Shown here: one piece after another, positions 1 through 64,000 of the stretch | Layout: each line of letters begins with the position of its first letter | Position numbering within the stretch: position 1 is the stretch's first letter | Source: Parcubacteria group bacterium | Lineage (GTDB): Bacteria; Patescibacteriota; Minisyncoccia; Moranbacterales; UBA2206 | DNA length: 64,000 nucleotides | Reading direction: 5' to 3' | NCBI GenBank assembly: GCA_041659505.1 | Contig: JBAZYF010000001.1 | Location: 35,654-99,653 of the forward strand | Program-made: the position numbers and the translations under genes | The notes under the pieces: model-generated | Databases searched by the model: none | Told to the model about the DNA's origin: nothing | Seen by the model: only the letters and a program-made list of their open reading frames with translations

Positions 1-50
1 CCGACTACCGTTGCCAATACTGCCAACACTACGATGATCTGTTTTCTCAT
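1..50 (-). CDS. N-terminal fragment of a secreted/membrane protein; gene continues off the window
   Basis: Reverse complement reads ggaggc-N7-ATG AGA AAA CAG ATC ATC GTA GTG TTG GCA GTA TTG GCA ACG GTA GTC. That is an RBS followed by a hydrophobic signal-like N-terminus running off the left edge. Confidence 0.3.
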   Translation of the reverse strand, partial: MRKQIIVVLAVLATVV

Positions 51-245
51 GATACTGCCTCCTTATGGGTTTTGAGTGTTTTTTATTGTAAACTTTTCCA
101 ACCACCAACCCCGAAACCAGCTGATTTGGCTAACTTTGGTGTTGGTGGCTAGAATTTTGTCAAAGAGCACTATTTCAAAATATACTACAACTTCTAACCA
201 TTTTTTGCAAATCATTCCTCAACTGGAACTTACCTACTATTTGCA

Positions 246-899
246 CTACCTTATCTCATGATAATGATCCAACGCGCGATATTCTGGCTCTTCTTTTCCG
301 AAAAAATAGAGATAACCGACTGTTCCGATTAGTCCCATTACAAATCCGATGAGAATATTCAAGGGGATATTCGGCGTGGCAGGATTTTGCGTCGTAACCG
401 GTCCGTCAATGACACTAATCACAATCTTATCTCCACCTCCATGATACTTCTGATTGTTGGTAGCCAGATTGCTCGCAATCGCTTGTGCCACTTTTTCCGC
501 TTCTTTTCTCGAAGGATCGAAAACGGAAATTTCAATAATTCCAGTATTGTTCACTTTTTTGACACTGACTTCTTTTTCCCATTCCTTTTTACGATCTTCC
601 TTATTGGTCGAATAAACATTCTTCACTCCGACCGGAGACTGCAATACATCATCAATAAAAGAATCAGTAAAGATGATTTTGGAAAAAATATCACTAAGAT
701 ATTCTGCCGACTTGGCAGCTGAGAAAGCGTCCACCTTATCTTCTGGTTGTTTTTGGACGACCAAGACACTGATGTCAGAGCGATATTTAGGTTTGATAAT
801 CGTGGAAATTGTAAACACACAAGCCGCCACGACAAAGGAAACCACGAAGATAACTTTCAGTTTTTGCTTGATGATTTTCCAAAAATTCTCTTGATTCAT
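246..899 (-). CDS. Polysaccharide chain-length determinant-like protein (Wzz/CpsC/YwqC family)
   Basis: 217 aa. N-terminal TM helix (VIFVVSFVVAACVF), a soluble middle, and a C-terminal proline-rich segment plus TM helix (NPATPNIPLNILIGFVMGLIGTVGYL) typical of Wzz-type co-polymerases. Confidence 0.45.
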   Translation of the reverse strand: MNQENFWKIIKQKLKVIFVVSFVVAACVFTISTIIKPKYRSDISVLVVQKQPEDKVDAFSAAKSAEYLSDIFSKIIFTDSFIDDVLQSPVGVKNVYSTNKEDRKKEWEKEVSVKKVNNTGIIEISVFDPSRKEAEKVAQAIASNLATNNQKYHGGGDKIVISVIDGPVTTQNPATPNIPLNILIGFVMGLIGTVGYLYFFGKEEPEYRALDHYHEIR

Positions 900-1127
900 A
901 ATATTTTCCTCGAATTATTACCTTAAATTCATAACCTAATATATTAGCAGAAATTCGTCCACTTGTCAATGGAAATCTACCGCTAGCCCACTTTTAGCCT
1001 AAATAAGGCCTATTTTGCCAATATTTTTAGGACTTTTATTCTTCCCAGGAACCAGACGACTACCTAGGAAAAAATCCCAGATAAACGCCTAAGTCCTATG
1101 TGGCACAGACCCAAAAATGATTAGAGC

Positions 1128-1160
1128 CCCGAAGAATAGATATTCCCGGGGCCCATATAA
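1128..1160 (-). terminator. Rho-independent terminator downstream of the LysM gene
   Basis: On the minus strand a GCCCCG/CGGGGC stem is followed by a T-rich tract. Confidence 0.35.
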
Positions 1161-1305
1161 TCCAAGAGGACGTTTCAAGTTTCGTCCAATCATTTCAGCA
1201 ATTCATTCAATGCTAATTGTCGTAAGCACTGTGAACGCTAGGTCACCTAATCGGCAACGAAATAATCAATGAAACTTAAAAGTTCTCTATTTGTTATCGT
1301 AAAAA

Positions 1306-2724
1306 CTACCTACCACCGCTTTGGCTGCCAAGGCTAGCCAGCACGATGTCCATCCGATCGTCAGGAGTGAACGGGTTGTTGTCAGACTGAGTTTCAACGA
1401 TCACAGTTGCGGGAGTATTCCCCTGATCCTGTTGACTGCCGAGACTAGCCATTACCTGATCCATTCTGTCATCAGGAGAATACGATTTTTTACTCAACGT
1501 CTCCTGGGACTGGATTTGATCAGTGGTGGTGGATGCGGTTATCGCAACACCATCTTCAACCACCGGATTAAATCCACTGGCCAAATGATTTCCATACAAG
1601 GCATTGATAGGTTCCTTGCTGGATAACCCAATGCCAACGCCGACACGCCCATCTGTGCTAGCATGGACTTCGGCAATAAGCGTTCCAATTGGAGTCCGCT
1701 GGCGAAGTTCTGACTTCGCCGCACCGGCGCCCATATTACTATGGACCCCTGCTCCAATAAGATTTCTCCATCGGAGATTTTCTGTTAATTGTTTTTCCAA
1801 GCCGATCCAAACATCCAAGGACGTTTGGTCGATCGGAGCGGATCCATTATTGGTAGATTGACCGATTCCTGTCCAGAAATCAGCAATCCCAATTGCCACT
1901 AGGTCAGGTTGGAGCTTATATTGAACTTCACCATAGGCACCAACACCTGCGCCATTTTGGCGAGTTATTGATTCAACCTTCTTGGTTCGTTGACTTTTTC
2001 CGGTCTCCTGGTAGCCAGCTCGGATTTTGAGCTGTTCATACCAAGGCCCCTCTGCATACGTAATACCTGCTTCCGGTGCGATTTTAGCATCGTAACCATC
2101 GGAAGGCGAATGACTCATGTTCCAGGTGGAAAAATTACCGAGAATTCCAAGCCCCAATGAAGTTGGGCTTGCCTGCTCTTTCTGCCAATACATAAACTCG
2201 CCAGTAATTCCCGAGCTTACAACTTGATTTTGCGAACCTGGCTTTTTCAAGTTGAACGTCGCCTTGCCAAGTGCCTCAAGCGCTGAAATACTATTACCAG
2301 AAGCAACCGCATTGTCACTGCTTTTGACGGTCGTTCTTTCTTTTTCATCAGTCTCAGTTGATACAGATGATGAAAGTCCATCCGTAATCAGATTAGAAGA
2401 CGTTGCCGTTACGTTTTTTGTATCAGTTGCAGAAACTTCAGCATTACTCGGCTGAGTACTGCCCTGGTAACTATTGACTTCAACGACCACGTTTTTTTGA
2501 CGACGCACGGGAATCATAAGTTTTTGACCCGGGTAAATTGTATTGGATTTAAGTCCGTTGACTTTCTTGATTTCCTGCCAACGAACACCCTTTTCTCTGC
2601 CAACCACTGAAAGGCAGTCCCCTTTTTTTACCACAATATATTCTTTAACATATTCTTCGGCGCTACAAATTGCTGCGCTAAAGATAATTGTGGCAGAAAG
2701 GATTAACGCTGCGAATTTTTTCAT
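1306..2724 (-). CDS. Secreted LysM domain protein with a long Ser/Thr/Gly-rich region
   Basis: Signal peptide MKKFAALILSATIIFSAAICSA. LysM motif (YIVVKKGDCLSVV...YPGQKLMIP). A low-complexity Ser/Thr-rich linker and a Gly/Ala-rich beta-rich C-terminal part. Two C-terminal repeats TPDDRMDQVMASLGSQ / TPDDRMDIVLASLGSQ. Confidence 0.6.
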   Translation of the reverse strand: MKKFAALILSATIIFSAAICSAEEYVKEYIVVKKGDCLSVVGREKGVRWQEIKKVNGLKSNTIYPGQKLMIPVRRQKNVVVEVNSYQGSTQPSNAEVSATDTKNVTATSSNLITDGLSSSVSTETDEKERTTVKSSDNAVASGNSISALEALGKATFNLKKPGSQNQVVSSGITGEFMYWQKEQASPTSLGLGILGNFSTWNMSHSPSDGYDAKIAPEAGITYAEGPWYEQLKIRAGYQETGKSQRTKKVESITRQNGAGVGAYGEVQYKLQPDLVAIGIADFWTGIGQSTNNGSAPIDQTSLDVWIGLEKQLTENLRWRNLIGAGVHSNMGAGAAKSELRQRTPIGTLIAEVHASTDGRVGVGIGLSSKEPINALYGNHLASGFNPVVEDGVAITASTTTDQIQSQETLSKKSYSPDDRMDQVMASLGSQQDQGNTPATVIVETQSDNNPFTPDDRMDIVLASLGSQSGGR

Positions 2725-2725
2725 G

Positions 2726-3661
2726 TCATCCTCCTTGCTGTAACTGATTTATGATAATCATCCTCTCGATTTCCGAGAGATATTTATTGACGAATAACAT
2801 ATCCTGTCTATTGATGCTCCCGCCCATGCTCCAGGCGATGGGTTTTTTTTCGCTTGCTCGATATAAATCAAAGAAAGCGGAAATACCCATTGAATATAAG
2901 TCGGGGGAAATATAAAACTCCCCCTCCTTTATCCATCGTTGAAAGAAGGTGTCTCCAGGGTTTATTCTGGCCACTTCTTTCATATCAGCAGTTGAGAGTG
3001 GACTAAAAAACTTCCAGCCCTCGGGAGTTGTGTATGGCCTCCACTTTTTCACACTCGCGTAAAAATGTTCCGCCACGGGAAGTTTGGACAACTCAGTCCC
3101 ATGCTTTGCAATAATTTCTTTTCGGAACTGAAAATCCTTTTTAAACCTTTCCCAGTCAAGCGGAAAGCCATTCTTTTCTCTCCCAAGCAGATTGAAGCCA
3201 AACTCCTGCATCGTGGAAAAAGCAATTGCCATTCCTTCTTCGATGCTTTTGCTATAGACAAGCGTCGAATACATTGCGACCTCGGTTTTTCCATCTGATC
3301 TTCTGATTAATTCACCCCAAGGGGTGAATATAATTTGAAGTTCATGCTCTCCGCCTTTTTTGTCGATTATCCAGCCAAACCAAGTGGTACGGCCCGGAGA
3401 CATTTCGGCTTTCAAGCCTTCTGGAAAAATTCCGGTCTTAGCCACGAAAGCTTCTCCTTCGATATCGACTCCGTCGACATTGTACACGCCAATGAAATAT
3501 GGTGGCGACCTTTTTATCTCAATCTCACTTTGCCCCTGACCAGTCACCTCATCTATTGGGGAATTAATTTTAATTCTGTTCTGCGAACAACTCGCAAGAG
3601 TCGCAATCGCTACCATAACCAACAAAACCTGAATAAAACTCTTACTTTTTATCATGATCAA
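2726..3661 (-). CDS. Hypothetical lipoprotein
   Basis: Signal peptide with lipobox (VAIATLASC|SQN). No recognisable catalytic motif. Confidence 0.5.
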   Translation of the reverse strand: MIMIKSKSFIQVLLVMVAIATLASCSQNRIKINSPIDEVTGQGQSEIEIKRSPPYFIGVYNVDGVDIEGEAFVAKTGIFPEGLKAEMSPGRTTWFGWIIDKKGGEHELQIIFTPWGELIRRSDGKTEVAMYSTLVYSKSIEEGMAIAFSTMQEFGFNLLGREKNGFPLDWERFKKDFQFRKEIIAKHGTELSKLPVAEHFYASVKKWRPYTTPEGWKFFSPLSTADMKEVARINPGDTFFQRWIKEGEFYISPDLYSMGISAFFDLYRASEKKPIAWSMGGSINRQDMLFVNKYLSEIERMIIINQLQQGG

Positions 3662-3962
3662 TCCTCCTCCGAAATATTGTTTTTGGATCAGAATTGATCC
3701 TATTTTTTTCTAACTATTTGGTTGTCAATGGACAATCCATAACAACCTCATGCCAATCCCGAAGTGTTCTGGACTGAATAAAAGATTGCTATTTGGACTT
3801 TTAAGATTAACATAGAACTCTAACAGAAAATTAGGCTTTTGTCAATCGTAATTGCCACGAAACCCATTTTATGCCTAAACAAGCCTTAATTAGCTAAAGC
3901 TTACCAGACTTTTTTAAAAATAGCCAAAATCTTCGCCAGGCCGGAAAAATGCCCAAAAAAGA

Positions 3963-4010
3963 AAAGCGCCCGCTCGGAAATGATATCCGAACGGGTGTTG
4001 ATTGTTTAAA
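3963..4010 (-). terminator. Rho-independent terminator at the end of the Hyf-like operon
   Basis: The minus strand reads CCCGTTCGG-loop-CCGAGCGGG followed by CGCTTTTCTTTTTTGGGCATTTTT. Confidence 0.45.
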
Positions 4011-4033
4011 TTCTACACAAAACTTGAAAACAT

Positions 4034-4663
4034 TTAGGAAGTAACAAAATGTTCCGCGTATTTATATGGATTGAAAATATAAGTATTTTCTTCCACTATT
4101 CCGCTTATAAGCTTTGCTCCGTGAAAAAAACTAAACACTCTGTCACTTTTTAACTGCAAGTGGGGAAATCCCGCCATAACCAATAGAGCGTTTAATCTTT
4201 TTTGCAGATCGGTACAAAAACGTATATGCGCAATATAGGCCATATGCACAACCTCTTGGATAGTATGCTTATGTTTCTTCGCCATCCCACAAGGAAAGTG
4301 AGTCGCAAGACAAAGCGTTTTTGTTTCCTTAGCTTCAAACAAGTTGGCAATGCTATAGAGAGCACTGTCCTCATGAAACTGCTCAAATCCACCAAAAAGT
4401 CCCGGGCAAAAATTGAGAGGTCCTCCCGGAGGTCCAGCTCCATGAATCCGCTCATTAAACTTCCTCAGATAGTCCAGAAGCTCAATATCCCCATCGGGAC
4501 AGTGATTCCAGACTCCACCATTGTTGGTAAAACCCAGCAATTCTTCTATGGAAAAAGCTTGTAGAACTTGAAACGCTTTCAACTGTTGAGTGTAAGCGTT
4601 ATCCTCCTCGGACATATAACTTTTCTTCTTAGTCAAGCTTGTCATAGCACTCCTTCTTCCCAA
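4034..4663 (-). CDS. Hypothetical Cys-containing protein, last gene of the Hyf-like operon
   Basis: 209 aa, soluble. Five Cys, two in CP dipeptides (NHCPDG, NFCPG, LCLATHFPCG, RFCTD). Lies downstream of the HycE-like gene on the same strand. No family recognised. Confidence 0.35.
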   Translation of the reverse strand: MGRRSAMTSLTKKKSYMSEEDNAYTQQLKAFQVLQAFSIEELLGFTNNGGVWNHCPDGDIELLDYLRKFNERIHGAGPPGGPLNFCPGLFGGFEQFHEDSALYSIANLFEAKETKTLCLATHFPCGMAKKHKHTIQEVVHMAYIAHIRFCTDLQKRLNALLVMAGFPHLQLKSDRVFSFFHGAKLISGIVEENTYIFNPYKYAEHFVTS

Positions 4664-4771
4664 TCATTAAAAGAACCAAAAGCCCGCCCATTGCAGGCTC
4701 CTCGAAGAACAACTAACCTTTATATACCTAAAATATGAAATAGTCAAGACTAAAAAAATCTCCATCACTTC

Positions 4772-6346
4772 CTAAAGATCATTTCCTGAATAGGACAGAT
4801 TGAAACTCTTGTTGATGAGAGGAAAATCCGGCACAATATTGCCTTTTCCGGCGTGACCTACGACCGTCCAGTTAATAAAAGATGGATCGCGCACATCCAC
4901 GCGCGTAATTTGACCATCTGAGTCCGTCACGACAAAATAGACAATCTCGCCCCTCCAGCCTTCACTGATCCCGAGGGCAAAACTGTTTTTTCGCAAAATC
5001 GCCGTTTTGGGATTTACCAGCTCCCCTGGCGCTTCGGCCAATTTTTCCAAAGCTTGTTTTAGAATTTCAAATGAAACGAAAACTTCCTTTATCCGCACAT
5101 GAAGCCGTGCAAAAACATCGCCCTCTTTTTCCAGCGCAATGCCAAAATTCAATTCCGGATAAGCGGCATGGGGATATTCGATCCTGGCATCATGGGCAAT
5201 GCCCAGTGCTCTGCCGGCTACGCCGACAACTCCATGATCAAGCGCTAATTGGCGATCGAGCCGACCAGTACTTTGCAAACGGTTGAGGAGCGTACTACTG
5301 TCATCGGAAATCTCAATCACTTCCGCAAAATCTTTTTTTATTTTCAAAAGTTTTTCTTGTAATTGTTTTCCCGCTTCCGCAGAAATATCTTTCGTTACCC
5401 CGCCAATCACATTCACTCCGCGCAAAAATCGACTGCCGGTCAAACTTTCATTCAGTTGCATGATCATTTCGCGCAGACGACCACCATTGCTTCCGCCAAA
5501 ACTGAATCCGGTATCGAGCATAATAAACCCGATGTCATTAAAATGATTTGCCAGCCGTTCCAATTCAGAAAAAATCACTCGCAGATATTTTGCTCGCGCG
5601 GAGACTTTAGTTTCGGCCAGATTTTCAATCGCCTGGCAAAAAGCCAAACTGTGCGTGAAAGAAGTGTCTCCGGAAACTCTTTCTGACAGGCGCACTTTTT
5701 CCGCCAAGGGCAATGTTTCAAAAAGTTTTTCAATTCCCTTATGCTTATAGCCCAGTTTCGGCTCCAAAAGAACCACTTCCTCTCCCACCACGCTAAAACG
5801 AAAATGTCCCGGTTCGATAATTCCGGCATGCACCGGACCGACGGGAATTTCATAGATTCCCTCCCCCTTTACTTTCAAAAATTCATAAGTTCCAGTCGCT
5901 TGGGCAGGACGTTCTTGCCAATTAAAATCTTTCCGTAAAGGAAAAACTCCCGCCGGCCAATTTTCATGCAAAAGCATCCCTCGCGCATTAGGATGGCCGA
6001 GTGGTTCAAGACCAAAAAAACTTTTTATCCGCCGTTCATAGCCGGACGCTTCATGAATTGCTTTGGTGATCGAAGGAAAGCCTTTGCCGTCTTGGATGGT
6101 AATGTAGGGCGTCAAAAAAACATTTTCCCCTGGCACGCCAAAAACATAGAAGATGCGAAAACCGATTCCCGCTTTTCTCTCATCCGTCGCCGTGATAGTT
6201 TTCAGTTGCAACTTGTGGTCAAAATACAACTCATTACAAACAGTCAAAAGTTCCGCGGTCGGGACAGCATAAGTCAAAACATTGCCATCCTGCTTGACGG
6301 AAAAACTTTTGGGAATATATTTTTCTTGGATTTCGCTTTGATTCAT
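4772..6346 (-). CDS. HycE/HyfG-like large subunit of a group-4 [NiFe]-hydrogenase (NuoC-NuoD fusion) lacking all four Ni-Fe ligand cysteines
   Basis: Aligns by eye to E. coli HycE: the NuoC-like N-terminal domain, the GPVHAGIIEPGHFRF motif, and RVSGDTSFTHS in place of RVCGICGFAHS. The C-terminus FNLSYSGNDL replaces LDPCYSCTDR. Confidence 0.8.
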   Translation of the reverse strand: MNQSEIQEKYIPKSFSVKQDGNVLTYAVPTAELLTVCNELYFDHKLQLKTITATDERKAGIGFRIFYVFGVPGENVFLTPYITIQDGKGFPSITKAIHEASGYERRIKSFFGLEPLGHPNARGMLLHENWPAGVFPLRKDFNWQERPAQATGTYEFLKVKGEGIYEIPVGPVHAGIIEPGHFRFSVVGEEVVLLEPKLGYKHKGIEKLFETLPLAEKVRLSERVSGDTSFTHSLAFCQAIENLAETKVSARAKYLRVIFSELERLANHFNDIGFIMLDTGFSFGGSNGGRLREMIMQLNESLTGSRFLRGVNVIGGVTKDISAEAGKQLQEKLLKIKKDFAEVIEISDDSSTLLNRLQSTGRLDRQLALDHGVVGVAGRALGIAHDARIEYPHAAYPELNFGIALEKEGDVFARLHVRIKEVFVSFEILKQALEKLAEAPGELVNPKTAILRKNSFALGISEGWRGEIVYFVVTDSDGQITRVDVRDPSFINWTVVGHAGKGNIVPDFPLINKSFNLSYSGNDL

Positions 6347-6356
6347 ATTAGTTAGG

Positions 6357-6531
6357 AGTTACACGTTTCCCCTCACAGCCGTATTTTCTAAAAAAATAAC
6401 TCGAACGCCCTTTTTTTCTTTTCAAATTTTTCCCTCTATCAACGGCAACCAGTGGAAAATTTTGAAGAAAAAAGGCATTCTCAGGCACGTTTTTTTAGAA
6501 AATACGGCTGACTCGGGCAAACACGTAAGTC
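6357..6531. mobile_element. MITE-like inverted-repeat element, family 1, copy A
   Basis: About 175 bp with ~40 bp imperfect terminal inverted repeats (...ACACGTTTCCCCTCACAGCCGTATTTTCTAAAAAAA / TTTTTTTAGAAAATACGGCTGACTCGGGCAAACACGTAAGT). The whole element matches 26684..26857 in inverted orientation. Confidence 0.75.
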
Positions 6532-6534
6532 ATA

Positions 6535-7980
6535 TTAGTAGACTAAACTGGCACTAGTTATTAGGGAATTTATTGTTGCAGGGATAAAAATACTCAAATA
6601 AACTAGAAGAACCACCAAGATGAGCACCGGAAAAATTGTCCAAACGCCAGACTCGCCAACCGGAACATTCTCTTCATTTTCCCCAAAAATCATCGCGACC
6701 ACATGGCGGAGGAAACCGACAAAGATCAATGCCAGCGCCAAGAGCGCAATAATTGTGACGGCAGGATGACTGCTGATCCCAGCGGACAGAATCGAAAATT
6801 CGGTGACAAAAATTCCAAACGGTGGCATACCAGTGATGGCCAAAAAGCCAATAAGAAACAAAATGCTCGTAACCGGCAAGACTTTGAGGACGCCTTTCAC
6901 TTTAGCAATTTTAGTGGAGCTATATTTCAAAAAGATATTGCCCGCTGACAAAAACAAAATTGATTTGGCCAAGGAGTGATAGATCATATGCAAGATTGCC
7001 GCGAAAATTCCCACACCACCAAATCCAAACCCTAGTGCCATCACGCCCATATGTTCGATGCTGGAATAGGCCAAGAGTCGTTTGTAATTTTTTTGGATGA
7101 AAATGATCGCAGCCGCGACAATAATTGAAATGATACCGAAAAAAATGAGCATCTGGGAAGAAAAATTTGCTCCCACAGCAAGATCCACAATCACTTTGAA
7201 CCGCAAGATTGCCAGAAATGCCACATTGAGGAGCACGCCAGAAAGCAAACTGCTAATTGGCACCGGTGCCTTGCTGTGGGCATCGGGTAGCCAAGTATGC
7301 ATCGGCACAAACCCGACCTTCGTTCCATAGCCAATCAGGATAAAGATAAAAGCAATCTTGGCAACAAACGGATCAAGACCAGAGGCGTTGACTAGTAGCG
7401 CATGCCAATTGACCAGGCCGTGATTTCCCGCCGCGAAAGAAGGGTAGAGAAAAATCAAAGTGCCAAAAAAAGCTAGTAAAAGTCCGACCGAGTTAACAAT
7501 CAAATATTTCCAAGCCGCTTCCATCGCCGATGGCTTGTTATAAAAACTGATCAAAAATGCCGTGGAAAGAGTAGTCGCTTCGATCATTACCCACATCAGG
7601 ATCGGATTGGTCGTGCTGATGGCAAAAAACATCGCAAGCAGAAATAGGTGCAAAAGGATGAAATATTCTCGCACCCGATGAAATCCGATAATGCCTTTTT
7701 TCACCTCCACTTGCAAATAGCCCGTAGAATACCAAGAAGCTACAAATCCGATGATCGCCACCAAAAGAAGCAGGATTGCTCCTAATGGATCGATGGAAAG
7801 ATAGGGTGTCCAAGCATAACTACCCTTTTGCGCCACGACCGACACCACAATCAGCGCTGAAATAAGCTCAATGGAAGAAGCCAAAATTGCAATCGTATTT
7901 AGCGGTTGAATCTTTTTCCTGACCAAAAAAGACAAGCCGGAAGCAATGAAAGGAATAAAGATGATAAGAAATAGAGCCAT
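6535..7980 (-). CDS. HyfF/HyfD/NuoN-like antiporter-type membrane subunit
   Basis: 481 aa polytopic protein with the NuoL/M/N/MrpD signature (GFVPMHTWLPDAHSKAPVPISSLLSGVLLNVAFLAILRF). Confidence 0.75.
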   Translation of the reverse strand: MALFLIIFIPFIASGLSFLVRKKIQPLNTIAILASSIELISALIVVSVVAQKGSYAWTPYLSIDPLGAILLLLVAIIGFVASWYSTGYLQVEVKKGIIGFHRVREYFILLHLFLLAMFFAISTTNPILMWVMIEATTLSTAFLISFYNKPSAMEAAWKYLIVNSVGLLLAFFGTLIFLYPSFAAGNHGLVNWHALLVNASGLDPFVAKIAFIFILIGYGTKVGFVPMHTWLPDAHSKAPVPISSLLSGVLLNVAFLAILRFKVIVDLAVGANFSSQMLIFFGIISIIVAAAIIFIQKNYKRLLAYSSIEHMGVMALGFGFGGVGIFAAILHMIYHSLAKSILFLSAGNIFLKYSSTKIAKVKGVLKVLPVTSILFLIGFLAITGMPPFGIFVTEFSILSAGISSHPAVTIIALLALALIFVGFLRHVVAMIFGENEENVPVGESGVWTIFPVLILVVLLVYLSIFIPATINSLITSASLVY

Positions 7981-7984
7981 AAAA

Positions 7985-8644
7985 TTAATCTTCTTTTAGG
8001 TGAGACATCTTAGTTACATCAAGCGTCTCCATCTGCTTATAAATCATCGAGGTGAAGGTTGCCGAAATCATTATCCAAACTGCGATATCAAAAATTATGC
8101 CCAATTCCAATCCAGGTGTCTGTTCCAGTCCGGACATTATGGCAAAAGAAACAATGCCATTTTCCAAGGACAGCACTCCAATCGCCTGAGACAGGGCACC
8201 TTTGCGATTAATCAAAAGGAAAATTGATCCCAGAATTGTCGCGATGGAAAGTAGCATCGCATTAGAATTCTCTGGAGCGATTACAGTCAAGGGAGCAAAA
8301 AAACGCGAATAAGTCACTGCTGTTATCACCGCTAGAATAATCAAAGTCAAAGGACCATTGAGATAGGTGCTAGCGGAAAATTTTATATGATTTTTCTTGA
8401 TCAGCTTTCTGAAAAAATGAGGAGCAATGATTACTTTAACAACAAACATGAGAATCGCCACCAAAAAAATCAGCCAAGAGAAATCAGCCAGCGCGGCGCT
8501 AATGAAAAAAACAAAAATAACTAAAGACTGAACGAGGTATAGCGCCACGACAGAAGTACTTTTCTTGGCCAGATGCATAAAAATGACTGAGGCAAAAATC
8601 AGAATTTCTAAGAAAAATAGAATTTGTGGTGTAAGAGGAAACAT
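7985..8644 (-). CDS. HyfE-like small membrane subunit
   Basis: 219 aa, about 7 TM helices. The size and its position between the HycD-like and HyfF-like genes match hydrogenase-4 component E. Assignment rests mainly on synteny. Confidence 0.5.
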   Translation of the reverse strand: MFPLTPQILFFLEILIFASVIFMHLAKKSTSVVALYLVQSLVIFVFFISAALADFSWLIFLVAILMFVVKVIIAPHFFRKLIKKNHIKFSASTYLNGPLTLIILAVITAVTYSRFFAPLTVIAPENSNAMLLSIATILGSIFLLINRKGALSQAIGVLSLENGIVSFAIMSGLEQTPGLELGIIFDIAVWIMISATFTSMIYKQMETLDVTKMSHLKED

Positions 8645-8648
8645 AAGT

Positions 8649-9575
8649 TTAAGCGATTAAAATAATAGCGATTACTCCCAGGATGAATGAGGTGAACAGG
8701 AGATCAGGCAGGCGGAAAAATCTAAACTTAGCGATACTTGATTCCAGCGTTGCCACAAAAAGACAAAGCAGCAGGGTCTTGATCAAAAACAACATTAGTG
8801 CGATAAAAAGAGCTGCTCCAGAAAAAGACGTCGCCAATCCCCAAGGGAAAAATAGATTAGCACCAAGGGAAAGAAAAATCAGAAATTTATTCGCCGCTGC
8901 CCACTCAATAAGCGCCAAACGTTTGCCGGAATATTCCAAAATCATCGCCTCATGGATCATGGTCAGTTCCAGATGCGTCGAGGGATTGTCGAAAGGAAAA
9001 CGCGCCGTCTCGGCGAGCATCGCAATGACATAGGCCAAAAAAGCCAGCGCCACAGGTGCAAAAAGACCCAGTGGTAGCTGCGAAACAGCGCTCGTGATTG
9101 AAAATAGATTGGTCGAATGAGCCACCAATGCCAGTGCCAACAGTGAAAAAATCAACCCGCCTTCGGTGAGCGCCGCTACGGTCATTTCCCGACTTGATCC
9201 AAAACCACCAAATGCTCCACCCGTATCCATCCCGGCCAGGGCGAGAAAAAAAGTGCTCAGCGCGATCAAATACACGATCGTCAGAAAATCACCAATGATG
9301 TTTCCTGGGAACAGTCCGGTAAAAAATGGGATACTCGCCCCGACCACGAGCGTCACAGCAAAAATCAGATAAGGCGCAAAACGAAAGATCCAAGAAGCAT
9401 CCTCGCTGATGATTTCATCTTTGTGGAATAACTTCCAGAGATCTTGATAGGGCTGGAAAACACTTGCGCCGAGCCTGTTTTGAAAACGCGCTTTTATCTT
9501 TCTGGTCACGCCGATAAAAAGCGGCGAGAGCGCTGGAACTAAGATTAATTGAATTGCAATAAATAGCACTGACAT
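8649..9575 (-). CDS. HycD/HyfC/NuoH-like membrane subunit
   Basis: 308 aa. The N-terminus (MSVLFIAIQLILVPALSPLFIGVTRKIKARFQNRLG...YQDLWKLF...DASWIFRFAPY) aligns closely with E. coli HycD. A PFDNPSTHLELTMIHEAMILEYSG segment matches the NuoH loop motif. Confidence 0.8.
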   Translation of the reverse strand: MSVLFIAIQLILVPALSPLFIGVTRKIKARFQNRLGASVFQPYQDLWKLFHKDEIISEDASWIFRFAPYLIFAVTLVVGASIPFFTGLFPGNIIGDFLTIVYLIALSTFFLALAGMDTGGAFGGFGSSREMTVAALTEGGLIFSLLALALVAHSTNLFSITSAVSQLPLGLFAPVALAFLAYVIAMLAETARFPFDNPSTHLELTMIHEAMILEYSGKRLALIEWAAANKFLIFLSLGANLFFPWGLATSFSGAALFIALMLFLIKTLLLCLFVATLESSIAKFRFFRLPDLLFTSFILGVIAIILIA

Positions 9576-9581
9576 AAATTT

Positions 9582-18854: not shown

Positions 18855-19034
18855 TGTCATTCCCGCGAAGGCGGGAATCCAGGTTCCACTTGCCCTAAAC
18901 CCTGGAAAATCGAATTATAAATCCCCTAACTTCTTATTATCAACCAACAAATCCCGTTTTTCTTTTCTTATCACCTGAGGTGCCTGGATTCCCGCCGGAG
19001 TTTATCCTCGTGTAGACGGGGGCGGGAATGACAC
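18855..19034. mobile_element. MITE-like element, family 2, copy 1, between atpF and atpH
   Basis: TGTCATTCCCGCGAAGGCGGGAATCCAGGTTCCAC ... CACCTGAGGTGCCTGGATTCCCGCC ... GGGCGGGAATGACAC. A near-identical architecture occurs at 34207..34366. Confidence 0.7.
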
Positions 19035-19040
19035 AGGAGC

Positions 19041-19529
19041 TTACCTAATTGCTTTTTCGATTAACTCTTTATCTTTTTCCTTATCCAATTTCTCCCCAAT
19101 AATCTTCTCCGTCGCTAAAACTACCAAATTTGCAATCTCACCTTTCACTTCCGAGAGCATCTTATTTTTTTCTTGCTCGATCTGACTCTTGGCGCCAACT
19201 AGCAGTTTCTCGCCCTGGTTTCTCGCTTCAAGCACGATACTCATCGAATTAGCCTTAGCCTGATCTTCGGCAGTTTTAATAATTTCTTGCGCTTCTTTTT
19301 TTGCCTTAGCCATGACTGCTTTTTCTTTTTCAACAATCTCTTCCAGCTTCTTTCCGGCAGCATCAGCGTCTTCGAGACCTTTTTCAATCTTGTTCGTCCG
19401 ACTGTTGAGCGTCTTCAAAACCGGCTTGTAGGCGAATTTGTAAAGCACCCAAAGGACGATGGCAAAATTGACCATCTGCGCCACCAAGAGGTTGACCTCG
19501 ATATGAAATGTTTTGATGAGTTCATCCAT
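19041..19529 (-). CDS. atpF: Fo ATP synthase b subunit
   Basis: 162 aa. A single N-terminal TM helix followed by a long charged coiled coil. Confidence 0.8.
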   Translation of the reverse strand: MDELIKTFHIEVNLLVAQMVNFAIVLWVLYKFAYKPVLKTLNSRTNKIEKGLEDADAAGKKLEEIVEKEKAVMAKAKKEAQEIIKTAEDQAKANSMSIVLEARNQGEKLLVGAKSQIEQEKNKMLSEVKGEIANLVVLATEKIIGEKLDKEKDKELIEKAIR

Positions 19530-19670
19530 AATTATATTGCTTCATTGTTAAATTGTTAAATTGTTTTTTTAAACAATGAAGCAATTTAACAATTTAACCA
19601 TTTCTTAATTTAGCGTTCTTATCTCGATTTCCCTCTACTAAAAAAGAGAAACCGAATAAATTCGCTAGAA

Positions 19671-19895
<225 letters not shown>

Positions 19896-19970
19896 CTACT
19901 CTGACGGTCGACTATTTTTATTATCTTTAAAGTCGCCGTGAGAATAAATTAAAAAAATTAATTAACCCTG

Positions 19971-20831
19971 CTAATGCTCATGCTGTTCTACTGCGATTGT
20001 CATATATACCAGTGCTAGTATCGCAAAAATGAGCGCCTGAATGATACCCACAATCATTTCTAAAAACATAAACGGCAAAGGCAAGGCATAGGCAAACAGC
20101 GCCATCATCGAAGCCAACAGCACCTCTCCGGCAAAAATATTGCCAAAAAGCCGGAATGTGAGCGAAGCCACTTTAGCAAATTCACTAATCACCTCGACCA
20201 GCCCCACAAAAACCTTGATCGGATTAACGAGCACAACCGTATAATCCTTGCGGATTTTTCCGGGGATTTCCAAAAGCAATTTCACATTCACAAATTTATT
20301 GAAATAATTCCAAGCTCCTACAACCAGCACCCCCATCACGTGAGACGCGATGACTGCAATCAGCGCCAGTGCTAATGTTGTGTTGATGTCTGCAGTGCCT
20401 CCGCGGAGAAGCGGGATAAATAAATGATGTCCACCCTCTGTTTCATTAAAACCGATCGTCCCCATTCCAGGAATCAGTCCCAGCCAGTTGTTCACAAAAA
20501 TGAATAAAAAAAGCGCCAAAGAGATGGGCAAAAACTTTTCTGATTTTTTGCGTGATCCAGTCACGCTATCTGCCATTTCCAAGGCCTTTTCCAAAAGCAA
20601 TTCAAAAATATTTTGCACGCCTCTAGGTACTTTTTTAAGTTTTCTACCGACGGACACAAGAAAAATGACTAAAATAAAAACTGCCACCCAGCTGGCAAGC
20701 AGCGAATTAGTGACAGTGAGATGGCCGATATGCCCCAACGGTTCAGCAAACAGCGTCGCTTCATGACTCGCATCAGCATTTGGCGTTTGAGCAATTTCCT
20801 GGCTATTCGTTGTGACTGTTTGTTCTGCCAT
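19971..20831 (-). CDS. atpB: Fo ATP synthase a subunit
   Basis: 286 aa polytopic. LTFRLFGNIFAGEVLL matches the conserved Arg-containing helix of subunit a. Confidence 0.9.
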   Translation of the reverse strand: MAEQTVTTNSQEIAQTPNADASHEATLFAEPLGHIGHLTVTNSLLASWVAVFILVIFLVSVGRKLKKVPRGVQNIFELLLEKALEMADSVTGSRKKSEKFLPISLALFLFIFVNNWLGLIPGMGTIGFNETEGGHHLFIPLLRGGTADINTTLALALIAVIASHVMGVLVVGAWNYFNKFVNVKLLLEIPGKIRKDYTVVLVNPIKVFVGLVEVISEFAKVASLTFRLFGNIFAGEVLLASMMALFAYALPLPFMFLEMIVGIIQALIFAILALVYMTIAVEQHEH

Positions 20832-20849
20832 AATTATTCATTACTTATA

Positions 20850-21006
20850 TCCCCTTCTCCATTAGGGAGAAGGTGCCCGAAGGGCGGATGAGGGAGAAGT
20901 CTTTCAATAACCACCCTCAATACTCATAGCACTTTTTTTATATCAACACCCTTTTCCCTCACCTGTCACGAGTACGTGACATCCTCTCCCTAAGGGCGAG
21001 GAGGAT
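20850..21006. mobile_element. MITE-like element, family 3, copy 1
   Basis: Left arm CCCCTTCTCCATTAGGGAGAAGGTGCCCGAAGGGCGGATGAGGGAGAAG. Right arm CCCTTTTCCCTCACCTGTCACGAGTACGTGACATCCTCTCCCTAAGGGCGAGGAGG. The arms are mutually inverted. A homolog lies at 52680..52837. Confidence 0.65.
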
Positions 21007-21286
21007 TTTCTGAATTATTTTTTAATTGTTTCTTTTCATCAGCTTCCTTGTCGATCTGTTTCATTGCCTCCAATGAGTCCTTGACTATTCCGTAAGTTGA
21101 AACAACAAGAGCCACTCCCACACACAGCAGAAACAATTTCGGCTCAGTGGAATATCTTTTGTCCAGCCACTTTCCCAGAAATAATGCGATAATGACTGGC
21201 CCGCCGATCCAACCACTCAGTCGTCCGAACAAAACCAAACTTGGCTGCCACCACAGCATCTTTGTTTCCTTTTTCTTACTATTCAT
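20990..21286 (-). CDS. AtpZ/AtpI-like small membrane protein at the head of the ATP synthase operon
   Basis: 98 aa. WWQPSLVLFGRLSGWIGGPVIIALFLGKWLDKRY resembles the AtpZ (PF09527) pattern. The C-terminal codons overlap the family 3 element. Confidence 0.5.
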   Translation of the reverse strand: MNSKKKETKMLWWQPSLVLFGRLSGWIGGPVIIALFLGKWLDKRYSTEPKLFLLCVGVALVVSTYGIVKDSLEAMKQIDKEADEKKQLKNNSENPPRP

Positions 21287-21369
21287 ATTTTAGCTTATAC
21301 TACCCTTCTATTCTCCCGCAAAATGGGGAAAAAGTCAATAACTAGCAAAATTCAACCAAATTTACCGCA

Positions 21370-21906
21370 TCACAACAACTTCAAATAATCTAACCCCAAG
21401 TATCCTACCTCAACGTCGGTCATCTTACCACTTCTCAGGAGCTGACGAAAGTCATCCAGTGACAACAGTACAATTTCTGCGAATTCACTATCGTCTAGTT
21501 TTTGATTCGCAACTTTTTCGCAGTTTGTTGCGACCATGCAGCATCTATTCATAGTTGAATAAGCACAGTCATATGCCATAGTTACCAATTGCATTTTACC
21601 TTCATAACCAGTTTCTTCAAGTAACTCTCTTTCTGCGGCCTGTTTTGGAGATTCACCACTATCCACATATCCGCCAGGAAGCTCATCGAGAATTTTACCA
21701 GGACCGGGTCTATACTGCTTAACTAAAATCACTTGCTCATCTTTTGTTATGGCAAGTATTCCTACTGCAGGACCCTCTTTCTTAATATAGAAGTCCTTTT
21801 CTTTTCCATTCGTTAATCGAAATATAACCTTTTCAATTTTCCGGCTATATTTTTGAAAAACGATTTCGCGAGACAGCTCTTCCCATTCTTCAATCTTATT
21901 AATCAT
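21370..21906 (-). CDS. NUDIX hydrolase (ADP-ribose pyrophosphatase-like)
   Basis: Nudix box GGYVDSGESPKQAAERELLEETGY. Confidence 0.8.
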   Translation of the reverse strand: MINKIEEWEELSREIVFQKYSRKIEKVIFRLTNGKEKDFYIKKEGPAVGILAITKDEQVILVKQYRPGPGKILDELPGGYVDSGESPKQAAERELLEETGYEGKMQLVTMAYDCAYSTMNRCCMVATNCEKVANQKLDDSEFAEIVLLSLDDFRQLLRSGKMTDVEVGYLGLDYLKLL

Positions 21907-21934
21907 AAAATTAAATTAAACTATTATTCCGATA

Positions 21935-22768
21935 CTATAAATCAAAAAACCGCTCCGCCGTTTCTGATGTAATTTTTGCCACTTCCTCAAAATCAATATT
22001 TTTCACCTCCGCAATTTTTTGCGCCACATATTTCACGAAACTTGGCTCGTTCCTTTTTCCCCGCATCGGCACTGGTGCTAAGTATGGACAATCGGTTTCG
22101 AGCATAATTTTCTCAAGCGGGATTTTTTTAATCACCTCAAAAATTTCCGCGCCAGGTTTGTTGTAAGTAATATTGCCAGCAAAAGAAATTAGCATATTGG
22201 TTTTTTCTAAAACTTTTTTTGCAAATTCCAACCGTCCACCAAAACTATGCCAGACAAACTTCAAATCGGGAAATTTAGAAATGATTGCAAAAACATCTTC
22301 GTAGGCATCATCCGCTTCGCGATATGGACTTGGCGCAACAGGCCTCGATCCGCGACAATGCAAAATGACCGGCAATTTCAATTCTTTTGCAAATTCCAAC
22401 TGCAAAGCAAAACCTTTTTTCTGCAATTCTTTTTGCGCGTCAGTGACCAAGCTCCCATCGGGAATAAAATAGTCCAGACCGATTTCCCCGATCGCCACGA
22501 TTTCTTTGCTCGCAGATAGTGCTTTAAATTCTGGAATCTTGTCAAAACTTTTCTCAACATATTCCATAAAATAATGCGGGTGAAGACCGATCGAACAAAA
22601 AATATTGGCATATTTCTCAGCCAAAACCACACTGCGCTGGCTACTCCCCAACCCCGCGCCGATGTTGATGATTTTTTCCACGCCACCCTCAAATGCCCGC
22701 GCGATCACCTCGTCGCGGTCAGCATCGAATTGTTTGTCATCAATGTGAGCGTGAGTTTCAATTAGCAT
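21935..22768 (-). CDS. tatD: TatD-family metal-dependent DNase/hydrolase
   Basis: MLIETHAHIDD...GLHPH...GEIGLDY...HCR...H.F.G...ETD. The TatD His/Asp motif set. Confidence 0.8.
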   Translation of the reverse strand: MLIETHAHIDDKQFDADRDEVIARAFEGGVEKIINIGAGLGSSQRSVVLAEKYANIFCSIGLHPHYFMEYVEKSFDKIPEFKALSASKEIVAIGEIGLDYFIPDGSLVTDAQKELQKKGFALQLEFAKELKLPVILHCRGSRPVAPSPYREADDAYEDVFAIISKFPDLKFVWHSFGGRLEFAKKVLEKTNMLISFAGNITYNKPGAEIFEVIKKIPLEKIMLETDCPYLAPVPMRGKRNEPSFVKYVAQKIAEVKNIDFEEVAKITSETAERFFDL

Positions 22769-22794
22769 ATGAAAGTGTCATAAAAAAATATTGT

Positions 22795-22822
22795 CATTCC
22801 CGCGAAGGCGGGAATGACACAA
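22795..22822 (-). terminator. Solo family-2 palindrome acting as a metG terminator
   Basis: TGTCATTCCCGCGAAGGCGGGAATGACA is a 12-bp stem with a GAAG loop. On the minus strand it is followed by ATATTTTTTTATG. Confidence 0.55.
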
Positions 22823-22827
22823 GCAAG

Positions 22828-24255
22828 CTACTTAATTCTTTGAAATAAAACTTCATCCAGTTTTTTTGTTTCCAGTGCTTTTTTAATTTTCTCGGAAGTT
22901 CCAGGCATGAAAGGTGAAAGTAATTCTGAAATTAGCGAAATGTCTGTTAGTAATTTTTCCATCACTTCTCCAAATTTAACCTCGTCAGTTTTCGCCAGTT
23001 CCCATGGCTTATTATCTCCAATAAATTTATTATTATCCGCAATAATTTTCCAAATATCTGATAGCGCCTGATCAAATTCCATCTTGTTTAGAAAATTGGA
23101 AATTGAGTCATTCGGTCCGCCAACTGGCGGATTGAAATTTGGAATTTGAAATTTGAAATTCTCAGCAAGCTTAATCACTCGCGATAAAAGATTCCCCAAT
23201 CCATTCGCCAAATCAGCATTATATCTCTCAATTAATTTTTCCCAAGTAATATCAAAATCTTCACCAAAATTCGCCCCGGCTAAAAGCAGATAACGCGTTG
23301 CGTCTGTGCCGAACTTTTCTACCATTTCATAGGGTGAAATAACATTGCCAAGGGATTTGCTCATTTTTTGTCCATCGACCGTAATAAAACCATTCACAAA
23401 AACTTGCTTAGAATTAGAAAGTTTTGCTGACATGAGCATTGCCTGCCACATCGCTGATTGCTGGCGCAAATTATCCTTTCCGCAGACTTGCACTCCCGGC
23501 CAAAATTTTTCAAAATTTTCCAAGTTATTCGGCCAGCCCAGGGTTGAGATATAATTTACCAGTGCATCAAACCAAACATACATCACATGCTCATCATCAC
23601 CCGGAACCGGCACGCCCCAGGCCATCTTGCTTTTGAGTCGCGATATGCTAAAATCCTCCAGTCCCCTTTCCACAAAGCTCCGCACCTCATTCATCCTCTT
23701 GGCCGGCACGACAAAATCCGGATTATTCTTATATAATTCCAATAGCTTTTCTTGATAGGCAGAAAAGCGGAAAAAATAATTCTCTTCTTCGATGGTCTCA
23801 ATTTCCATATTGGGATGATCCGGACATTTCCCATCGATCAGTTCCGAATCAGTTTTTTCCAGCTCACACCCGACGCAATATTTTACCTTATAATTTTTCT
23901 TATATATATCGCCGTTCTTTTCACAAAGCTTCCAAAATTCCTGTACGGCTTTGATATGCTCCGCGTCTGTTGTTCGGATAAAGTTATCATAGCTCAAATT
24001 GAGCGAGGCTTTCAGTTTATCAAATTCCGGCACAACGCTATCACAATAACTTTGCGCGTCCATCCCCAGCTCAATTGCTTTTTGATAGATTTTTTGCCCA
24101 TGTTCATCTGTTCCAGTATTAAAAAACACTTCCTCACCTTGTTCGCGATGAAAGCGCGCCAGCACGTCCGCTTCAACAATTTCCTTGGCAAAGCCAATGT
24201 GTGGCTTAGCATTGACATAGGGCAACGTGGTTGTGATGTAAAATTTGTTTTTCAT
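22828..24255 (-). CDS. metG: Methionyl-tRNA synthetase, short form without a C-terminal domain
   Basis: LPYVNAKPHIGFA...ADV..RFHR..GEEVFF.TGTDEHGQKI aligns to the MetRS HIGH region. CxxC...C.DHP zinc knuckle. YVWFDALVNYIS. KMSKSLGN. Confidence 0.85.
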   Translation of the reverse strand: MKNKFYITTTLPYVNAKPHIGFAKEIVEADVLARFHREQGEEVFFNTGTDEHGQKIYQKAIELGMDAQSYCDSVVPEFDKLKASLNLSYDNFIRTTDAEHIKAVQEFWKLCEKNGDIYKKNYKVKYCVGCELEKTDSELIDGKCPDHPNMEIETIEEENYFFRFSAYQEKLLELYKNNPDFVVPAKRMNEVRSFVERGLEDFSISRLKSKMAWGVPVPGDDEHVMYVWFDALVNYISTLGWPNNLENFEKFWPGVQVCGKDNLRQQSAMWQAMLMSAKLSNSKQVFVNGFITVDGQKMSKSLGNVISPYEMVEKFGTDATRYLLLAGANFGEDFDITWEKLIERYNADLANGLGNLLSRVIKLAENFKFQIPNFNPPVGGPNDSISNFLNKMEFDQALSDIWKIIADNNKFIGDNKPWELAKTDEVKFGEVMEKLLTDISLISELLSPFMPGTSEKIKKALETKKLDEVLFQRIK

Positions 24256-24282
24256 ATTAACTTTTCTATTAAAATTTTAAAA

Positions 24283-24825
24283 TCAGTAGCCTCTATACTC
24301 TTTTCTTTTTTTATATAATTTTTCAGTAAATCCACCCTCTTTTGTATGTTTTTCTTCCAGTGCTATTATTTGCTTGTGCAACAAGTACGTCGCTTGGTGA
24401 CAAAGCGTTAAGAGCCAATTGGATGCACGCTCTTGATCTTCCGGAAGTTTTACTGTTTTGAGAATAGCAACATTTCTCGAACTACTCAAATATTTTATTA
24501 GCTTCGAGCTTTCTCTTCTAAACTTAATTGTTCGCATATCAGTTTTTCCCCACTCATTCAGATTATTCTGCCGTAAAAAATCTTCCAAGTCTCCAGTAAG
24601 CTCCTCCAGGGAACCCTTGGAAGTTCCAGAAAGTTTTATCGCAATCTTCATTGATGTTCCCATATCATCAGAACCCTCCACAATATTTTGTTTTCCGCTT
24701 CTTGCGGCTCCCAGCATTTGTTCTTTTAACTTATAGCTCCTTATCCAACGATCACAAAATACAACAGTATGATCATAAATAACCACAGAAAACCAATATG
24801 TAAATAATTTTTTATACGGCTGCAT
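24283..24825 (-). CDS. Four-helix-bundle protein (23S rRNA intervening-sequence protein family)
   Basis: 180 aa helical protein with QNIVEGS...SKGSLEEL and a C-terminal GGFTEKLYKKR tail resembling PF05635 members. Confidence 0.45.
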   Translation of the reverse strand: MQPYKKLFTYWFSVVIYDHTVVFCDRWIRSYKLKEQMLGAARSGKQNIVEGSDDMGTSMKIAIKLSGTSKGSLEELTGDLEDFLRQNNLNEWGKTDMRTIKFRRESSKLIKYLSSSRNVAILKTVKLPEDQERASNWLLTLCHQATYLLHKQIIALEEKHTKEGGFTEKLYKKRKEYRGY

Positions 24826-24874
24826 AAGAAATTACTTGAGCAACTTAAGAATCTTAAGGTACTTAAAAAAATAC

Positions 24875-25567
24875 TTAATACACGATTAATACAACCTCTC
24901 CTTTAACTTTATCTTTATTCTCCAAAAAATATCCTAAAACTTCCTCAATTGTTCCGCGTACGATTTCTTCGAACATTTTTGTCAGCTCGCGACCGAGGAT
25001 AATTTTTTTCTCCGGTGCCAGACTTTTTAGCAGTTCCAGATTTTTGATGAGACGATGAGGAGATTCGAAATAGCTGACTGGATATTTTTGCGCGACGACT
25101 TCTTTAAAAAAAGTTTCTCGGCCTTTTTTGTGCGGTGGAAAACCTAGGAACACAAAGCGGGTAAGATCAATTCCGGAAACGCTTGCCAAAGTCGTGAGCG
25201 CGCTGACGCCGGGAACCGGAATGACAGCGATAGAATTTTCCACCGCGCGCGCCACCAACTGATTACCCGGGTCTGATATACCCGGCGTTCCCGCGTCCGT
25301 GATCAGCGCGATATTTTTTCCGCTCGTCAGTTCTGCTGTCAGATAATCTAATTTTGGCACCGGTTTTTTTGCTCCGCCTTCTCGTTGAATTTGATAGAAA
25401 GAAGTCGTCGACGTTTTAATCTCATAGCGATCCAAAAGCTTGCGACTGGTCCGCGTATCCTCGCACACGACTAAATCGACCTTTTCCAAGGTCTCAATTG
25501 CCCGATTAGTAATATCACCTAGATTACCAATCGGCGTCGCTACGATGTATAATATACCAGAATTCAT
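24875..25567 (-). CDS. rsmI: 16S rRNA (cytidine1402-2'-O)-methyltransferase
   Basis: ILYIVATPIGNLGDIT.RA...L...D....EDTR is the tetrapyrrole-methylase-like RsmI signature. 230 aa. Confidence 0.85.
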   Translation of the reverse strand: MNSGILYIVATPIGNLGDITNRAIETLEKVDLVVCEDTRTSRKLLDRYEIKTSTTSFYQIQREGGAKKPVPKLDYLTAELTSGKNIALITDAGTPGISDPGNQLVARAVENSIAVIPVPGVSALTTLASVSGIDLTRFVFLGFPPHKKGRETFFKEVVAQKYPVSYFESPHRLIKNLELLKSLAPEKKIILGRELTKMFEEIVRGTIEEVLGYFLENKDKVKGEVVLIVY

Positions 25568-25642
25568 TGCTAGATTGTCTAATTTTGCTTAATATACCTA
25601 ACTTACCAACAATTTAACAATTTAGCAATACAACAATGGAAG

Positions 25643-26668
25643 CTATTCTGCCTTTCTTCTCTCCATAAAATCGTTAATTACCAAACTGATCGCAGTTGCC
25701 ACTGGAATGGCCAAAATTGCACCCAACACTCCACCCAGACGCAAGCCCACAAGAAGAGCAATGATCGTTGCGACCGGATTGAGTCCGACCGCTTTTTTCA
25801 TCACTTGAGGAACAATCACGTGATTTTCCACCTGTTGCGCGATAAGATAGACGAGAAGGGCGAGAAATCCCGTTGTGGGAGAAATCAAAAAGCCTAAAAT
25901 TATACCAGGAATGGCGGAAATGATCGGCCCGATATAGGGAACTATTTCCATCACACCGGCAAAAATCGCCAGGATCAGCGCGTAAGGAACACCGACCAAA
26001 TAAAGTCCGATCGCATCCAGGACAAAAATTATGAGCATCAAAAGTAATTGCCCCAGCATCCATTTCCCAATCTTTTCTTTGACTCTTGTTGCAAGGTTAG
26101 CGGCATAATTTTTAAAACGATCCGGCGTAACCGAGATGATGAACTTCTTGATTCCATTTTCCTCGACTGTCATATAGAACGCCAGAGAAAAAACCACGAT
26201 TATGGAAATGAACCCGGAAAAAACATTGGCCGTTGTAGAAAAAATATCTCCCGAAAGTCCTGTTAGTGATCTGGAAAAATTATTCGACAATTGTTCTAGA
26301 TCAAGCTGGATATTTTTGCTAGCAAAAAAATCTTTCAAATGAGAAAGAGAGGTCGCTCCAGATTGGAAATAGCTGGGAAAATTTTGGGAAAAATCCTGAA
26401 ACTGAGCAATCATCGGCGGGATAAGAAATGAAATGGCTAGGCCAATGGCGAGAAATAGCAAAAAAAACAACCCTAAAACACCGGCCGTACGCGGAATTTT
26501 CCACCTCTGTAACCAGTCCACTAGCGGGTCCATCGCCGAAGTAATAATTACCGCGATAAAAACCAAAGCGATCACATCCATCACAAGATACATAAACCAT
26601 AGTCCCAGGAGGATGAGGATGGTGCGAAAAACTATTCCGGTCGAAATTTCAATTTCATTTTTTTGCAT
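25643..26668 (-). CDS. AI-2E family transporter (PerM/UPF0118)
   Basis: 341 aa, eight TM helices. EIVPYIGPIISAIPGIILGF motif. Confidence 0.75.
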   Translation of the reverse strand: MQKNEIEISTGIVFRTILILLGLWFMYLVMDVIALVFIAVIITSAMDPLVDWLQRWKIPRTAGVLGLFFLLFLAIGLAISFLIPPMIAQFQDFSQNFPSYFQSGATSLSHLKDFFASKNIQLDLEQLSNNFSRSLTGLSGDIFSTTANVFSGFISIIVVFSLAFYMTVEENGIKKFIISVTPDRFKNYAANLATRVKEKIGKWMLGQLLLMLIIFVLDAIGLYLVGVPYALILAIFAGVMEIVPYIGPIISAIPGIILGFLISPTTGFLALLVYLIAQQVENHVIVPQVMKKAVGLNPVATIIALLVGLRLGGVLGAILAIPVATAISLVINDFMERRKAE

Positions 26669-26683
26669 AAAATCAGTATTAGA

Positions 26684-26857
26684 ACTTACGCACTTGACCG
26701 AGTCAGCCGTGTTTTCTTAAAAAATCCTGTCTGAGAATGCCTTTTTTCTTCAAAATTTTCCATTGGCTGCCTTTGATAGAGGGAAAATTTTGAAAAGAAA
26801 AAAGAGCGTTCGAGTTATTTTTTTAGAAAACACGGCTGCGAGGCAAAACACGTATAT
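26684..26857. mobile_element. MITE-like element, family 1, copy B, inverted relative to copy A
   Basis: Its reverse complement aligns base-for-base with 6357..6531 over its whole length, roughly 85-90% identical by eye, including the CAGCCGTRTTTTCTAAAAAA terminal repeats. Confidence 0.75.
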
Positions 26858-26865
26858 CCTAAATA

Positions 26866-28134
26866 TTAAATACTCAATAATTTTTGCAACTTTTCACTAT
26901 TCTTGTGCGGTCCGATAATTGCTAAATTTAATTTTTTATTTTGAAAAATATCTTTTGCCACTTGCAAAATATCTTCCGGTGTCACTGAATCGACCCGGCG
27001 GAAAATTTCTTCCCGCTTCAAAATCTCACGCCGCGAAAGTTCCTGCCCGACAAAAAACATTGCGACCTCGTCCGACGCTTCCATCCCCATTACCATCTTG
27101 CCTTTGATGTAATCCTTGGCTTTTTGTAATTCCTTTTCCGGCACTTTTTCCGTCGCAATCTTTTTGTATTCAGCTAAAATTGTTTCTAGCGCTAGCGTCA
27201 GATTTTTATGTTCCACGCCCGCTTGTGTCGCCAGATATCCACACTCCTCAAATGATTCAGTGTTAGTGCGGACATAATAGGCTAAACCTTTTTTCTCTCG
27301 CACTTCCATAAACAGCCGACTAGACATATTCCCGCCGAGAATAATCGAAAGCAAGGAAAGTGCGAAACGCCTTTCACTATATTGGTCATAGGCGCGCGCA
27401 CCCAAAATCAATTGCGTCTGATCAGTTTTTTTAAATTTAATCTTCACCGCCGGAACTTTTTGCGTTTCTTTCACTTTTTTGAGTTGTGGTTTTTTGCCGT
27501 CAGACATTTCGCGGAAATATTTTTTCACCCGCTCCACCAGTTTCTTTTCATCAAACTTTCCCGCCACACAAATCACAGTGTCATTAGAGAGATAGAACCG
27601 TTTCATATATTTCAAAAAATCCTTGCGCTTGAAACTATTGATCGTTTTTTTGTACCCAATAATATCCCGCCCCAGATCAGTTCCCGGATAGAGCAAATTT
27701 TCAAACACATCGCCAACGTTGCGCATCGGCATATCCTCATACATATTCAATTCCTGGATGATCGTTCCGCGCTCTTTTTCCAGTTCCACTTCTTCGATTT
27801 TGGAATGCAGATACATATCCGACACAACATCCAGCGCTGTGTCAATGTGCTTGGCGTCAACTTTGACATAATAGCCAGTCGAATCTTTGGAAGTGAAAGC
27901 ATTGAATTCTCCGCCAATCGCATCCAATTCTTCCGCAATTGAAAGTGTCGTTGGCCTTTTTTCCGTTCCCTTAAAAAACATATGCTCGATAAAATGAGAA
28001 AGCCCAGCTTCCTTTTCCGCTTCATAGCGACTGCCGACACCCACTATCACCACAACCGTCACAGTTTGCGTCTCAAGCATCGGCACGGTCAAAATTCTCA
28101 GGCCGTTTTTTAGATTGGTTTTTTTATAATTCAT
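26866..28134 (-). CDS. M16-family zinc peptidase (insulinase-like)
   Basis: The inverted zincin motif HFIEHMFFKGT (HxxEH) and a downstream Glu. Confidence 0.8.
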   Translation of the reverse strand: MNYKKTNLKNGLRILTVPMLETQTVTVVVIVGVGSRYEAEKEAGLSHFIEHMFFKGTEKRPTTLSIAEELDAIGGEFNAFTSKDSTGYYVKVDAKHIDTALDVVSDMYLHSKIEEVELEKERGTIIQELNMYEDMPMRNVGDVFENLLYPGTDLGRDIIGYKKTINSFKRKDFLKYMKRFYLSNDTVICVAGKFDEKKLVERVKKYFREMSDGKKPQLKKVKETQKVPAVKIKFKKTDQTQLILGARAYDQYSERRFALSLLSIILGGNMSSRLFMEVREKKGLAYYVRTNTESFEECGYLATQAGVEHKNLTLALETILAEYKKIATEKVPEKELQKAKDYIKGKMVMGMEASDEVAMFFVGQELSRREILKREEIFRRVDSVTPEDILQVAKDIFQNKKLNLAIIGPHKNSEKLQKLLSI

Positions 28135-28138
28135 AAGA

Positions 28139-29665
28139 CTAGGTATTTAATTTATAAATTTCTGAATACTTATTCTTGATATAATCAATGAAATACTGTC
28201 CATTTAAACCCTCGCTTGTAATATTTTTAACCAGCTCGCTCGCAGAATAAAGTTTTCCATGAATATGAATATTTTTTCTAAGCCATTCTCGCAGATGCTC
28301 TAAATGCCCAAGAGCAATTTCTTTTTCAAGATTTAAAATGTCTTTTTTTGCTGTAGCATAAAATTGTGTGGAGTATAAGTTCCCCAGAGTGTATGTTGGA
28401 AAATATCCTATATTTCCACCTGACCAATGAACATCCTGCAGAACTCCAAGGGCATCATTCGGTACAATAACGCCAAAATATTCTTTCATTTTATCATTCC
28501 AAATCTTCGGCAAATCTTCAACTTCAATACTTCCCTCAATTAAATCTTTCTCAATCTCAAAACGCAGGATAATATGCAGATTATAAGTCACTTCATCCGC
28601 GTCAACTCTAATCAGACTTGGCTTTACGGCATTGATCGCCCTGTAAAAATCTTCGAATTTAATTTTTTTAAAATGTCCAGGAAATTCCCTTATAAGTTTT
28701 GGATAAAAATACTTCCAAAAATTCTTACCTCTCCCAACTAAATTTTCCCACATGCGCGATTGTGATTCATGCACCCCGTGTGAAATTGATTCTCCGAGCG
28801 GAGAACCAAAATTTTCCACCTTAATCCCCTGCTCATACAACGAATGGCCTGATTCATGAATCGTACTATTCAATGAAGAAAAAATGTCTTTTTCGTCATA
28901 GCGAGTCGTCATCCTAACATCCTCGGCATGAAAATTTGTCGAAAATGGGTGCGTACTAACATCTAACCTTCCAGCTTCAAAATCAAATCCCATCTTCCCT
29001 GCGATGAGCTTATTGAACTCAATTTGTTTTCCAATCTCAAATTTACCTTTTAACACTTTTCTATCAATTTTTACTTTTGATTTTTTAATTTTTGCAAGAA
29101 ATGGAATTAAAAAATTCTTAAGCTCGTCAAAAATCATCTCAATTTCCTCAACTCGCATATATGGCTCATACGTATCAAGCAGGGCGTTATATGGCGAACC
29201 AGCATATCCAACAAGCTCTGCTTCTTTTCTTTTAAGCGCAACAATTTTTTTCAACTCCGGCAAAAATAATTTAAAATTGTTTTCCTTGCGCGCTTTCGCC
29301 CAAATCATCTGCGAGCGCGAAGTTGTCTCAGATAGTTCTTTGACAAATGCTAATGGCAATTTCTTTTCGCGAGAAAATTCACGCCAAACTTCTCGCACAA
29401 TACAGGCGTTTTCATCGTTTAACTTTCCTGCGTCCATTTCCTTCTTCGCAGATTTAATTAATTTTGAAAAATCAGACGAAGTAAATTTATCGTGAAGGAT
29501 ACCTGAGAGATTCGCAATTGTCTTTGCGCGCAACTCATTGCCCTTTGTGGGCATATTCACTTCCTGATCCCAATTCAAAACAGTAATGGCAGAATTTAGG
29601 TGATACAGTTCCGCCAATTTTTCTCTAAATTTTTCAATATCGTTTTGATTCATAACTTTAAACAT
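28139..29665 (-). CDS. M32 carboxypeptidase (Taq-type)
   Basis: 508 aa. HESGHSLYEQG (HEXXH) and a downstream DVRMTTRYDE motif typical of M32. Confidence 0.8.
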   Translation of the reverse strand: MFKVMNQNDIEKFREKLAELYHLNSAITVLNWDQEVNMPTKGNELRAKTIANLSGILHDKFTSSDFSKLIKSAKKEMDAGKLNDENACIVREVWREFSREKKLPLAFVKELSETTSRSQMIWAKARKENNFKLFLPELKKIVALKRKEAELVGYAGSPYNALLDTYEPYMRVEEIEMIFDELKNFLIPFLAKIKKSKVKIDRKVLKGKFEIGKQIEFNKLIAGKMGFDFEAGRLDVSTHPFSTNFHAEDVRMTTRYDEKDIFSSLNSTIHESGHSLYEQGIKVENFGSPLGESISHGVHESQSRMWENLVGRGKNFWKYFYPKLIREFPGHFKKIKFEDFYRAINAVKPSLIRVDADEVTYNLHIILRFEIEKDLIEGSIEVEDLPKIWNDKMKEYFGVIVPNDALGVLQDVHWSGGNIGYFPTYTLGNLYSTQFYATAKKDILNLEKEIALGHLEHLREWLRKNIHIHGKLYSASELVKNITSEGLNGQYFIDYIKNKYSEIYKLNT

Positions 29666-29719
29666 TCTCGCTAATATAAGCTAAAGTATCACATTTGACT
29701 ATGAAACGCAACGAAAAAC

Positions 29720-31129
29720 TTAGGCCAGCTTCTCCTGGAAATAATTCTCCAGTTCCGTAATTTTAATTCTTTCTTGCACCATCGTGTCGCGGTCGCGCAC
29801 CGTTACCGCCTCATCATTTAGCGTTTCAAAGTCCACTGTCACGCAATAGGGTGTTCCGATTTCGTCTTGGCGACGATAACGTTTGCCGATCGATTGCGTT
29901 TCGTCATATTCGCACATAAAATTCTGTTTCAAAGTGCCCCAGATTTTTTTGGCCGGCACGGACAATTCTTCTTTTTTTGACAGTGGTAAAATCGCCACTT
30001 TCACCGGTGCCAGACGCTTATCTAATTTTAGCACTACCCGTGTCTCTTCTCCGACTAATTCTTCCGTGTAAGCTTGATCCAAAAACATAAAGACTAGTCG
30101 ACCCAAACCGACAGAAGTTTCCATGATGTGCGGGATGAATTTCTCGCCGGTTTTTTCATCGAAATAGTTTAACTCCACACCGGAAAATTTGCTGTGCTGT
30201 GAGAGATCCCAATCACCTCGTGCGTGAATGCCTTCTGTTTCCTTGAAACCACCCAGCGATTTATAATCATACTCAATGTCATAGGCTTCGCTGGCGTAGT
30301 GCGCCAATTTTTCATGTTTGTACCAACGGATCTGATTTTCTTTGATGCCATATTCCAGATACCACCCCCAGCGCTCCGCTTTCCAGTGTTCATACTTTTC
30401 CTTCATCATATCGGGATGCAAGAAATATTGCATCTCCATCTGCTCAAATTCCCGCGTGCGGAAAATAAATTGGCGCGCCACAATTTCATTGCGAAAAGCC
30501 TTGCCCACCTGCGCAATGCCAAATGGTAATTTTTTGTGCAAAGAATCAACTGTATTTTTATACTCCAAATAAATTCCTCCACAAGTTTCCGGCCGGAGAT
30601 AAACCACATTCTCCTCTTTCAACTCATCAGTTGGCGAACCGATATTGGATTTTACCATCAAAGAAAAAACTTTCGCCTCAGTGAGATCAGTCGATCCGCA
30701 ATTGGGACATTTTAATTTTTTCTCCGCGCGCAGCTTATCCAACTCAACGTTCAGTCCTTCAACTGGAGTCTTATCATCAATGATCACGCCGAATTCTTCC
30801 AAGAGATGATCGGCGCGGAAACGTGACTTACATTTCTTGCAATCAACCTGCGGATCATTGAAACCACCGACATGCCCGGAAGCCACCCAAGTGGTCGGAT
30901 GCATAAAGATCGCGCTGTCGAGCCCCACCACATCATCGCGCAGTTGAACCATCGCTTTCCACCACGCGTCACGGATATTATTTTTAAGGAGCGTGCCATA
31001 ATGCCCATAATCATAGATCGCCTGCATCCCACCATAAATTTCCGAACTGGGATACACAAATCCCCGCCGCTTGCACAGCGACGCCATTTTTTCCATCATC
31101 CCTTGCTTATCCTCGTTTTTTTCTGCCAT
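29720..31129 (-). CDS. glyQS: Glycyl-tRNA synthetase, alpha2 class II type
   Basis: N-terminus MASLCKRRGFVYPSSEIYGGMQAIYDYGHYGTLLKNNI and class II motifs. Confidence 0.9.
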   Translation of the reverse strand: MAEKNEDKQGMMEKMASLCKRRGFVYPSSEIYGGMQAIYDYGHYGTLLKNNIRDAWWKAMVQLRDDVVGLDSAIFMHPTTWVASGHVGGFNDPQVDCKKCKSRFRADHLLEEFGVIIDDKTPVEGLNVELDKLRAEKKLKCPNCGSTDLTEAKVFSLMVKSNIGSPTDELKEENVVYLRPETCGGIYLEYKNTVDSLHKKLPFGIAQVGKAFRNEIVARQFIFRTREFEQMEMQYFLHPDMMKEKYEHWKAERWGWYLEYGIKENQIRWYKHEKLAHYASEAYDIEYDYKSLGGFKETEGIHARGDWDLSQHSKFSGVELNYFDEKTGEKFIPHIMETSVGLGRLVFMFLDQAYTEELVGEETRVVLKLDKRLAPVKVAILPLSKKEELSVPAKKIWGTLKQNFMCEYDETQSIGKRYRRQDEIGTPYCVTVDFETLNDEAVTVRDRDTMVQERIKITELENYFQEKLA

Positions 31130-31150
31130 AGTTTTAAAATTAAAAAATAA

Positions 31151-31612
31151 TTAAACTAATTTATCTTTATATTTTTTGAAGAAATTCGGTAAAGATGAAT
31201 GTAAATCATCCGGTAAGCTGCCCAAGGTAAACCAATCAATATCTGAAAATTTGTGCGGTTCGCCAATCTTAACTTTTTTCCTATCAACCAAAACTTTAAA
31301 CAAAAGGGCAACCCAATGTGTTTCTTTGCCGGCATGTTTTCTGTGGACATCATCAAAATCTATGAACTCATACCCCAAAACCTCTGTTGAATATTCCTCC
31401 CGTATCTCTTTCCTGAGCCTATCCTCAACTTTCTCACCAAATTCCAATGCCCCGCCACCAATATCCCACCGGTTATGCTCATCACGGCATTTCTCACTCC
31501 TTTTTGCCATCACAAAATTACCTTTGCCATCATGGCAGTAATAACAGATAGTAACACCAATATAATCAAATCCCTTTTGCATGTTTTGTAAATAAAAAAG
31601 TCTCGTCCCCAC
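31151..31612 (-). CDS. NUDIX hydrolase
   Basis: Nudix box GGGALEFGEKVEDRLRKEIREEYSTEV. Confidence 0.75.
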   Translation of the reverse strand: MGTRLFYLQNMQKGFDYIGVTICYYCHDGKGNFVMAKRSEKCRDEHNRWDIGGGALEFGEKVEDRLRKEIREEYSTEVLGYEFIDFDDVHRKHAGKETHWVALLFKVLVDRKKVKIGEPHKFSDIDWFTLGSLPDDLHSSLPNFFKKYKDKLV

Positions 31613-31755
31613 AATTAAAGAATATAAAAATTCTTAAATTGCCAGAACGAGACATTTCCCGCGATTCCATCTAGCTTCCTCCGACGTTACGTCGGAGACA
31701 TCTTAATTTCTCTTATCAGCTCCAAGGATCCAAACCCTCTTCAATGCTGACCAAA

Positions 31756-32082
31756 TTATCTCACTAAAACCAATTTTTCCAATCCAATTACTCTTTTTTC
31801 AAGTTCATCAAGCTCATCGCGAGTAACTTTTCTTTTTAGCTCAAATCTCACATCTCTTATCTCATTCTTAATTTCAATCTTTCTCACTTCCAAACTATCC
31901 ATTCTTTTCTCCAAGCTGCCCATTCTTTTCTCCAAACTATCCATCCTTTTTTCGATACTATCCATTCTTTTTTCCAGTTTATCAATTTTCCCTCCAAGCA
32001 CCAAAAACTCGCTCTGAATAAGCGTTGCCAAATCCTCAATTGTGGTTATTTTCTTAGTTTTCATGAGTCTATTATACCTCAA
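31756..32082 (-). CDS. Coiled-coil protein with four tandem 8-aa repeats
   Basis: LEKRMDSIEKRMDSLEKRMGSLEKRMDSLE is encoded by 24-bp tandem DNA repeats. Overlaps the upstream NUDIX gene by 4 bp (ATGA). Confidence 0.5.
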   Translation of the reverse strand: MRYNRLMKTKKITTIEDLATLIQSEFLVLGGKIDKLEKRMDSIEKRMDSLEKRMGSLEKRMDSLEVRKIEIKNEIRDVRFELKRKVTRDELDELEKRVIGLEKLVLVR

Positions 32083-32552
32083 TATTTTTTACTGTCAATT
32101 GACGAATTACCCACCATTCCAAAAACCTCTTGTATTTCATCTTTTATCCCAGGAATAAACTCACAATCATTAATTTCCGTTTCGGAGATAAATTTCCACT
32201 CACTATGCTCATCGGTAATTTCCGGCTCTTTTCCATTCACAAAACCAACAATTTCACAGGCAATCTTCACGCCAGGAATTTTTGGTTGTTCCGGATTGTT
32301 GGTAATAATTTCATAGGTCCCCAGATTCTTAAGCATTCCAATCGGTCGAATTTCCACGCCCAACTCTTCCCTTTGCCCGCGAATCAAGGCTTCTTCAAAA
32401 TTTTCACCGTTCCGCACTTGCCCGCCACCACATTCCCAAAGATTAGGATAGAGCCTCCTTCCGGAATTTCTTTTCACAATAAGCACCTTATCGCCAAAAA
32501 AACAAATTCCCGCCACGTGCACTTCAATTTTATAGATTTTATTTTCTCGCAT
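32079..32552 (-). CDS. NUDIX hydrolase
   Basis: Nudix box GGGQVRNGENFEEALIRGQREELGVE. Confidence 0.75.
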   Translation of the reverse strand: MRENKIYKIEVHVAGICFFGDKVLIVKRNSGRRLYPNLWECGGGQVRNGENFEEALIRGQREELGVEIRPIGMLKNLGTYEIITNNPEQPKIPGVKIACEIVGFVNGKEPEITDEHSEWKFISETEINDCEFIPGIKDEIQEVFGMVGNSSIDSKKY

Positions 32553-32610
32553 ATTTTTTTTATTTCTTTATTATTTCACGATAAAAATAATCTTTTTTTA
32601 TTAATGCGTC

Positions 32611-33216
32611 CTACCCCAAAAACATTTTTCGATATCTTGCCATCATTTTTTTATCAGAAAGGGTTCGATATATTTTGAGTGATATTTCTCCACTTCTAAA
32701 ATTTTCGTCCGCTGTTAATTTTATGAATTCATCAAATGTATAAGATACTAGTTCTATTTTTTCTCCACTATCCAAATTTTGCTTTTGTATTTTTTTGCAA
32801 CCCTTGGCAATAAAGACATAGTAAGCAAACTCTATCTTGCTTATGGGTTGTTCGGCATGCCAAAGATTCAGTTCCTCTGCCACTAGTCCAGATTCTTCCA
32901 ATAGCTCACGCTTAGCTGCTTTTAAAATAGATTCTCCCTTGTCAACCCGACCGCCGATACAACTCAGATAGGTTTTGCGGCCAGGCTGTTTTTGCTTGGC
33001 AAAAAATAATTTTCCGTCAATGACTGGTATGACATGCACAGTATCCACCCTCTTTATTTTTTCAAAAATCTTGTAACTCCCATCAAACATCTTCTGTTGC
33101 CACTGGTACACGTCAAAAACTACTCCCGCAAAAACCTTCTTGGCATTTTTTGGTATCGGCTGGTTAGATTTTGGTCTCGCTACCTGCATAGAACTAATAT
33201 TATAAACTTTCAGCAA
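32611..33216 (-). CDS. NUDIX hydrolase (ADP-ribose pyrophosphatase-like)
   Basis: Nudix box GGRVDKGESILKAAKRELLEESGL. Overlaps the HD-domain gene by 17 bp. Confidence 0.75.
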   Translation of the reverse strand: MLKVYNISSMQVARPKSNQPIPKNAKKVFAGVVFDVYQWQQKMFDGSYKIFEKIKRVDTVHVIPVIDGKLFFAKQKQPGRKTYLSCIGGRVDKGESILKAAKRELLEESGLVAEELNLWHAEQPISKIEFAYYVFIAKGCKKIQKQNLDSGEKIELVSYTFDEFIKLTADENFRSGEISLKIYRTLSDKKMMARYRKMFLG

Positions 33217-34213
33217 ACTTCAAAAAATATTCCTTCGGGCGCATTTCCGCCTCAACCACCTTTTTCCAATCAAGATTGACTTCTGAAACACGCACCACCT
33301 TTCCCTCATTATAACATATTGGGTCAATCACGCGCGACTTGCAAAAAACTTGTGCGTCATAATTATTGGGATTATTCGCGTAACCCACTCGATTATTCAT
33401 TCGTTCCCAAAGTTTTTTTAGTATCTTATCTTTCTCCAAGAACTGGTTAATTTTTCCCAGCACTTCCACATCAGTCAGATATAAATCTTCTTTCGAAATA
33501 TATTTTTTTTCTATGGCACACTTCAAATAATCACCAGTCGTGCGAAACATTACTGCCGATTCGATCCCAGAATAAAAATATTTATTGGCATGAAAAAATA
33601 AATCAGAAAAATTTTGCGCAGAGCTATAATCCCCAAAAATCCACCGTCCATCTTTCACAATTAAACTAGCCAAAATGCTAGGGATTTTCTTGGCATATGC
33701 TGGCGCATATCTGTGGAAATGCCAAATGTCTCGCAGGGAATAATCAATCCGGTCAGCACAAGTATCGGGTAGACTGTTCTCTTTCAAAGGAAAATTTTTG
33801 TCGTTCAAAATATAGTCCAAATCAAAGCCATGCCTGGAAAGAATGGCCGGAATTTCAGAATTACCCACGAAGGAATTGAAAATATTATCCTGGTGCGTTT
33901 GCTCCTTTTGCGATCCTTCCGCAAAAACATAATCGGCGGAATGAGAAAAAGCACTGTGCGAAACATCATGGATAAGACCGGCAATCTGCTCAGAAAGTTC
34001 TGCACCAAATTGGCGCAAAAGCAGATAGGCGCCGACGGAATGCTCAAAGCGAAAATAAGTTGCTCCAGGAAAAAAAGGCTCCATATATCCATGTTGATCA
34101 ATGTCTTTAAGTCGCTGCATCGCGGGACAGGCCATCAACTCCAGAATTACCGGCTCAGTGATTTCATTTTCTCCGTAAATTGGATCAATGTATTGCATAA
34201 TACTATGTGTCAT
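33200..34213 (-). CDS. HD-domain metal-dependent phosphohydrolase
   Basis: H...HD motif (EHSVGAY...GLIHDVSHSAFSH). The start codon lies inside the family 2 element. Confidence 0.7.
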   Translation of the reverse strand: MTHSIMQYIDPIYGENEITEPVILELMACPAMQRLKDIDQHGYMEPFFPGATYFRFEHSVGAYLLLRQFGAELSEQIAGLIHDVSHSAFSHSADYVFAEGSQKEQTHQDNIFNSFVGNSEIPAILSRHGFDLDYILNDKNFPLKENSLPDTCADRIDYSLRDIWHFHRYAPAYAKKIPSILASLIVKDGRWIFGDYSSAQNFSDLFFHANKYFYSGIESAVMFRTTGDYLKCAIEKKYISKEDLYLTDVEVLGKINQFLEKDKILKKLWERMNNRVGYANNPNNYDAQVFCKSRVIDPICYNEGKVVRVSEVNLDWKKVVEAEMRPKEYFLKFAESL

Positions 34214-34366
34214 TCCCGCGAAGGCGGGAATCCAGGTTCCACTATTTATAAACCCTAAAAAATCGAATTATAAATTTTCTAACTTCTATTTTCTAATCAT
34301 TAAATCTCGTTTTTCTTTTTTTATAACCTGAGGTGCCTGGATCCCCGCCTCCGCGGGGATGACACG
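34207..34366. mobile_element. MITE-like element, family 2, copy 2
   Basis: TGTGTCATTCCCGCGAAGGCGGGAATCCAGGTTCCACT ... CCTGAGGTGCCTGGATCCCCGCCTCCGCGGGGATGACAC. Covers the HD-gene start codon and the last ~27 codons of the U32 gene. The U32 C-terminus reads ...RVIPAEAGIQAPQVIKK from the repeat. Confidence 0.7.
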
Positions 34367-35644
34367 TTGGATTACTTTCCTCACCAAACTCCCGCTTTCT
34401 AATTTCCGATCAAACTCGAAATAATATTCCTTATTGTGTCCACCGTCTGCCACCAGTACTGCGTTTTTATTGTTATCTAAAATCTTTTTTATCTTGAGTT
34501 TAATGTTTTCTTTGGGCGTGATAGCTTCTAAGCTGTCCTCGATTGAGATATGATTATGCACCCGCAAAATATTCAGTTTGTCTTCCAGTGATTTCACCTC
34601 ACCCACAAACTGAAATTTAGCCGGATTATTCTTATTTTCAAAATTATGCTCCGGCTCGCGTCCCAACAGAAAACCGGTCGAATATCCACGATGCACCAAA
34701 TTATCCAACTCCGTTTTTTGTTTTTTTATAATTGCTTTAATTTCCTTTTCTGGCGCATCATTTTCCAAAGCATCCAGCACCGCGCGATAAGCGCGTGTCA
34801 CAATCGCCAAATAGTAGGCGCTCTTGGCTCGCCCTTCAATCTTGAACGACGCCACACCCGCCTCTCGAAGTTCCGAGAGGTGTGCCAGCAAATTCATATC
34901 ATAACTATTGAAAAAATAGGTCCCGTGCGTGTCCTCCTCCACATCCATCGCATAACGCTTCTGATCATCAATCACATTCATCTCAAAATAGTCATCTCCA
35001 AAATTTTGTTTTTTGATTTTTGATTTTTGATTTTTGGAATGATATGCCCACCGGCACGGCTGAGAACAATCTCCCAGGTTGGCACTGCGATCTGTCATCC
35101 ATTTTGACAAAATGCAACGGCCGGAATAACTCATACACATCGCGCCATGGACAAAATATTCCAGCTCAATATTTTTCGATTGCTGACTAATCTCTTTGAT
35201 TTCTTTGAGCGTCACTTCCCGCGCCAGAATAATTCTTTTCACTCCTTGCGCGCGCCAAAATTCCACCGCTGCCGAGTTGGTCGCGTTAGCCTGCGTGGAA
35301 AGATGAATCTCACACTCCGGCCAATATTTCTGGATGAAAAGAATGATCCCCGGGTCGCTCGCAATGATCGCATCCACTTTCAGTTTTTTTAAGTATTGGA
35401 TATGCTCTTTGATTTTTGCCAAATGCTGATTATGCGCATAAATGTTGAGCGTCACATAAATTTTCTTCTTTCGTTTGTGCACATATTCCACCGCCTCAGC
35501 CAAATCTTCTTTGGAAAACCGATTGATCCGCACCCGCAAAGAAAAATCCGGCACGCCGCAATATACAGCGTCCGCGCCAAAAGCCAGGGCATATTTAAGT
35601 TTCTCCAGATCACCTGCTGGAGCAAGTAGCTCGATTTTTTTCAT
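34286..35644 (-). CDS. Peptidase U32 family protein (RlhA/YhbU-like)
   Basis: IELLAPAGDLEKLKYALAFGADAVYCG and FKIEGR motifs. The C-terminal ~27 residues are encoded by the repeat element. Confidence 0.75.
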   Translation of the reverse strand: MKKIELLAPAGDLEKLKYALAFGADAVYCGVPDFSLRVRINRFSKEDLAEAVEYVHKRKKKIYVTLNIYAHNQHLAKIKEHIQYLKKLKVDAIIASDPGIILFIQKYWPECEIHLSTQANATNSAAVEFWRAQGVKRIILAREVTLKEIKEISQQSKNIELEYFVHGAMCMSYSGRCILSKWMTDRSANLGDCSQPCRWAYHSKNQKSKIKKQNFGDDYFEMNVIDDQKRYAMDVEEDTHGTYFFNSYDMNLLAHLSELREAGVASFKIEGRAKSAYYLAIVTRAYRAVLDALENDAPEKEIKAIIKKQKTELDNLVHRGYSTGFLLGREPEHNFENKNNPAKFQFVGEVKSLEDKLNILRVHNHISIEDSLEAITPKENIKLKIKKILDNNKNAVLVADGGHNKEYYFEFDRKLESGSLVRKVIQRVIPAEAGIQAPQVIKKEKRDLMIRK

Positions 35645-35799
35645 ATATATAATCTAGGCCAGTTGGACAAAAAAGGCAAACAAACCCATAGCAAGCCTTT
35701 ACAAATTCTTTGTTCTGTGCTATAAAGGATTGTTATCGAGATGTCCTTGATAATAAATCAGTTTTTTAACATTTACAAAAGAGAAGGGAGTTTTATCAC

Positions 35800-36468
35800 A
35801 TGAATAAGGCCTTAAATTTTTTCAAAGTCTGCCCGAACTATGGATCTGCAAACAAAAACACCGCCGAATCAAATGCCATAATTCTAAAAAATATGGATGA
35901 AAATTATAATCTGCTAGATATAGAGCAGGTAAAGAAAGAACTGAGCTTAAAAAAACTGCCCTGTTCGAAAAGCAAAATTGGTAGCGTAGTCCTACAATGC
36001 AAAAAAACGGTGCAGGCACTCCGGGGTGATAAAGAGGCTCAAGAATACCTAAGGAATCTCAGCAAAGAAAGATACTGGATCGCTATTCCCTATGAGACTT
36101 TTATAAAAAACGGAGTTGATTCATGGGAAAAAGTCCTTCAACTTATGGCAGAAAATGATAAGGACACCAAGACCACTGAACAAAAAACGCCTGCCAAAAA
36201 TACTTGCGAGTTCGCGCAGCTTCCTTCTATGCTGCCAGAATGTTTCAAGAATACTCTCAATGAGATAGAATCCTGCACTAAAAAGTGGGCGCTAAGTCTC
36301 TTTATTGAGAGCAAGAAAGCGCTTTGCGATGTATGCCCTCTCAAAAAAGAACTTCGCGAGTGTCTCGCCGATCTAACCGCCTGCCAAATTGAGGCAGACA
36401 GACTCAGATCCGAGCTACGACTGATACGACAACAAGCAGTAAAAGCCTTAGAAAACTCTCCGGAATAG
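35800..36468 (+). CDS. Hypothetical Cys-rich soluble protein
   Basis: 222 aa with scattered Cys (CPNYGS, CSKSK, CDVCPLKKELRECLADLTAC). Preceded by AGAAGGGAG, then 9 nt, then ATG. The only plus-strand gene in a minus-strand region. Confidence 0.4.
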   Translation: MNKALNFFKVCPNYGSANKNTAESNAIILKNMDENYNLLDIEQVKKELSLKKLPCSKSKIGSVVLQCKKTVQALRGDKEAQEYLRNLSKERYWIAIPYETFIKNGVDSWEKVLQLMAENDKDTKTTEQKTPAKNTCEFAQLPSMLPECFKNTLNEIESCTKKWALSLFIESKKALCDVCPLKKELRECLADLTACQIEADRLRSELRLIRQQAVKALENSPE

Positions 36469-36539
36469 GAATAACTTCCGAAATAAATGGACATCAGCTA
36501 AACAGCCGATGTCCATTTAAATTTCCAAAAATTTAAAAA

Positions 36540-37745
36540 TTATTTTTTTATTTCCCCGCGCAATTCCCTCATCAAGTCCATATAGAACTTCAAATTATGG
36601 ATCGCGCAGAGGCGCATCGCCAAAGGATCTTTCATTGCAAAAAGATGTCGCAGATAACTCCGCGTATAATTTTTGCACAGCTGGCAATCACAACTAACAT
36701 CTACCGGCGAAAAATCTTTCCTAAACTTTCCATTGTTGATATTAATCGTTTCATAAAACAATTCCGCATCCGCATTTTTTTTGTCACCTGCCTGCCGGTA
36801 GGCAAGGTTAGAAATTTTATCATTGGAATTTATTTTGAAATTGGAAATTAGAAATTGGAAATTACTTTTCCGTAGGAAAAGTCGCCCGTGCCTTCCCTCC
36901 CGCGTCGGAATCACACAATCAAACATATCCCAGCCGCACGCGACGAATTTAACAATATCATCCGGCGTTCCTACGCCCAAAGCGAATCTTAGAGCATTTT
37001 CCGGAATCAGTCTGGCAGTTTCTCGCACGACGTCTTCCATAAAATTGCCCTGCGCGTCAACGTGCCGTGCGCCAAAGCCATAACCGTCAAAGCCGATCGC
37101 GACTAATTTTTCCGCACAATATTTTCGCAAATCAGCGTGTCCTCCGCCTTGAATGACGCCGAAAATTAACGGCCGATTTTCCTTAGCTATTTTTCTCTTT
37201 TTCAATTGCTTTTCATATTCCACCTTGCACCGCGCAGCCCAAAGGATTGTCCGCTCGACTGCGTCCTTGATTTTTTCTTTTGAGTAACTATTCGGCGGCA
37301 CATCATCTAAAACCACCATCATATCCACCCCCAGATCAAACTGGATCTGGATCGATTTTTCCGGTGAAATGGTATGCATCGAACCGTCCAAGGGTGATTT
37401 AAAAATGACCGCCTCATCGGTAATTTTCCCCATTTCGGGATTTTTATGAATCAAGGAAAAAACTTGATAGCCGCCCGAATCAGATAGGAGCGGCGCATGC
37501 CAATTCATAAACTGATGGGTCCCTCCGGCCTTTTTTATGAGTTCCGTCCCAGGCTGGAGATAGAGATGATAGGTATTGACCACCATCGGGAAAATTCCCG
37601 TTCCCAAAAGATCATCGCGATCCAGCGATTTCACAAAACCGCGCGTCGCGTCAGGCATAAAAAACGGGGTAGCGACTACTCCGTTTTTTGTCTTGATTTG
37701 ACCGCTCCGTGCCTGGTCTTTTTTGTGCTTCAGTTCAAACATCAA
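36540..37745 (-). CDS. tgt: Queuine tRNA-ribosyltransferase
   Basis: TGT family along the full length, with DSGGYQVFSL and the zinc site CDCQLCKNYTRSYLRHL. Confidence 0.85.
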   Translation of the reverse strand: MMFELKHKKDQARSGQIKTKNGVVATPFFMPDATRGFVKSLDRDDLLGTGIFPMVVNTYHLYLQPGTELIKKAGGTHQFMNWHAPLLSDSGGYQVFSLIHKNPEMGKITDEAVIFKSPLDGSMHTISPEKSIQIQFDLGVDMMVVLDDVPPNSYSKEKIKDAVERTILWAARCKVEYEKQLKKRKIAKENRPLIFGVIQGGGHADLRKYCAEKLVAIGFDGYGFGARHVDAQGNFMEDVVRETARLIPENALRFALGVGTPDDIVKFVACGWDMFDCVIPTREGRHGRLFLRKSNFQFLISNFKINSNDKISNLAYRQAGDKKNADAELFYETININNGKFRKDFSPVDVSCDCQLCKNYTRSYLRHLFAMKDPLAMRLCAIHNLKFYMDLMRELRGEIKK

Positions 37746-39646
37746 TTTACTACCTTATAATTCGTACCCAGAGCAGCGTCCTCTAGGAGATGCGTGCTTT
37801 TCCCCTCGACCTTAGCAGAAATATTTTCCTCTGTAAAGAGATCGTTAGCTGAAAAAATTGACTCCTTAAGCAGGGGGGCTTCATCACCAGCTTGATCGGG
37901 CGATGGTTTGATTTTAACCTGGAAAGCTACTTCTTTCGCATCAGAGATTATGCCTGTTCCAGCCGCAAGATTTCCAATCGTCCAAATGATCGAATTGGTC
38001 CGCTCATTATAAACCAAGGGGGCAGTTTGGGGAAAGAACTCTTTGGTCATCGTGACTGAAGTTGGCAGGACCGTCTCCACTTTTGCACTAGAAACATCAT
38101 TAGAAACATTTAATACGCGAAAATGCATCGTATACGTAGTTTCCTCTCCAACTTTGGGTGGAATCGGTCCAGAGTTGGGAATATTGGCATCGTTATAAAA
38201 GCCGTTGACCATTAAGATTAATTTGGAATTTAATTTAATGTCCATCTTATTGCCTGAGATGATTTTATTCATACTGATCGGCGTGGGAATATCTGGGCTA
38301 TCAATTTTTGTAAGGCTAGAAATGACGAAATTTTTGTCATTACTATTTGAAACTGGAATAATATCCTTAACTCTGATGGAAAATTTAATCACGCCACCCT
38401 GACCAGAAGTGAGGTTTTTCAGCTGGCTATAGTCGGCCGCTTTCCAGGTAATTATCTTGCTACCTGAATCATAGGCTCCGCCTGAAAGATCAAGAGTTGT
38501 ATAGTCGAGGACGGGGCTATCGAGATGCTCGGTCACAACCACATCACGTAACCCCGTTGCACCTTCATTTTTATAATTTATTTCAAATTGTAAGTGATCG
38601 CCCGGATTTGCAACTATGTCACTTAGCCCATTAACTGTCTGCGTGATGACCAATGGCGAAGAAACGATCTTAGTCTGGACATCTGTTTCATTGTACGAAA
38701 CAAATTGGCCGTTATTATCCGCTCCAATCTTTATTATAGCCTTTTTCACTTCATCCCTTTCACCCCCTAACTTTCCCACAATTACTACTTTTCCACTCTG
38801 TCCACCAGGCAGGTCACCAAGATACCAAATATTATTTCCCTCGGATACTCTTGGGTCAGAACTAGAAAAAGTGAACCGTTCGGGATAATCAATCCTAACC
38901 TTAACATTCTTAAAGCTTTCCGTTCCCTCATTTTTATAGTTAACCAAGTAATTCACTTCATCATCGCTGGAAATATTTTGCGGCGCCATCACCTCAAGCG
39001 TGATTGGCGCAGAGATGACACTTACCACTAATTGTGCACTCGCTATGAATGTTGTACTAATTGTAGATGGAGCATAAACGAGATCCGCCTTGAGCTTAAT
39101 CAGGTTTCCCTTGGGACTATAGGCCCGACCACTGAAAGTCATACTACCTTCATCCCCCCCTTTGATGTCAGGCAAGCCAGCCACGCTGGAAGTTGTCCCC
39201 TCGCTTTTAAACTGATTGTTAACTTCCGGCTTAAAATCTTCTGGGTAAGTCAACCGAAGAGTGACATTTTTCAGATCCGCCCGATTGTCATTCTTGTATT
39301 TCACCGTGTAGCTGATCAAGTTTCCACTTTTAATCTCTGTCGAACCATCCAGCGAAATTATCACCTGATCAGTCGAAAAGAAGGCCTGTTTGATCTTTAA
39401 AAAACCCACGACCAGTACAATTACCAAAAGTAGTCCGGCTAAGATGTAGGCGCCTTTTTTGACGATTTGTTTATTTTCTTTCTCTAACGGCTCGCTTTTC
39501 TCTACCCAATCATCTTTCGGTAGCTCTGCTTTTTCGGGAGAACTAAATGCGACAATCTTGGTATTAAATTCACTCTTTTCATGCTCCAACACCTCTTTGT
39601 CAATTTCTTTCTTATACAGTTCGTTTTTTATTTCACCAAGTGACAT
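37742..39646 (-). CDS. Membrane-anchored surface protein with DUF11-like repeated beta domains
   Basis: 634 aa. N-terminal TM helix. At least three repeated modules: ISYTVKYKNDNRADLKNVTLRLTYPEDF, VNYLVNYKNEGTESFKNVKVRIDYPERF and LQFEINYKNEGATGLRDVVVTEHLDSP. Confidence 0.5.
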   Translation of the reverse strand: MSLGEIKNELYKKEIDKEVLEHEKSEFNTKIVAFSSPEKAELPKDDWVEKSEPLEKENKQIVKKGAYILAGLLLVIVLVVGFLKIKQAFFSTDQVIISLDGSTEIKSGNLISYTVKYKNDNRADLKNVTLRLTYPEDFKPEVNNQFKSEGTTSSVAGLPDIKGGDEGSMTFSGRAYSPKGNLIKLKADLVYAPSTISTTFIASAQLVVSVISAPITLEVMAPQNISSDDEVNYLVNYKNEGTESFKNVKVRIDYPERFTFSSSDPRVSEGNNIWYLGDLPGGQSGKVVIVGKLGGERDEVKKAIIKIGADNNGQFVSYNETDVQTKIVSSPLVITQTVNGLSDIVANPGDHLQFEINYKNEGATGLRDVVVTEHLDSPVLDYTTLDLSGGAYDSGSKIITWKAADYSQLKNLTSGQGGVIKFSIRVKDIIPVSNSNDKNFVISSLTKIDSPDIPTPISMNKIISGNKMDIKLNSKLILMVNGFYNDANIPNSGPIPPKVGEETTYTMHFRVLNVSNDVSSAKVETVLPTSVTMTKEFFPQTAPLVYNERTNSIIWTIGNLAAGTGIISDAKEVAFQVKIKPSPDQAGDEAPLLKESIFSANDLFTEENISAKVEGKSTHLLEDAALGTNYKVVN

Positions 39647-39809
39647 ATTTTTGTTTATATTGTTTTATTATCCTAATCTAATCTTACCTCATTCACTCAA
39701 TTTTATCAAATATCCATGAGCTATAATTGACAATATCTCTGCAAAAAAATAAACTAAAAAAACAATCATAAAAATTAACAGTAAAAGTATAAAAAATTCA
39801 CCCTCCCTA

Positions 39810-40544
39810 TTGCAAAAAATAAACACTTTTTTTCTTGATGCGCTTTTCCCTATCGCTTGTTTAGCTTGCCAGAAAAAGAATCATTGGATTTGCGATGAAT
39901 GTCTGGACAAACTCGAGCTACTCTCTTTCCAGGTTTGCCCGTATTGCGAAAAAGAAATCACCCAAAATGGCCTTGTTTGCGAAAGATGCCGGCAGATCCA
40001 ATTCACAAAAAATTCACAACTTGACCTAAACGCTCTTGTCTGCGCTACGGATTATCAAAAAATCAGCAAACTGATCCATTTTTTTAAATATAATTTTGTC
40101 ATTGACCTGGGGGTGCCACTGGGAAAAATAATCACGCGCGCCTTGCAAAAAAACAACCTGCCCCTGCCAGACTTCATCATTCCCATTCCGATCCACAAAC
40201 GCAAATTGAAATGGCGCGGTTTCAATCAAGCCGAAATCTTGGCCAATTTTGTCGGCCAAAACATCACACCAAATTTTCCCCTTCCAGTTCGAACCGACTT
40301 GGTTTTTCGCCGGAAAAAAACCCAAACGCAGATGAAAATAAAAAGTTACCAAACCCGACTGGAAAATCTCAAGGATGCTTTTGCGCTTATGCCCCGAGCG
40401 CGAGAAGCAATTGCCGGAAAAAAAGTTCTGCTCATCGATGATGTCGCCACCACCGGAGCGACACTTTTTGAATGCGCCAAAGTTTTGAAAACTGCCGGCG
40501 CAAGAGAAATTTACGGCGCAATTATCGCCCGGCAAAAAATCTAA
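39810..40544 (+). CDS. comFC: ComF-family protein (ComFC, phosphoribosyltransferase domain)
   Basis: N-terminal double CxxC zinc finger. C-terminal PRTase motif VLLIDDVATTGATL. Confidence 0.8.
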   Translation: MQKINTFFLDALFPIACLACQKKNHWICDECLDKLELLSFQVCPYCEKEITQNGLVCERCRQIQFTKNSQLDLNALVCATDYQKISKLIHFFKYNFVIDLGVPLGKIITRALQKNNLPLPDFIIPIPIHKRKLKWRGFNQAEILANFVGQNITPNFPLPVRTDLVFRRKKTQTQMKIKSYQTRLENLKDAFALMPRAREAIAGKKVLLIDDVATTGATLFECAKVLKTAGAREIYGAIIARQKI

Positions 40545-40556
40545 CCGACCTCTAAT

Positions 40557-41225
40557 TTAATCTTCCTTCACTTCTGACTCGGCTTTATGAAAAAGTTTGT
40601 AGTCAGCTCTGAAAAACCACAGTCCAATCCGATAGATGCTGTGCGTGATGAAAAAAGCGGCTACGACATCGATCGAGTAATGCAGATGACCCAAAATCAT
40701 CGTCGCCCCAAACAACACGGAGAAAAAAACCAAGATATAGCGCAAAACCAAGTCATCCCAAAAAATCAAAGCCAGAAGAAATGGCATGCCGGTGTGTCCG
40801 GAAAAAAACATGTCATTGCCCGACGCAATACTCGACAAAATATCGTGCTTGCTAAGAAATGAATGATCCGGAATTGGTCCCAGGTGTGTAAGCGAAATGA
40901 AGACTGAGCGGATAAGGATAAATAGTGCCAAATTTTTGAGCACATAGGGAATGCGCTGGGGTTTAATGACAAGCAGGAAAAAAATAAACCAGATAAACAG
41001 CCAGACCACTTCATTGACCATAAAATTAACATCCACCACTGGCAAATTATCTAAAAGAATATCGTTCACATGGCTGCTAGCGCTTCTGTCGACATAGAGT
41101 GAGGCATAGTGATTAATGATGATGCTGGCGACAAAGAAAAGGATGCCCAAAAAAATTGACCGGGACACATCCTTATGTTTCCAATACTGTTTATTTTTGA
41201 GAAATGTTTTTTTGAGTTCAAACAT
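40557..41225 (-). CDS. PAP2-family membrane phosphatase
   Basis: KPQRIP, FFSGHT and HLHYSIDVV correspond to the three PAP2 motifs. Confidence 0.7.
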   Translation of the reverse strand: MFELKKTFLKNKQYWKHKDVSRSIFLGILFFVASIIINHYASLYVDRSASSHVNDILLDNLPVVDVNFMVNEVVWLFIWFIFFLLVIKPQRIPYVLKNLALFILIRSVFISLTHLGPIPDHSFLSKHDILSSIASGNDMFFSGHTGMPFLLALIFWDDLVLRYILVFFSVLFGATMILGHLHYSIDVVAAFFITHSIYRIGLWFFRADYKLFHKAESEVKED

Positions 41226-41229
41226 CTTT

Positions 41230-41964
41230 TTATCTTATATCTTTATACTTTTTGGAAAAAGGTTTTTGAAAAGCAATTACCCAAAAATAATTAACCACAT
41301 ATCGCAGAGCGGTCAAGAGAAAGCCCTCCTGCGAAAACCTCCGCGCCGAAGTATGCATTGGGAAAAAAAAAGAAAATTTCACTTGACCAACTCGTTGGAT
41401 TCTTTTGGCAATATCCGTGTCTTCGCCATAAAAACCAATGCGCACATCAAACCCGCCAATTTCTTCAAGCGCATTGCGCCTAAGCACAAAATTACCACCT
41501 TGGAGCATTGCACCTTTTCGAAGAATATACTGATTGAAAAGATGAATGATATATCCTAACGAATAATATATCCAAACGAGAAAGTTGATCCATAAAGATC
41601 TGTCATAATAAACATACGGTCCGCTCAGTGCGACTAATTTTTTGTTTTGCGAAAATTCCAAGACAGCTTTTTCGATCCAACCAGGCGCTAAAATACTATC
41701 AGCATCGATGTTAGCGATAATTTCTCCCGAGGAAGCCAGGAAACCAGATTGGCGCGCTTGCGCTAAGCCTTTTATCTGCTCATCGACTAGTCTAACATCG
41801 GGATGAGCCAAAATTATCTCCCGTGTCCTGTCTGTACTGGCATTGTTCACCGCAATCACTTCCGCATCGATCTTACTACTGCGCACTTCGCGAAGGATCG
41901 AGTCCAAGCATTTTCCAATATATTTCTCCTCATTATAGGCCGGGATGACAAAACTGATTTTCAT
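41230..41964 (-). CDS. Family 2 glycosyltransferase
   Basis: ISFVIPAYNEEKYIGKCLDSI ... DADSIL (DxD). Confidence 0.75.
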   Translation of the reverse strand: MKISFVIPAYNEEKYIGKCLDSILREVRSSKIDAEVIAVNNASTDRTREIILAHPDVRLVDEQIKGLAQARQSGFLASSGEIIANIDADSILAPGWIEKAVLEFSQNKKLVALSGPYVYYDRSLWINFLVWIYYSLGYIIHLFNQYILRKGAMLQGGNFVLRRNALEEIGGFDVRIGFYGEDTDIAKRIQRVGQVKFSFFFPMHTSARRFSQEGFLLTALRYVVNYFWVIAFQKPFSKKYKDIR

Positions 41965-42638
41965 ATTTTTAATGCTAACATTTTTACAATTTGGTAAATT
42001 ATTTCAAAAACAGAAATTGTTTTTAAAATATTCAGACTCATCATAACCTCCCCCTTAAGCCCCGCTAAAAATTTACCCTTTTGATGCTTCCAGGGACTGA
42101 TCACATTTTCCCAGAAAACAATTTTTATTTTCAGCCTATTTTTTATGATCAACTTATTTAAATAAACTTCAAACCCGTAGGAAGGCAATTGTTCTATTTT
42201 TTTGATATGCCCTGCTATTAATTTTTTATCAAAAACCCTCTCGCCTGAGATATAATCCAATCCAATTTTTCTAAATGGCCAAGGTGCATTTTTTCTGAGA
42301 CTGATTGTGATATCAGCTTCTCCGGATAAAATTGGGCTAATAATCGCTGTCACATTTAAAGGTTTTAGATCCAACAGATCGGCATCTAATAAAAAAATTG
42401 TTTCGCATTTAGCCTTAGCAATTCCTGACAAAACAGCCTGGCTCTTCCCTTTATTTTTTTCATGTCTTATTAGCTTCACATTATCAAACTTTCCAACTAT
42501 TTCGCAAGTCTGATCTTTTGAACCATCATCGACCACGATAACTTCATTTATCAGAGGGTGCCTATGGACAGCCTCCAGTACATTTCCAATTCTTCCCTCC
42601 TCATTATATGCTGGAATTATACATGAAATATATTTCAT
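41961..42638 (-). CDS. Family 2 glycosyltransferase (Dpm1/GtrB-like)
   Basis: ISCIIPAYNEEGRIGNVLEAV ... VVDDGSKDQT ... LLDADL. Overlaps the downstream GT2 gene by 4 bp. Confidence 0.75.
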   Translation of the reverse strand: MKYISCIIPAYNEEGRIGNVLEAVHRHPLINEVIVVDDGSKDQTCEIVGKFDNVKLIRHEKNKGKSQAVLSGIAKAKCETIFLLDADLLDLKPLNVTAIISPILSGEADITISLRKNAPWPFRKIGLDYISGERVFDKKLIAGHIKKIEQLPSYGFEVYLNKLIIKNRLKIKIVFWENVISPWKHQKGKFLAGLKGEVMMSLNILKTISVFEIIYQIVKMLALKI

Positions 42639-42656
42639 TTCGTGACAAAAAAATTA

Positions 42657-43235
42657 TTATTTTTGTGGTTTCTTAGTAAAATGATAGGCCACCAACCCCG
42701 AAATAATCACAAAAAGCATCGCAACAGTAAAATAGCCCAAATAAGTATCAATCTTGGCATAGGCATGCCCGAAATAATAACCAAGCAACAAAAAAACAAG
42801 TGTTTTGGGAACTGTGCCGATAAAATTAAATTTGATAAATTTTTTCAAAGAAATCCTTGCGATGCCTGATGCCACTAAAATAGCACCACCCGCCGAATGT
42901 GTCCATTTGCCGAAAAGAAGTGTTTTGCCGAAATGCTTGTCAAAATGATTTTTCATTTTTTGGACTTGTTCAATATTAATCCATAAAAAACGTCCCTTTG
43001 AAAAAATACGCTTGCCCCCAAAATATCCTACGGAATAATATAACACATCTCCCGTTACATCGCCAAAAACAGCCACCAAATAAAGTCCATAAACATTAAA
43101 ATAACCCAGATAAGCTAAAAATCCTGCAATTACAGTGACAATTGGCCCCTCAATCACAACCAAAGGGAAAAAGATAAAATACTTATACTGCACCAGAAGA
43201 TTAAATATTTGATTTTGTGACAAATTTAAAAACAA
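42657..43235 (-). CDS. DedA-family (VTT domain) membrane protein
   Basis: 192 aa with YFGGKRIFSKGRFLW and G...GK.LLFGKWTHSAGG.ILVASGIARISLKKF motifs. Confidence 0.7.
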   Translation of the reverse strand: MFLNLSQNQIFNLLVQYKYFIFFPLVVIEGPIVTVIAGFLAYLGYFNVYGLYLVAVFGDVTGDVLYYSVGYFGGKRIFSKGRFLWINIEQVQKMKNHFDKHFGKTLLFGKWTHSAGGAILVASGIARISLKKFIKFNFIGTVPKTLVFLLLGYYFGHAYAKIDTYLGYFTVAMLFVIISGLVAYHFTKKPQK

Positions 43236-43260
43236 ACGATTTATTTTTAAATATTTATCC

Positions 43261-43334
43261 TGGTCGGGCTGCCGAGAATCGAACTCGGTCTACATCCACC
43301 CCATGGACGCGTACTACCGGTATACTACAGCCCG
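43261..43334 (-). tRNA. tRNA-Pro (anticodon GGG)
   Basis: Reverse complement CGGGCTG-TA-GTATACCGGTAGTAC-G-CGTCC-ATGGGGT-GGATG-TAGA-CCGAG-TTCGATT-CTCGG-CAGCCCG-A-CCA. Clean cloverleaf with the anticodon loop aTGGGgt. Confidence 0.8.
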
Positions 43335-43342
43335 TGGCCTTG

Positions 43343-43413
43343 CGCCCGCCTGCAACGCTATGCGTAGCATTGCGGGCAGGTACTACCGCCATACTACACC
43401 CTGAAATCTAAAA
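43343..43413 (-). other. Pseudo-duplicate of the tRNA-Pro 5' half fused to a GC-rich palindrome
   Basis: The reverse complement reads GGGTGTAGTATGGCGGTAGTAC (compare the tRNA 5' end GGGCTGTAGTATACCGGTAGTAC), then CTGCCCGCAATGCTACGCATAGCGTTGCAGGCGGGCGC. There is no T-arm. Confidence 0.5.
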
Positions 43414-43431
43414 GGCAAAAAAGCACCCTTC

Positions 43432-44016
43432 TTATATCCCCAAAAATCTTTCCAACATTTCCGCCAGATTATGATCTTGTTTTATTTCTGGAATATATTT
43501 GAGTAGAATTCGGCGAATGATTACTGGATCTTCATTTTCGAGCGGAATGTGCACAAAGGGCGTGAGATAGCTTCTTGTGTGCAAGCTGATCACTTTAATA
43601 TATCGCGGATCATAAAAAATCCAAAAAGAGTGGATATTTTCAAATTCATATATTTCATTGCCAGCCAGAATGCCCTCGGGCACAATGCGAAAATCCAAAA
43701 TCCGCGGTTCCTTGCTTGAATACATATAGGCAACGATGCCGATAAGCACAAAAACAATCGCCATAATCGGATTATCTGTAAAAGTGGCATAGACAATAAT
43801 GGCCAGAAGGACAAGTGCGACATAGGAAAGGCGCCGTTTATTCTGCTCATACATTTCAAATTCCGGCGCGCTCCAATGCCAAAGCGCATCTTTGGAATAT
43901 TGTTCCAGCAATCCCTCACTCTCAGGCGCTGGAAGCATTTCCATTTCCGCTGGGCGACTTTTTAAAAACGCCTCGTTATCATCTCTAAAGGATTGTTTAT
44001 GGTTTTTTATATACAT
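43432..44016 (-). CDS. Hypothetical membrane protein
   Basis: 194 aa, two central TM helices (LSYVALVLLAIIVYATF...IMAIVFVLIGIVAYMY). Confidence 0.4.
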   Translation of the reverse strand: MYIKNHKQSFRDDNEAFLKSRPAEMEMLPAPESEGLLEQYSKDALWHWSAPEFEMYEQNKRRLSYVALVLLAIIVYATFTDNPIMAIVFVLIGIVAYMYSSKEPRILDFRIVPEGILAGNEIYEFENIHSFWIFYDPRYIKVISLHTRSYLTPFVHIPLENEDPVIIRRILLKYIPEIKQDHNLAEMLERFLGI

Positions 44017-44156
44017 TTTAATTACATTAAGGCAACGGTACCAATTTACTTAATGTTAACATATTAAGTAGAGACGAGGCAATGCCTCGTCTTTGTCTTG
44101 TCTTTACAATTGCCGGTTCAGCTGATAGTATTTAAAAGTTAAGATTTATCATATTT

Positions 44157-44275
44157 GGAGAGGTGGCTGAGTGGGCCGGATGCGATCAAACATCTGGCGG
44201 GTTGCAAAAGCAACCCCGGCAGACACGAAGCTACAGTTTTTTGACCGAGTCCGCCAACTGGCGGACGAGAAATAT
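44157..44275 (+). other. tRNA-Ser 5' pseudo-duplicate plus hairpin leader
   Basis: Starts ATATTTGGAGAGGTGGCTGAGTGG, identical to the first 18 nt of the downstream tRNA-Ser. It then diverges into hairpins CGGGTTGCAAAAGCAACCCG and GTCCGCCAACTGGCGGAC. No T-arm. Confidence 0.5.
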
Positions 44276-44361
44276 GGAGAGGTGGCTGAGTGGCTGAAAG
44301 CACCACACTGCTAACGTGGCAAGGGGTAAAACCCTTCGAGGGTTCAAATCCCTCCCTCTCC
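44276..44361 (+). tRNA. tRNA-Ser (anticodon GCT)
   Basis: GGAGAGG acceptor, long variable arm, anticodon loop cTGCTaa, T-arm GGTTCAAATCC, 3' acceptor CCTCTCC-G. Confidence 0.85.
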
Positions 44362-44365
44362 GCCT

Positions 44366-44640
44366 TCGCCACGCCGTAGCTTCAGCGAAGGCGGGCTTCG
44401 CCAAAGCTACGGCATGGCTACGGCGTGACAAGTCCGCTCAGGACTCAGCGAAGGCGGGCTTCGCCAAAGCTACGGCATGGCTACGGCGTGACAAGTCCGC
44501 TCAGGACTCAGCGAAGGCGGGCTACGGCATGGCTACGGCGTGACAAGTCCGCTCAGGACTCAGCGAAGGCGAGCTTCGCCAAAGCTACAGCGTAACTACG
44601 GCGTGACGCAGTCCGCAAGAAACCATGCGAAAGCGGGATT
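44366..44640. repeat. GC-rich tandem repeat array (about 63-bp unit, about 4 copies) after tRNA-Ser(GCT)
   Basis: The unit CAGCGAAGGCGGGCTTCGCCAAAGCTACGGCATGGCTACGGCGTGACAAGTCCGCTCAGGACT is repeated head-to-tail. One copy lacks TTCGCCAAAG. Confidence 0.75.
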
Positions 44641-44673
44641 TACTACGCTACAATATTCTCAAAATAAAAAGCT

Positions 44674-44904
44674 ATGTATTATGTCTATAGTCTAAAATGC
44701 AAGGATGGATATTATGTCGGTTGCACAGATAATCTTAAAGATAGAATAATTAGACATCAAAACGGCTACGTACCAGCAACTAAAAATAGACTGCCCTTGA
44801 AATTGGATTTTTATTTTGCAATGAACGATAAATATAAAGCATTTGAATTTGAAAAATACCTAAAATCAGGATCCGGACGTGCTTTTTCTGTGAAGCATTT
44901 TTAA
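44674..44904 (+). CDS. Small GIY-YIG nuclease-domain protein
   Basis: 76 aa. YYVYSLKCKDGYYVGCTDNLKDRIIRHQNG matches the GIY-(10-11)-YIG ...R...H..G core. Sits between the two tRNA-Ser genes. Confidence 0.65.
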   Translation: MYYVYSLKCKDGYYVGCTDNLKDRIIRHQNGYVPATKNRLPLKLDFYFAMNDKYKAFEFEKYLKSGSGRAFSVKHF

Positions 44905-44913
44905 AAAACAATG

Positions 44914-45000
44914 GGAGAGATGGCCGAGTGGTTTAAGGCAACAGTCTTGAAAACTGTCGTACTGTTAAAGGTACCGTGAGTTCGAATCTCACTCTCTCCG
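44914..45000 (+). tRNA. tRNA-Ser (anticodon TGA)
   Basis: GGAGAGA acceptor, anticodon loop cTTGAaa, long variable arm, T-arm GAGTTCGAATCTCAC, 3' acceptor TCTCTCC-G. Confidence 0.85.
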
Positions 45001-45176
45001 CCTTCGCCACGCTGAAGCGTGGCTTCGGCGTGACGCAGTCCGCCAGAAGCCATGCGAAAGCGGGATTCGCTACGCCGAAGCGTGGCTACGGCGTGACGCA
45101 GTCCGCCGTGGATACGCGTAGGCGAGCTTCGCCACGCCAGAACAAACATTCGGCGTGACGCAGTCCGCCAGAAGAA
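45000..45176. repeat. GC-rich repeat array after tRNA-Ser(TGA), related to 44366..44640
   Basis: CGGCGTGACGCAGTCCGCC occurs three times. It shares GTGACGCAGTCCGC(C/A)AGAA(G/A)CCATGCGAAAGCGGGATT with the end of the first array. Confidence 0.65.
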
Positions 45177-45194
45177 TAGTTAAAATAAATAATT

Positions 45195-45267
45195 GCGCTT
45201 ATAGCTCAGTGGATAGAGCGTCTGGTTGCGGTCCAGAAGGTCGCAGGTTCGATTCCTGCTAAGCGCA
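45195..45267 (+). tRNA. tRNA-Arg (anticodon reads GCG)
   Basis: GCGCTTA acceptor, D-arm GCTCAGTGGATAGAGC, anticodon stem TCTGG/CCAGA with loop tTGCGgt, T-arm GCAGGTTCGATTCCTGC, 3' acceptor TAAGCGC-A. Confidence 0.7.
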
Positions 45268-45270
45268 CAA

Positions 45271-47364
45271 ATGAACACTCTTCTTAAAAATATTCCCAAG
45301 ATAACTCCGAAATATCTAAAGATCCTGGAGAAGCTCGGGCTTTTTACGGTTCAAGATTTTTTGTTTTATCTCCCTTTTCGTTATGATGACTTTTCCCAAA
45401 CCATAGCGCTTTCTGATGATTATCTCAATTCTGTCGTCACTATCTCTGCAGTTGTTACTAAAACAAAATTAAACCGCATTTTCAAGCGCAAATTGACAAT
45501 TGCGGAAGTAATGTTGGAAGATGAAAACCAGACGCCCCTGAAAGCGGTCTGGTTCAATCAGCCGTTCATCCTGGATTCAATGCCACTGGGTACCGAAGTA
45601 CGACTTTCTGGAAAATTAGAGTTAAAAGGCAAATATTTCACCCTGACCAATCCCGCCTGGGAACGCGCCTCGCGCGAAAAAACCAACACCGGGCAACTCG
45701 TGCCGATCTATTCGGAAACACCAGGCCTCACTTCCAAGTGGATCCGCTGGCAAATGAAAACTTTTTTTGCCAACATTACAGACTTGGAAGATTATGTTCC
45801 GGAAGACTTGCGCAAAAAATTACATCTCTATTCTCTGCTTTCCGCTCTGCGTCAGATCCATTTTCCGGAAAATCAAGAAAAGCTACTCATCGCCCAAAAG
45901 ACTTTTGCCTTCCGGGAGATGTTTTTGATGCAACTCAAAACTTTGCAAATGAAAAATACCTGGGAAGCACAAAGCGCCACCGGCCTCGCATTGGATGAAA
46001 AATTGATCCAAGACTTTATTGAAACTTTACCCTTCAAGTTAACCGGCGCACAACACAAAGCCAGCCTGGAAATTATCAAAGACCTGGTAAAAACTTGTCC
46101 GATGAATCGCTTACTCAACGGCGACGTAGGCGCAGGAAAAACAGTCGTCGCGGCCATTTCTGCACTGAGTGCGCTTTCGCAAAATCAGCAAGTGGCGATT
46201 CTTGCTCCGACCGAAGTCTTGGCTCTCCAACATTTCCAATCATTTTCAAAACTGTTTAAAAATTATGATTTTAAGATTGCACTGCTCACCAGTTCATATA
46301 AATTAGTTTTCAAAAATTGGGAACCAAAAGCCCAAAAAATTACGCGCGAGCAAATGCTTGGGCAAATTAAAAGTGGCGAAATAAACTTAGTCATTGGCAC
46401 ACATGCTATTATCCAAAAAGATGTTGCGTTCAAAAATCTCGCACTAGTGATTATCGACGAGCAGCATCGTTTCGGCGTCGCGCAGAGGTCAGTCCTTCAA
46501 CGAGAAACTCTTGAACTGAAAGATGGAAAAAAGAAAACCATCCCCCATCTCCTCACAATGACTGCTACGCCAATCCCCCGAACTTTGGCAATCGCTTTTT
46601 TTGGCAGTCTTGATCTGTCTATCCTCGACGAGATGCCCAAAAACCGAAAACCGATCAAAACCAGAATTGTCCTGCCAGATCAAAGAGATCAGGTCTATGC
46701 GTTTATGCGCAAAGAAATCGATGCCGGCCGGCAAGTGTTTGTCATTTTACCTTTTGTCGAAGAATCTAAAGTGCTCACTGAAGTCAAAGCCGCCACAGAA
46801 GAGCATAAAAAATTATCCTTAGTTTTTCCGGAATATTCCTTAGGACTTTTGCATGGCCGTCTCAAATCGAAAGAGAAAGAAACTGTGATGCAAGATTTTA
46901 AGGATAAAAAAAGTCAAATCCTCGTTTCCACTTCGGTGGTCGAAGTCGGCATCGATATCCCCAACGCCACCATAATGCTTATTGAAAATTCCGACCGCTT
47001 CGGCCTTTCTCAACTCCACCAATTCCGCGGACGCGTCGGCCGCGGCGAACAACAATCATATTGCTTCCTTTTCACCGAATCAACCACAAAAACCGCCCTG
47101 GAACGCCTACGGGCAATGGAGAAAAGCAACGACGGTTTTGAACTTTCGGAAATTGACCTGAAACTACGCGGTCCCGGACAACTCCTCGGCAAAGCCCAAT
47201 CCGGCCTCTCCGACATCGCCATGAAAAATCTCAACAACCTAAAACTGATCAAAATCGCCCGTGAAGAAGCCCAAAATATTCTAAAAACCGACGCAAAATT
47301 AAAAAAGCATCCGCTGATCGCCAAAGCTTTGGAAAAATTCGAGAAGGATGTGCATTTGGAATAA
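45271..47364 (+). CDS. recG: ATP-dependent DNA helicase RecG
   Basis: Wedge/OB N-terminal domain. Walker A NGDVGAGKT. DEQHRFGV. Helicase motifs FTESTTK...RGRVGRG. The start is moved to the ATG at 45271 because the ORF-track start at 45226 overlaps the tRNA. Confidence 0.85.
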   Translation: MNTLLKNIPKITPKYLKILEKLGLFTVQDFLFYLPFRYDDFSQTIALSDDYLNSVVTISAVVTKTKLNRIFKRKLTIAEVMLEDENQTPLKAVWFNQPFILDSMPLGTEVRLSGKLELKGKYFTLTNPAWERASREKTNTGQLVPIYSETPGLTSKWIRWQMKTFFANITDLEDYVPEDLRKKLHLYSLLSALRQIHFPENQEKLLIAQKTFAFREMFLMQLKTLQMKNTWEAQSATGLALDEKLIQDFIETLPFKLTGAQHKASLEIIKDLVKTCPMNRLLNGDVGAGKTVVAAISALSALSQNQQVAILAPTEVLALQHFQSFSKLFKNYDFKIALLTSSYKLVFKNWEPKAQKITREQMLGQIKSGEINLVIGTHAIIQKDVAFKNLALVIIDEQHRFGVAQRSVLQRETLELKDGKKKTIPHLLTMTATPIPRTLAIAFFGSLDLSILDEMPKNRKPIKTRIVLPDQRDQVYAFMRKEIDAGRQVFVILPFVEESKVLTEVKAATEEHKKLSLVFPEYSLGLLHGRLKSKEKETVMQDFKDKKSQILVSTSVVEVGIDIPNATIMLIENSDRFGLSQLHQFRGRVGRGEQQSYCFLFTESTTKTALERLRAMEKSNDGFELSEIDLKLRGPGQLLGKAQSGLSDIAMKNLNNLKLIKIAREEAQNILKTDAKLKKHPLIAKALEKFEKDVHLE

Positions 47365-47469
47365 TCAGAACCACTGATTCGCACGTGATTTTCCTGATTA
47401 CACATGATTGAATTCTGATTTTCCCCCATCAGTGAAATCAGTGTAATCAGAGTTAATCAGTGGTTCAGA
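47365..47469. mobile_element. MITE-like element, family 5, copy 2
   Basis: TCAGAACCACTGATT ... AATCAGTGGTTCAGA. Inverted homolog of 18353..18452. The right repeat supplies the last codons LNH* of the GT4 gene and abuts the recG stop. Confidence 0.65.
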
Positions 47470-48602
47470 CACCCCGTATACACCTTCAAAAGTTTCTCCG
47501 CACAAACCTCGCTCGTAAAATTTTCCCGCGCAATTTTGCCTGACGCTTCACCAAAACGCTTGCGTAAACTTTCATCGTTAATCAATTTCAAAACGGCAGT
47601 GGAAAATTCCTTTTCATCTTCTCGCACTAAAAATCCATTGGCCTTGTTAAGGGCGAGACTGCTGATGCCGGTGGAATCGACCGCTACGATGGGAAGATAC
47701 ATATGCATCGCTTCGAGCGGAATAATCCCTTGTGTTTCAGATTTGGAACCGTAGACGAAAATATCCGCCGCGGCATAATAATTTTTTAACTCATCATGCG
47801 AAACTAGACCGGCAAAAATCACTGAAGCGGAAAGATTATTTTCCTCACAATATTTTTTCAACTTTGGCAAAAGATAACCATCCCCTGCCACAAGAAATTT
47901 TACTTTTTTATTTTGCGCCAAAACATCCCTTACTGAGCGAAAAATAAATTCAATATTTTTTTCTTCCGTCAAACGAGACACCAAAAACAGTACGGTCTCG
48001 TCTGGGGCGATGCTATAAATTTTCCGCACGACTTCTCGATCAGCTCCGTCAAATTCTTCCGCCTTGATGCCGGTCGCGATCGGAATGATTTCTTTTTGCA
48101 CGCCCCACTTTTTCAAAATCGGAATAATGGAAGCGGTTGGGGCGATGACTGCATCAGAATGATTAGCATATTCAACTGCCTTTTTTATAATATAATTCGC
48201 CGCCCATTTTTTGGGAATGAGCGGAATAAAATTCGTATATTGATCGTAGAGCGTATGCCAAGTGAACACGAGTGGGATTTTCTTTTTTTTGGCCCAACGC
48301 ATCGCAGCCGAACCCAAAAGATTGGGATGTTGGGAATGGATGATATCAATTTTCAAGTCTTTCAGAATTCGATGAATTTTCCAAGAATATGGAATCGGCA
48401 AGGGAAAGCGAAATTTAAATTCAATATCAATTGATGGAAAACGAAAAACATTCGGATTTTTATCCGCATAGTCTTTCCATTTGGGCGCGAAAATATAGAC
48501 GGTGTGGCCACGCTTTTCCAGCTCCGCGCGAAAAGTTTCGACGGAAACCGTCACTCCGTATGGATTAGGCAAGTAATTGTTGGTGAAAATGGCAATATTC
48601 AT
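47457..48602 (-). CDS. Family 4 glycosyltransferase (group 1)
   Basis: 381 aa, GT-B fold. E...E motif region ETQGIIPLEAMHMYLPIVAVDSTGISSL. Confidence 0.75.
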   Translation of the reverse strand: MNIAIFTNNYLPNPYGVTVSVETFRAELEKRGHTVYIFAPKWKDYADKNPNVFRFPSIDIEFKFRFPLPIPYSWKIHRILKDLKIDIIHSQHPNLLGSAAMRWAKKKKIPLVFTWHTLYDQYTNFIPLIPKKWAANYIIKKAVEYANHSDAVIAPTASIIPILKKWGVQKEIIPIATGIKAEEFDGADREVVRKIYSIAPDETVLFLVSRLTEEKNIEFIFRSVRDVLAQNKKVKFLVAGDGYLLPKLKKYCEENNLSASVIFAGLVSHDELKNYYAAADIFVYGSKSETQGIIPLEAMHMYLPIVAVDSTGISSLALNKANGFLVREDEKEFSTAVLKLINDESLRKRFGEASGKIARENFTSEVCAEKLLKVYTGCLNH

Positions 48603-48607
48603 ATTGC

Positions 48608-49465
48608 TCAGTTTTTATCTAAAAAATCCAGGATGTCCTTAAAAATATTTTCATTTTTAATATCGGAGATGAAAGTATGATAGGCGTCTTTGATATATTT
48701 TTTTTGTTTTATCCCTGATCCAATTTTGGCAAAAATTTGCTCAAGACTTTTTTTGGTCACGATATGATCAATGGAAGATTGCATTATGAGACATGGTTGA
48801 GTAATTTTTCCCATGACACGCCGAGAAAATTTGGCCAGTTTCAAAATTTCCAAAACGCTCCTGATCGGATAGGTTTGGTAGGATATTTTTCTGGTTACCA
48901 TCTCTCCAGACCCAAAAGACGGCGGATAGTATTTTTTGTAATATTTCCTAAACAGCAACATGATTCTGGCAAAGAGATGCATAATTTTTTCCATCCGCAA
49001 TTTGTATGGCATCGCCATAAGCACAAGACCAGAAATTTCTGGATTATTTCCCGCCAAAATTGAAGCCAGACTTGCACCAAGTGACGTTCCAATGACATAA
49101 ATTTTTTTGTGATTTTCTCTCAATTTGGAATAGGCATTTTCAACGTCCTCATTCCAGATTTTCCATGAAACATTTTCCAAGTCTTTTGGAACAGTTCCGT
49201 GACCGGTCAGAAGCGGAGCATAAACAGTATAGCCCTTTGAGTGCAGATATTTTCCCAGTCGCCTCAGTTCATAGGGCGTCGTTGTCCAACCGTGGACCAA
49301 AAGAACGGCTCGGCCGTTTTCGCCGGGAAAATAAAAAGGCTTGTCGATAAACGCAAGCTCATCGCCACAAAGCATCTCCGGTTCAGTAGAAACAGCTTCC
49401 CTTTCTTTTTCCTCAGTCAAATTAACCATGTTTAATATCTTACTACTTTTCTCCAATTTAGCCAA
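48608..49465 (-). CDS. Alpha/beta hydrolase (lysophospholipase / monoacylglycerol lipase-like)
   Basis: LLVHGWTTTP..., nucleophile elbow GTSLG, C-terminal His. Confidence 0.65.
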   Translation of the reverse strand: MAKLEKSSKILNMVNLTEEKEREAVSTEPEMLCGDELAFIDKPFYFPGENGRAVLLVHGWTTTPYELRRLGKYLHSKGYTVYAPLLTGHGTVPKDLENVSWKIWNEDVENAYSKLRENHKKIYVIGTSLGASLASILAGNNPEISGLVLMAMPYKLRMEKIMHLFARIMLLFRKYYKKYYPPSFGSGEMVTRKISYQTYPIRSVLEILKLAKFSRRVMGKITQPCLIMQSSIDHIVTKKSLEQIFAKIGSGIKQKKYIKDAYHTFISDIKNENIFKDILDFLDKN

Positions 49466-49533
49466 CTAGAGAATAAAAAAATCGCCCAAACCGTTGGTCG
49501 ATCAAAATTAGGCTGGGATAAGCATGCTATGCC

Positions 49534-50142
49534 CTATTTCTTCCCATCATAATCCTTAAGCATTTTCTTCGCTTGATAATTCTTATAGAGCATGACTATA
49601 GCTATTGAAAAAAATGCCAGCGCAAAAATTATCCAGCCGATCCATTCGATGTATTGCTTAATATCCCGCCAGAGATAACCATAGAAATAGCCCATGGCCA
49701 CCAAAAAACCGCTCCAGATTATTCCGCCGTAGACGGAATTTTTCAAAAAAGTGCGAAAGTCCATCTTGGCAATTCCAGCTGCCGCAAAAGTCGCCCAGCA
49801 AAGTCCGGTCGTTGACTTCACGGCAAGAATTGTTTTTCCGCCATGTTTTTTGAAATATTCCTGCATCCGCAAAACTAATTTTTCCGTGATGCCCAAATAT
49901 TTTCCCACATGATGGACAAACCCCATGCCAAATTTGTAGCCCAATGCATAAAGTGCCACATCGCCGATGACGTCGCCTAAAATCGAAAAAAGTAAGACTA
50001 AAAAAACATTAAAAGCGCCCAGTGATGCCAACATCGCCGCAATCACCGTCACGACTGGTCCTTCCACAATCATCAAGGGAAGCATCATCCAATAACCGTA
50101 CTGGTGCAAAAACTGAAAGATATTTTGACCAAGTTGTTCCAT
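49534..50142 (-). CDS. DedA-family (VTT domain) membrane protein, second paralog
   Basis: Same architecture as 42657..43235: GYKFGMGFVHHVGKYL ... GGKTILAVKSTTGLCWATFAAAGIAKMDFRTF. Confidence 0.7.
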   Translation of the reverse strand: MEQLGQNIFQFLHQYGYWMMLPLMIVEGPVVTVIAAMLASLGAFNVFLVLLFSILGDVIGDVALYALGYKFGMGFVHHVGKYLGITEKLVLRMQEYFKKHGGKTILAVKSTTGLCWATFAAAGIAKMDFRTFLKNSVYGGIIWSGFLVAMGYFYGYLWRDIKQYIEWIGWIIFALAFFSIAIVMLYKNYQAKKMLKDYDGKK

Positions 50143-50522
50143 ATTTTATCGTAGCCTCAAGGGGAGTCGCTCTTCATCCGTCCTTCGGCGTGCCTACGGC
50201 ACATGCCTCACTCCTCCCTCAGAGCCTGGGTTTTCAAAAAAGTGAAGCCCCGTCTGCTTGTCGCAGACAGGCTTTTTGAAATACCCGTCCGACTCTATAA
50301 AAAATTATAGCCCGAAAAACTCTTTGATTGGTACTGCTTTCAAAACAATATGTAGCCTCAAGGGGAGTCGGACCCCTCTTTTCAGGATGAAAACCTGATG
50401 TCCTAACCGATAGACGATGAGGCCAAAACCAAAACAAAGCAAAACTGCTTTTTTCAACTTATTTATCTAAAAAACATAATATCACAGCTTGAAAAATAAA
50501 TCCAGTGCTTGGCTGAAAAAGT

Positions 50523-50570
50523 AAAAAGCGCCCCGGATCGACTATTAAAAATAGCCGACCGAGGGCGCTT
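50523..50570 (-). terminator. Rho-independent terminator of the secreted-protein gene
   Basis: The minus strand reads AAGCGCCC-loop-GGGCGCTTTTTAC. Confidence 0.5.
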
Positions 50571-50589
50571 ATGAAAGCAAAGATCAAAA

Positions 50590-51465
50590 TTATTTCTTTC
50601 GGATTATTCCATAGTCGGGAAAGTCTAGAGATTCTCTCCGATACGCACCTTCTTGATAAATATCCAGACTTTTGACAAACTCAATTTTCTCACTGCCAGC
50701 CTTGCCTTTTTTGGCCGTGTTTTCCAGTACGATAAACATGATATGCCGCCAAACGGCTTTCTGAGTATGCGCACCTTCTTCGCACGATGCTGGTTTTCCA
50801 AAAATAACATCCAGATCATGGTCATATTCTGTCGGCTCAAATAAAAAAAAGCTTTTGGCCAATTTTTTGTTATTAGTCATTTCCTTGATAATCTTCCTCG
50901 CTTCGCCATACACATATCTCCTATACTTTTTCTCTCCTAGGAAACTCAGAAAATTATTCTGAAATGTCTGAGCATCGCGCTCCATAACCCAATAATCCCC
51001 TTTTTTGTATTTTCTATTAAGGATATAGTAGGCTCGGGCATATTCCCGAGAAAGGACAATGGCTTTTCCATAATAACTAAATTGCGTATCGCCTTTAACC
51101 ATAATAGAACGCACGTCTGGCAAGAATTGTGCCGGAGGAGAAAATATAGTGTCCTCCCAGTTAATAGATAGCTGGCGTTCATCTTCGAACACCGGAACCA
51201 TAAAAATTAACTTAGCAAATTTTTTATCCTCCAACGGCTCAATCATATTGCAATCCGGCCGGAGCTTGCCGGTGGTAATATTTGTCTCAATGAAATCAGC
51301 GACGTTGCCTATCTGCTGACTTTCCAACCAAATGGCGACAACATAAAAACTTTCTCGCCATTCTTTCGCAGTCCTTAAATGCCGCTCAACTTCATTGGAA
51401 AGCGCAGATGTGGCAATTGAAACTACCACGATAATAGCCGATAAAAAAACTAATGCTTCCTTCAT
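50590..51465 (-). CDS. Hypothetical secreted protein
   Basis: 291 aa. Signal peptide MKEALVFLSAIIVVVSIATSALS. No recognisable domain. Confidence 0.4.
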   Translation of the reverse strand: MKEALVFLSAIIVVVSIATSALSNEVERHLRTAKEWRESFYVVAIWLESQQIGNVADFIETNITTGKLRPDCNMIEPLEDKKFAKLIFMVPVFEDERQLSINWEDTIFSPPAQFLPDVRSIMVKGDTQFSYYGKAIVLSREYARAYYILNRKYKKGDYWVMERDAQTFQNNFLSFLGEKKYRRYVYGEARKIIKEMTNNKKLAKSFFLFEPTEYDHDLDVIFGKPASCEEGAHTQKAVWRHIMFIVLENTAKKGKAGSEKIEFVKSLDIYQEGAYRRESLDFPDYGIIRKK

Positions 51466-51621
51466 GACGCTATCTCCTTTTTATTAGATTTTTTACAATT
51501 ATATGAATTTGTTAATATGCTATTTGGCTTTATATATTACCCTATTTCCCATTAAAAGTCAACAAAAATTGCAATTATGCCCTATCTCAGCTAAGATAAA
51601 AGGATAAACCTGACCAAAATT

Positions 51622-52674
51622 ATGATTATTCTAGGCCTGGAAACATCTTGCGACGAAACTGCGGCTTCCGTTTTGGAAGTGGAGAATGAGCACGTTACCG
51701 TGCTTTCTAGCGTTATTTCCTCCCAAATTGCCCTCCACGCTACTTGGGGCGGTGTCGTTCCTAATTTAGCGGCTAGGGAGCATTTGAAAAATATTTTACC
51801 CGTCATTGGAACAACACTCGAAAAAGCGGGCAAAAAACCCGCGGAAATTGATTTAATGGCCGTCACTAAAGGCCCCGGCCTCATTCCGGCACTACTCATT
51901 GGTACCACAACTGCCAAGACACTTGCCTATCTCTGGCGCGTACCATTGATCGGCATCCATCACATTGAAGGTCACATTTATGCCAATTTTATTTCTACTA
52001 AAAATAATACACTAAAGTTTCCCATTCTGGCGCTCGTTGTTTCTGGCGGTCACACCCAATTGGTTCTGATGAAAAAGCATCTGGACTATGAAATCATCGG
52101 CGAAACGGTCGATGACGCGGTCGGTGAAGCTTTTGACAAAGTGGCGCGCATCTTAGGCTTAGGCTATCCTGGCGGTCCAGCAGTGGCAAACCTAGCTGAC
52201 AAATTCACTGGGGAGAAAAAATTCAAAATCACGCTCCCCCGCCCGATGCTCAAATCGGCTAATTTTAATTTTTCTTTTTCGGGACTCAAAACTGCTGTGC
52301 TATATGCCACTAAGAAAAATCCGGAAAATTTTAAAGATCAAGACTATATTTCCGAAATGTGTCATGAATTTCAGTCGGCCGTAACCGATGTACTGATTGC
52401 CAAAACGATCCGCGCGGCCAAAAAATATGTGCCAAAGACCATCCTGCTGGCTGGCGGAGTAAGCGCGAACACAGCTTTGCGGGAAAAATTAACAGCAACC
52501 ACTGAGAAAGATTTAAAAAATACAATTTGTCTTGTGCCTGAATTTGCCTATAGCCTTGACAATGCCGCGATGATTGCGATGGCTGGATATTACCGCTGGA
52601 AAAATTTGAAAGATAAAAAATCACTGGAAAAAACCTGGCAAGATATGCAGACTAGCGCGAGTTTGAAGATGTAA
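51622..52674 (+). CDS. tsaD: tRNA N6-adenosine threonylcarbamoyltransferase
   Basis: ILGLETSCDETAASV...HIEGHI...GGVSAN. Kae1/TsaD family along the full length. Confidence 0.9.
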   Translation: MIILGLETSCDETAASVLEVENEHVTVLSSVISSQIALHATWGGVVPNLAAREHLKNILPVIGTTLEKAGKKPAEIDLMAVTKGPGLIPALLIGTTTAKTLAYLWRVPLIGIHHIEGHIYANFISTKNNTLKFPILALVVSGGHTQLVLMKKHLDYEIIGETVDDAVGEAFDKVARILGLGYPGGPAVANLADKFTGEKKFKITLPRPMLKSANFNFSFSGLKTAVLYATKKNPENFKDQDYISEMCHEFQSAVTDVLIAKTIRAAKKYVPKTILLAGGVSANTALREKLTATTEKDLKNTICLVPEFAYSLDNAAMIAMAGYYRWKNLKDKKSLEKTWQDMQTSASLKM

Positions 52675-52679
52675 TTTAG

Positions 52680-52837
52680 CTCCCCTTCGCCCTTAGGGAG
52701 AAGGTGGCCGAAGGCCGGATGAGGGAAAGGGCGTTAGATAAAATTATTACTTTCCTACACAGAACATTTTTATTTTTTAGTATCACCCTTGCCCTCACCT
52801 GTCCTTCGGACATCCTCTCCCGAGGGGAGAAGAGGAT
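52680..52837. mobile_element. MITE-like element, family 3, copy 2
   Basis: CTCCCCTTCGCCCTTAGGGAGAAGGTGGCCGAAGGCCGGATGAGGGAAAGGG ... CCCTTGCCCTCACCTGTCCTTCGGACATCCTCTCCCGAGGGGAGAAGAGG. The arms are mutually inverted and homologous to 20850..21006. Confidence 0.65.
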
Positions 52838-52905
52838 TTTAATAAAAATTCGTACAAATTCGCCCGCCTTCCGATAGTCAATTAATTCGTAGAAAAAAAT
52901 AATTT

Positions 52906-53346
52906 ATGCTACCATTTTTCGAAGGCATCATTGCCGCCATCGGCGCATTAGTCATCGAACTCAGTCCGCCTATTTTTGGTCTGACACTCATAGAAAATTC
53001 TTTGCTTTTTTTACTGCTTATGGCGAGCGTCGAAGAAATAGTAAAATACACTTTCGTCTATAATCATTACCTAAAATCAAAAAATAAAGAGGATATTCTT
53101 GCGAGTGCCTTTTTCATCGGACTGGGTTTTGCTCTTGTAGACATTTTTACGAAAAAACTAGCCTATGCAAATATTGGATTTTTACCCATTGTTGGCATAT
53201 TAATGATACATCTTACTACTGCCACGCTACTAGGGATATTCTTTAGAAAAATTACTCACAAAACTCTTTATTTCAGTCTCCTATTACTTGGACTAAATAT
53301 AGCGCTACACTTGACTTACAATCTGCTTGTTTTACTCTATCAATAG
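52906..53346 (+). CDS. Hypothetical small membrane protein
   Basis: 146 aa, four predicted TM helices. Confidence 0.35.
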   Translation: MLPFFEGIIAAIGALVIELSPPIFGLTLIENSLLFLLLMASVEEIVKYTFVYNHYLKSKNKEDILASAFFIGLGFALVDIFTKKLAYANIGFLPIVGILMIHLTTATLLGIFFRKITHKTLYFSLLLLGLNIALHLTYNLLVLLYQ

Positions 53347-53375
53347 CCCTTATGGGGGGAAATAAATACATTAAC

Positions 53376-53404
53376 TTGCCAAATACCAACAGTCCCGCTA
53401 TAAT
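53376..53404 (+). promoter_or_regulatory. Sigma70-type promoter upstream of hsp20
   Basis: TTGCCA at 53376-53381, a 17 nt spacer, TATAAT at 53399-53404. About 33 nt upstream of the ATG. Confidence 0.5.
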
Positions 53405-53436
53405 TCAAGCATAATGTAATAAATAATTTTTGAATT

Positions 53437-54000
53437 ATGACCAAAATAAAAAAATCATTTTTAGAAAGATTGACTGGGGCGAGAACGATTGATGATGACA
53501 CCTACCAACCAGAAAGACCAATCTCTCCAAGCGTGAATATGTACGGCAACGAAGAGGAGGAAGTCGAGATGGAAAGAGAGATTTCCGCCCGCTCAATGCA
53601 AAGCCAATATTCACGTGATGATCAAGAAGATGAACGGGAAGAATCTCCTGCGCATGAAATGGAAAGTAATGAGGGGCAATTAACCATTGATGTCTACCAG
53701 ACGGACAATGACATCGTCATCAAATCAACAATCGCTGGGGTAAAGCCAGAAGACCTTGATGTCAGCATCAATAATGACATGCTCACGATTCGCGGAGAGA
53801 GAAAGAATGAGGAGAATGTGATAGAGGAAAATTATTATTACCAAGAATGCTATTGGGGTTCTTTTTCCCGCTCAGTCATATTGCCGATTGATGTGATGGC
53901 CGACAAAATCGAGGCCTCGATGAAAAATGGGATCTTGACCGTGAGAATGCCCAAGGCCGAAAGCAATAAATCAAAAAAAATCCAAGTTCGAGGGTTCTAA
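53437..54000 (+). CDS. Hsp20/alpha-crystallin small heat-shock protein with an acidic N-terminal extension
   Basis: ACD pattern LTIDVYQTDNDIVIKSTIAGVKPEDLDVSI..DMLTIRGERK...GSFSRSVILP...ASMKNGILTV. Followed by a hairpin and T-run at about 54030-54060. Confidence 0.8.
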   Translation: MTKIKKSFLERLTGARTIDDDTYQPERPISPSVNMYGNEEEEVEMEREISARSMQSQYSRDDQEDEREESPAHEMESNEGQLTIDVYQTDNDIVIKSTIAGVKPEDLDVSINNDMLTIRGERKNEENVIEENYYYQECYWGSFSRSVILPIDVMADKIEASMKNGILTVRMPKAESNKSKKIQVRGF

Positions 54001-54077
54001 TCTGAAATCATAATCAGTGTTTTTTAAAAACCTCGCTCTTATTGCGGGGTTTTTGTTTTTGATATATCCTTAAAGGT

Positions 54078-55385
54078 ATGAAATCGAGTTATTATTTCAC
54101 TATTTTTTTATTTGCCTTTTTCCTTTTTTCGCCCAGTTGCTCGGCGGAAATGATTGATTTGGGTTTTTTCAACACGCATGAAATATTAAGTAACCAAAAA
54201 ACTGATCTGTCTGTCAAAATCAGAAACGAAAAGGCCATAATTCCGGCGACCGAAGTGGCTGGCTGGTTTCGAGAAAATCCTTCACTAGACTATAGCGCAG
54301 GCTATGGATCAGAAATAGAAAATGGCAACCTTTGCGCCTATAGCAAATCTTTACTTTGCAAATTAGTCTTTAGCTATCGTCAAGAAGCACATTTTAAAAA
54401 AAAAATTCTCATCAGCTTAGACACCGAACTGATGAAAAAATCTATCACCAATCTATCCGATACAGTCAACTCAGATCCGATCAATCCCGGCCTCAAGATT
54501 GAAGACGGAAAAGTGACTCTTTTTTCTCTAAGTAGCAAAGGACTCAAACTGGATGAGGACAAGAGCCTCATAATGCTCATCGATTCGCTCAAAAACAACT
54601 CAACCGCCAGTGAATTAAATCTACCTTACACCGAAATTGATCCGACAGTCACGCAAGATTCCATCGAAAACATGGGGATCAACACTCTGCTCGGCGAAGG
54701 CCATTCTAATTTCAAAGGTTCACCAAAGAATCGGATTTTCAACATCAATGTCGCGACTGATCGCTTCAATGGAGTGCTTATCAAACCGAAAGAGGAATTT
54801 TCTTTTGTCAGTGTCTTAGGTGAAGTTGATGGCGAGCACGGATACCTCCCTGAACTCGTAATCAAACAAGACAAAACTGAACCGGAATTTGGCGGTGGAA
54901 TTTGCCAAGTTTCCACAACAGCTTTTCGCGCCGCGATTTATTCCGGACTGGAAATTACCGCCAGAAGAAACCATGCCTATCCTGTGAGCTACTACAACCC
55001 CCAAGGAATGGACTCCACTGTCTATGTCCCAAAGCCGGACTTGCGCTTCATCAATGACACGCCGGGCTATATCTTGCTTCAAACAAAAATTGAAGGAACG
55101 GAGCTGACTTTCCAATTTTATGGCACGTCGGATGGCAGAAAAACAACTGTGCTTGGTCCGACCATCCTGGAAAGAAATCCTGACGGTTCGATGAAAACCA
55201 CTTTCACGCAACAAGTTTATGACAAAGATAATAACCTGGTTCGTGAAGACGAGTTTAAAAGCAACTACGAATCACCTTCAAAATTTCCGCACCCAGGAGA
55301 AACAACAGGCCTGCTCACTAAAAAACCGAAAAAATGGTCAGATCGCGAATGGCGAGTTTATAAAAAAGAACATGGGATGAACTAA
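54078..55385 (+). CDS. VanW-family secreted protein
   Basis: Signal peptide. VanW signature GGGICQVSTTAFRAAIYSGL. Confidence 0.65.
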   Translation: MKSSYYFTIFLFAFFLFSPSCSAEMIDLGFFNTHEILSNQKTDLSVKIRNEKAIIPATEVAGWFRENPSLDYSAGYGSEIENGNLCAYSKSLLCKLVFSYRQEAHFKKKILISLDTELMKKSITNLSDTVNSDPINPGLKIEDGKVTLFSLSSKGLKLDEDKSLIMLIDSLKNNSTASELNLPYTEIDPTVTQDSIENMGINTLLGEGHSNFKGSPKNRIFNINVATDRFNGVLIKPKEEFSFVSVLGEVDGEHGYLPELVIKQDKTEPEFGGGICQVSTTAFRAAIYSGLEITARRNHAYPVSYYNPQGMDSTVYVPKPDLRFINDTPGYILLQTKIEGTELTFQFYGTSDGRKTTVLGPTILERNPDGSMKTTFTQQVYDKDNNLVREDEFKSNYESPSKFPHPGETTGLLTKKPKKWSDREWRVYKKEHGMN

Positions 55386-55470
55386 GCGCCGGTTAAGATT
55401 GACTTAATCTGCTAATTTTGATAAGCTAATATCGCGTTGCCAATGGGCAATTTTTTATCTTGATTACCCT

Positions 55471-55516
55471 GCGCCGGTAGCTTCCGCCCGAGGCGGACAA
55501 GCAACGGATAGAGCGT
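55471..55516 (+). other. Pseudo-duplicate of the tRNA-Arg(TCT) 5' end with an inserted GC hairpin
   Basis: GCGCCGGTAGCT equals nt 1-12 of the downstream tRNA. It is followed by TCCGCCCGAGGCGGA and then GGATAGAGCG, which is the D-loop remainder. Confidence 0.45.
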
Positions 55517-55554
55517 GCGTTAAGCCAAGCTGAAAAAATCAAAAGCAATACCTT

Positions 55555-55627
55555 GCGCCGGTAGCTCAGTGGATAGAGCAGTAGCCTTCTAAGCTATTGG
55601 TCGCAGGTTCGATTCCTGCCCGGCGCA
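55555..55627 (+). tRNA. tRNA-Arg (anticodon TCT)
   Basis: GCGCCGG acceptor, anticodon stem GTAGC/GCTAT with loop cTTCTaa, T-arm GCAGGTTCGATTCCTGC. Confidence 0.8.
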
Positions 55628-55641
55628 CACAAAAGAATATC

Positions 55642-55714
55642 GCCCTTATAGCTCAGTTGGTAGAGCAGCTCCCTCTTAAGGAGATGGTCCTAGGTTCAAA
55701 TCCTAGTGAGGGCA
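55642..55714 (+). tRNA. tRNA-Lys (anticodon CTT)
   Basis: GCCCTTA acceptor, anticodon loop cTCTTaa, T-arm CTAGGTTCAAATCCTAG. Confidence 0.75.
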
Positions 55715-55737
55715 CGAGAAGTTAAAGTTTTCAGAGT

Positions 55738-55809
55738 GGTGGCTATAGTTTAGTGGTAAAACTCGGGTTTGTGGTACCTGCGTCGAGAGTTCGATTCTCT
55801 CTAGCCACC
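55738..55809 (+). tRNA. tRNA-His (anticodon GTG) with an encoded G-1
   Basis: An extra 5' G pairs with C73. Anticodon stem CGGGT/ACCTG with loop tTGTGgt. T-arm GAGAGTTCGATTCTCTC. Confidence 0.75.
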
Positions 55810-55843
55810 CCCCTGAAAAGTTTAGACAAGCAAAAAATTAAAT

Positions 55844-55920
55844 GCGCCCTTAGCTCAGCGGATTAGAGCATCTGGCTTCGGACCAGAGGGTCGGGGGTTC
55901 GAGTCCCTCAGGGCGCACCA
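55844..55920 (+). tRNA. tRNA-Arg (anticodon TCG) with encoded CCA
   Basis: GCGCCCT acceptor, anticodon stem TCTGG/CCAGA with loop cTTCGga, T-arm GGGGGTTCGAGTCCCTC, ends GCACCA. Confidence 0.75.
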
Positions 55921-56031
55921 ATACATAAATCATTCCCTAGGATGGGATTTTTTACATAGTCTTACGCGTTACCATAAGGGACTTGAGGGAGATTTAAAAA
56001 AACGCACATAGCCTGTGCGCTTTTTCTTTTT

Positions 56032-56427
56032 TTATTGAGCAGGCTGTGTTTGTGCTTGTTGCTGCAGTTCTGGCTGTTGAGATTGAGGAGGGACTGGCAA
56101 TTGATTAATTCTAAAGATATCATTTGGCTGATCAACTATTTTCACATACTCCTCCGCTCTCTTTTGTGCCTCATCCACAATGTTCTGAAATTTTTTACGA
56201 TTAAATATCACGTCTTTGTCTTTGGTGCTCAAATATTGCGCTCTCTTATCCTCGCTCCATCGCGGAGCATAAACATAGACATACCAAAGATACCCACAAT
56301 AGCCAGCCAGGAAAAAGAACAATAGAAATACCAATTTCTTAAGATTGCGGCTAAAAACACCACCGATCCAAAGAAAAATCTTGCCTGAAGAGATATCCTT
56401 TTTTATGTCTTTTAAATTTAGCATCAT
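56032..56427 (-). CDS. Hypothetical membrane protein at the end of the pilM-N-O operon (PilP-position)
   Basis: 131 aa. One TM helix and a Gln-rich C-terminus (PPQSQQPELQQQAQTQPAQ). Overlaps the pilO-like gene by 4 bp. Confidence 0.35.
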   Translation of the reverse strand: MMLNLKDIKKDISSGKIFLWIGGVFSRNLKKLVFLLFFFLAGYCGYLWYVYVYAPRWSEDKRAQYLSTKDKDVIFNRKKFQNIVDEAQKRAEEYVKIVDQPNDIFRINQLPVPPQSQQPELQQQAQTQPAQ

Positions 56428-57152
56428 TCTGTGTAAACAACTATATTAAATGAACTCTTTAACTCTGAGGTATCATTGGAGCTATCTTCTGAATTATTGA
56501 TGGAATTACTGTTTTGATTTATCGGCGAAAGAAATATCTCCCTTGAAACAGCACTTTTGTCTGTCGCTAAATTTTCATTTTTTATAAAAACTTTCTGCAA
56601 ATCAAAAGAAAGTATATTGACATAGTATTTGCTATTTTCTAGTTTATGAATAAAATTTAAAAATCCAGCATAATTCCCCTCCAAATCAACCCTGATTGAT
56701 ATATATTGCCTGTAAACAAGTTCGCTTTCGATACCTTTCTTTTCATCACTTAGGGCAGCAGAAGTTTTCTTCGCAACAACTTTAGTTTTTGTGTCAGATA
56801 TGGAATTGCCAGAATTATTATCATCCAAAACTTTTAGCACTATCTTATTATCTGTTTCCTGGGCCAGCGCTTCGACATACTCGATAAATTCAACTTTATT
56901 ATTTGAATTGAGAATTGTGCCGACTGCCGATTTATTATTCTCGAAATCCATATTAGCTTTTTCCATCTCCGGTATCTTGCCTACTTTGGCCTTCTCCAAG
57001 CCACTATCAATTATTTTTTCCTGGATCAAGTCTGCCTTAGCCTGAATCATTTTTGTCATCATTAAAAACGACCAATAAAAAAGGGGCGCAATTACAACCA
57101 AAAAAATCATGATTGCTAAAATAATCTTATTTTTTTTCCAAAAATTTTTCAT
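56424..57152 (-). CDS. PilO-like type IV pilus assembly protein
   Basis: 242 aa with an N-terminal TM helix, a coiled-coil segment and a periplasmic domain. Immediately downstream of pilN. Confidence 0.5.
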   Translation of the reverse strand: MKNFWKKNKIILAIMIFLVVIAPLFYWSFLMMTKMIQAKADLIQEKIIDSGLEKAKVGKIPEMEKANMDFENNKSAVGTILNSNNKVEFIEYVEALAQETDNKIVLKVLDDNNSGNSISDTKTKVVAKKTSAALSDEKKGIESELVYRQYISIRVDLEGNYAGFLNFIHKLENSKYYVNILSFDLQKVFIKNENLATDKSAVSREIFLSPINQNSNSINNSEDSSNDTSELKSSFNIVVYTE

Positions 57153-57703
57153 CGTTTCTTAATACAATTTTCCTTTATGCCTAAATCTATTTGGAATGCG
57201 ATGTCTTCTTTGGAAACCAAATCAGACAGTGGCAGATTGACATTTTCAAAGCATTCTTCCTTGCTCAAATTGTCCCTAAATGAAAGCAAATCGTCACGCG
57301 TCTTTGCCTTTCCCATAAGATGGACCGAAAAATCCTTCGTAGACAATCCGATGATTTCAATACTGTGAGGTGTCGCGCGATTCAACATTAGAAAAAAATT
57401 TGACCAATAGAGCTGCCCGGAGGAAATAGCAGAAATTTTTGTCAGCTTTGCGTTTATTTCAGAAAATTTATTTTCATAGTAGGCGATTGTTTGATATTGC
57501 GCCCCGTTCAAATTATTACCCATTATTTCGGAATTGGCCTGGAGGTCGAACCTTAAAAGATAGTCAATTCCAAAAATAAACGTGAAGAAAACTAAACCAG
57601 TACAAAAAAATACAATTTCCCAGCCCAAAACTGACCGAAATCTTTCATTTTTCAAAATCTCATCCTTTTTGTCTTGTGGTAATAGATTAATGCCTATTTT
57701 CAT
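57149..57703 (-). CDS. pilN: PilN-like type IV pilus assembly protein
   Basis: MKIGINLLPQDKK (INLLP motif), one TM helix. Overlaps pilM. Confidence 0.65.
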   Translation of the reverse strand: MKIGINLLPQDKKDEILKNERFRSVLGWEIVFFCTGLVFFTFIFGIDYLLRFDLQANSEIMGNNLNGAQYQTIAYYENKFSEINAKLTKISAISSGQLYWSNFFLMLNRATPHSIEIIGLSTKDFSVHLMGKAKTRDDLLSFRDNLSKEECFENVNLPLSDLVSKEDIAFQIDLGIKENCIKKR

Positions 57704-58766
57704 AGTCTTTTTTTCTCATTGCGAGACCGATTGCTGTTGCGAATTGCAAGGATCTTTCTTTGTTGATTATTGGCAAGCGGGAACCGAAATCCAAATTCAC
57801 CCATGGGTCTCCGATACAGATTCCATGCCCCAATCTCTTCGCTAGATACGGCACCAATCCTTTCAAGCTAGCTCCTCCGCAAATGATAATTCTGTCAACA
57901 TCCTTGGATACGGTATTGATGTTTTGGTAAAAATCTATAGTTTTTTCTATTTCCACAGAAAGTCCTTCTAGATAGGATCTTATAGAATTAAAAACCGAAT
58001 CATCGTCATGACAGCAACCCACTCCTTGAGAGATCTTTATCTTCTCCGCCTCTTCATTGTTGATTCCCAACGTCTTAGCGATTGCATCAGTTACACCATT
58101 AGAGGAGAATGGGATACTTGAAGAAAAAAATGGCAAATTATCCTCCGCAACAACAAAATTAGTTCGCCTAGAGCCCAGGTCAACAATCAAAGAAACGCGC
58201 CCTTCCTCCGTCGATCCATTGATCAAACTTCTGGCTGTCGCGATTGATTCCGCTTCAAGCCCATGAACTTCTATGCCAGCTAGTTCGAATACCTCCAAAA
58301 GATCATCAATAATTTCTTTGGAAATAGCTACAGTTAAAATGTTTTGTTTACCTGCGAAATTTCCAATCAGCTGCCAATCATAGTAAACTTGATCTACGGA
58401 GAGCGGGATGCTTGCCTCAATTTCCCATTTAATCGCCTCGCCGATCTCGGATTGTTCCATGTTTGGAATAGAAATGACGCGCAAAAAAACTTTCGACTCG
58501 GGCAAAGAACAAAAAGCTTTTTTGGTATTTATTTTTTTTGGCCCAACACCAGCCACTGCCGATCTCAATGCCGCCGCCACTTTTTGCTTGTCCACTATGC
58601 GCCCCTCTTCCATGCTCCCAGCGGGGATAGGCGCGACAGCATAGCTCCTGATACGATCATGCGCCCCATCACTTTCCAATTGCAGCACTTTCACGAAAAG
58701 ATCTCCCAGATCAACACCAAAATACTTATCTTCAAAATTTATTACATTTTTTTTAAAAAAATTCAT
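57687..58766 (-). CDS. pilM: PilM type IV pilus assembly ATPase-like protein (actin fold)
   Basis: 359 aa. YFGVDLGDLFVKVLQLE...GSRRTNFVV...IICGGAS is the PilM/FtsA-like pattern. Confidence 0.75.
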   Translation of the reverse strand: MNFFKKNVINFEDKYFGVDLGDLFVKVLQLESDGAHDRIRSYAVAPIPAGSMEEGRIVDKQKVAAALRSAVAGVGPKKINTKKAFCSLPESKVFLRVISIPNMEQSEIGEAIKWEIEASIPLSVDQVYYDWQLIGNFAGKQNILTVAISKEIIDDLLEVFELAGIEVHGLEAESIATARSLINGSTEEGRVSLIVDLGSRRTNFVVAEDNLPFFSSSIPFSSNGVTDAIAKTLGINNEEAEKIKISQGVGCCHDDDSVFNSIRSYLEGLSVEIEKTIDFYQNINTVSKDVDRIIICGGASLKGLVPYLAKRLGHGICIGDPWVNLDFGSRLPIINKERSLQFATAIGLAMRKKDYENRH

Positions 58767-58896
58767 GAGCTTTCTGTAAATTATCTACTATAATAAGAGG
58801 ATGGATGAGTTGTTATACGCATTGCAAATAAAAAATAAACTACGATTGCTAATTTAAGTATAGCACACTTTTTGTATTTGTATTTGTATTTTTATT

Positions 58897-60507
58897 TCAT
58901 AATTCTTCCCAAAGATCGATAGCATACTCTGTCCCAGTAGGAAAAAAGGGTGGTGGAAAATAGAGCAGATTATTGTCAAAATTCAAATTGCGCGTATCAT
59001 ACCCAGTTCCATCGGTCCAAGAAAATCCGTAGCGCTGATTGGTTGCAATCGAACCATTGACCGTAATTGTATTTCTGTGATCATCAGAGTTGTAATCATC
59101 GCAATGCTGCACATCATCAGACAGATCGTTTGGAGTGACAAGCGACCAATTCTTCCAAATTGAGCAAGTACTGCCCCACCAACTTATACAAGTATCGTAT
59201 TGCCATCGCTTACAAGTATAATATTCCCGGCCGACCTTTCCGCTTTGCGCCAAAAATGCACCATCTATTACTAAAGTATTTAGGCTATTTTTTACAATTT
59301 CTACATTATCTTGAGCAATGACCCCGATAATATCATTGCCGTTAAAATTCGTATACAATAGATTGTTGATACCCAAAAAAACGTTCGCCGGCAAACCGCT
59401 CCCAAGATTGGCCGCCACAATCGTTATCTTTTTATTATTGATCGTTCCTTCAAGCCAAATGTTATCTTCTACGAAAATTATCCCACTCGCCGGAATTGTG
59501 TAGGTGGTCGAGCTACTTTCTGTAGTTATAGTATTCAATCCCTGGTATAAAACTCGCCCTTTAGTATCATAAGTATTTTTATCATAATTCGTCACTCTCC
59601 TTACTGTCATAGTTCCATTGCTATTGAGCACGATATGTCTACCGTAATCGCTACTGTCGAAATAACAACCCGTTGCAGTACAATTATTATTAGTTGTTCC
59701 GCCTGGCTTCTTCGCCTCTGTCTTCATGAGACTCAAGTCGGAAATAACACCATTGAAGCTAACTTCCGCTACTGGAAATTGCCTGCCTGCCTCGAAAACA
59801 TCCGCTCTTACTGGTATTGGACTGACTGAACCGGCCTCGGTCGCAAGGCCACTACTACTCACGCCAGTTTGCGGAGGAACTCTCACGTGTGTATGCACCC
59901 CAAATTCAACTACTCCAGTATGGTCAGAATCATCAACAGTCGGCAAAAGGCTAGAAATTACATTATGCGCTATTCCATCAAAACGAATGCCTCCATTAGA
60001 ATGGATTTTTCCATAGACTTCCGTTCCTTCGCCAAAACGCATAAAATCATTGGCAAGCACGGCATATTCACTCCAGGATGGCCTCCTAAAACGCACCTTG
60101 ACAGTTCTCTTTATGCCAGGAGCTTTATTCGACCAACCAGTCGATTCAACATTAATGATTGTCGATCCTGTTACTGGTGGAGTGACGACAATTTGATACT
60201 CTCCAATTCCTGAATAGTCCACTGCTTCGGGAGAAAAACCCATCGGCCCTCCAGTTTGCAAAAATGTATTAATCTCTGCAGCCGTTTTCCCTGAGGTTTC
60301 ATGCGCAAGATACCAACGGTAATAATAGATGCCTGCTTCCGCAATCTGAAAAGCCTTTTCTTTTTCAACTCGATTAAGGCTAAATTTTAGCTGGGAGGAT
60401 ATGTAGCCCAAGATAGAAACCAAAATAATCATTACGCTTGACATAATCACAAGCGCATATGCCAATGCTGATCCAGAATTATTTTTTTGTTTTTTATTAT
60501 GTGCCAT
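58897..60507 (-). CDS. Large pilus-associated protein with a PilX-like N-terminal domain
   Basis: 536 aa. The N-terminus SALAYALVIMSSVMIILVSILGYISSQ resembles the PilX N-terminal helix. The rest is a beta-rich, Cys-containing extracellular domain. Confidence 0.45.
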   Translation of the reverse strand: MAHNKKQKNNSGSALAYALVIMSSVMIILVSILGYISSQLKFSLNRVEKEKAFQIAEAGIYYYRWYLAHETSGKTAAEINTFLQTGGPMGFSPEAVDYSGIGEYQIVVTPPVTGSTIINVESTGWSNKAPGIKRTVKVRFRRPSWSEYAVLANDFMRFGEGTEVYGKIHSNGGIRFDGIAHNVISSLLPTVDDSDHTGVVEFGVHTHVRVPPQTGVSSSGLATEAGSVSPIPVRADVFEAGRQFPVAEVSFNGVISDLSLMKTEAKKPGGTTNNNCTATGCYFDSSDYGRHIVLNSNGTMTVRRVTNYDKNTYDTKGRVLYQGLNTITTESSSTTYTIPASGIIFVEDNIWLEGTINNKKITIVAANLGSGLPANVFLGINNLLYTNFNGNDIIGVIAQDNVEIVKNSLNTLVIDGAFLAQSGKVGREYYTCKRWQYDTCISWWGSTCSIWKNWSLVTPNDLSDDVQHCDDYNSDDHRNTITVNGSIATNQRYGFSWTDGTGYDTRNLNFDNNLLYFPPPFFPTGTEYAIDLWEEL

Positions 60508-60554
60508 ATGTTTCCTGCCGACCTGTTAGTAAGTAGGCAGGCATTTTTCATGAT

Positions 60555-61238
60555 TTAATGGATCCGATCATAATCGTTCAAATTTCGCATTTCCACAAAT
60601 GTTTGCAGTTCGATATTATCTGGAGCCCGATTAGGATCAATATTTATCTTGAGATGGATTTTCATAAGCCGCACATCTGCCACATTAGCTGGAGTTACCA
60701 AAGGAACCTGCGTTGAGCCACCAGCATAATTCTTGTCATAATAGTAAAAAATGGGCTCTGCGCTAGTATTGACAATTCTTCTGGCAAGCGTAAGAATTTG
60801 CTGATCAGCGCTTGGATATGATTTGGGCATAGTTACTGTTGGATCAGTCACGCCCATTAAAATGTCCGTATTGCTTTTGTAAATGTGAATCCGCTCTGTT
60901 ACGCCATCACGATCATAGTCAGAATAAGCGACTAAATCATTATCGTCGGCGAAATAAATAGGATACGCACCATTATCCGACTGCCTAATACTCCGAAGAT
61001 AATTCACTATTGTATTCACTCCCTGAGAAACAGCCATCGAGGACTGCCCCATTTCTAGTGTATAGGAATTATTTTTCCAAGCATTGACGAAAAGCAAAGA
61101 GAATCCCTCAATTCCGATAGCAAAAATCGCAATAGCCACCAAAGTCTCCACTAGGGTTAAACCTTGCCTGCCAGCGGTCCTTCTGCCAGCATAATAAGCA
61201 AGCAGGCTTTTTTGTTTTTTTATCTTTTGATTCATCAT
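60555..61238 (-). CDS. Prepilin-type (type IV pilin-like) protein
   Basis: RQG|LTLVETLVAIAIFAIGI is a class III signal with Glu at +5. Confidence 0.65.
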   Translation of the reverse strand: MMNQKIKKQKSLLAYYAGRRTAGRQGLTLVETLVAIAIFAIGIEGFSLLFVNAWKNNSYTLEMGQSSMAVSQGVNTIVNYLRSIRQSDNGAYPIYFADDNDLVAYSDYDRDGVTERIHIYKSNTDILMGVTDPTVTMPKSYPSADQQILTLARRIVNTSAEPIFYYYDKNYAGGSTQVPLVTPANVADVRLMKIHLKINIDPNRAPDNIELQTFVEMRNLNDYDRIH

Positions 61239-62641
61239 AAAACTATCTCCACTTTCTTAAGACTGCCCGCAGTGACCACAACATCAGATTCGTTATCAGA
61301 AAAACCATCCGCCGTAATTTTCATGTGATATGTTTCTGGCAGAAACGGATCGCTCGAATCGGGAAAAAATACCTTCCCCTCACTGGTTGTTTCTAACTCC
61401 TTATCATAGCTCAATGCGCTATTGGTCAACTTTATCTTCGCTCCGACAATCGGGGCATCGCTAGCATCAAGCAGTATAACAAATAGAGCCGTAGAAGCCT
61501 TACTTGCCAATTTCACCTTAACGTCTAATGTTCCGTCGACTGATAATAAGGAGAAAGGGGCGATCGGATCAATATTCACTATTTCATAATCATCAAATGT
61601 TGAACCAGCTAAAGAAAAATTATACTCTCCGGGACTAACTGAATTAAAAAATTTTTGCCCGCTAGAATCGGTCGTACCATCCTCATCGAGGTTGTAGACT
61701 GGAGCAAATGGTTCGGCGATATCTGTGCCCAACGTTCTTCCTCCGGAAAGGTGAAAATTAGCATTATCAATCGGCGCGTCAAGGTAATCAACTACAGAAA
61801 TTCTAATATTGGCCAATTGATTTTGGACAATATTTTTCAAATTTACTGAACCAGATCCAGTTACTACTGAAGCATGAATGTCGATAGGATTGTAAAGACT
61901 ATCGGGATATGGCGGCATCGTTACGACCGTTTCATAACCAGCCTTGGTTACTGTTATTTGATATTTCTGGATCGAGTCTGTCACTGAACTTCCTATGAAT
62001 GTAGCATTTCCTGAGCCATCAGTATCAAGGCTAGTATTGATGCCTGTCTCAGGATTATATATATGCACATTAGAATCAGCAATTCCTCCGCCACCTGGCT
62101 GATCACTAAAAATATTCACTGAAAGAATGCCGTCTCCAATATGGGGAATCTCCAGCCCAGGCGGAACAAAACGCGATATGAGCTTAACCTCTTCTGTGTT
62201 CCCCGTATTGATCCAGGAAACAGTAATTGAAACTTTTTTATAATCCTCAAACCATACCGTATCGGAAGCTGCAACTCCATCATAAGGATCATCGACATAC
62301 ACTACCTCGGTGTGCACATGATAATGGCGAGTATTTTCAGAAATGTCTTGATCTTGCGGAATATTTCCACTTATCGTCCCTCCGACTGTGCCAATATTGT
62401 CATAAGCGAGATTATGTACAATTTCGAGCTTCTCATTAGCAATTGCTAATGCTCCAAGTCGATTTTTGGCATCTTGAATATAACGAAGACCTACCGCAAA
62501 AACCGAATAGAACGTAACCGTAATCAAAGAAAAGATAAAAAGCAAAGTTAGCGCTTCGATGAGCATAAAGGCACTATGCATTCCTGCTTTCTTTGGATGA
62601 CCTATTTCATTCTTCAGTTTTTCTTTTTGAACAAAATTCAT
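61235..62641 (-). CDS. Large pilin-like protein (468 aa) with a non-canonical prepilin signal
   Basis: KAGMHSA|FMLIEALTLLFIFSLI has Phe at +1 and Glu at +5, but Ala rather than Gly at -1. Overlaps the downstream pilin gene by 4 bp. Confidence 0.5.
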   Translation of the reverse strand: MNFVQKEKLKNEIGHPKKAGMHSAFMLIEALTLLFIFSLITVTFYSVFAVGLRYIQDAKNRLGALAIANEKLEIVHNLAYDNIGTVGGTISGNIPQDQDISENTRHYHVHTEVVYVDDPYDGVAASDTVWFEDYKKVSITVSWINTGNTEEVKLISRFVPPGLEIPHIGDGILSVNIFSDQPGGGGIADSNVHIYNPETGINTSLDTDGSGNATFIGSSVTDSIQKYQITVTKAGYETVVTMPPYPDSLYNPIDIHASVVTGSGSVNLKNIVQNQLANIRISVVDYLDAPIDNANFHLSGGRTLGTDIAEPFAPVYNLDEDGTTDSSGQKFFNSVSPGEYNFSLAGSTFDDYEIVNIDPIAPFSLLSVDGTLDVKVKLASKASTALFVILLDASDAPIVGAKIKLTNSALSYDKELETTSEGKVFFPDSSDPFLPETYHMKITADGFSDNESDVVVTAGSLKKVEIVL

Positions 62642-62650
62642 TTTGCCTTC

Positions 62651-62753
62651 AATTTCTAATTTCTAAACAATTTCTAATTTATTAATGACTGAATTTTTAA
62701 ATTAAGTCATTTTTAAAATTGTTTGAAAATTGTAAATTGTAAATTGAAAATTT
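62651..62753. repeat. About 110-bp AT-rich leader repeat, copy 2, between pilC and the large pilin gene
   Basis: Homologous to 17621..17732 over its whole length. Confidence 0.55.
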
Positions 62754-63972
62754 ATTTTATATTATCCATAAGACTATACATCGGCTGAAGCATCGAAATC
62801 GCAAAAAATCCCACTGCACCTCCAATAAAAATCATTAACACTGGCTCTATAATCGAGGACATATTTTTTGATATTTGATCAATTTCATCTTCATAAAATT
62901 CCGCTAATTTTAAAAGGACAGTTTCTGTTTTTCCCGTTTCCTCCCCGACTTGAGCCATCTGCGCCATCAGCACCGGAAAGACTTTGGTATTTTTCTGGAT
63001 AACCTTACTGAGACTAATTCCCTTTTGAACATCTTCAATCCCCGCCCTGGTGGCTTCTTTGTAATAATAATTGGTCAGGGTATTGGAAATTATAGTCAGT
63101 GCCTCCACTACAGGCACTCCGCTGCGTAAAAGCGAGCTGTATATTCTAGCAAACCTGGCGCAATTGATTTTTATCACCATATTACTGACGACTGGGATAT
63201 TTATCATAGCAAAGCCCAGTATTTTTTTACCAAATTCTGTCGTCAAAAGAAATCTCGCCACAATGATTAAAAAAACAAAGGATACGGCCACCATAACTGA
63301 GTGTGCTCTTAAAAAATTGCTCATACCGATGATAAATTGCGTCGAGGCTGGCAATTGTACATCCATATCCGCAAAAACACCCATCATTTTTGGTAAAATA
63401 TATGTTAGCATCAGAACGGCAATGCCAATCATTGCCACAACAATCACTGCTGGATAAGTCATTGCGCCCTTGATCTTGCTCATCAGATTATGTTCTTTTT
63501 CCAATTGAACAGATAATATTTCCAAGATTTCCTCCAAATTTCCGCTCGACTCGCCCACTCGGATCATATTAACAAATAGATCTCCAAAAATTGCCGGGTA
63601 GCGCGCCAACCCATCAGCAAAAGTCATCCCAGATTGTATATCGTCAAAAACACTATTCAATATTTTTCGAAATCCTTTGTTCCTCGTTTGCAAGGATATA
63701 TTTTGGACGGCTCTGGAAATCGGTAATCCTGAAGCAACCATCACGCTTAGATTACGAGTAAACATCAACTTATCCTTAAGAGAGATACTAAAAAAACGAT
63801 CCAATAATTTCACTTGAGCATCACTCTTCTCCTTTGTTTTTAACTCCTTAAAAGAAGTCAAAATAAAACCATCCGAACGGAGCTGTGCCGCTAGATCTCT
63901 TTCATTTTTCACCTCTAGTTCTCCCGCTTTCGTCTCGCCAGAATAACTTTTTGCGCTATAGAACACCTTCAT
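62752..63972 (-). CDS. pilC: Type IV pilus inner-membrane platform protein PilC (GspF family)
   Basis: 406 aa. Two GspF-type repeats each followed by TM helices (AMTYPAVIVVAMIGIAVLMLTYILP..., EPVLMIFIGGAVGFFAISMLQPMYSL). Confidence 0.8.
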   Translation of the reverse strand: MKVFYSAKSYSGETKAGELEVKNERDLAAQLRSDGFILTSFKELKTKEKSDAQVKLLDRFFSISLKDKLMFTRNLSVMVASGLPISRAVQNISLQTRNKGFRKILNSVFDDIQSGMTFADGLARYPAIFGDLFVNMIRVGESSGNLEEILEILSVQLEKEHNLMSKIKGAMTYPAVIVVAMIGIAVLMLTYILPKMMGVFADMDVQLPASTQFIIGMSNFLRAHSVMVAVSFVFLIIVARFLLTTEFGKKILGFAMINIPVVSNMVIKINCARFARIYSSLLRSGVPVVEALTIISNTLTNYYYKEATRAGIEDVQKGISLSKVIQKNTKVFPVLMAQMAQVGEETGKTETVLLKLAEFYEDEIDQISKNMSSIIEPVLMIFIGGAVGFFAISMLQPMYSLMDNIK

Positions 63973-64000
63973 AGTCTTATTCTTTAGTGACCCGTAAAAC

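Follow-up and report, generated by a model that had tools for sequence, protein, structure and literature searches.

An Ehr-type gene cassette without a canonical redox cofactor ligand set adjoins the F1Fo ATP synthase operon in a Parcubacteria-group genome

The Ehr family, defined by Coppi (2005) and Marreiros (2013) in the wording quoted by later papers (PMC6349859, PMC10284858, PMC4758237, and PMC7894505), combines a group 4-like large subunit devoid of the Ni-Fe cysteines with NuoB-, NuoH-, and HyfE-like genes and two antiporter-like genes. Described representatives include the Ehr of Geobacter sulfurreducens (EhrA-S, GSU0739-45), Nitrospira, and Margulisbacteria, and a CPR Ehr clade without metal-binding cysteines was reported by Jaffe et al. 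in 2020 (PMC7304191). A cassette with this gene content is present in the 64-kb stretch of DNA analyzed here (64,000 nucleotides of a Parcubacteria-group MAG, referred to as the window), and its large subunit is a member of the published Ehr family (Table 1). It shares with the described complexes the NuoC-NuoD fusion with an S-x-S-G pattern at the Ni-Fe positions and the same HyfB, HyfC (NuoH), HyfE, and HyfF membrane subunits. In a distance-based neighbor-joining tree without bootstrap, the Cys-bearing enzymes branch at the base, and a single derived clade unites all S-x-S-G sequences, that of the window among them, which places the window with the Ehr large subunits and apart from true hydrogenases. 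The CPR Ehr clade to which the window belongs is monophyletic in this tree and also holds members of the Thermoleophilia, Bdellovibrionales, Lentisphaerae, Firestonebacteria, Fibrobacteria, Endomicrobiales, and Thermodesulfobacteriota.

The window and its clade differ from the described Ehr complexes in several respects. Wherever the small-subunit gene was captured in other Ehr loci (Nitrospira, Verrucomicrobia, Bacillota, and Methanomassiliicoccales), its four cluster-ligand positions read CCCC, whereas they read TCDD in the window and [T/S/D][C/E][D/G]D in its clade. Retention of the EhrS cluster ligands, as in the Geobacter/Nitrospira/Margulisbacteria type, may not belong to the Ehr definition, and it is not seen here. 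Many described complexes have a NuoI-like 2x[4Fe-4S] domain, whereas the window's clade has no ferredoxin domain; in addition, the small-subunit gene has been relocated to first position in the operon, and there is linkage to atp genes. The loss of the Ni-Fe site in CPR Ehr is already known, and this observation alone adds nothing to the literature. New are the loss of the small-subunit Fe-S site and the atp linkage, neither of which was found described in the literature searched, where Coppi (2005) and Marreiros (2013) were represented by quotation rather than full text, and it is the operon-level picture that matters.

Table 1. Features of the cassette and its surroundings (positions in the window)
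Feature	Position	Strand	Basis or remark
Terminator-like hairpin followed by a T-run	4678..4702	-	70 nt past the large-subunit stop codon
Large subunit, NuoC-NuoD fusion, HycE/HyfG/EhrL-like, 524 aa	4772..6346	-	Pfam, PDB alignment, homologues, AlphaFold/Foldseek
Palindromic repeat element, 135 nt	6376..6510		21-nt perfect inverted arms
HyfF/NuoN-type antiporter-like subunit, 481 aa	6535..7980	-	PF00361
HyfE-like small membrane subunit, 219 aa	7985..8644	-	NCBIfam NF008556 "hydrogenase 4 membrane subunit," E = 1.5e-15, below cutoff
HyfC/HycD/NuoH-type membrane anchor of the peripheral arm, 308 aa	8649..9575	-	PF00146
HyfB/HycC/NuoL-type antiporter-like subunit, 682 aa	9582..11630	-	PF00361
Small subunit, NuoB/HycG/EhrS-like, 176 aa, operon gene 1	11684..12214	-	PF01058, E = 2e-25
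Promoter-like site TTGACA-17-TATGCT	12460..12488	-	Consensus match only; lies between atpC and the small-subunit gene, which are 286 nt apart
Complete F1Fo ATP synthase operon (atpI-like, a, c, b, delta, alpha, gamma, beta, epsilon)	12501..21286	-	Pfam matches, nine genes

The large-subunit ORF starts with ATG, and its product combines an N-terminal NuoC-like domain (PF00329, residues 28 to 146, E = 2e-16) with a NuoD/large-subunit domain (PF00346, E = 9e-44). Its closest solved relative is Escherichia coli HycE (7z0s_E, E = 1.3e-74), to which residues 24 to 523 align. RVCGICGFAH and LDPCYSCTD of HycE correspond to RVSGDTSFTH and FNLSYSGND, with Ser225, Thr228, Ser518, and Gly521 at the positions of the Ni-Fe cysteines and with Asp227 and Asn516 as Ehr-specific replacements. 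Neither ligand motif of the group 4 [NiFe] hydrogenases (L1, RxCGxCxxxH; L2, DPCxxC) is present in RVSGDTSFTH and NLSYSGND. The replacement of the four cysteines by Ser, Thr, Ser, and Gly, pointed out in the preliminary description, is borne out by this alignment and by the 120 closest database homologues, 102 of which have STSG at the four positions, the remaining 18 having SSSG, SASG, ATSG, or STSA. Distant relatives with 42 to 47% identity also keep S-x-S-G, and the four-residue pattern is far from chance. In an alignment to 2fug_4, the equivalents of the NuoD quinone-site residues His38 and Tyr87 (Thermus thermophilus Nqo4 numbering) are Ile177 and Gly226.

Two further features had been listed alongside the loss of the metal site. 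The NuoC-like domain and GPVHAGIIEPGHFRF (residues 170 to 184), the latter described as a proton-pathway motif, are indeed kept, but GPVHAGIIEPGHFRF and PDFPLINKSF are inherited family signatures common to Cys-bearing hydrogenases. The C-terminal maturation peptide of HycE is absent, as had been stated; however, this is unrelated to metal loss and uninformative because Cys-bearing hydrogenases of the same family, including the nearest ones, also lack it and end three residues past the last Cys, in ...ELCYSCTDL or ...CLDR. The protein itself ends in NDL, three residues after Gly521 and not four as first counted. Superposition on HycE, which had been suggested as a check, gave a close fit of the AlphaFold (AF2) model (pLDDT 87.9) to 7z0s_E in Foldseek (TM 0.91/0.90; rmsd 3.1 Å), and the TM score against E. 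coli NuoCD was about 0.85, in agreement with a HycE-type fold.

Conservation of the large subunit across the 120 homologues averages 0.75 overall, 0.92 to 0.95 in the two motif regions, and 0.99 in the beta1-beta2 loop region. The former active-site loops seem conserved beyond the needs of a passive lid, which could reflect ligand or metal binding and is counted against the functional reading preferred below. The dN/dS ratio, the second check that had been suggested, is about 0.13 to 0.25 in the least-saturated pairs; dS is saturated in nearly all pairs, and the usable ratios are best read as upper bounds. Purifying selection is as strong on both cap subunits as on the membrane subunits. The large-subunit gene is intact, strongly conserved, and not a pseudogene. 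Motif conservation, dN/dS, and the fold match together support the proposal that selection has kept the large subunit without its Ni-Fe site. The suggested parallel with NuoD, namely, a loss of the Ni-Fe site independent of complex I and from a different ancestor, here a Hyf-like group 4 hydrogenase, fits the tree, in which true hydrogenases are basal and the S-x-S-G clade is derived.

The small subunit aligns with HycG (7z0s_G, 7e-32) and MbhJ (6cfw_J), and at the four [4Fe-4S] ligand positions it has Thr56, Cys59, Asp123, and Asp153; the first, third, and fourth cysteines are replaced and the second is kept. The four-Cys proximal [4Fe-4S] site of group 4 [NiFe] small subunits is thus missing. 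All of the 120 closest homologues have [T/S/D][C/E]DD and lack at least three of the four cysteines. C59 is retained in 98% of close homologues, and Cys-free variants (DADD, SEGD, TEGD, and NEGD) occur in related loci. An alternative four-Cys site was ruled out, C23, C69, and C162 not being conserved. Among the clade-specific fixed changes, C153D is the single defining one in the small subunit, and those in the membrane subunits are few and conservative. The small-subunit sequence is 100% identical to a protein from a Parcubacteria-group MAG. It is accepted by NF005012, a generic model of the NuoB subfamily (121 versus 116 bits); apart from this match, all NuoD and NuoB NCBIfam equivalog scores are far below the cutoffs.

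No 2x[4Fe-4S] ferredoxin-type subunit (HycF/HyfH/EchF/MbhN/NuoI) is present in the operon, and the CxxCxxCxxxC motif is absent from all frames of the window and from all Cys-less loci. Clustering of flanking ORFs across the loci, together with the 64-kb window, revealed no recurring redox partner gene; the only genes that clustered were those for ATP synthase, generic ABC transporters, and a response regulator, and most of the remaining clusters were antisense artifacts. With the small-subunit ligands replaced and the ferredoxin-type subunit missing, therefore, no canonical redox site is left, and the cassette retains none of the canonical ligand sets for redox cofactors.

The membrane arm presents a different picture. 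The HyfB-type subunit matches the NCBIfam model "hydrogenase 4 subunit B" above its cutoff (698 bits) and HycC (7z0s_C, 2.5e-82), and all clade members have its TM5 Glu147, TM7 Lys229, TM8 Lys260, TM11 His354/Lys358, and TM12 Glu413. The HyfF-type subunit matches "hydrogenase 4 subunit F" below the cutoff (463 bits) and has invariant TM5 Glu134, TM7 Lys221, and TM11 His335/Lys339, with Glu or Lys in TM12; its TM8 position is Asn, as it is in true hydrogenases of the family. Both are MrpA/MrpD-like, with the TM5 Glu, TM7/TM8 Lys, and TM12 Lys/Glu of Mrp-type subunits. In the HyfC-type anchor (HycD 7z0s_D, 6e-52), nine acidic or polar residues (D117, R129, E130, E189, D196, E203, E209, E214, and Q41) are invariant or conservatively replaced, and Asp45 is partly Asn within the clade and in some true hydrogenases. 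The HyfE-like subunit, for which no Pfam or PDB sequence match was found, has an invariant Glu161; HyfE is related to NuoK according to the FHL-2 literature (PMC13645896). The charged-residue axis (Lys/Glu/His) of the membrane arm is thus intact.

The six genes run in the order small subunit, HyfB, HyfC, HyfE, HyfF, and large subunit, and every related locus of sufficient length carries the cassette intact. The terminator-like hairpin probably marks the end of the operon. The palindromic repeat lies in an unusually long gap of 188 nt between hyfF and the large-subunit gene, has a second copy at positions 26704 to 26838, and, with a predicted RNA fold of -66 kcal/mol (z = -8.9), probably folds into a long hairpin within the operon transcript. 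A 209-aa ORF (4034 to 4663) and the downstream 311-aa and LysM proteins were judged to lie outside the system, having no relatives beside other cassettes.

The F1Fo operon lies directly upstream of the cassette on the same strand, and across CPR genomes the cassette is recurrently linked to F1Fo genes. Such genes adjoin it in 16 of about 65 Cys-less loci (among them L007, L012, L017, L024, L025, L090, L095, L100, L104, L107, L120, L125, L144, and L154), compared with none of about 60 other Ehr or hydrogenase loci (Fisher P of about 1e-5; P < 1e-9 against a chance expectation of 2 to 3%), the linked loci not being phylogenetically independent. The gap between atpC and the small-subunit gene is only 9 to 12 nt in L100 and L120, and in a Saccharibacteria MAG (L017) the cassette is inserted between atpG and atpD, inside the atp operon. 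The linkage is absent from genome loci named as non-CPR lineages, the metagenome contigs carrying no taxonomy. It extends to about a quarter of the loci, a share that is also counted against the preferred functional reading. A Na+-coupled ATP synthase was considered and rejected because in the c subunit (...AFAEAVAIY...) the Glu is not followed by Ser/Thr and helix 1 lacks the Gln. Judged against the Ilyobacter-type Na+ motif, the c subunit is presumably of the H+ type.

What such a complex might do can be framed from these sequences and by analogy. We give about an even chance to its being a redox-independent, Mrp-like secondary cation/proton translocator that works with the F1Fo ATPase. It would have arisen from a Hyf-like group 4 [NiFe] hydrogenase by losing its cofactors in two steps, the first being the loss of the Ni-Fe site, common to all Ehr, and the second, in the window's clade, the loss of the small-subunit [4Fe-4S] ligands and the ferredoxin-type subunit. 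Electron transfer could then not drive the complex, which would instead exchange ions or interconvert ion gradients. Its partner would be the H+-ATPase, thought to run in reverse in fermentative CPR and to energize the membrane. Instead of being a catalytic site, the conserved cap, in which Ser/Thr/Asp line the places once taken by Cys, would be a lid with structural and conformational roles and might also gate the HyfC channel or act as its sensor. A precedent is the Na+/H+ antiport carried out by deactive complex I (PMC3464577); for CPR, which retain the F-ATPase without a respiratory chain, reverse operation of this enzyme to drive antiporters has been suggested (PMC11665869). More tentatively, and with somewhat less than an even chance, a whole complex I-type clade may have shed every redox cofactor, kept the coupling apparatus, and become a partner, both genetically and functionally, of the F1Fo ATPase in CPR.

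It is unlikely, though worth weighing, that the former Ni-Fe pocket, the cluster site (Thr/Asp-Cys-Asp-Asp), or both bind a nonredox ligand or a hard metal (Mg2+, Mn2+, Zn2+, or Ca2+). The cap would then be the active module, with a nonredox reaction or ligand binding driving pumping or with a pH or cation sensor gating the antiporter-like subunits. Consistent with this, little or no variation is seen at S225, G226, D227, S229, H232, and S518 of the large subunit or at D123 and D153 of the small subunit, and the cap equals the membrane arm in conservation. Acidic residues have also been gained, Asp227 family-wide in Ehr and Asp123 and Asp153 (Asp56 in some members) in the window's clade, with C153D fixed. 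However, the ligand, metal, or reaction cannot be named, and Gly or Ala in some members (SEGD, DADD, and DGDD) means that no single coordination geometry is conserved. Moreover, mechanical reasons alone make buried interface loops of the complex I type highly conserved.

A pump that is still redox driven, the usual assumption for Ehr, with electrons from a partner encoded elsewhere (formate dehydrogenase or ferredoxin) and unconventional cofactor ligation, seems very improbable. In its favor, C59 is retained, and a few known proteins have Fe-S clusters with an aspartate ligand. However, the four ligand positions hold one Cys at best and in some clade members none, and there is no alternative conserved Cys set, ferredoxin-type subunit, or recurring redox gene nearby; the quinone-site His and Tyr of NuoD are likewise replaced. 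An FDH-Ehr hypothesis has been put forward for other Ehr complexes (PMC6349859), and Ehr is more abundant on formate in Geobacter (PMC7894505), whereas electron transport chains are generally missing from CPR (PMC11665869). That the cassette is a decaying hydrogenase relic, made of pseudogenes or drifting neutrally, can hardly be right: all cofactor ligands are lost and a repeat element has been inserted before the large-subunit gene, but the cassette is intact wherever a related locus is long enough, the 120 closest homologues, from CPR and non-CPR lineages, share 63 to 77% identity, dN/dS is low, conservation is highest in the former motif regions, the functional residues of the membrane arm are invariant, and no frameshifts were seen in clade orthologues, which refutes the pseudogene alternative raised in the preliminary description.

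These findings bear on how CPR genomes are interpreted. The cassette genes carry the database names "NADH-quinone oxidoreductase subunit" or "Ni,Fe-hydrogenase III." "NADH dehydrogenase (complex I) subunits" have been counted in >30% of freshwater CPR MAGs (PMC9166423), and NADH dehydrogenase has been listed among possible respiratory components in soil CPR (PMC8407418). If those counts represent the Ehr-type cassette, NADH oxidation or H2 handling would be impossible because there is no ligand set for Ni-Fe, Fe-S, or quinone, and the inferences would need correcting. That nearly all CPR possess an F-type ATP synthase in the absence of a respiratory chain is a puzzle of CPR biology (PMC11665869), and a conserved, putatively ion-translocating complex behind or inside the atp operon is a concrete candidate for the partner of this enzyme. 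If the more tentative reading of a redox-free clade partnered with the F1Fo ATPase is true, the cassette would convert ATP-driven proton export into cation or pH homeostasis in respiration-less cells or, alternatively, make a host- or environment-derived ion gradient usable by the ATP synthase. It would also be a natural "redox-free complex I" in which to study control of the antiporter modules by the cap. For work on the mechanism of complex I and the membrane-bound hydrogenases, such a naturally cofactor-free relative, its membrane arm intact and its cap highly conserved, would help to tell conformational coupling apart from redox chemistry.

Among characterized complexes, E. coli Hyd-3 (HycE/G/C/D, 7Z0S) is the best sequence and fold match for four subunits, and Hyd-4/FHL-2 (HyfB-I) shares the gene order hyfB-C-(D)-E-F-G. 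In contrast to both, the cassette has no Ni-Fe ligands, small-subunit cluster, HycF/HyfH, HyfD, formate dehydrogenase, or HyfA. It resembles the Q-module (NuoCD/NuoB/NuoH) and NuoL/M/N of complex I in fold, in descent from a hydrogenase that lost Ni-Fe, and in the Lys/Glu/His axis, but it has neither the quinone-site His/Tyr and N2 cluster ligands that mark NuoD and NuoB nor NuoI and the N-module. MBS/Mbx of Pyrococcus furiosus (6U8Y) is likewise a group 4 relative that has ceased to make H2 and has a complex I-like architecture (6u8y_L match, 6e-31). MBS is described as reducing sulfane sulfur by means of iron-sulfur clusters (PMC8165549), whereas the window's complex has no cluster ligands. 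With the Mrp antiporters, the cassette shares two MrpA/MrpD-like subunits with conserved charged residues and the lack of redox input. None of the six cassette genes has a Pfam or NCBIfam match to the small subunits MrpB, C, E, F, and G; these are thought to handle Na+, and their absence is counted against the translocator reading. The cassette instead has a NuoH-like subunit and a NuoB/NuoCD-like cap, and it is not a member of the Mrp family, although by analogy it may work in an Mrp-like manner.

Pfam assigns the large subunit of the cassette a NuoC-like domain at the N-terminus (PF00329, residues 28-146) plus a NuoD/large-subunit domain (PF00346); among solved structures, E. coli HycE is its closest relative (7z0s_E; E=1.3e-74). 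Residue-by-residue alignment pairs RVSGDTSFTH with RVCGICGFAH and FNLSYSGND with LDPCYSCTD of HycE, which places the Ni-Fe cysteines at Ser225, Thr228, Ser518, and Gly521 and bears out the replacements named in the preliminary description. The protein ends in NDL, three residues past Gly521 and not four as first counted. An AlphaFold2 model built from 80 sequences (pLDDT 87.9; pTM 0.91) was superposed on HycE (TM 0.91/0.90) and E. coli NuoCD (TM ~0.85); the predicted fold matches that of HycE. [quoted passage not shown] The cysteine loss in the large subunit is confirmed but already published: the window belongs to a CPR organism, and Jaffe et al. 2020 (PMC7304191) described a clade of CPR Ehr proteins devoid of these cysteines, so that this finding is a rediscovery. 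A Parcubacteria-group MAG encodes a protein identical (100%) to the window small subunit.

In total, 80 related loci fetched from species-representative genomes were surveyed by script. Some members of the same family (in Brocadia, a Planctomycetota MAG, Thermincola, Clostridiales, and Peptococcaceae) are true hydrogenases that possess all eight cysteines together with a ferredoxin domain. They share with the window large subunit GPVHAGIIEPGHFRF (its residues 170-184) and PDFPLINKSF, and they end in ...ELCYSCTDL or ...CLDR, which indicates that the "fold-defining motifs" and the missing C-terminal maturation peptide are ancestral traits of the branch. The motifs are therefore present as described but are no sign of metal loss, and the absent peptide cannot be tied to metal loss either. 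Specific to Ehr proteins are S-G-D-x in place of the hydrogenase C-G-[IVA]-C, by which Asp227 was gained, and N-L-S in place of E-L-C. A distance tree puts the Cys-bearing enzymes at the base and gathers every S-x-S-G protein into one clade. The sole disrupted gene found in the survey is hyfC of a classic Ehr locus in an Eubacteriales MAG (L062, 2472-3303), which is split into three ORFs and represents a true pseudogene or an assembly error.

Alignment with HycG and MbhJ places the [4Fe-4S] ligand positions of the window small subunit at Thr56, Cys59, Asp123, and Asp153. All 120 closest small-subunit homologues carry [T/S/D][C/E]DD, with no alternative conserved Cys set, and remoter members of this Cys-less clade carry DADD, DCGD, SEGD, TEGD, NEGD, or DGDD; variants such as DADD and SEGD mean that some have no Cys at the ligand positions. 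In contrast, other Ehr loci with a small-subunit gene (Nitrospira including N. moscoviensis, Verrucomicrobia, Bacillota, Methanomassiliicoccales, and Elusimicrobia) are all CCCC, often with a 2x[4Fe-4S] domain fused or adjacent, and have that gene last, whereas it is first in Cys-less cassettes. A few loci have the gene first yet are CCCC and look intermediate. The Cys-less clade is monophyletic in the distance tree, with CPR and non-CPR hosts intermixed, and across the six proteins C153D alone is both clade-fixed and non-conservatively different from other Ehr complexes. Cofactors were thus lost in steps, Ni-Fe first and then the remaining cluster. Two Ehr-type cassettes occur in tandem in several genomes (L005/L006, Lentisphaerae, 1-12331; L083, Verrucomicrobiia; and L119); in the Lentisphaerae, a second, divergent Ehr operon flanks the Cys-less cassette, with its large subunit (ATSG type) on one side and its small-subunit-ferredoxin fusion (CCCC) on the other.

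Features of the window discussed in the text
Feature	Position	Strand	Remark
209-aa ORF	4034-4663	minus	directly downstream of operon, between two terminator-like hairpins
Large subunit (HycE-like)	4772-6346	minus	524 aa, last gene of six-gene operon
Palindromic repeat, copy 1	6376-6510		~135 nt, hyfF-to-large-subunit gap
HyfF-like	6535-7980	minus	operon gene
HyfE-like	7985-8644	minus	operon gene
HyfC/NuoH-like	8649-9575	minus	operon gene
HyfB-like	9582-11630	minus	operon gene
Small subunit	11684-12214	minus	first gene of operon
atpG-atpD gap	14360-15108		~750 nt, inverted repeat 14871-15045
atpH-atpA gap	17613-18439		~830 nt, inverted repeat 17620-17739
99-aa ORF	17816-18115	opposite to atp operon	in atpH-atpA gap
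Palindromic repeat, copy 2	26704-26838		~135 nt, orientation opposite to copy 1
Peptidase-U32 family gene	34286-35644	minus	22 kb from cassette
tRNA clusters	55555-55917; 44276-45267		listed as four and three tRNAs
Type IV pilus/T2SS genes	57687-63972

The operon has a promoter-like site upstream and a terminator-like hairpin downstream. HyfB retains TM5 Glu, TM7 Lys, TM8 Lys, TM11 His/Lys, and TM12 Glu; HyfF retains TM5 Glu, TM7 Lys, TM11 His/Lys, and TM12 Glu or Lys; HyfC retains its conserved acidic residues and HyfE its Glu161. Across the clade these residues are invariant, with few conservative replacements, as in true hydrogenases. A rewired ion path may be reflected in two differences: at HyfE position 174, 21 of 28 Cys-less clade members have Glu and nearly all other Ehr/hydrogenase relatives have Gly, and HyfF residue 394 (TM12) is Glu (14) or Lys (16) within the clade and always Glu elsewhere. 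The first copy of the palindromic repeat, which has 21-nt perfect terminal inverted arms and resembles a MITE or REP element, occupies an unusually long gap (predicted hairpin -66 kcal/mol, z=-8.9). The 209-aa ORF has no Pfam/NCBIfam match and no relative beside any other cassette. A Patescibacteria locus also has a peptidase-U32 family gene (L001, 2087-3292), immediately upstream of the cassette region; some U32 proteins take part in O2-independent hydroxylation reactions. The rest of the window contains housekeeping genes typical of CPR genomes.

In the window, a complete F1Fo atp operon precedes the Ehr operon on the same strand. The cassette follows atpGDC in two Magasanikbacteria loci (L007 and L024), is inserted between atpG and atpD in Saccharibacteria (L017; gaps of ~5 and 24 nt), lies on the opposite strand in the stretch separating atpD from atpC in Daviesbacteria (L012), and is convergent with atp genes in Vogelbacteria (L025). 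In a further, independent set of metagenome contigs, each centred on the small subunit and excluding those with too little flanking sequence, atp genes adjoined 10 of 29 Cys-less loci (7 of them with the atp genes upstream on the same strand, two with atpC-to-small-subunit gaps of only 9-12 nt) and 0 of 15 CCCC loci. The pooled counts were 16 of ~65 Cys-less loci against 0 of ~60 others (Fisher p ~1e-5; p<1e-9 against a chance expectation of 2-3%); they were tallied by eye from locus tables, and the loci are phylogenetically non-independent, which makes the p-values rough. The linkage spans several small-subunit variants, CPR classes, and topologies. The atpG-atpD junction, gapped in the window, is the exact insertion point in L017. 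A response regulator near the cassette in L001, L013, L017, L021, and L022, accompanied in L001 (11543-13187) by a histidine kinase, could be due to chance or a regulatory link. No description of this cofactor-free, ATP-synthase-linked Ehr variant was found in a literature search that did not extend to the two founding Ehr papers, and the small-subunit change may have been noted before.

At the sequence level, the complex lacks the canonical Ni-Fe and Fe-S ligand sets and the quinone-binding residues of complex I, His38 and Tyr87 of NuoD aligning with Ile177 and Gly226. Since all of these are missing, electron transfer is probably excluded as the energy source, and the complex would act as a redox-independent, Mrp-like cation/proton translocator paired with the ATPase. 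The main alternative is that the former cofactor pockets, lined by Ser/Thr/Asp, bind a ligand or metal, which would turn the cap into an active driver or sensor. More than 8,000 database proteins match the large subunit; the best 120 (63-77% identity, ~522 aa, from CPR phyla and other lineages) carry STSG (102), SSSG (13), SASG (3), ATSG (1), or STSA (1). Both ex-motif regions (0.92 and 0.95) and the beta1-beta2 loop region (0.99) are their most conserved stretches (overall 0.75), and the ligand-motif regions are likewise the best-conserved parts of the small subunit in its 120 closest homologues. A still-redox enzyme is unlikely; a ferredoxin-type CxxCxxCxxxC is absent from all frames of the window and from all loci whose small subunit is Cys-less, and the genes flanking the related cassettes include no recurring redox partner. 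A decaying relic is also unlikely: the large-subunit gene is not a pseudogene, as STSG in 102 of 120 close homologues and a dN/dS of ~0.13-0.25 (least diverged pairs; synonymous sites saturated) indicate, the proposal that selection keeps the structure without the metal site stands, and the cap is not vestigial because its mean pairwise identity within the clade (small subunit 0.63, large subunit 0.56) is on par with that of the membrane subunits (0.45-0.60).

The Mrp-like translocator is suggested by the intact antiporter-like modules and the ATPase linkage, together with one precedent and one current view: complex I cut off from its redox input (the deactive form) shows Na+/H+ antiport (PMC3464577), and in CPR bacteria that do not respire the ATPase may work in reverse, driving antiporters or pH homeostasis (PMC11665869).

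Follow-up and report, generated by a model that had tools for sequence, protein, structure and literature searches.

The analysed stretch of DNA, hereafter the window, is 64,000 nt long and comes from an organism whose nearest named relatives are Moranbacteria/Moraniibacteriota. It carries two copies of an element designated family 1, copy A inside a hydrogenase-like operon and copy B between genes for an AI-2E transporter and an M16 peptidase. The Pfam families of the neighbours agree with the original prediction, which had placed copy A between HyfF-like and HycE-like genes and copy B at the transporter–peptidase junction. The features of the two sites are as follows.

4772..6346, minus strand: NuoCD/HycE-like gene, fused Complex1_30kDa/49kDa (Pfam)
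6344..6352: flanking direct repeat 1 of copy A, CATATTAGT (ACTAATATG on the minus strand); the ATG of the NuoCD-like gene lies within it
6353..6530, minus strand: family 1 copy A, 178 nt (the strand given is the orientation of the copies in contigs L003, L024 and L050, described below)
6353..6396: terminal inverted repeat arm of copy A, TAGGAGTTACACGTTTCCCCTCACAGCCGTATTTTCTAAAAAAA
6408..6477: inner palindrome of copy A, CCCTTTTTTTCTTTTCAAATTTTTCCC ... GGAAAATTTTGAAGAAAAAAGG, the loop at its centre being variable
6490..6530: opposite terminal inverted repeat arm of copy A, reverse complement ACTTACGTGTTTGCCCGAGTCAGCCGTATTTTCTAAAAAAA
6531..6539: flanking direct repeat 2 of copy A, CATATTAGT, which holds the TAA stop codon (6535-6537) of the antiporter-like gene
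6535..7980, minus strand: antiporter-like (HyfF/NuoN-type) gene, Proton_antipo_M (Pfam)
25643..26668, minus strand: AI-2E transporter gene (Pfam)
26675..26683: flanking repeat 1 of copy B, TCTAATACT on the minus strand, matching the other repeat at 7/9 positions
26684..26861, plus strand: family 1 copy B, 178 nt, inverted relative to copy A
26862..26870: flanking repeat 2 of copy B, TTTAATATT on the minus strand, overlapping the M16 stop codon (26866-26868)
26866..28134, minus strand: M16 peptidase gene (Pfam)

The two copies had been described as near-identical in opposite orientation, with terminal inverted repeats of about 40 bp. BLAST recovered them as an inverted pair with 86.6% identity over 186 nt (E 4.2e-56), the matches appearing as pairs I1, I2 and I4 in the inverted-pair listing of the window, and the arms were found to span ~41-44 nt with the outer bases counted in. 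The limits first proposed, 6357..6531 and 26684..26857, were roughly right, and the flanking duplication now fixes the 178-nt boundaries at 6353..6530 and 26684..26861. The distances of 11 bp and 4 bp given between copy A and the neighbouring start and stop codons did not hold up, since the ATG (6344-6346) and the TAA both fall within the flanking repeats.

The 21-nt core of the arms, CAGCCGTRTTTTCTWAAAAAA, sits twice in each element, once on each strand, and thus occurs four times in the window against 0.01 expected. The consensus ends of the family are TAGGA[C/G]TTACGYGTTT...CAGCCGTRTTTTCTAAAAAAA, and its inner palindrome reads CCTTTTTT.CTTTTCAAA.TTTTCC / GGAAAATTTTGAAGAAAAAAGG. Owing to the terminal arms and this inner palindrome, RNA folding renders each of the two intergenic regions as one long hairpin, with a minimum free energy of -71.5 kcal/mol for copy A and -66.8 kcal/mol for copy B (z of -7.35 and -8.17, respectively; 0 of 200 shuffles fold equally well). 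Open frames are not kept across the copies, and a concatenated six-frame translation of the element, aimed at miscalled ORFs, found no match among 5.8 billion proteins. Family 1 is non-coding.

Empty sites and target-site duplication

The direct repeat around copy A is perfect (9/9 bp, ACTAATATG on the gene strand), and the gene strand reads ...GTCT ACTAATATG (ACTTACG...GTAACTCCTA) ACTAATATG AATC..., with the element in parentheses. The empty-site test for copy A used the relatives L071, L072 and L073, in which the NuoCD-like protein is 71-77% identical. In all three, the element is absent and the antiporter-like and NuoCD-like genes are 1-7 nt apart: the junction of the closest one, L071, reads ...gtttagtttACTAATATGagcATGG..., with the same 9-mer present once, and the gap is 1 nt in L072 and L073. 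The single 9-mer and the close genes of the relatives indicate that the ancestral state was a translationally coupled TAAtATG junction. At the level of sequence comparison, these relatives demonstrate that copy A is an insertion by which 187 nt, the element plus the duplication, were gained and the junction was duplicated. They demonstrate in the same way that it split the TAAtATG stop/start of two translationally coupled genes, and that the duplication rebuilt the stop codon on one side of the element and the start codon on the other.

The search for M16 homologues yielded much closer relatives than that for the NuoCD-like protein. In L097, whose M16 protein is 96% identical, the stop-to-ATG gap measures 10 nt (TAATTTTACGTTTATG), and in L103/L104 (90% identical) it measures 9 nt; the element is absent from all of them. 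When the element and one flanking 9-mer are removed from the window, the remaining junction is TAATATTGATTTTATG, with a 10-nt spacer as in L097. The alignment with these close relatives thus demonstrates that copy B, too, is an insertion with a gain of 187 nt, and it took place after the split from the relative with the 96%-identical M16 protein. Copies A and B have opposite orientations with respect to transcription, all the flanking genes being on the minus strand.

In other relatives, the M16/AI-2E junction holds a different element. A GC-rich palindromic family of ~165 nt, present in the window at 20846..21011 and 52681..52837 (TATATCCCCTTCTCCCT.AGGGAGAAGG...), occupies this junction in L098 (90%; 4085-4325), L099/L100 (88%; L099 11270-11479) and L101/L102 (91%; L101 3425-3630). 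With this family and copy B at the same junction, the 10-nt spacer is an insertion hot spot for several families.

The borders of the copies were checked for target-site duplications, as the original prediction had proposed, and the flanking 9-mers match at 9/9 positions for copy A and 7/9 for copy B. The L024 copy is likewise flanked by a 7/9 repeat (AAAAACACG / AAAAATATG), so that 9-base direct repeats fit three copies, and the L003 copy has no recognisable flanking duplication. The four nucleotides beside the ACTTACG end (TATG, TAGA, CACG, CACG) resemble the TAGG that opens the other end, and L003 and L024 have ACACGA in common. An element of 182 nt that duplicates 5 bp (ACTAA, ATATT/ATACT, AAAAA) therefore appears about as likely as one of 178 nt that duplicates 9 bp, and the empty sites do not separate the two models, because both add 187 nt. 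A TA duplication of the IS630-like or Correia kind would leave 7 extra nt relative to the empty sites at both A and B and was rejected. A reading as an integron attC site was also rejected, given that the empty sites demand 187 added nucleotides and that the flanking genes are core operon genes.

Further copies and related repeats

Additional copies were sought beyond the window, and three were found, all in other Patescibacteria sequences. An exact scan of 185,579 species genomes with the arm core returned one real copy, in a Candidatus Moraniibacteriota MAG (L003 5518-5696), and the same scan of the JGI metagenomes returned two (L024 1219-1397 and L050 1-113); the remaining matches were chance 20-mers. 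The spread of the family across genomes is thereby established. The L050 contig, which begins inside its copy, comes from metagenome Ga0172379, a sample that also holds the exact proteins of the window's organism. Pairwise identity is 86.6-89.4% within the window and between genomes alike, with the exception of L003 and L050 (96%), and these similar values suggest an old and diverse family without a recent burst. For a comparison of host with element divergence, no orthologues common to the window and the loci of the other copies were found. All copies are intergenic, at 0-25 nt from the next start codon, and such closeness is expected because the spacers of this genome are 1-10 nt long. Our full-text literature search found no paper on MITEs in CPR/Patescibacteria.

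Two copies lie in the 64 kb of the window, and Logan contigs break inside the element. A search for sequence past the ends of the window yielded only short contigs interrupted at repeats. The contigs L001 (1-54) and L002 (1-54), from two samples, correspond to window 6347-6400 and are interrupted at one and the same position within copy A. The break point adjoins a 33-mer, GCGTTCGAGTTATTTTTTTAGAAAATACGGCTG, that is common to the L003 and L050 copies; the breaks fit other copies with a common 33-mer and suggest that further copies exist in those two samples.

Two other elements of the window have related ends:

1028..1098: short element, 71 nt, with similar termini TAGGACTT ... AAGTCCTA
11684..12214, minus strand: NuoB-like gene, on one side of the family C element
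12226..12378: family C element, 153 nt, with ends AGAGGACTTACGYGTT and 33-nt inverted arms
12226-12258 and 12346-12378: arms of the family C element, 85% complementarity, inverted pair I6
12501..12941, minus strand: atpC, on the other side of the family C element

The original prediction had proposed that the element at 12.2 kb shares its termini alone with family 1. The common end proved to be real and longer than had been noted, a 16-nt GACTTACGTGTTTGCC shared between family C and the end of copy A, and the interiors of the two show no similarity. This end turns up again in the 71-nt element. The 71-nt element may be a decayed or deleted relative. No clear duplication was seen at any of the family C and 71-nt elements. 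Positions 2396-2541 and 3228-3369 (the contig end) of L050 are family C relatives whose first 30 nt are 97% identical, and this contig therefore carries a family 1 copy and two family C relatives. Given the shared terminus and the co-occurrence on L050, a common transposase for families 1 and C seems plausible, and it is reasonable to infer that one transposase would serve both families and the 71-nt element. The two family C-like copies of L050 have the same orientation and lie on either side of a 225-aa glycosyltransferase-like ORF (2552-3229), at whose stop codon the second of them starts. Such a layout looks like a composite unit, but the contig ends inside the second copy.

The window is rich in other repeats. 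Blocks of ~100-nt repeats, 76-84% identical, lie at 14368-14881 and 17717-18351 and occupy two unusually long gaps of the ATP synthase operon, 14360-15108 (atpD/atpG) and 17613-18439 (before atpA); in the relative L099, the gap before atpA contains a 110-aa ORF instead. A direct repeat pair of 142 nt (18855-18996 and 34208-34349, 86% identical) opens with the 25-mer TTGTCATTCCCGCGAAGGCGGGAAT, which has a third, lone occurrence at 22791-22815. Repeats of ~120 nt with AATTTCTAA-like units lie at 17631-17751 and 62648-62763 (85% identical) and also at 36823-36869, and the contigs L095 and L096, from other assemblies of the same organism, start at a AATTTCTAA-like repeat. A self-complementary element of ~100 nt is found in inverted copies at 18351-18452 and 47365-47471 (81% identical, 93% over a 46-nt core). 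GC-rich tandem and interspersed repeats, with units such as GCTACGGCGTGACGCAGTCCGC, occupy 44276-45270 directly after and between three tRNA genes, against 42% GC for the window overall.

Mobility of family 1 and rival readings

We consider it highly probable that family 1 is a non-autonomous DNA transposon (MITE) of Moranbacteria-type Parcubacteria. At 178 nt, it lies well within the size of such elements (less than ~600 bp), it carries terminal inverted repeats, and its orthologous sites are empty in L071, L072 and L073 for copy A and in L097 and L103/L104 for copy B. A fixed-length duplication, another hallmark, is seen at 9/9 positions for A, at 7/9 for B and L024, and not at all for L003. 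A transposase supplied in trans would bind both ends and insert the element into short AT-rich spacers, the targets being ACTAATATG, TTTAATATT and AAAAATATG. The resulting duplication would measure 9 bp, or 5 bp should the outermost 4 nt be part of the element. Once inserted, the element would be transcribed together with the operon, forming a long RNA hairpin, and would otherwise be passive, carrying no promoter or terminator consensus. The filled and empty sites establish the insertions and their duplications directly, whereas we infer the enzyme, the transcribed hairpin and any influence on translational coupling or on the processing of the mRNA.

An autonomous insertion sequence with the same terminal repeats was sought and not found: no transposase or insertion sequence with these ends was seen among the larger ORFs checked in the window, and none in the 185,579 species genomes and the JGI metagenomes with exact 20-21-mers, which a diverged partner could escape. 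Viral contigs, scanned for the arm core, for the terminus common to the families and for an internal pattern of two anchors, gave chance matches inside coding sequence only, and blastn against plasmids and phages gave one 48-nt chance match and nothing further.

The hairpins might also be more than passive. On this reading, the family would in addition depend on a transposase encoded outside the genome, for example in a phage or in the host on which this organism, probably an episymbiont, lives. The stem reunites the duplicated stop and start codons, and the hairpin might thereby keep translation coupled across the 178-nt insertion; alternatively, an RNase III cut in the hairpin might uncouple the two halves of the hydrogenase-like operon. 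We regard this extended version, by either route, as unlikely.

It is improbable, in our estimation, that the element is primarily a functional structured RNA or a cis-regulatory hairpin under selection, such as an RNase III site or an attenuator tuning the downstream gene, with mobility secondary. The hairpins are indeed very stable, all copies end 0-25 nt upstream of a start codon, and one-sided changes mostly retain a G-U pair. Two base pairs show compensatory double changes: in copy B, A-U has become G-C, and in L003 and L050, U-A has become C-G. However, two compensatory pairs among 52 in five sequences, where ~0.5-1 would be expected by chance on our own estimate, are not significant and amount to a hint at most. 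The proximity to start codons is what short spacers of 1-10 nt would produce in any case, and relatives lack the element at both sites. Moreover, copies A and B point in opposite directions with regard to the genes around them, and the strand with the better fold is not the transcribed one in every case: it is the sense strand for A and L024 and the antisense strand for L003 and the family C copies, while the two strands of B fold equally well. Selection at the RNA level was accordingly rejected as a reading of the strand asymmetry, its pattern being inconsistent across copies. No Rfam family matches at the gathering threshold; at an E-value threshold, only generic long-hairpin microRNA-precursor models appear, with 31 bits against cut-offs of 140-245. 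Consensus scans found no promoter or terminator inside copy A or B.

A palindrome might instead be moved as single-stranded DNA by an HUH/Y1 enzyme (REP/RAYT, IS200/IS605-like) rather than by a DDE transposase. That the entire element, beyond its ends, is nearly one hairpin and that several further palindromic families lie between the genes of this genome would suit such a route. REP/RAYT and IS200/IS605-derived palindromes are not known to duplicate their target on insertion or to carry long terminal inverted repeats, whereas the insertions described here add a 5-9-bp duplication, and the window proteins that were checked included neither a RAYT nor a TnpA. We therefore hold this mechanism to be very improbable. 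The chance that the assembler duplicated or misplaced one sequence, which the original prediction had named as one possible refutation, is practically negligible: short-read contigs do break inside the element, but 13% of positions differ between copies A and B, two independent Logan assemblies show the junction of copy A with its gene at 100% identity, and diverged copies occur in unrelated contexts on three other contigs.

Taken as a MITE, family 1 provides a clean case, at the sequence level, of active DNA transposition in a CPR bacterium with a very small genome (~0.66 Mb). Two insertions can each be compared with their empty sites, and the target duplication, as it happens, restores both a stop and a start codon. 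In this clade, the same 10-nt spacers between genes are contested by several palindromic families that are unrelated to one another. The family should be of use in genome annotation, in explaining the fragmentation of short-read assemblies and in strain tracing, and it leaves the understanding of how MITEs work unchanged.

Comparison with known mobile elements

Family 1 is a new family of a known and ordinary kind of mobile DNA. Bacterial MITEs include the Correia elements of Neisseria, the ERIC/IRU elements of enterobacteria and the RUP elements of Streptococcus pneumoniae. As these are generally described, family 1 resembles them in being non-coding and intergenic, with a length of 100-200 nt and terminal inverted repeats; its presence, like theirs, varies between relatives, and it would also form a co-transcribed hairpin inside operons, as they often do. 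It differs from Correia and RUP by its duplication of 9 or 5 bp instead of TA, and from all three by its CPR/Patescibacteria host and by the lack of similarity to the plasmids and phages searched. Membership of the Correia or IS630-type MITEs was rejected, since the empty sites exclude a TA duplication.

MITEs with 9-bp duplications derive from IS4, IS5(IS903) or IS1-type elements, an example being MITEAba12 of Acinetobacter. Family 1 is like this type, as usually described, in having a 9-bp AT-rich direct repeat around a short element with inverted ends; its inverted repeats are much longer, however (~41-44 nt), and its parent insertion sequence was not found. We know of no insertion-sequence end that matches the family 1 end TAGGACTTACG. 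The Tn3-derived TIMEs, as commonly portrayed, also have long inverted repeats (~38-40 bp) and share with family 1 a possible 5-bp AT-rich duplication, but the ends of family 1 are TAGGA.../ACTTACG... and not GGGG, and no Tn3-type transposase was seen. Family 1 was therefore not assigned to the TIMEs, a 5-bp duplication being one of two options. Nor was it assigned to the REP/BIME (RAYT) elements, given its 178 nt against 20-40 nt, its duplication, and the fact that no RAYT was seen among the proteins checked.

The Rickettsia palindromic elements (RPEs), as we understand them, offer a further parallel, in that palindromic repeats persist in a very small genome. RPEs are often inserted in-frame inside genes, whereas all the copies of family 1 are intergenic, with a target duplication at copies A, B and L024.

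Follow-up and report, generated by a model that had tools for sequence, protein, structure and literature searches.

Inverted NTS hairpins bound a dispersed, mobile 155-nt repeat in a Patescibacteria genome

Neisseria repeats of the dRS3/NIME type have been known for more than two decades without a mechanism that accounts for their spread. The dRS3 repeat is contained in the Neisseria Transformation Sequence (NTS), CGTCATTCCCGCGMAVGCGGGAATCYRG (Nat Commun 2025; PMC11893778). NTS is the target of SsnA, a 94-aa GIY-YIG nuclease that binds and cuts it as single-stranded DNA only; GTC and the C that follows the palindrome are critical for cutting and binding by Ssn, and this C is the most important position for binding (PMC11893778). 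The first description of Ssn dates from 2025 and presents it solely as a means of restricting transformation, with an IS-like origin raised as speculation; the nuclease is not known to transpose anything (PMC11893778). In 2007, NIMEs were stated to be absent outside Neisseria (PMC1797815), and the main text of the Ssn paper does not name Patescibacteria (PMC11893778). The Ssn target hairpins described here lie in Patescibacteria, a phylum from which they had not been reported.

We analysed a 64,000-nt stretch of a Parcubacteria group genome, assigned to Candidatus Moranbacteria within the Patescibacteria (CPR) (contig JBAZYF010000001.1, positions 35,654–99,653; hereafter the window, numbered from its first letter). 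The window contains three exact occurrences of GTCATTCCCGCGAAGGCGGGAAT and a fourth with three mismatches, against an expectation of 0 from 100 shuffles. An earlier note, made from the window alone, had listed two copies of a repeat and a solo palindrome; all three were found, and the coordinates it gave for the full copies were right to within 1–3 nt. The element is probably a non-autonomous repeat of about 155 nt, related to Ssn cassettes, in which two inverted NTS hairpins enclose about 100 nt of conserved A+T-rich sequence.

The ends of the element are NTS hairpins

The hairpin of the element consists of the dRS3 core ATTCCC-N8-GGGAAT with the oriented flanks GTC…C. The two full copies in the window and their parts are as follows.

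18855–19033, minus strand: copy A, between atpF and atpH; core GTCAT…ATGAC at 18856–19032 (177 nt) plus a conserved flanking T and A
18855–18882, plus strand: NTS hairpin at the atpH-facing end of copy A; 27/28 to the published 28-nt NTS; DNA fold −8.9 kcal/mol, z −3.6
18990–19032, minus strand: second NTS, at the atpF-facing end of copy A, its loop broken by a 25-nt insert
18995–19019, plus strand: the 25-nt loop insert CCGGAGTTTATCCTCGTGTAGACGG, inside the NTS loop of copy A
34208–34364, minus strand: copy B, between the U32 and HD genes; core 34209–34363 (155 nt)
34208–34235, plus strand: NTS hairpin at the HD-facing end of copy B; 27/28 to the published motif
34341–34363, minus strand: NTS hairpin at the end of copy B that lies inside U32; GGGGAT/ATCCCC variant with compensating stem changes

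Copies A and B are 85% identical over 142 nt, and the same genome carries a third full copy about 7 kb beyond the window (L271:17484–17674). Two of the ends, at 18855–18882 and 34208–34235, match CGTCATTCCCGCGMAVGCGGGAATCYRG with one mismatch each, which is the tolerance used by the authors of the motif (0 expected by chance), and the same two ends match those authors' degenerate SRM pattern (0.11 expected by chance). The other two ends, one with the GGGGAT stem variant and one with the loop insert, fail the strict NTS pattern. Folded as DNA, the element hairpins range from −8.9 to −14.7 kcal/mol. Many copies have the 25-nt loop insert too, at one end or the other, among them a further copy in the window's genome.

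Further copies were gathered from metagenomes by a pattern scan, the pattern of which included the −10 box and part of the right end. This yielded 31 further stretches, of which the window's own sample contributed 13; each is an element of about 155 nt. Across 20 aligned copies, the local hairpins are 99.4% paired, with compensatory change at four pairs (C:G, A:T, T:A) and a covariation score reached by none of 500 shuffles. Pairing of one end of the element with the other shows no compensatory change, and one position of that pairing is mismatched in 11 of the 20 copies. Since the hairpins covary singly and the ends do not covary with each other, selection acts on each hairpin and not on the matching of the ends. 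At both ends, all 20 aligned copies have GTC ahead of the palindrome and C behind it, an invariance that the search pattern partly fixed at the right end but not at the left. The earlier note had assigned these ends to a MITE family, which captured the mobility described below but missed their identity as the NTS/dRS3 hairpin, the target of Ssn.

The RNA folds predicted for copies A and B have energies of −67 and −72 kcal/mol, respectively. At the gathering threshold, Rfam reports only tRNAs in the window and no known RNA family for the element, and a search of the tRNA-like repeats of the atp spacers with ARAGORN returned nothing. A stretch at 14884–15032, which had been proposed as a relative, has only the termini TGTCATCC/GGATGACA in common with the family and lacks a self-folding terminal hairpin; it is a real inverted-repeat element, and we treat it as a separate family. 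Near 62.7 kb of the window, public contigs break at repeats.

The element is mobile

The surroundings of copy A and of the solo palindrome can be compared directly with those in a relative.

19041–19529, minus strand: atpF, ATP synthase subunit b (Pfam), stop at 19041–19043; upstream of copy A
18440–18841, minus strand: atpH, delta subunit of 133 aa (Pfam), ATG at 18841–18839; downstream of copy A
22828–24255, minus strand: metG (Pfam)
22792–22819, minus strand: solo palindrome TGTCATTCCCGCCTTCGCGGGAATGACA followed by ATATTTTTTT; perfect 26-nt palindrome at 22793–22818; −14.7 kcal/mol, z −7.4
21935–22768, minus strand: tatD (Pfam)

Another Moraniibacteriota MAG, L031, is syntenic with the window from 16.5 to 24.3 kb. 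Its atpF–atpH junction is empty and reads atpF stop, TTTT, atpH ATG, a spacing of 4 nt compared with about 200 nt in the window. In the window, the essential ATP synthase operon accommodates some 200 nt of strongly folding DNA at a point where a relative has just 4 nt between the genes. Two other sequences, L139 and L140, also carry the element between atpF and atpH, in the same orientation and with different spacers. These filled junctions vary in spacer length and are not derivable from the L031 empty site by clean insertion, so L031 could instead represent a deletion. The atp copies are 70–77% identical, compared with 82–84% for the adjoining genes. Truncation of atpH by the element was considered, as the Pfam match begins at model position 55, and was rejected: the element-free L031 gene has an identical start.

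Clustering of flanks resolved the copies from related genomes and metagenomes into 25 distinct insertion sites, all of which carry single units and no arrays. With the empty junction in the syntenic L031, these sites bear out the earlier description of a MITE-like mobile repeat. Immediately outside the element, all 32 copies compared have T at position −1 and A at position +1, and 28 of them have G at −2; beyond this and a T-rich upstream side, the flanks are unrelated to one another. No target-site duplication was found in these 32 copies. Among sites between co-directional genes, orientation relative to the neighbouring genes is biased 16:1 (p = 2.7 × 10⁻⁴). Either insertion that is specific to one strand of single-stranded DNA or selection could produce such a bias, and with almost every gene on one strand the data do not distinguish them. 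In IMG/VR contigs, which contain generic NTS and ssn units, the family-specific pattern does not occur. Among the matches listed for a 17-mer in genome contigs, most are due to chance, and none is from the window's own genome.

The solo palindrome lies 9 nt past the metG stop and 24 nt ahead of the tatD start, and it joins the outer halves of the two element ends. At precisely this position, the metG–tatD junction of L031 holds a full 165-nt copy with the same flanks (TTGT|GTCAT…ATGAC|AAT). Two palindromic ends necessarily share ATYCCCGC direct repeats, so a deletion between them leaves a solo palindrome. Most simply, then, the solo palindrome would be an element that collapsed by deletion between the direct repeats of its palindromic ends, a direction inferred from the two genomes compared. 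It is probably inert as an Ssn substrate, because it lacks the C after the palindrome, the position reported as most important for binding by Ssn (PMC11893778).

The copy between the U32 and HD genes behaves differently from the atp copies in its conservation. Between the window and L133 it is 94% identical, whereas the flanking coding DNA is about 70–80% identical, and the tract of high identity extends from about 34173 to 34440. Selection on this copy and recent import by recombination centred on the element would both explain the tract.

Recombination could in principle account for more than this tract. NTS hairpins would then not be moved by a nuclease but would be signals for recombination or uptake restriction, as proposed for NIME arrays, and the insertions would be gene conversions or transfers anchored on solo hairpins. 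Such an origin would suit the full L031 element at the exact position of the window's solo hairpin, the highly conserved U32–HD tract, and the occurrence of the 25-nt loop insert at different ends both in orthologous copies and in copies of the same genome; moreover, a link between dRS3/NIME arrays and recombination is known in Neisseria, as is modulation of transformation by NTS. However, 11–13 nt per half-hairpin is a very short stretch of homology for homologous recombination to act on, the L031 atpF–atpH junction has no hairpin on which a transfer could be anchored, and the atp copies are less conserved than the genes that flank them. The orientation bias is also explained more easily by strand-specific insertion or by selection. 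We therefore regard recombination as an unlikely source of the family as a whole.

A classical MITE, that is, an internal-deletion derivative of an insertion sequence whose DDE transposase binds double-stranded terminal inverted repeats, would likewise be small, end in inverted repeats of about 28 nt, have a non-coding A+T-rich core, and occur in many dispersed copies with empty and filled sites. Such an origin is improbable, given that 32 copies lack a target-site duplication and that compensatory change maintains each hairpin, with no covariation between the ends. In addition, a non-exhaustive search turned up coding units bounded by the same ends only with a GIY-YIG nuclease gene and none with a transposase gene, and a Pfam scan of 40 window ORFs showed no transposase. 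We read the unit as an element that probably depends on its hairpins.

Effects on neighbouring genes

Copy B extends into the U32 peptidase gene on one side and nearly reaches the HD-domain gene on the other, and both full copies in the window contain a promoter-like site.

34286–35644, minus strand: U32 peptidase ORF (Pfam), 452 aa including the tail
34289–34369, minus strand: non-native U32 C-terminus, 27 codons comprising QR (flank) and VIPAEAGIQAPQVIKKEKRDLMIRK (25 codons in the element)
33200–34198, minus strand: HD-domain gene (Pfam), 332 aa from its true start; the longest ORF is 33200–34213
34196–34198, minus strand: true HD start ATG (MQYIDPIYG…), the second ATG, 10 nt outside the element
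34211–34213, minus strand: spurious HD start ATG, in frame, formed by the element terminus GGGAATGAC (…AATGAC)
18914–18943, minus strand: promoter-like site TTGATA-18-TATAAT (11/12) in copy A, towards atpH; consensus match only
34267–34295, minus strand: promoter-like site TAGAAA-17-TATAAT (10/12) in copy B, towards the HD gene; consensus match only

The best matches of the U32 protein are from Candidatus Moranbacteria/Moraniibacteriota or the Parcubacteria group, and an identical protein is encoded on a 656-kb contig. Orthologues with 81–87% identity stop at …SLVRKVI, …KVIE, …KVIEKA or …KIIEV and have no tail, whereas the window protein reads on after its native end as QRVIPAEAGIQAPQVIKKEKRDLMIRK, through 27 codons of which 25 lie in the element. 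The codon that follows …GTAATC is the stop TAA in L004 and CAA (34369–34367) in the window. In L133, the U32 of which is 79% identical, the same insertion is present with identical flanks, and a C-to-T change there creates TAG, so that the tail is just the 10 residues QRVIPAEAGI. The tail most likely arose by read-through after loss of the stop codon, as judged from these alignments, and its length is not conserved (27 codons in the window, 10 residues in L133). Read-through of this type occurs at one of the 25 sites; at the other 24, the upstream gene normally stops 8–13 nt before the element.

The claim that the element supplies the C-terminus of the U32 peptidase is correct in that the tail is repeat-encoded, with the amendment that a stop codon was lost and that the tail is not conserved. 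The comparison of orthologous U32 C-termini that lack the insertion, which had been proposed as a check, was run, and the same tail was not seen in any orthologue without the repeat.

On the other side of copy B, the element had been thought to contain the start codon of the HD gene and to provide its 5′ UTR. All 120 of the HD homologues listed begin at about M[QKE]Y.D.IYG, and both NCBI and JGI call a protein of 332 aa; the real start is therefore the ATG at 34198–34196. The false ATG sits five codons ahead of it. The start codon thus lies 10 nt outside the element, and what remains of the claim is that the element fills the whole U32–HD spacer up to that point. We also rejected arrival of the HD gene together with the element: L134 has U32 next to HD with the native U32 stop and a different repeat family in the spacer. 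In L004, L007, L009 and L011, there is no HD gene at the U32-adjacent place.

At 4 of the 25 sites, the ORF that follows is in frame with the terminal ATG of the element. Through such false start codons and through repeat-encoded protein tails the element misleads annotation, and it breaks metagenome assemblies of CPR genomes.

At the place of the promoter-like sites, 20 of 32 copies score at least 10/12 and none does so in the other direction, counts that are biased because the −10 box was part of the search pattern. In eight copies found by other routes, the −10 box is TATAAT in four, TATAAC in two and different in two; the copy in L271 has no −10 box. The −35 region is variable among copies. 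From its sequence, the family consensus carries a possible outward sigma-70-like promoter, TTGATA-18-TATAAT, facing the downstream gene, and a co-oriented gene follows the promoter-facing end at 21 of 24 sites, often within 7–41 nt.

The solo palindrome fits the consensus of an intrinsic terminator, with a 12-bp stem containing seven G–C pairs followed by the T-run ATATTTTTTT, and together with this run it is the strongest terminator-like site within its 5 kb. Its designation as the metG terminator agrees with this consensus match, although the palindrome spans 22793–22818 and not 22795–22822, and terminator activity is a prediction. Full copies have no T-run after them.

If the copies were host regulatory modules under selection (REP-like terminators, mRNA stabilisers or portable promoters) whose mobility is ancient or irrelevant, then the terminator-like solo hairpin, the consensus promoter pointing at the downstream gene, the closely following co-oriented genes and the conservation of the U32–HD copy above its flanking genes would be expected; we consider this improbable in view of the missing T-run after full copies, the variable −35 region, the −10 conservation inflated by the search pattern, and relatives that have no element (L031) or a different repeat family (L134) at the same junction.

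Ssn cassettes in relatives and comparison with described systems

A mobile unit bounded by Ssn target hairpins leads to the question of its nuclease. In two Moraniibacteriota sequences, L017:7092–7497 and L123:6821–7229, a GIY-YIG gene lies between inverted NTS (Pfam PF01541, E = 1 × 10⁻¹⁴ and 3 × 10⁻¹⁷, respectively). These genes encode single-domain proteins of 96–97 aa, which we liken to SsnA by domain, size and NTS flanks; L017 comes from the same MAG as the U32 orthologue P0003. A 209-nt element in L036 retains about 16 decayed ssn codons. The subterminal part of the 155-nt element on the ssn 5′ side resembles the ssn 5′ UTR (z of 5–6 in some pairs); for the other subterminal part, no significant similarity to ssn units was obtained.

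Beyond Moranbacteria, a Thiohalomonas MAG has two NTS-flanked units with proteins to which the Ssn-type proteins are 67–69% identical, and predicted viral contigs carry NTS-ssn-NTS units as well as Ssn relatives that are 55–62% identical. Ssn-type homologues number more than 8,000, many of them on very short contigs. A PDB sequence search with the Ssn-like protein gave only spurious WD40 matches, and NCBIfam holds no informative family for it.

Neither the window nor the adjoining 10 kb at its low end contains an ssn homologue, and none of the best 120 relatives listed for the L017 protein lies on the window's 656-kb contig. Likewise, none of the 31 metagenome copies contains an ssn ORF, and no direct coding parent of the family was found. 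The window offers no clean empty site for the L017 ssn unit, as its spacer is too divergent.

We infer that the element is mobilised by Ssn in trans. The hairpins would form in single-stranded DNA, where an Ssn-type nuclease would recognise them and cut just 5′ of GTCAT. The unit would then be copied or moved in a strand-specific manner, without target duplication, and would land mostly in short spacers between co-directional genes, about 8–12 nt past a stop codon.

More broadly, and as a tentative proposal that we hold to be possible, though with clearly less confidence than the description of the element itself, NTS-bounded units may be transposable elements driven by a small GIY-YIG single-strand nuclease, with the 155-nt family as their MITE, equipped with a portable outward promoter. 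If true, this would define a class of prokaryotic mobile DNA that is hairpin-directed and strand-specific and makes no target duplication. It would account for the multiplication of dRS3/NTS in Neisseria, Wolbachia, Rickettsia and CPR bacteria, for the 28-nt hairpin that Patescibacteria and Gammaproteobacteria share together with Ssn proteins that are 67–69% identical, and for the occurrence of 55–62% identical relatives with the hairpin on predicted viral contigs. Its ends, which are Ssn target hairpins, set the family apart from a generic MITE, and the family backs the idea that Ssn cassettes are mobile and have MITE derivatives. Its combination of empty and filled sites, decayed ssn, hairpin covariation, absence of duplication and 16:1 orientation bias makes the mobility of Ssn cassettes directly testable.

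Several described systems share features with the element. Rickettsia palindromic elements (RPEs) are, like copy B, palindromic repeats that become part of coding sequence. RPEs insert in frame inside genes, with the host protein kept on both sides. Here, by contrast, there is only C-terminal read-through after a lost stop, at 1 of 25 sites and with unconserved length. In-frame insertion of the RPE type was rejected for U32: the native end …KVI precedes the element, and no U32 sequence follows beyond it.

Correia elements of Neisseria are, similarly, inverted-repeat elements of about 155 nt found upstream of genes, the expression of which they affect. They act by supplying promoter or terminator functions. 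Their sequence is unrelated and their inverted repeat is 51 bp long, and they duplicate a TA target, whereas the window's family makes no duplication.

The REP/BIME repeats with RAYT and the IS200/IS605 'peel and paste' elements resemble the family in their dependence on hairpins, in having no target duplication and in the strand bias expected for single-stranded DNA. The nuclease is of the GIY-YIG type here and a Y1/HUH transposase there. IS200/IS605 elements carry distinct left and right hairpins on one strand, whereas the ends here are inverted, with one forward site on each strand. The analogy to REP/RAYT and IS200/IS605 was drawn by the Ssn authors themselves (PMC11893778).

Neisserial NIMEs share the architecture: 20-bp ATTCCC-N8-GGGAAT repeats flank a sequence of 50–150 bp in intergenic DNA (dRS3-RS-dRS3; PMC1797815), with G+C-rich ends and an A+T-rich middle as in the present family. 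Formally, each element is an isolated dRS3-RS-dRS3 unit. NIMEs, however, form long arrays with more than 100 RS families beside surface-protein genes (PMC1797815), whereas here we see single units of one family, in housekeeping operons and in fixed orientation.

With the NTS/SRM repeats and NTS-ssnA-NTS units (PMC11893778), the element shares the oriented 28-nt hairpin at 27 of 28 positions and the invariant GTC and C; sister Moranbacteria genomes add the 96–97-aa GIY-YIG gene between inverted NTS. The element differs from those units in having no ssn gene near its copies in this genome, as far as the window and a further 10 kb extend, and in its host phylum, Patescibacteria. It also differs in its organization: two NTS here enclose a conserved non-coding core of 100 nt and form a dispersed, homogeneous family.

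The U32-HD tract and the NTS hairpin loops

The family 2 element between the U32 peptidase and HD genes, together with ~75 nt at the 3′ end of U32 (34173-34440), shares 88-95% identity with its orthologue in L133, a genome with the same insertion, against ~70-80% for the genes flanking the element. This difference points to selection or to a recent recombination tract with the element at its centre.

In the copy between atpF and atpH, the NTS hairpin loop carries a 25-nt insert (CCGGAGTTTATCCTCGTGTAGACGG and variants; 18995-19019). Further carriers, L-numbers denoting stretches of related genomes, metagenomes or viral contigs, were:

L042, L100, L139, L149, L151, L162, L166 and L167
L271:17636-17660, in a copy of the window's own genome ~7 kb outside the window

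Either end of the element may hold the insert, which was found at opposite ends both in orthologous copies and in copies of one genome. Two further types of loop insert occur, one in L149 and L165, the other in L157 and L162. The loop seems to be a repeatedly hit target, or else its inserts propagate by conversion.

A second inverted-repeat family and the atp operon

The repeat at 14884-15032, which the earlier note had taken for a relative of family 2, belongs to a second, distinct inverted-repeat family with ends TGTCATCCTGAGCG...CGCTCAGGATGACA. It forms a long nested hairpin (-38.8 kcal/mol, folded as DNA) and lacks self-folding terminal hairpins. Other copies were found at:

L017:5101-5209
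L100:6068-6220
L134:2826-2970

The copy in L134, where U32 keeps its native stop, occupies the U32-HD spacer, the same spacer that holds family 2 in the window.

Two large non-coding spacers interrupt the atp operon:

14360-15108, atpG-atpD, 750 nt
17613-18439, atpH-atpA, 828 nt

Repeat modules of 61 nt (92% identity), 72 nt and 31 nt are common to both spacers, in which no tRNA or Rfam families were detected. Adjoining the operon is a complex-I-like or group-4-hydrogenase-like cluster (4772-12214) encoding a fused 30-kDa + 49-kDa subunit, two Proton_antipo_M proteins, a NuoH-like protein and a NuoB-like protein; such clusters are uncommon in CPR bacteria.

Other repeats and assembly breaks

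A ~190-nt inverted pair (6346-6537 and 26677-26868; 82-90% complementary, 20 kb between) is probably a further repeat family. The palindromic family CCCCTTCTCCATTAGGGAGAAGGTGCCCGAAGGGCGGATGAGGGAGAAG has two copies in the window (20845-20910 and 52676-52741; 82% identity), one of them directly upstream of atpB. G+C-rich 52-63-nt units (GCTACGGCATGGCTACGGCGTGAC...) form tandem arrays at 44343-44617 and 44991-45169, adjoining tRNA genes (44276-45267). In L145 (11686-12449), a tRNA array whose spacers are repeated contains a small GIY-YIG gene distinct from ssn (102 aa; Pfam E 4e-18), with a family 2 element ~180 nt upstream. Near the gene at 61235-62641, two of this organism's public contigs (L273 and L274) break off at a distance of 40-100 nt, and these ends (window ~62648-62758) adjoin a repeat that recurs at 17631-17745. 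Assemblies of the window's genome are broken up by repeats.

NTS-ssn-NTS units on predicted viral contigs and in another phylum

The generic NTS was found in at least 100 viral contigs (IMG/VR), and two predicted viral contigs carry NTS-ssn-NTS units (L216:3389-3768 and L235:8601-8979). These may be vehicles or, alternatively, reflect prophage or host contamination. A Thiohalomonas denitrificans MAG, a gammaproteobacterium, harbours two such units (L093:2923-3559 and 5690-6360). Their ssn proteins share 67-69% identity with those of Moraniibacteriota and their NTS is identical, which suggests that the cassette moved between phyla.

Follow-up and report, generated by a model that had tools for sequence, protein, structure and literature searches.

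Partial tRNA copies with GC-rich hairpins in a CPR genome are most likely stumps of older tRNA genes broken and replaced by small inserts

SegB of phage T4 is a free-standing GIY-YIG homing endonuclease encoded in a tRNA gene cluster, where it cuts the tRNA gene of relatives lacking SegB and drives inheritance of the adjacent tRNA region (PMC2330249), and it has been linked to local (segmental) amplification of tRNA loci (PMC13096335). The DNA described here is like T4 in having a GIY-YIG nuclease gene among tRNA genes. SegB is full-size and has a DNA-binding part, however, whereas the CPR proteins consist of the catalytic domain only, at 76 to 100 aa, and are putative nucleases; T4 is without the tRNA stumps, nested tRNAs and hairpin modules described below, and the CPR case is in a cellular genome, that of a Candidatus Moraniibacteriota (CPR). 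The whole stretch of DNA analyzed, 64,000 nt in length, is called the window.

A second system to compare is the insertion sequences of CPR rRNA genes, among which some non-intron inserts encode GIY-YIG proteins and are placed at stem-loop tips (PMC11270868); the word tRNA has 0 occurrences in that paper. The resemblance is in the radiation itself, in the choice of structured-RNA genes and of loop positions, in some inserts having GIY-YIG and in many being short with no ORF. An insert in an rRNA gene is either tolerated or taken out of the RNA, whereas the tRNA inserts destroy the gene, offset by a second tRNA in or beside the insert. Integrating mobile elements are a third, since they leave tRNA-gene fragments (PMC9897764), and a mobile element disrupts a tRNA in Caldiarchaeum (PMC3293823). 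In those cases and ours alike, DNA insertion has left a partial tRNA copy beside an intact gene, but their elements are of kilobase size with recombinases and usually 3' repeats, whereas here the inserts are 45 to 700 nt, mostly have 5' repeats, break the tRNA in loop-coding segments, and have no recombinase.

Bacterial REP/BIME elements and Rickettsia palindromic elements are short palindromic repeats comparable to the hairpins found here. Fungal mitochondria have GC clusters and double-hairpin elements (PMC4478555). All of these are, like ours, GC-rich palindromes in an AT-rich genome, often as paired hairpins, polymorphic and sometimes in frame, but they are not known to be tied to tRNA replacement or to carry a tRNA between their arms; a RAYT or IS200-type transposase was not seen in this analysis. 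Lastly, archaeal disrupted tRNAs have non-canonical introns or are split with GC-rich complementary leaders (PMC4390854, PMC4033280). Interruption of the D-, anticodon- or T-arm and GC-rich complementary sequences flanking the pieces are shared with our case, which differs in having no bulge-helix-bulge and in that an intact copy is always adjacent. Because 2 to 4 nt or a whole half is missing, the exons here cannot rejoin into a complete tRNA, and in bacteria no splicing endonuclease is expected. Nothing in the searchable literature was found to describe nested tRNAs, hairpin-associated tRNA stumps, or GIY-YIG-tRNA cassettes in CPR.

ARAGORN finds 9 intact tRNA genes in the window. A sequence-only reading had proposed that the genes for tRNA-Pro, tRNA-Ser and tRNA-Arg are each accompanied by a pseudo-duplicate of their 5' half, and these are real: all 3 score above chance by a shuffle test (p ≤ 4e-4). 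The regions in question (43343-43413, 44157-44275 and 55471-55516) have 0 matches in Rfam, to the tRNA model or otherwise, even with the threshold relaxed to E ≤ 5, so complete alternative tRNAs with both acceptor strands (RF00005) are rejected, as ARAGORN also gives nothing beyond the 9 genes. To the three we add a further scar made from the 3' end of tRNA-Glu, for four in the window, and no tRNA fold is seen in any of the four stumps. At each, a direct repeat of a tRNA segment bounds inserted DNA; 5' pieces account for 3 of the 4 (Pro, Ser(GCT) and Arg(TCT)) and a 3' piece for Glu. The inserts span 45 to 182 nt with no ORF in them, and the breakpoints fall in loop-coding segments. In sister genomes the corresponding sites are empty, and the stumps occupy the ancestral tRNA start or end. 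Because each is located where the ancestral tRNA began or ended, we read the stump as the old gene's fragment, displaced by the insert, and the short look-alikes as most likely the stumps of older gene copies that were broken and replaced by small selfish inserts.

The intact tRNA-Pro(GGG) lies on the minus strand at 43261..43334 (ARAGORN; Rfam tRNA at 49.8 bits) and has what we call the type B allele, by comparison of alleles across relatives. Upstream of it, at 43403-43380 on the same strand, are nt 1-24 of an older gene, reading CAGGGTGTAGTATGGCGGTAGTAC. Over these 24 nt there are 4 mismatches to the adjacent gene; with the first 30 nt of the tRNA compared to the 150 nt upstream, the score was reached in 0 of 5000 shuffles. 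The stump has 2 mismatches to a type A allele versus 4 to the adjacent type B gene, an argument that rests on just 2 diagnostic positions, and the type A-like allele is that of the window's closest relatives. The leader ...cttttagattt stands directly before the stump in the window and directly before the tRNA itself in the relative L007, making a filled and empty pair. By this comparison the gene at 43261..43334 appears to be the replacement copy. Between the two is a 37-nt GC-rich palindrome (minus strand, 43379-43343), CTGCCCGCAATGCTACGCATAGCGTTGCAGGCGGGC plus neighboring bases, which is predicted to form a long hairpin and is a member of a dispersed hairpin family, with a copy identical at 37 of 38 positions in L084, a contig without tRNA genes, where it lies in AT-rich intergenic DNA.

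The tRNA-Ser(GCT) site, all on the plus strand, begins with a promoter-like TTTACA-17-TAGTAT with an extended -10 at 44103..44131, which by alignment is conserved in filled and empty relatives. The stump follows at 44157..44174 as an exact 18/18 copy of nt 1-18 (blastn E = 6e-5 window-wide, and 0 of 5000 shuffles), at the position of the tRNA start in L002 and L005, whose sites are empty. This exact repeat had been recognized from the sequence, but the hairpins that accompany it are three and not two. Adjacent hairpins hp1 (44175-44198) and hp2 (44199-44216) are conserved, with 99% of cells paired and 6 pairs having compensatory changes over 6 genomes. The third, GTCCGCCAACTGGCGGAC at 44249-44266, is specific to the window genome at this spot, where relatives carry GGCTCTGCC, and a 16-mer of it recurs inside the MetRS gene at 23116. 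A D-stem-like pairing that would close the two conserved hairpins was considered and rejected, as by eye its register is not conserved in L025. The intact tRNA-Ser(GCT) is at 44276..44364 (ARAGORN). The window, L001 and L004 have the insert, at 119 to 124 nt, whereas L002 and L005 lack it behind the same promoter; L010 is also without the element despite the same gene and promoter. Its covarying hairpins are kept in genomes as distant as 55% RecG identity, which could also mean a selected RNA structure. Across genomes, this tRNA gene hosts at least 4 different inserts, at nt 10-18.

The 3' side of this gene is also occupied by GC-rich DNA. A tandem array of about 4 units of 52 to 63 nt (44365..44650, plus strand) begins with TTCGCC at the tRNA-Ser(GCT) 3' end and extends to the GIY-YIG gene, and in L005 and L064 a one-unit form of it separates tRNA-Ser from a GIY-YIG gene. 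The GIY-YIG gene at 44674..44904 (plus strand) encodes a 76-aa protein with the nuclease domain only (Pfam PF01541, E = 1.4e-11) and ends 9 nt upstream of the intact tRNA-Ser(TGA) at 44914..45002 (plus strand, ARAGORN). After that comes a second GC-rich array at 45003..45175 (plus strand), with 3 units ending in GGCGTGACGCAGTCCGCC. In the Wolfebacteria locus L064, the DNA that follows tRNA-Ser(GCT) agrees with the first 32 nt of this array at 30 of 32 positions. The GC module is thus near-identical in another CPR phylum, and there it leads to a GIY-YIG gene.

On the minus strand, the intact tRNA-Glu(TTC) at 50352..50424 (ARAGORN) is followed by a 182-nt insert (50170..50351) containing GC-rich hairpins and an inverted copy of the T-arm, now decayed (AGAGTCGGACGGG), and then, 182 nt downstream of the gene at 50169-50151, by an exact 19/19 copy of the last 19 nt of the tRNA, from the T-loop onward (0 of 5000 shuffles). 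The stump stands 8 nt before the ATG of a downstream VTT/DedA-family gene (Pfam PF09335 in a paralogous gene call). In L007 the insert is absent and a single tRNA-Glu ends 2 nt before the ATG of that gene, while L003 and L005 have the same insert as the window. The layout of the insert is that of the 3' side of the complete element in L013, described below.

The tRNA-Arg(TCT) site, on the plus strand, came out as it had been read: nt 1-12 of an older gene are repeated exactly at 55471..55482 (p = 4e-4 by shuffling), the hairpin TCCGCCCGAGGCGGA at 55483..55497 takes the place of the D-loop nucleotides CAGT of the old copy, and sequence comparison identifies GGATAGAGCG at 55506..55515 as the rest of that copy's D-arm, ahead of the intact gene at 55555..55628 (ARAGORN). 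The leader before this stump directly precedes the tRNA in the genome L002, where the site is empty; it is filled in the window and in L003. L015 has the same hairpin with a CAGGCAG tail as well, in the D-loop of a stump of Arg(GCG).

The hairpins form families. The shared core suggested from the sequence is borne out by counts, with TCCGCC-N(2-12)-GGCGGA found at 3 places in the window, where 0.02 would be expected, and 27 sites counted across the loci, and with GTCCGCC recurring in the array after tRNA-Ser(TGA). They are short, non-coding, inverted-repeat structures with several dispersed copies in unrelated contexts; those of the window show no consistent target-site duplication, and no known RNA family matches them. 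To call them a tRNA-associated repeat family, as was offered, is correct for the repeat family but not for an exclusive association, as copies are also far from tRNAs, on the contig that has no tRNA and, in frame, within the genes for MetRS and RecG. Because they also insert far from tRNAs, the hairpins may be independent passengers.

A search for a GIY-YIG-associated element, another lead from the sequence, was fruitful. ORFs of this kind are within 150 nt of a tRNA in 9 of 15 cases over 2.1 Mb, far above chance (P = 1.3e-8), and those in L013, L064, L196 and L019 all match PF01541. In relatives, GIY-YIG or HNH genes are exactly at stump/tRNA junctions, and in L013 and L064 the PF01541 ORF is between the stump and the tRNA. 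The GIY-YIG domain ORF adjoins or sits inside a tRNA gene and is polymorphic between relatives; the window gene is missing from the corresponding spacer in L001 and L004. By Pfam, the GIY-YIG proteins of the window and relatives have no recognizable DNA-binding domain. The only GIY-YIG gene in the window is downstream of tRNA-Ser(GCT) and not between the stump and its gene. Elsewhere in the window, a Pfam scan of ten small or uncharacterized ORFs gave 0 recombinases or transposases, the ten being ATP synthase subunits, an NADH-dehydrogenase subunit, NUDIX proteins and similar; at the tRNA-Glu and tRNA-Arg(TCT) flanks the check was by reading ORF translations. In L201, the genes called at the Pro-Ser-RecG cluster encode glycosyltransferases, a VTT-domain protein, GIY-YIG and RecG. 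Only in L007 were an IS3-type transposase fragment and an HNH gene seen.

Relatives give a count of how common the scars are and also have what look like less decayed stages. In 30 Moraniibacteriota loci, 33 of 138 tRNAs have a partial tRNA copy within 400 nt, versus 3 of 35 in other taxa (2 of those 3 being CPR), and most scars in the lineage duplicate the 5' end. In L013 the old tRNA-Glu is split in its T-loop-coding part, with the order being old Glu nt 1-56, GIY-YIG, new tRNA-Glu, terminator, inverted T-arm with GC module, and old Glu nt 61-76. In L064 the order is Ser stump nt 1-16, hairpin, GIY-YIG, and tRNA-Ser(GCT). In L196 and L019 a GIY-YIG gene and an intact tRNA are beside a near-identical copy broken by a D-loop hairpin. 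A complete tRNA inside a broken tRNA was found at 36 nested loci (7 genome cases and 29 metagenome loci) with 16 anticodons, the inner tRNA being bounded by CCCC...GGGG inverted-repeat arms. Of these, 27 were inspected closely. In every one the broken outer gene is of the cognate tRNA species, the break falls within a segment coding for the D-, anticodon- or T-loop, and outer and inner alleles are not the same, with differences that extend to both acceptor strands.

The nested junctions have lost 2 to 4 nt of the target. The 4-nt linkers of the CCCC-arm elements are near-constant as CNYG...TGAA or the reverse complement TTCA...CAAG, and clean 4-nt duplications (matching TAAA/TGAA at both ends) are seen only in a non-CPR branch of the family; from linkers, losses and duplications, no simple target-site rule could be derived. 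The arms are perfectly Watson-Crick over 368 pairs. At the closing position, 18 elements have G.T and 9 have A.C, and because both are seen, both orientations relative to the cargo occur; as an RNA-level test, comparing G-U to A-C arms is uninformative. Archaeal-type introns and split tRNAs are rejected on the grounds that the linkers form no 4-bp central helix, 2 to 4 nt of tRNA are missing, and the window stumps have no 3' exon, and a group I intron (core over 200 nt) on the grounds that Rfam has no intron match and the inserts are too short. No known RNA family matches the CCCC-arm elements. No arm pairs 135 to 6000 nt apart enclosing an ORF, as expected of a long autonomous element, were found in the examined loci. 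A phage origin was likewise rejected, with 0 matches in viral contigs over a scanned gap range of 74 to 104 nt, a range outside which the longest forms fall. The window has no nested cassette and no CCCC-arm element, and it is from architecture that we infer the link between its scars and the complete forms in relatives.

Could the stumps have arisen by simpler routes? Local duplication, by slippage or unequal crossing-over, of a tRNA or of its 5' part with the leader, followed by insertion and erosion of a GC-rich palindrome, would need neither cassette nor nuclease, and L025 looks like such a case rather than a foreign cassette, having a perfect direct repeat of about 45 nt (local leader plus nt 1-18) around a 66-nt hairpin core. 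The doubling in L196 of a tRNA with at least 45 nt of its 3' flank, the identity of the Ser stump to the adjacent gene in each genome, including an L025-specific variant, and the dispersal of the hairpins into ORFs and intergenic DNA fit as well. Against it, nested outer and inner alleles differ across both acceptor strands, the Pro stump is closer to another allele, GIY-YIG or HNH genes are exactly at the junctions, and breakpoints clustered in loop-coding DNA are not what simple slippage would give; we regard it as unlikely to account for the scars. Less probable still is an att origin, in which tyrosine- or serine-recombinase elements left attL/attR-like duplications and then decayed until a few tens of nt remained, as in CIME-like remnants. 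Such elements are classically recognized by direct repeats of a tRNA segment on either side of foreign DNA (PMC9897764, PMC3293823). It is the 3' end that the Glu scar repeats, as is usual for integrases, and the control Clostridia locus L071 has a 3' repeat of that sort. One crossover that regenerates the gene needs a 3' repeat, though, and the 5' end is duplicated in 3 of 4 window scars and most of the lineage; the inserts are just 45 to 182 nt, Pfam scans and ORF translations show no recombinase gene in or near any of them in the window, 2 to 4 nt of target are lost at junctions, and the nested forms retain both old halves plus a complete and different inner gene, which a single crossover cannot produce. 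Of the suggestion that these are scars of integration and excision, insertion at tRNA genes survives, from the empty sister sites and ancestral positions, and the integrase type does not.

A little less probable again is that the 5' mimic and its hairpins are a selected part of the pre-tRNA, which might rival the true 5' strand for the 3' acceptor strand as a control on RNase P, or protect the transcript. The Ser stump is probably transcribed, because it is about 26 nt downstream of the conserved promoter; the 18-nt mimic remains identical to the tRNA, predicted folds pair it with the tRNA 3' strand, and compensatory changes maintain the two hairpins. But a mobile palindrome would be expected to conserve its pairing too, hairpins of this kind are in ORFs and tRNA-free DNA, close relatives with the same promoter and tRNA lack the element, and in other genomes the gene holds inserts that are different and unrelated. 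A T-box or other known cis-regulatory leader is rejected by the lack of an Rfam match and the absence in L002, L005 and L010. The regulatory leader that had been offered as an explanation has nothing in its favor beyond the structural conservation of two hairpins.

Returning to replacement by small inserts, we consider it somewhat more probable than not that the window scars are relics of tRNA-targeted replacement cassettes that were trimmed by recombination. Small selfish inserts would repeatedly strike tRNA genes of this CPR lineage in the D-, anticodon- or T-loop-coding segments, with the surviving inserts supplying the same tRNA, either as a functional gene or as just the part that is missing, which is why the cell would keep that tRNA. 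A complete insert would comprise a GIY-YIG-domain-only protein of about 80 aa, the new tRNA and GC-rich palindromic modules, and a miniature one the tRNA alone between inverted-repeat arms of 12 to 17 bp. As old and new copies would share long direct repeats, recombination there may delete the nuclease gene and the longer duplicated part, until the leftover stump is too short to recombine, at 12 to 24 nt for D-arm hits and 17 to 20 nt for T-loop hits. It would then stay on the old promoter or flank, beside the hairpin or hairpins and the intact gene, a late stage that the window may hold four times, as the Pro, Ser(GCT) and Arg(TCT) 5' stumps and the Glu 3' stump. The sequences themselves establish the stumps with their ancestral positions, the empty sites, the hairpin families, the nested and ORF-bearing intermediates, and the closeness of nuclease genes to tRNAs, whereas the sequence of steps, breakage by the nuclease, the recombinational trimming and the cause of the preference for loop-coding segments are inferred.

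More tentatively, CPR may harbor an undescribed class of selfish element, for which we suggest the term tRNA replacement cassette, that inserts specifically into loop-coding tRNA segments by means of a GIY-YIG-only nuclease, palindromic arms or both. Because the cassette would carry a spare copy of the same tRNA, the host would survive loss of the old gene, and the broken halves could be homology arms by which recombination carries the cassette into the corresponding tRNA gene of other species. Such a cassette might recognize cloverleaf or cruciform DNA rather than sequence. If it exists, horizontal turnover of tRNA alleles would follow, leaving scars of the kind in the window.

In the usual view, tRNA genes passively receive large integrating elements. 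In these genomes, which have one copy per tRNA, they seem to be invaded internally and replaced repeatedly. For annotation, stumps and nested genes can mislead tRNA calls and completeness estimates of CPR genomes. If the model is true, a selfish element can target an RNA gene that is both essential and single-copy, with no need of a self-splicing intron, as it supplies a spare, and it opens a route for horizontal exchange of tRNA alleles. It would also suggest a job for the abundant GIY-YIG-domain-only proteins that have no known function, and would extend to tRNA genes the peculiarity of CPR rRNA genes in being full of inserts.

ARAGORN finds 9 tRNA genes in the window, and the 3 features that the sequence-only reading had described as 5' pseudo-duplicates of tRNA-Pro, tRNA-Ser and tRNA-Arg fused to GC-rich hairpins are present where it placed them. 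Such a short partial copy beside an intact gene of the same tRNA is termed a stump. The Pro stump, CAGGGTGTAGTATGGCGGTAGTAC at 43403-43380 on the minus strand, resembles nt 1-24 of tRNA-Pro(GGG) and is followed directly by a 37-nt palindrome and, 8 nt further, by the intact gene. The Ser stump at 44157-44174 exactly repeats nt 1-18 of tRNA-Ser(GCT), with 3 hairpins, not the 2 originally counted, between it and the gene start at 44276. The Arg stump at 55471-55482 repeats nt 1-12 of tRNA-Arg(TCT), with the hairpin TCCGCCCGAGGCGGA directly after it and then the D-arm remainder GGATAGAGCG. The same screen gave a fourth case absent from the earlier description, an exact copy of the last 19 nt of tRNA-Glu at 50169-50151, located 182 nt downstream of the gene and immediately before the start codon of the next gene.

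Similarity to the tRNA 5' ends is above chance for all 3 of the original cases. When the 150 nt upstream of each gene were shuffled 5000 times, the match scores of Pro and Ser were reached in 0 of 5000 shuffles and that of Arg in 0.04%, while tRNAs lacking the feature gave p = 0.19-0.95; an apparent match at tRNA-Lys is merely the neighboring tRNA-Arg. The stump regions do not appear to be complete alternative tRNAs either, as they matched neither tRNA nor any other Rfam family with the cutoff relaxed to E ≤ 5. Run over the entire window with default settings, Rfam listed 8 tRNAs and missed tRNA-Pro(GGG) at 43261-43334, which ARAGORN detects and which scores 49.8 bits under laxer filters.

Comparison loci from related genomes and metagenomes (L numbers) show what these sites look like with and without the inserts. 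The RecG adjoining the window tRNA cluster is 55-90% identical to the RecG of 29 loci, most of them labeled Candidatus Moraniibacteriota or Moranbacteria. The promoter-like site TTTACA-17-TAGTAT directly precedes tRNA-Ser(GCT) in the empty loci L002 and L005, whereas in the window, L001 and L004 the same site is followed by the 18-nt stump, an insert of 119-124 nt and then the gene, so that filled and empty forms align with a single clean gap. The leader before the Arg(TCT) stump directly precedes the gene in L002, with L003 filled like the window, and the leader before the Pro stump precedes tRNA-Pro in L007, relative to which the intact window tRNA-Pro retains the ancestral downstream flank. 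The Glu stump, at the downstream start codon, sits where the single tRNA-Glu gene of L007 ends; L007 has no insert at this locus, L002 and L006 have a nested gene there, and L003 and L005 have a scar like that of the window. Because the stumps occupy ancestral gene positions, each marks an original gene end, with the insert placed within the old gene. The Pro stump has 2 mismatches to the allele of the closest relatives and 4 to the adjacent gene, which fits replacement. All sequences come from metagenome assemblies, but many independent assemblies show the pattern. The Pro, Ser, Ser, Arg cluster and a 194-aa neighbor gene also vary in order and orientation (window 43261-45268 against L001, L002, L004 and L007), with rearrangement between genomes whose RecG is 81-90% identical, including an inversion of the tRNA-Pro to tRNA-Arg segment, and with end points at tRNA genes.

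More complete forms are found in L001, L002, L006, L019 and L021, where a broken tRNA gene encloses a complete one for the same tRNA (Arg, Glu or Pro), the complete one being flanked by perfect inverted arms of 13-16 bp that start with CCCC and end with GGGG. The outer broken copy retains the ancestral position, and its allele differs from the inner one. A metagenome scan for such arms gave at least 120 loci, at least 29 with a tRNA between the arms, and 16 anticodons among the matches listed. In the 20 metagenome elements read in tRNA orientation, the 2 halves of the cognate tRNA or their decayed remains form the flanks, with the break in the part coding for the D-, anticodon- or T-loop and 2-4 nt lost. 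The closing pair of the stem is G.T in 18 elements and the complement A.C in 9, and the orientation depends on the site hit. Two CCCC-arm inserts occupy a single old tRNA-Pro in L021 (5380-6020, minus strand), a complete tRNA-Pro(CGG) in the anticodon loop and a 117-nt non-tRNA cargo in the T-loop, and a second nested tRNA-Pro(GGG) with different arms adjoins it. A large family of elements of about 106-130 nt with ends CCCCGTACCACGG...CTGTGGTACGGGG (L086, L088, L099, L101-L103, L114, L122, L129, L132, L135, L136, L139, L142, L144, L145 and others) is bordered by a 4-nt repeat that matches at the two ends, TAAA/TAAA in 27 cases and TGAA/TGAA in 11, on GC-richer contigs that are apparently not CPR. 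The family resembles a classical miniature transposon whose ends relate it to the tRNA-carrying CPR elements.

The sequence-only reading had also pointed to a possible GIY-YIG-associated element, and GIY-YIG genes do lie at the stump/tRNA junctions of L013 and L064. L013 has, in order, old tRNA-Glu nt 1-56 with a double TCCGCC hairpin in its anticodon loop, an 84-aa GIY-YIG gene, 6 nt, a new tRNA-Glu, a terminator, an inverted T-arm copy, a GC-rich module and old tRNA-Glu nt 61-76. L064, from another CPR phylum, has a tRNA-Ser(GCT) stump of nt 1-16, a hairpin, a GIY-YIG gene, 6 nt and the intact tRNA. In L196 and L019 a GIY-YIG gene and intact tRNA stand beside a nearly identical tRNA copy that is damaged only by a D-loop hairpin and a truncated 5' end. 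The ORFs of these 4 loci contain the GIY-YIG domain only, with nuclease activity predicted, as does a 76-aa window ORF 9 nt upstream of tRNA-Ser(TGA). Within 2.1 Mb, 9 of 15 GIY-YIG ORFs are within 150 nt of a tRNA versus 5% expected (P = 1.3 × 10−8), although some of the 15 are orthologous and the effective count is a little lower. The GC-rich start of the arrays after the window tRNA-Ser genes matches the L064 tRNA-Ser/GIY-YIG spacer at 30 of 32 positions, so the arrays look like amplified copies of a module traveling with the nuclease gene. L064 1330-1470 and window 45003-45075 share a nearly identical GC-rich trailer behind tRNA-Ser (TTCGCCACGCTGAAGCGTGGCT.CGGCGTGA...) although these Wolfebacteria and Moraniibacteriota genomes have RecG proteins only 44% identical, which suggests that the module spread horizontally or is under strong constraint. 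L006 (1745-1835) and L007 (9340-9916) have a second kind of nuclease-plus-tRNA unit, in which a strongly divergent tRNA-Ser(TGA) allele comes immediately after an HNH endonuclease gene (PF01844); in L007 an IS3-type transposase fragment (rve) closely precedes the unit.

The hairpins have a wider distribution. Their proposed common core, TCCGCC...GGCGGA, occurs 3 times in the window versus 0.02 expected, and TCCGCC-loop-GGCGGA hairpins occupy 27 sites among the collected loci, frequently as tandem doubles. The first 2 Ser hairpins are retained in 6 genomes, down to 55% RecG identity, with 99% of cells paired and compensatory changes at 6 pairs. A copy of the Pro palindrome, 37/38 identical, lies in AT-rich intergenic DNA on a metagenome contig that has no tRNA. 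The 16-nt hairpin TCCGCCAACTGGCGGA at 23116-23131, identical to the one at 44250, is in frame in the methionyl-tRNA synthetase gene (ORF 22828-24255, minus strand), encoding NPPVGGP in the linker that joins the catalytic domain to the anticodon-binding domain; similar in-frame palindromic elements are known from Rickettsia. L017, a Moranbacteria genome, has a 30-nt tandem double hairpin, TCCGCCAAAGGCGGATCCGCCTTTGGCGGA, in frame inside recG (3807-3836). With copies in a tRNA-free contig and inside ORFs, the hairpins belong to GC-rich palindrome families that are dispersed through an AT-rich genome and are not peculiar to tRNA leaders; the suggestion of a tRNA-associated repeat family is half right, as these families also occur away from tRNAs.

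Other intergenic repeats are present. The GC-rich hairpin TTGTCATTCCCGCGAAGGCGGGAAT(GACA) has 3 copies (18854-18996, 22791-22815, 34207-34349) around ATP synthase and other housekeeping genes, 2 of them within a 142-nt repeat of 85% identity. Two elements of about 160 nt (20845-21000 and 52676-52836) have inverted-repeat ends of about 50 nt, TCCCCTTC.CC..TAGGGAGAAGGTG.CCGAAGG.CGGATGAGGG..., and each is predicted to form one long hairpin, 52681-52836 having a weak, chance-level Rfam miRNA-like match; they share CCGAAGG.CGGATGA with the GC part of the tRNA-Glu insert (50170-50230). Further families of 60-110 nt and 69-94% identity lie in or near the ATP synthase region (14397-14457/17745-17805; 14771-14842/18124-18195/18241-18312; 17631-17745 versus 62648-62758).

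From the observed stump anatomy and comparative series we infer a direction of events, a role for the nuclease, trimming by recombination and a reason why loops are hit. The insert would enter a tRNA gene at a loop-coding segment, possibly by recognition of extruded or single-stranded cloverleaf DNA, and bring a working copy of the same tRNA, making old and new copies direct repeats. A hit in the D-arm would split the old gene into a short 5' part and a long 3' part, and recombination between the long repeats would delete all but the short stump with the hairpins beside it and a single intact gene; a T-loop hit would give the mirror image. This would account for the stump lengths, for stumps at ancestral gene ends, for anticodon-loop hits that still keep both halves, and for the window Glu locus, which resembles the 3' half of the L013 element minus the nuclease gene. 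Shared architecture is what would link the ORF-less window scars to the complete elements, as the window itself has examples of the late, decayed stage only.

A local duplication with later, independent insertion of a hairpin would explain the perfect repeat of about 45 nt in L025 and the duplicated flank in L196, but it leaves the foreign inner alleles and the nuclease genes at the junctions unexplained, and we consider it improbable. The earlier suggestion of integration and excision scars survives as insertion, given the empty sites in relatives; integrase scars are unlikely, as no recombinase turned up among 10 small or uncharacterized window ORFs scanned against Pfam or among the genes called around the Pro-Ser-RecG cluster, the stumps are mostly 5' fragments, the inserts are very short and nested forms retain both old halves. 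A regulatory leader, also proposed before, may apply to the Ser element, which is probably transcribed from the conserved promoter-like site upstream and whose mimic can pair with the tRNA 3' strand in predicted folds, yet the element is missing from close relatives and replaced by unrelated inserts in other genomes.

Integrating elements are well known to leave fragments of tRNA genes behind (PMC9897764, PMC3293823), T4 SegB is a GIY-YIG homing endonuclease within a tRNA cluster (PMC2330249), GC-rich hairpin elements are known in mitochondria (PMC4478555), and CPR rRNA genes are full of inserts, some of them non-intron, GIY-YIG-encoding and at stem-loop tips (PMC11270868). The searchable literature gave no account of inserts that break a tRNA gene and bring a substitute for it, of one tRNA gene nested within another, or of stump-plus-hairpin scars.

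Counting partial copies of at least 14 nt within 400 nt of a tRNA, 33 of 138 tRNAs have one in 30 Moraniibacteriota sequences, as do 3 of 35 in the other 51 loci, 2 of these being CPR and the third a classical 3'-end repeat in a Clostridia genome. The 5' stumps end mostly at nt 12-24 in the D-arm, others at the anticodon loop (nt 35-37) or the T-loop border (nt 53), and 3' stumps start at nt 38 or in the T-arm at nt 55-62. Across genomes, tRNA-Ser(GCT) has taken at least 4 unrelated inserts, after nt 10-18. Stump formation is a recurrent process, not one old accident.
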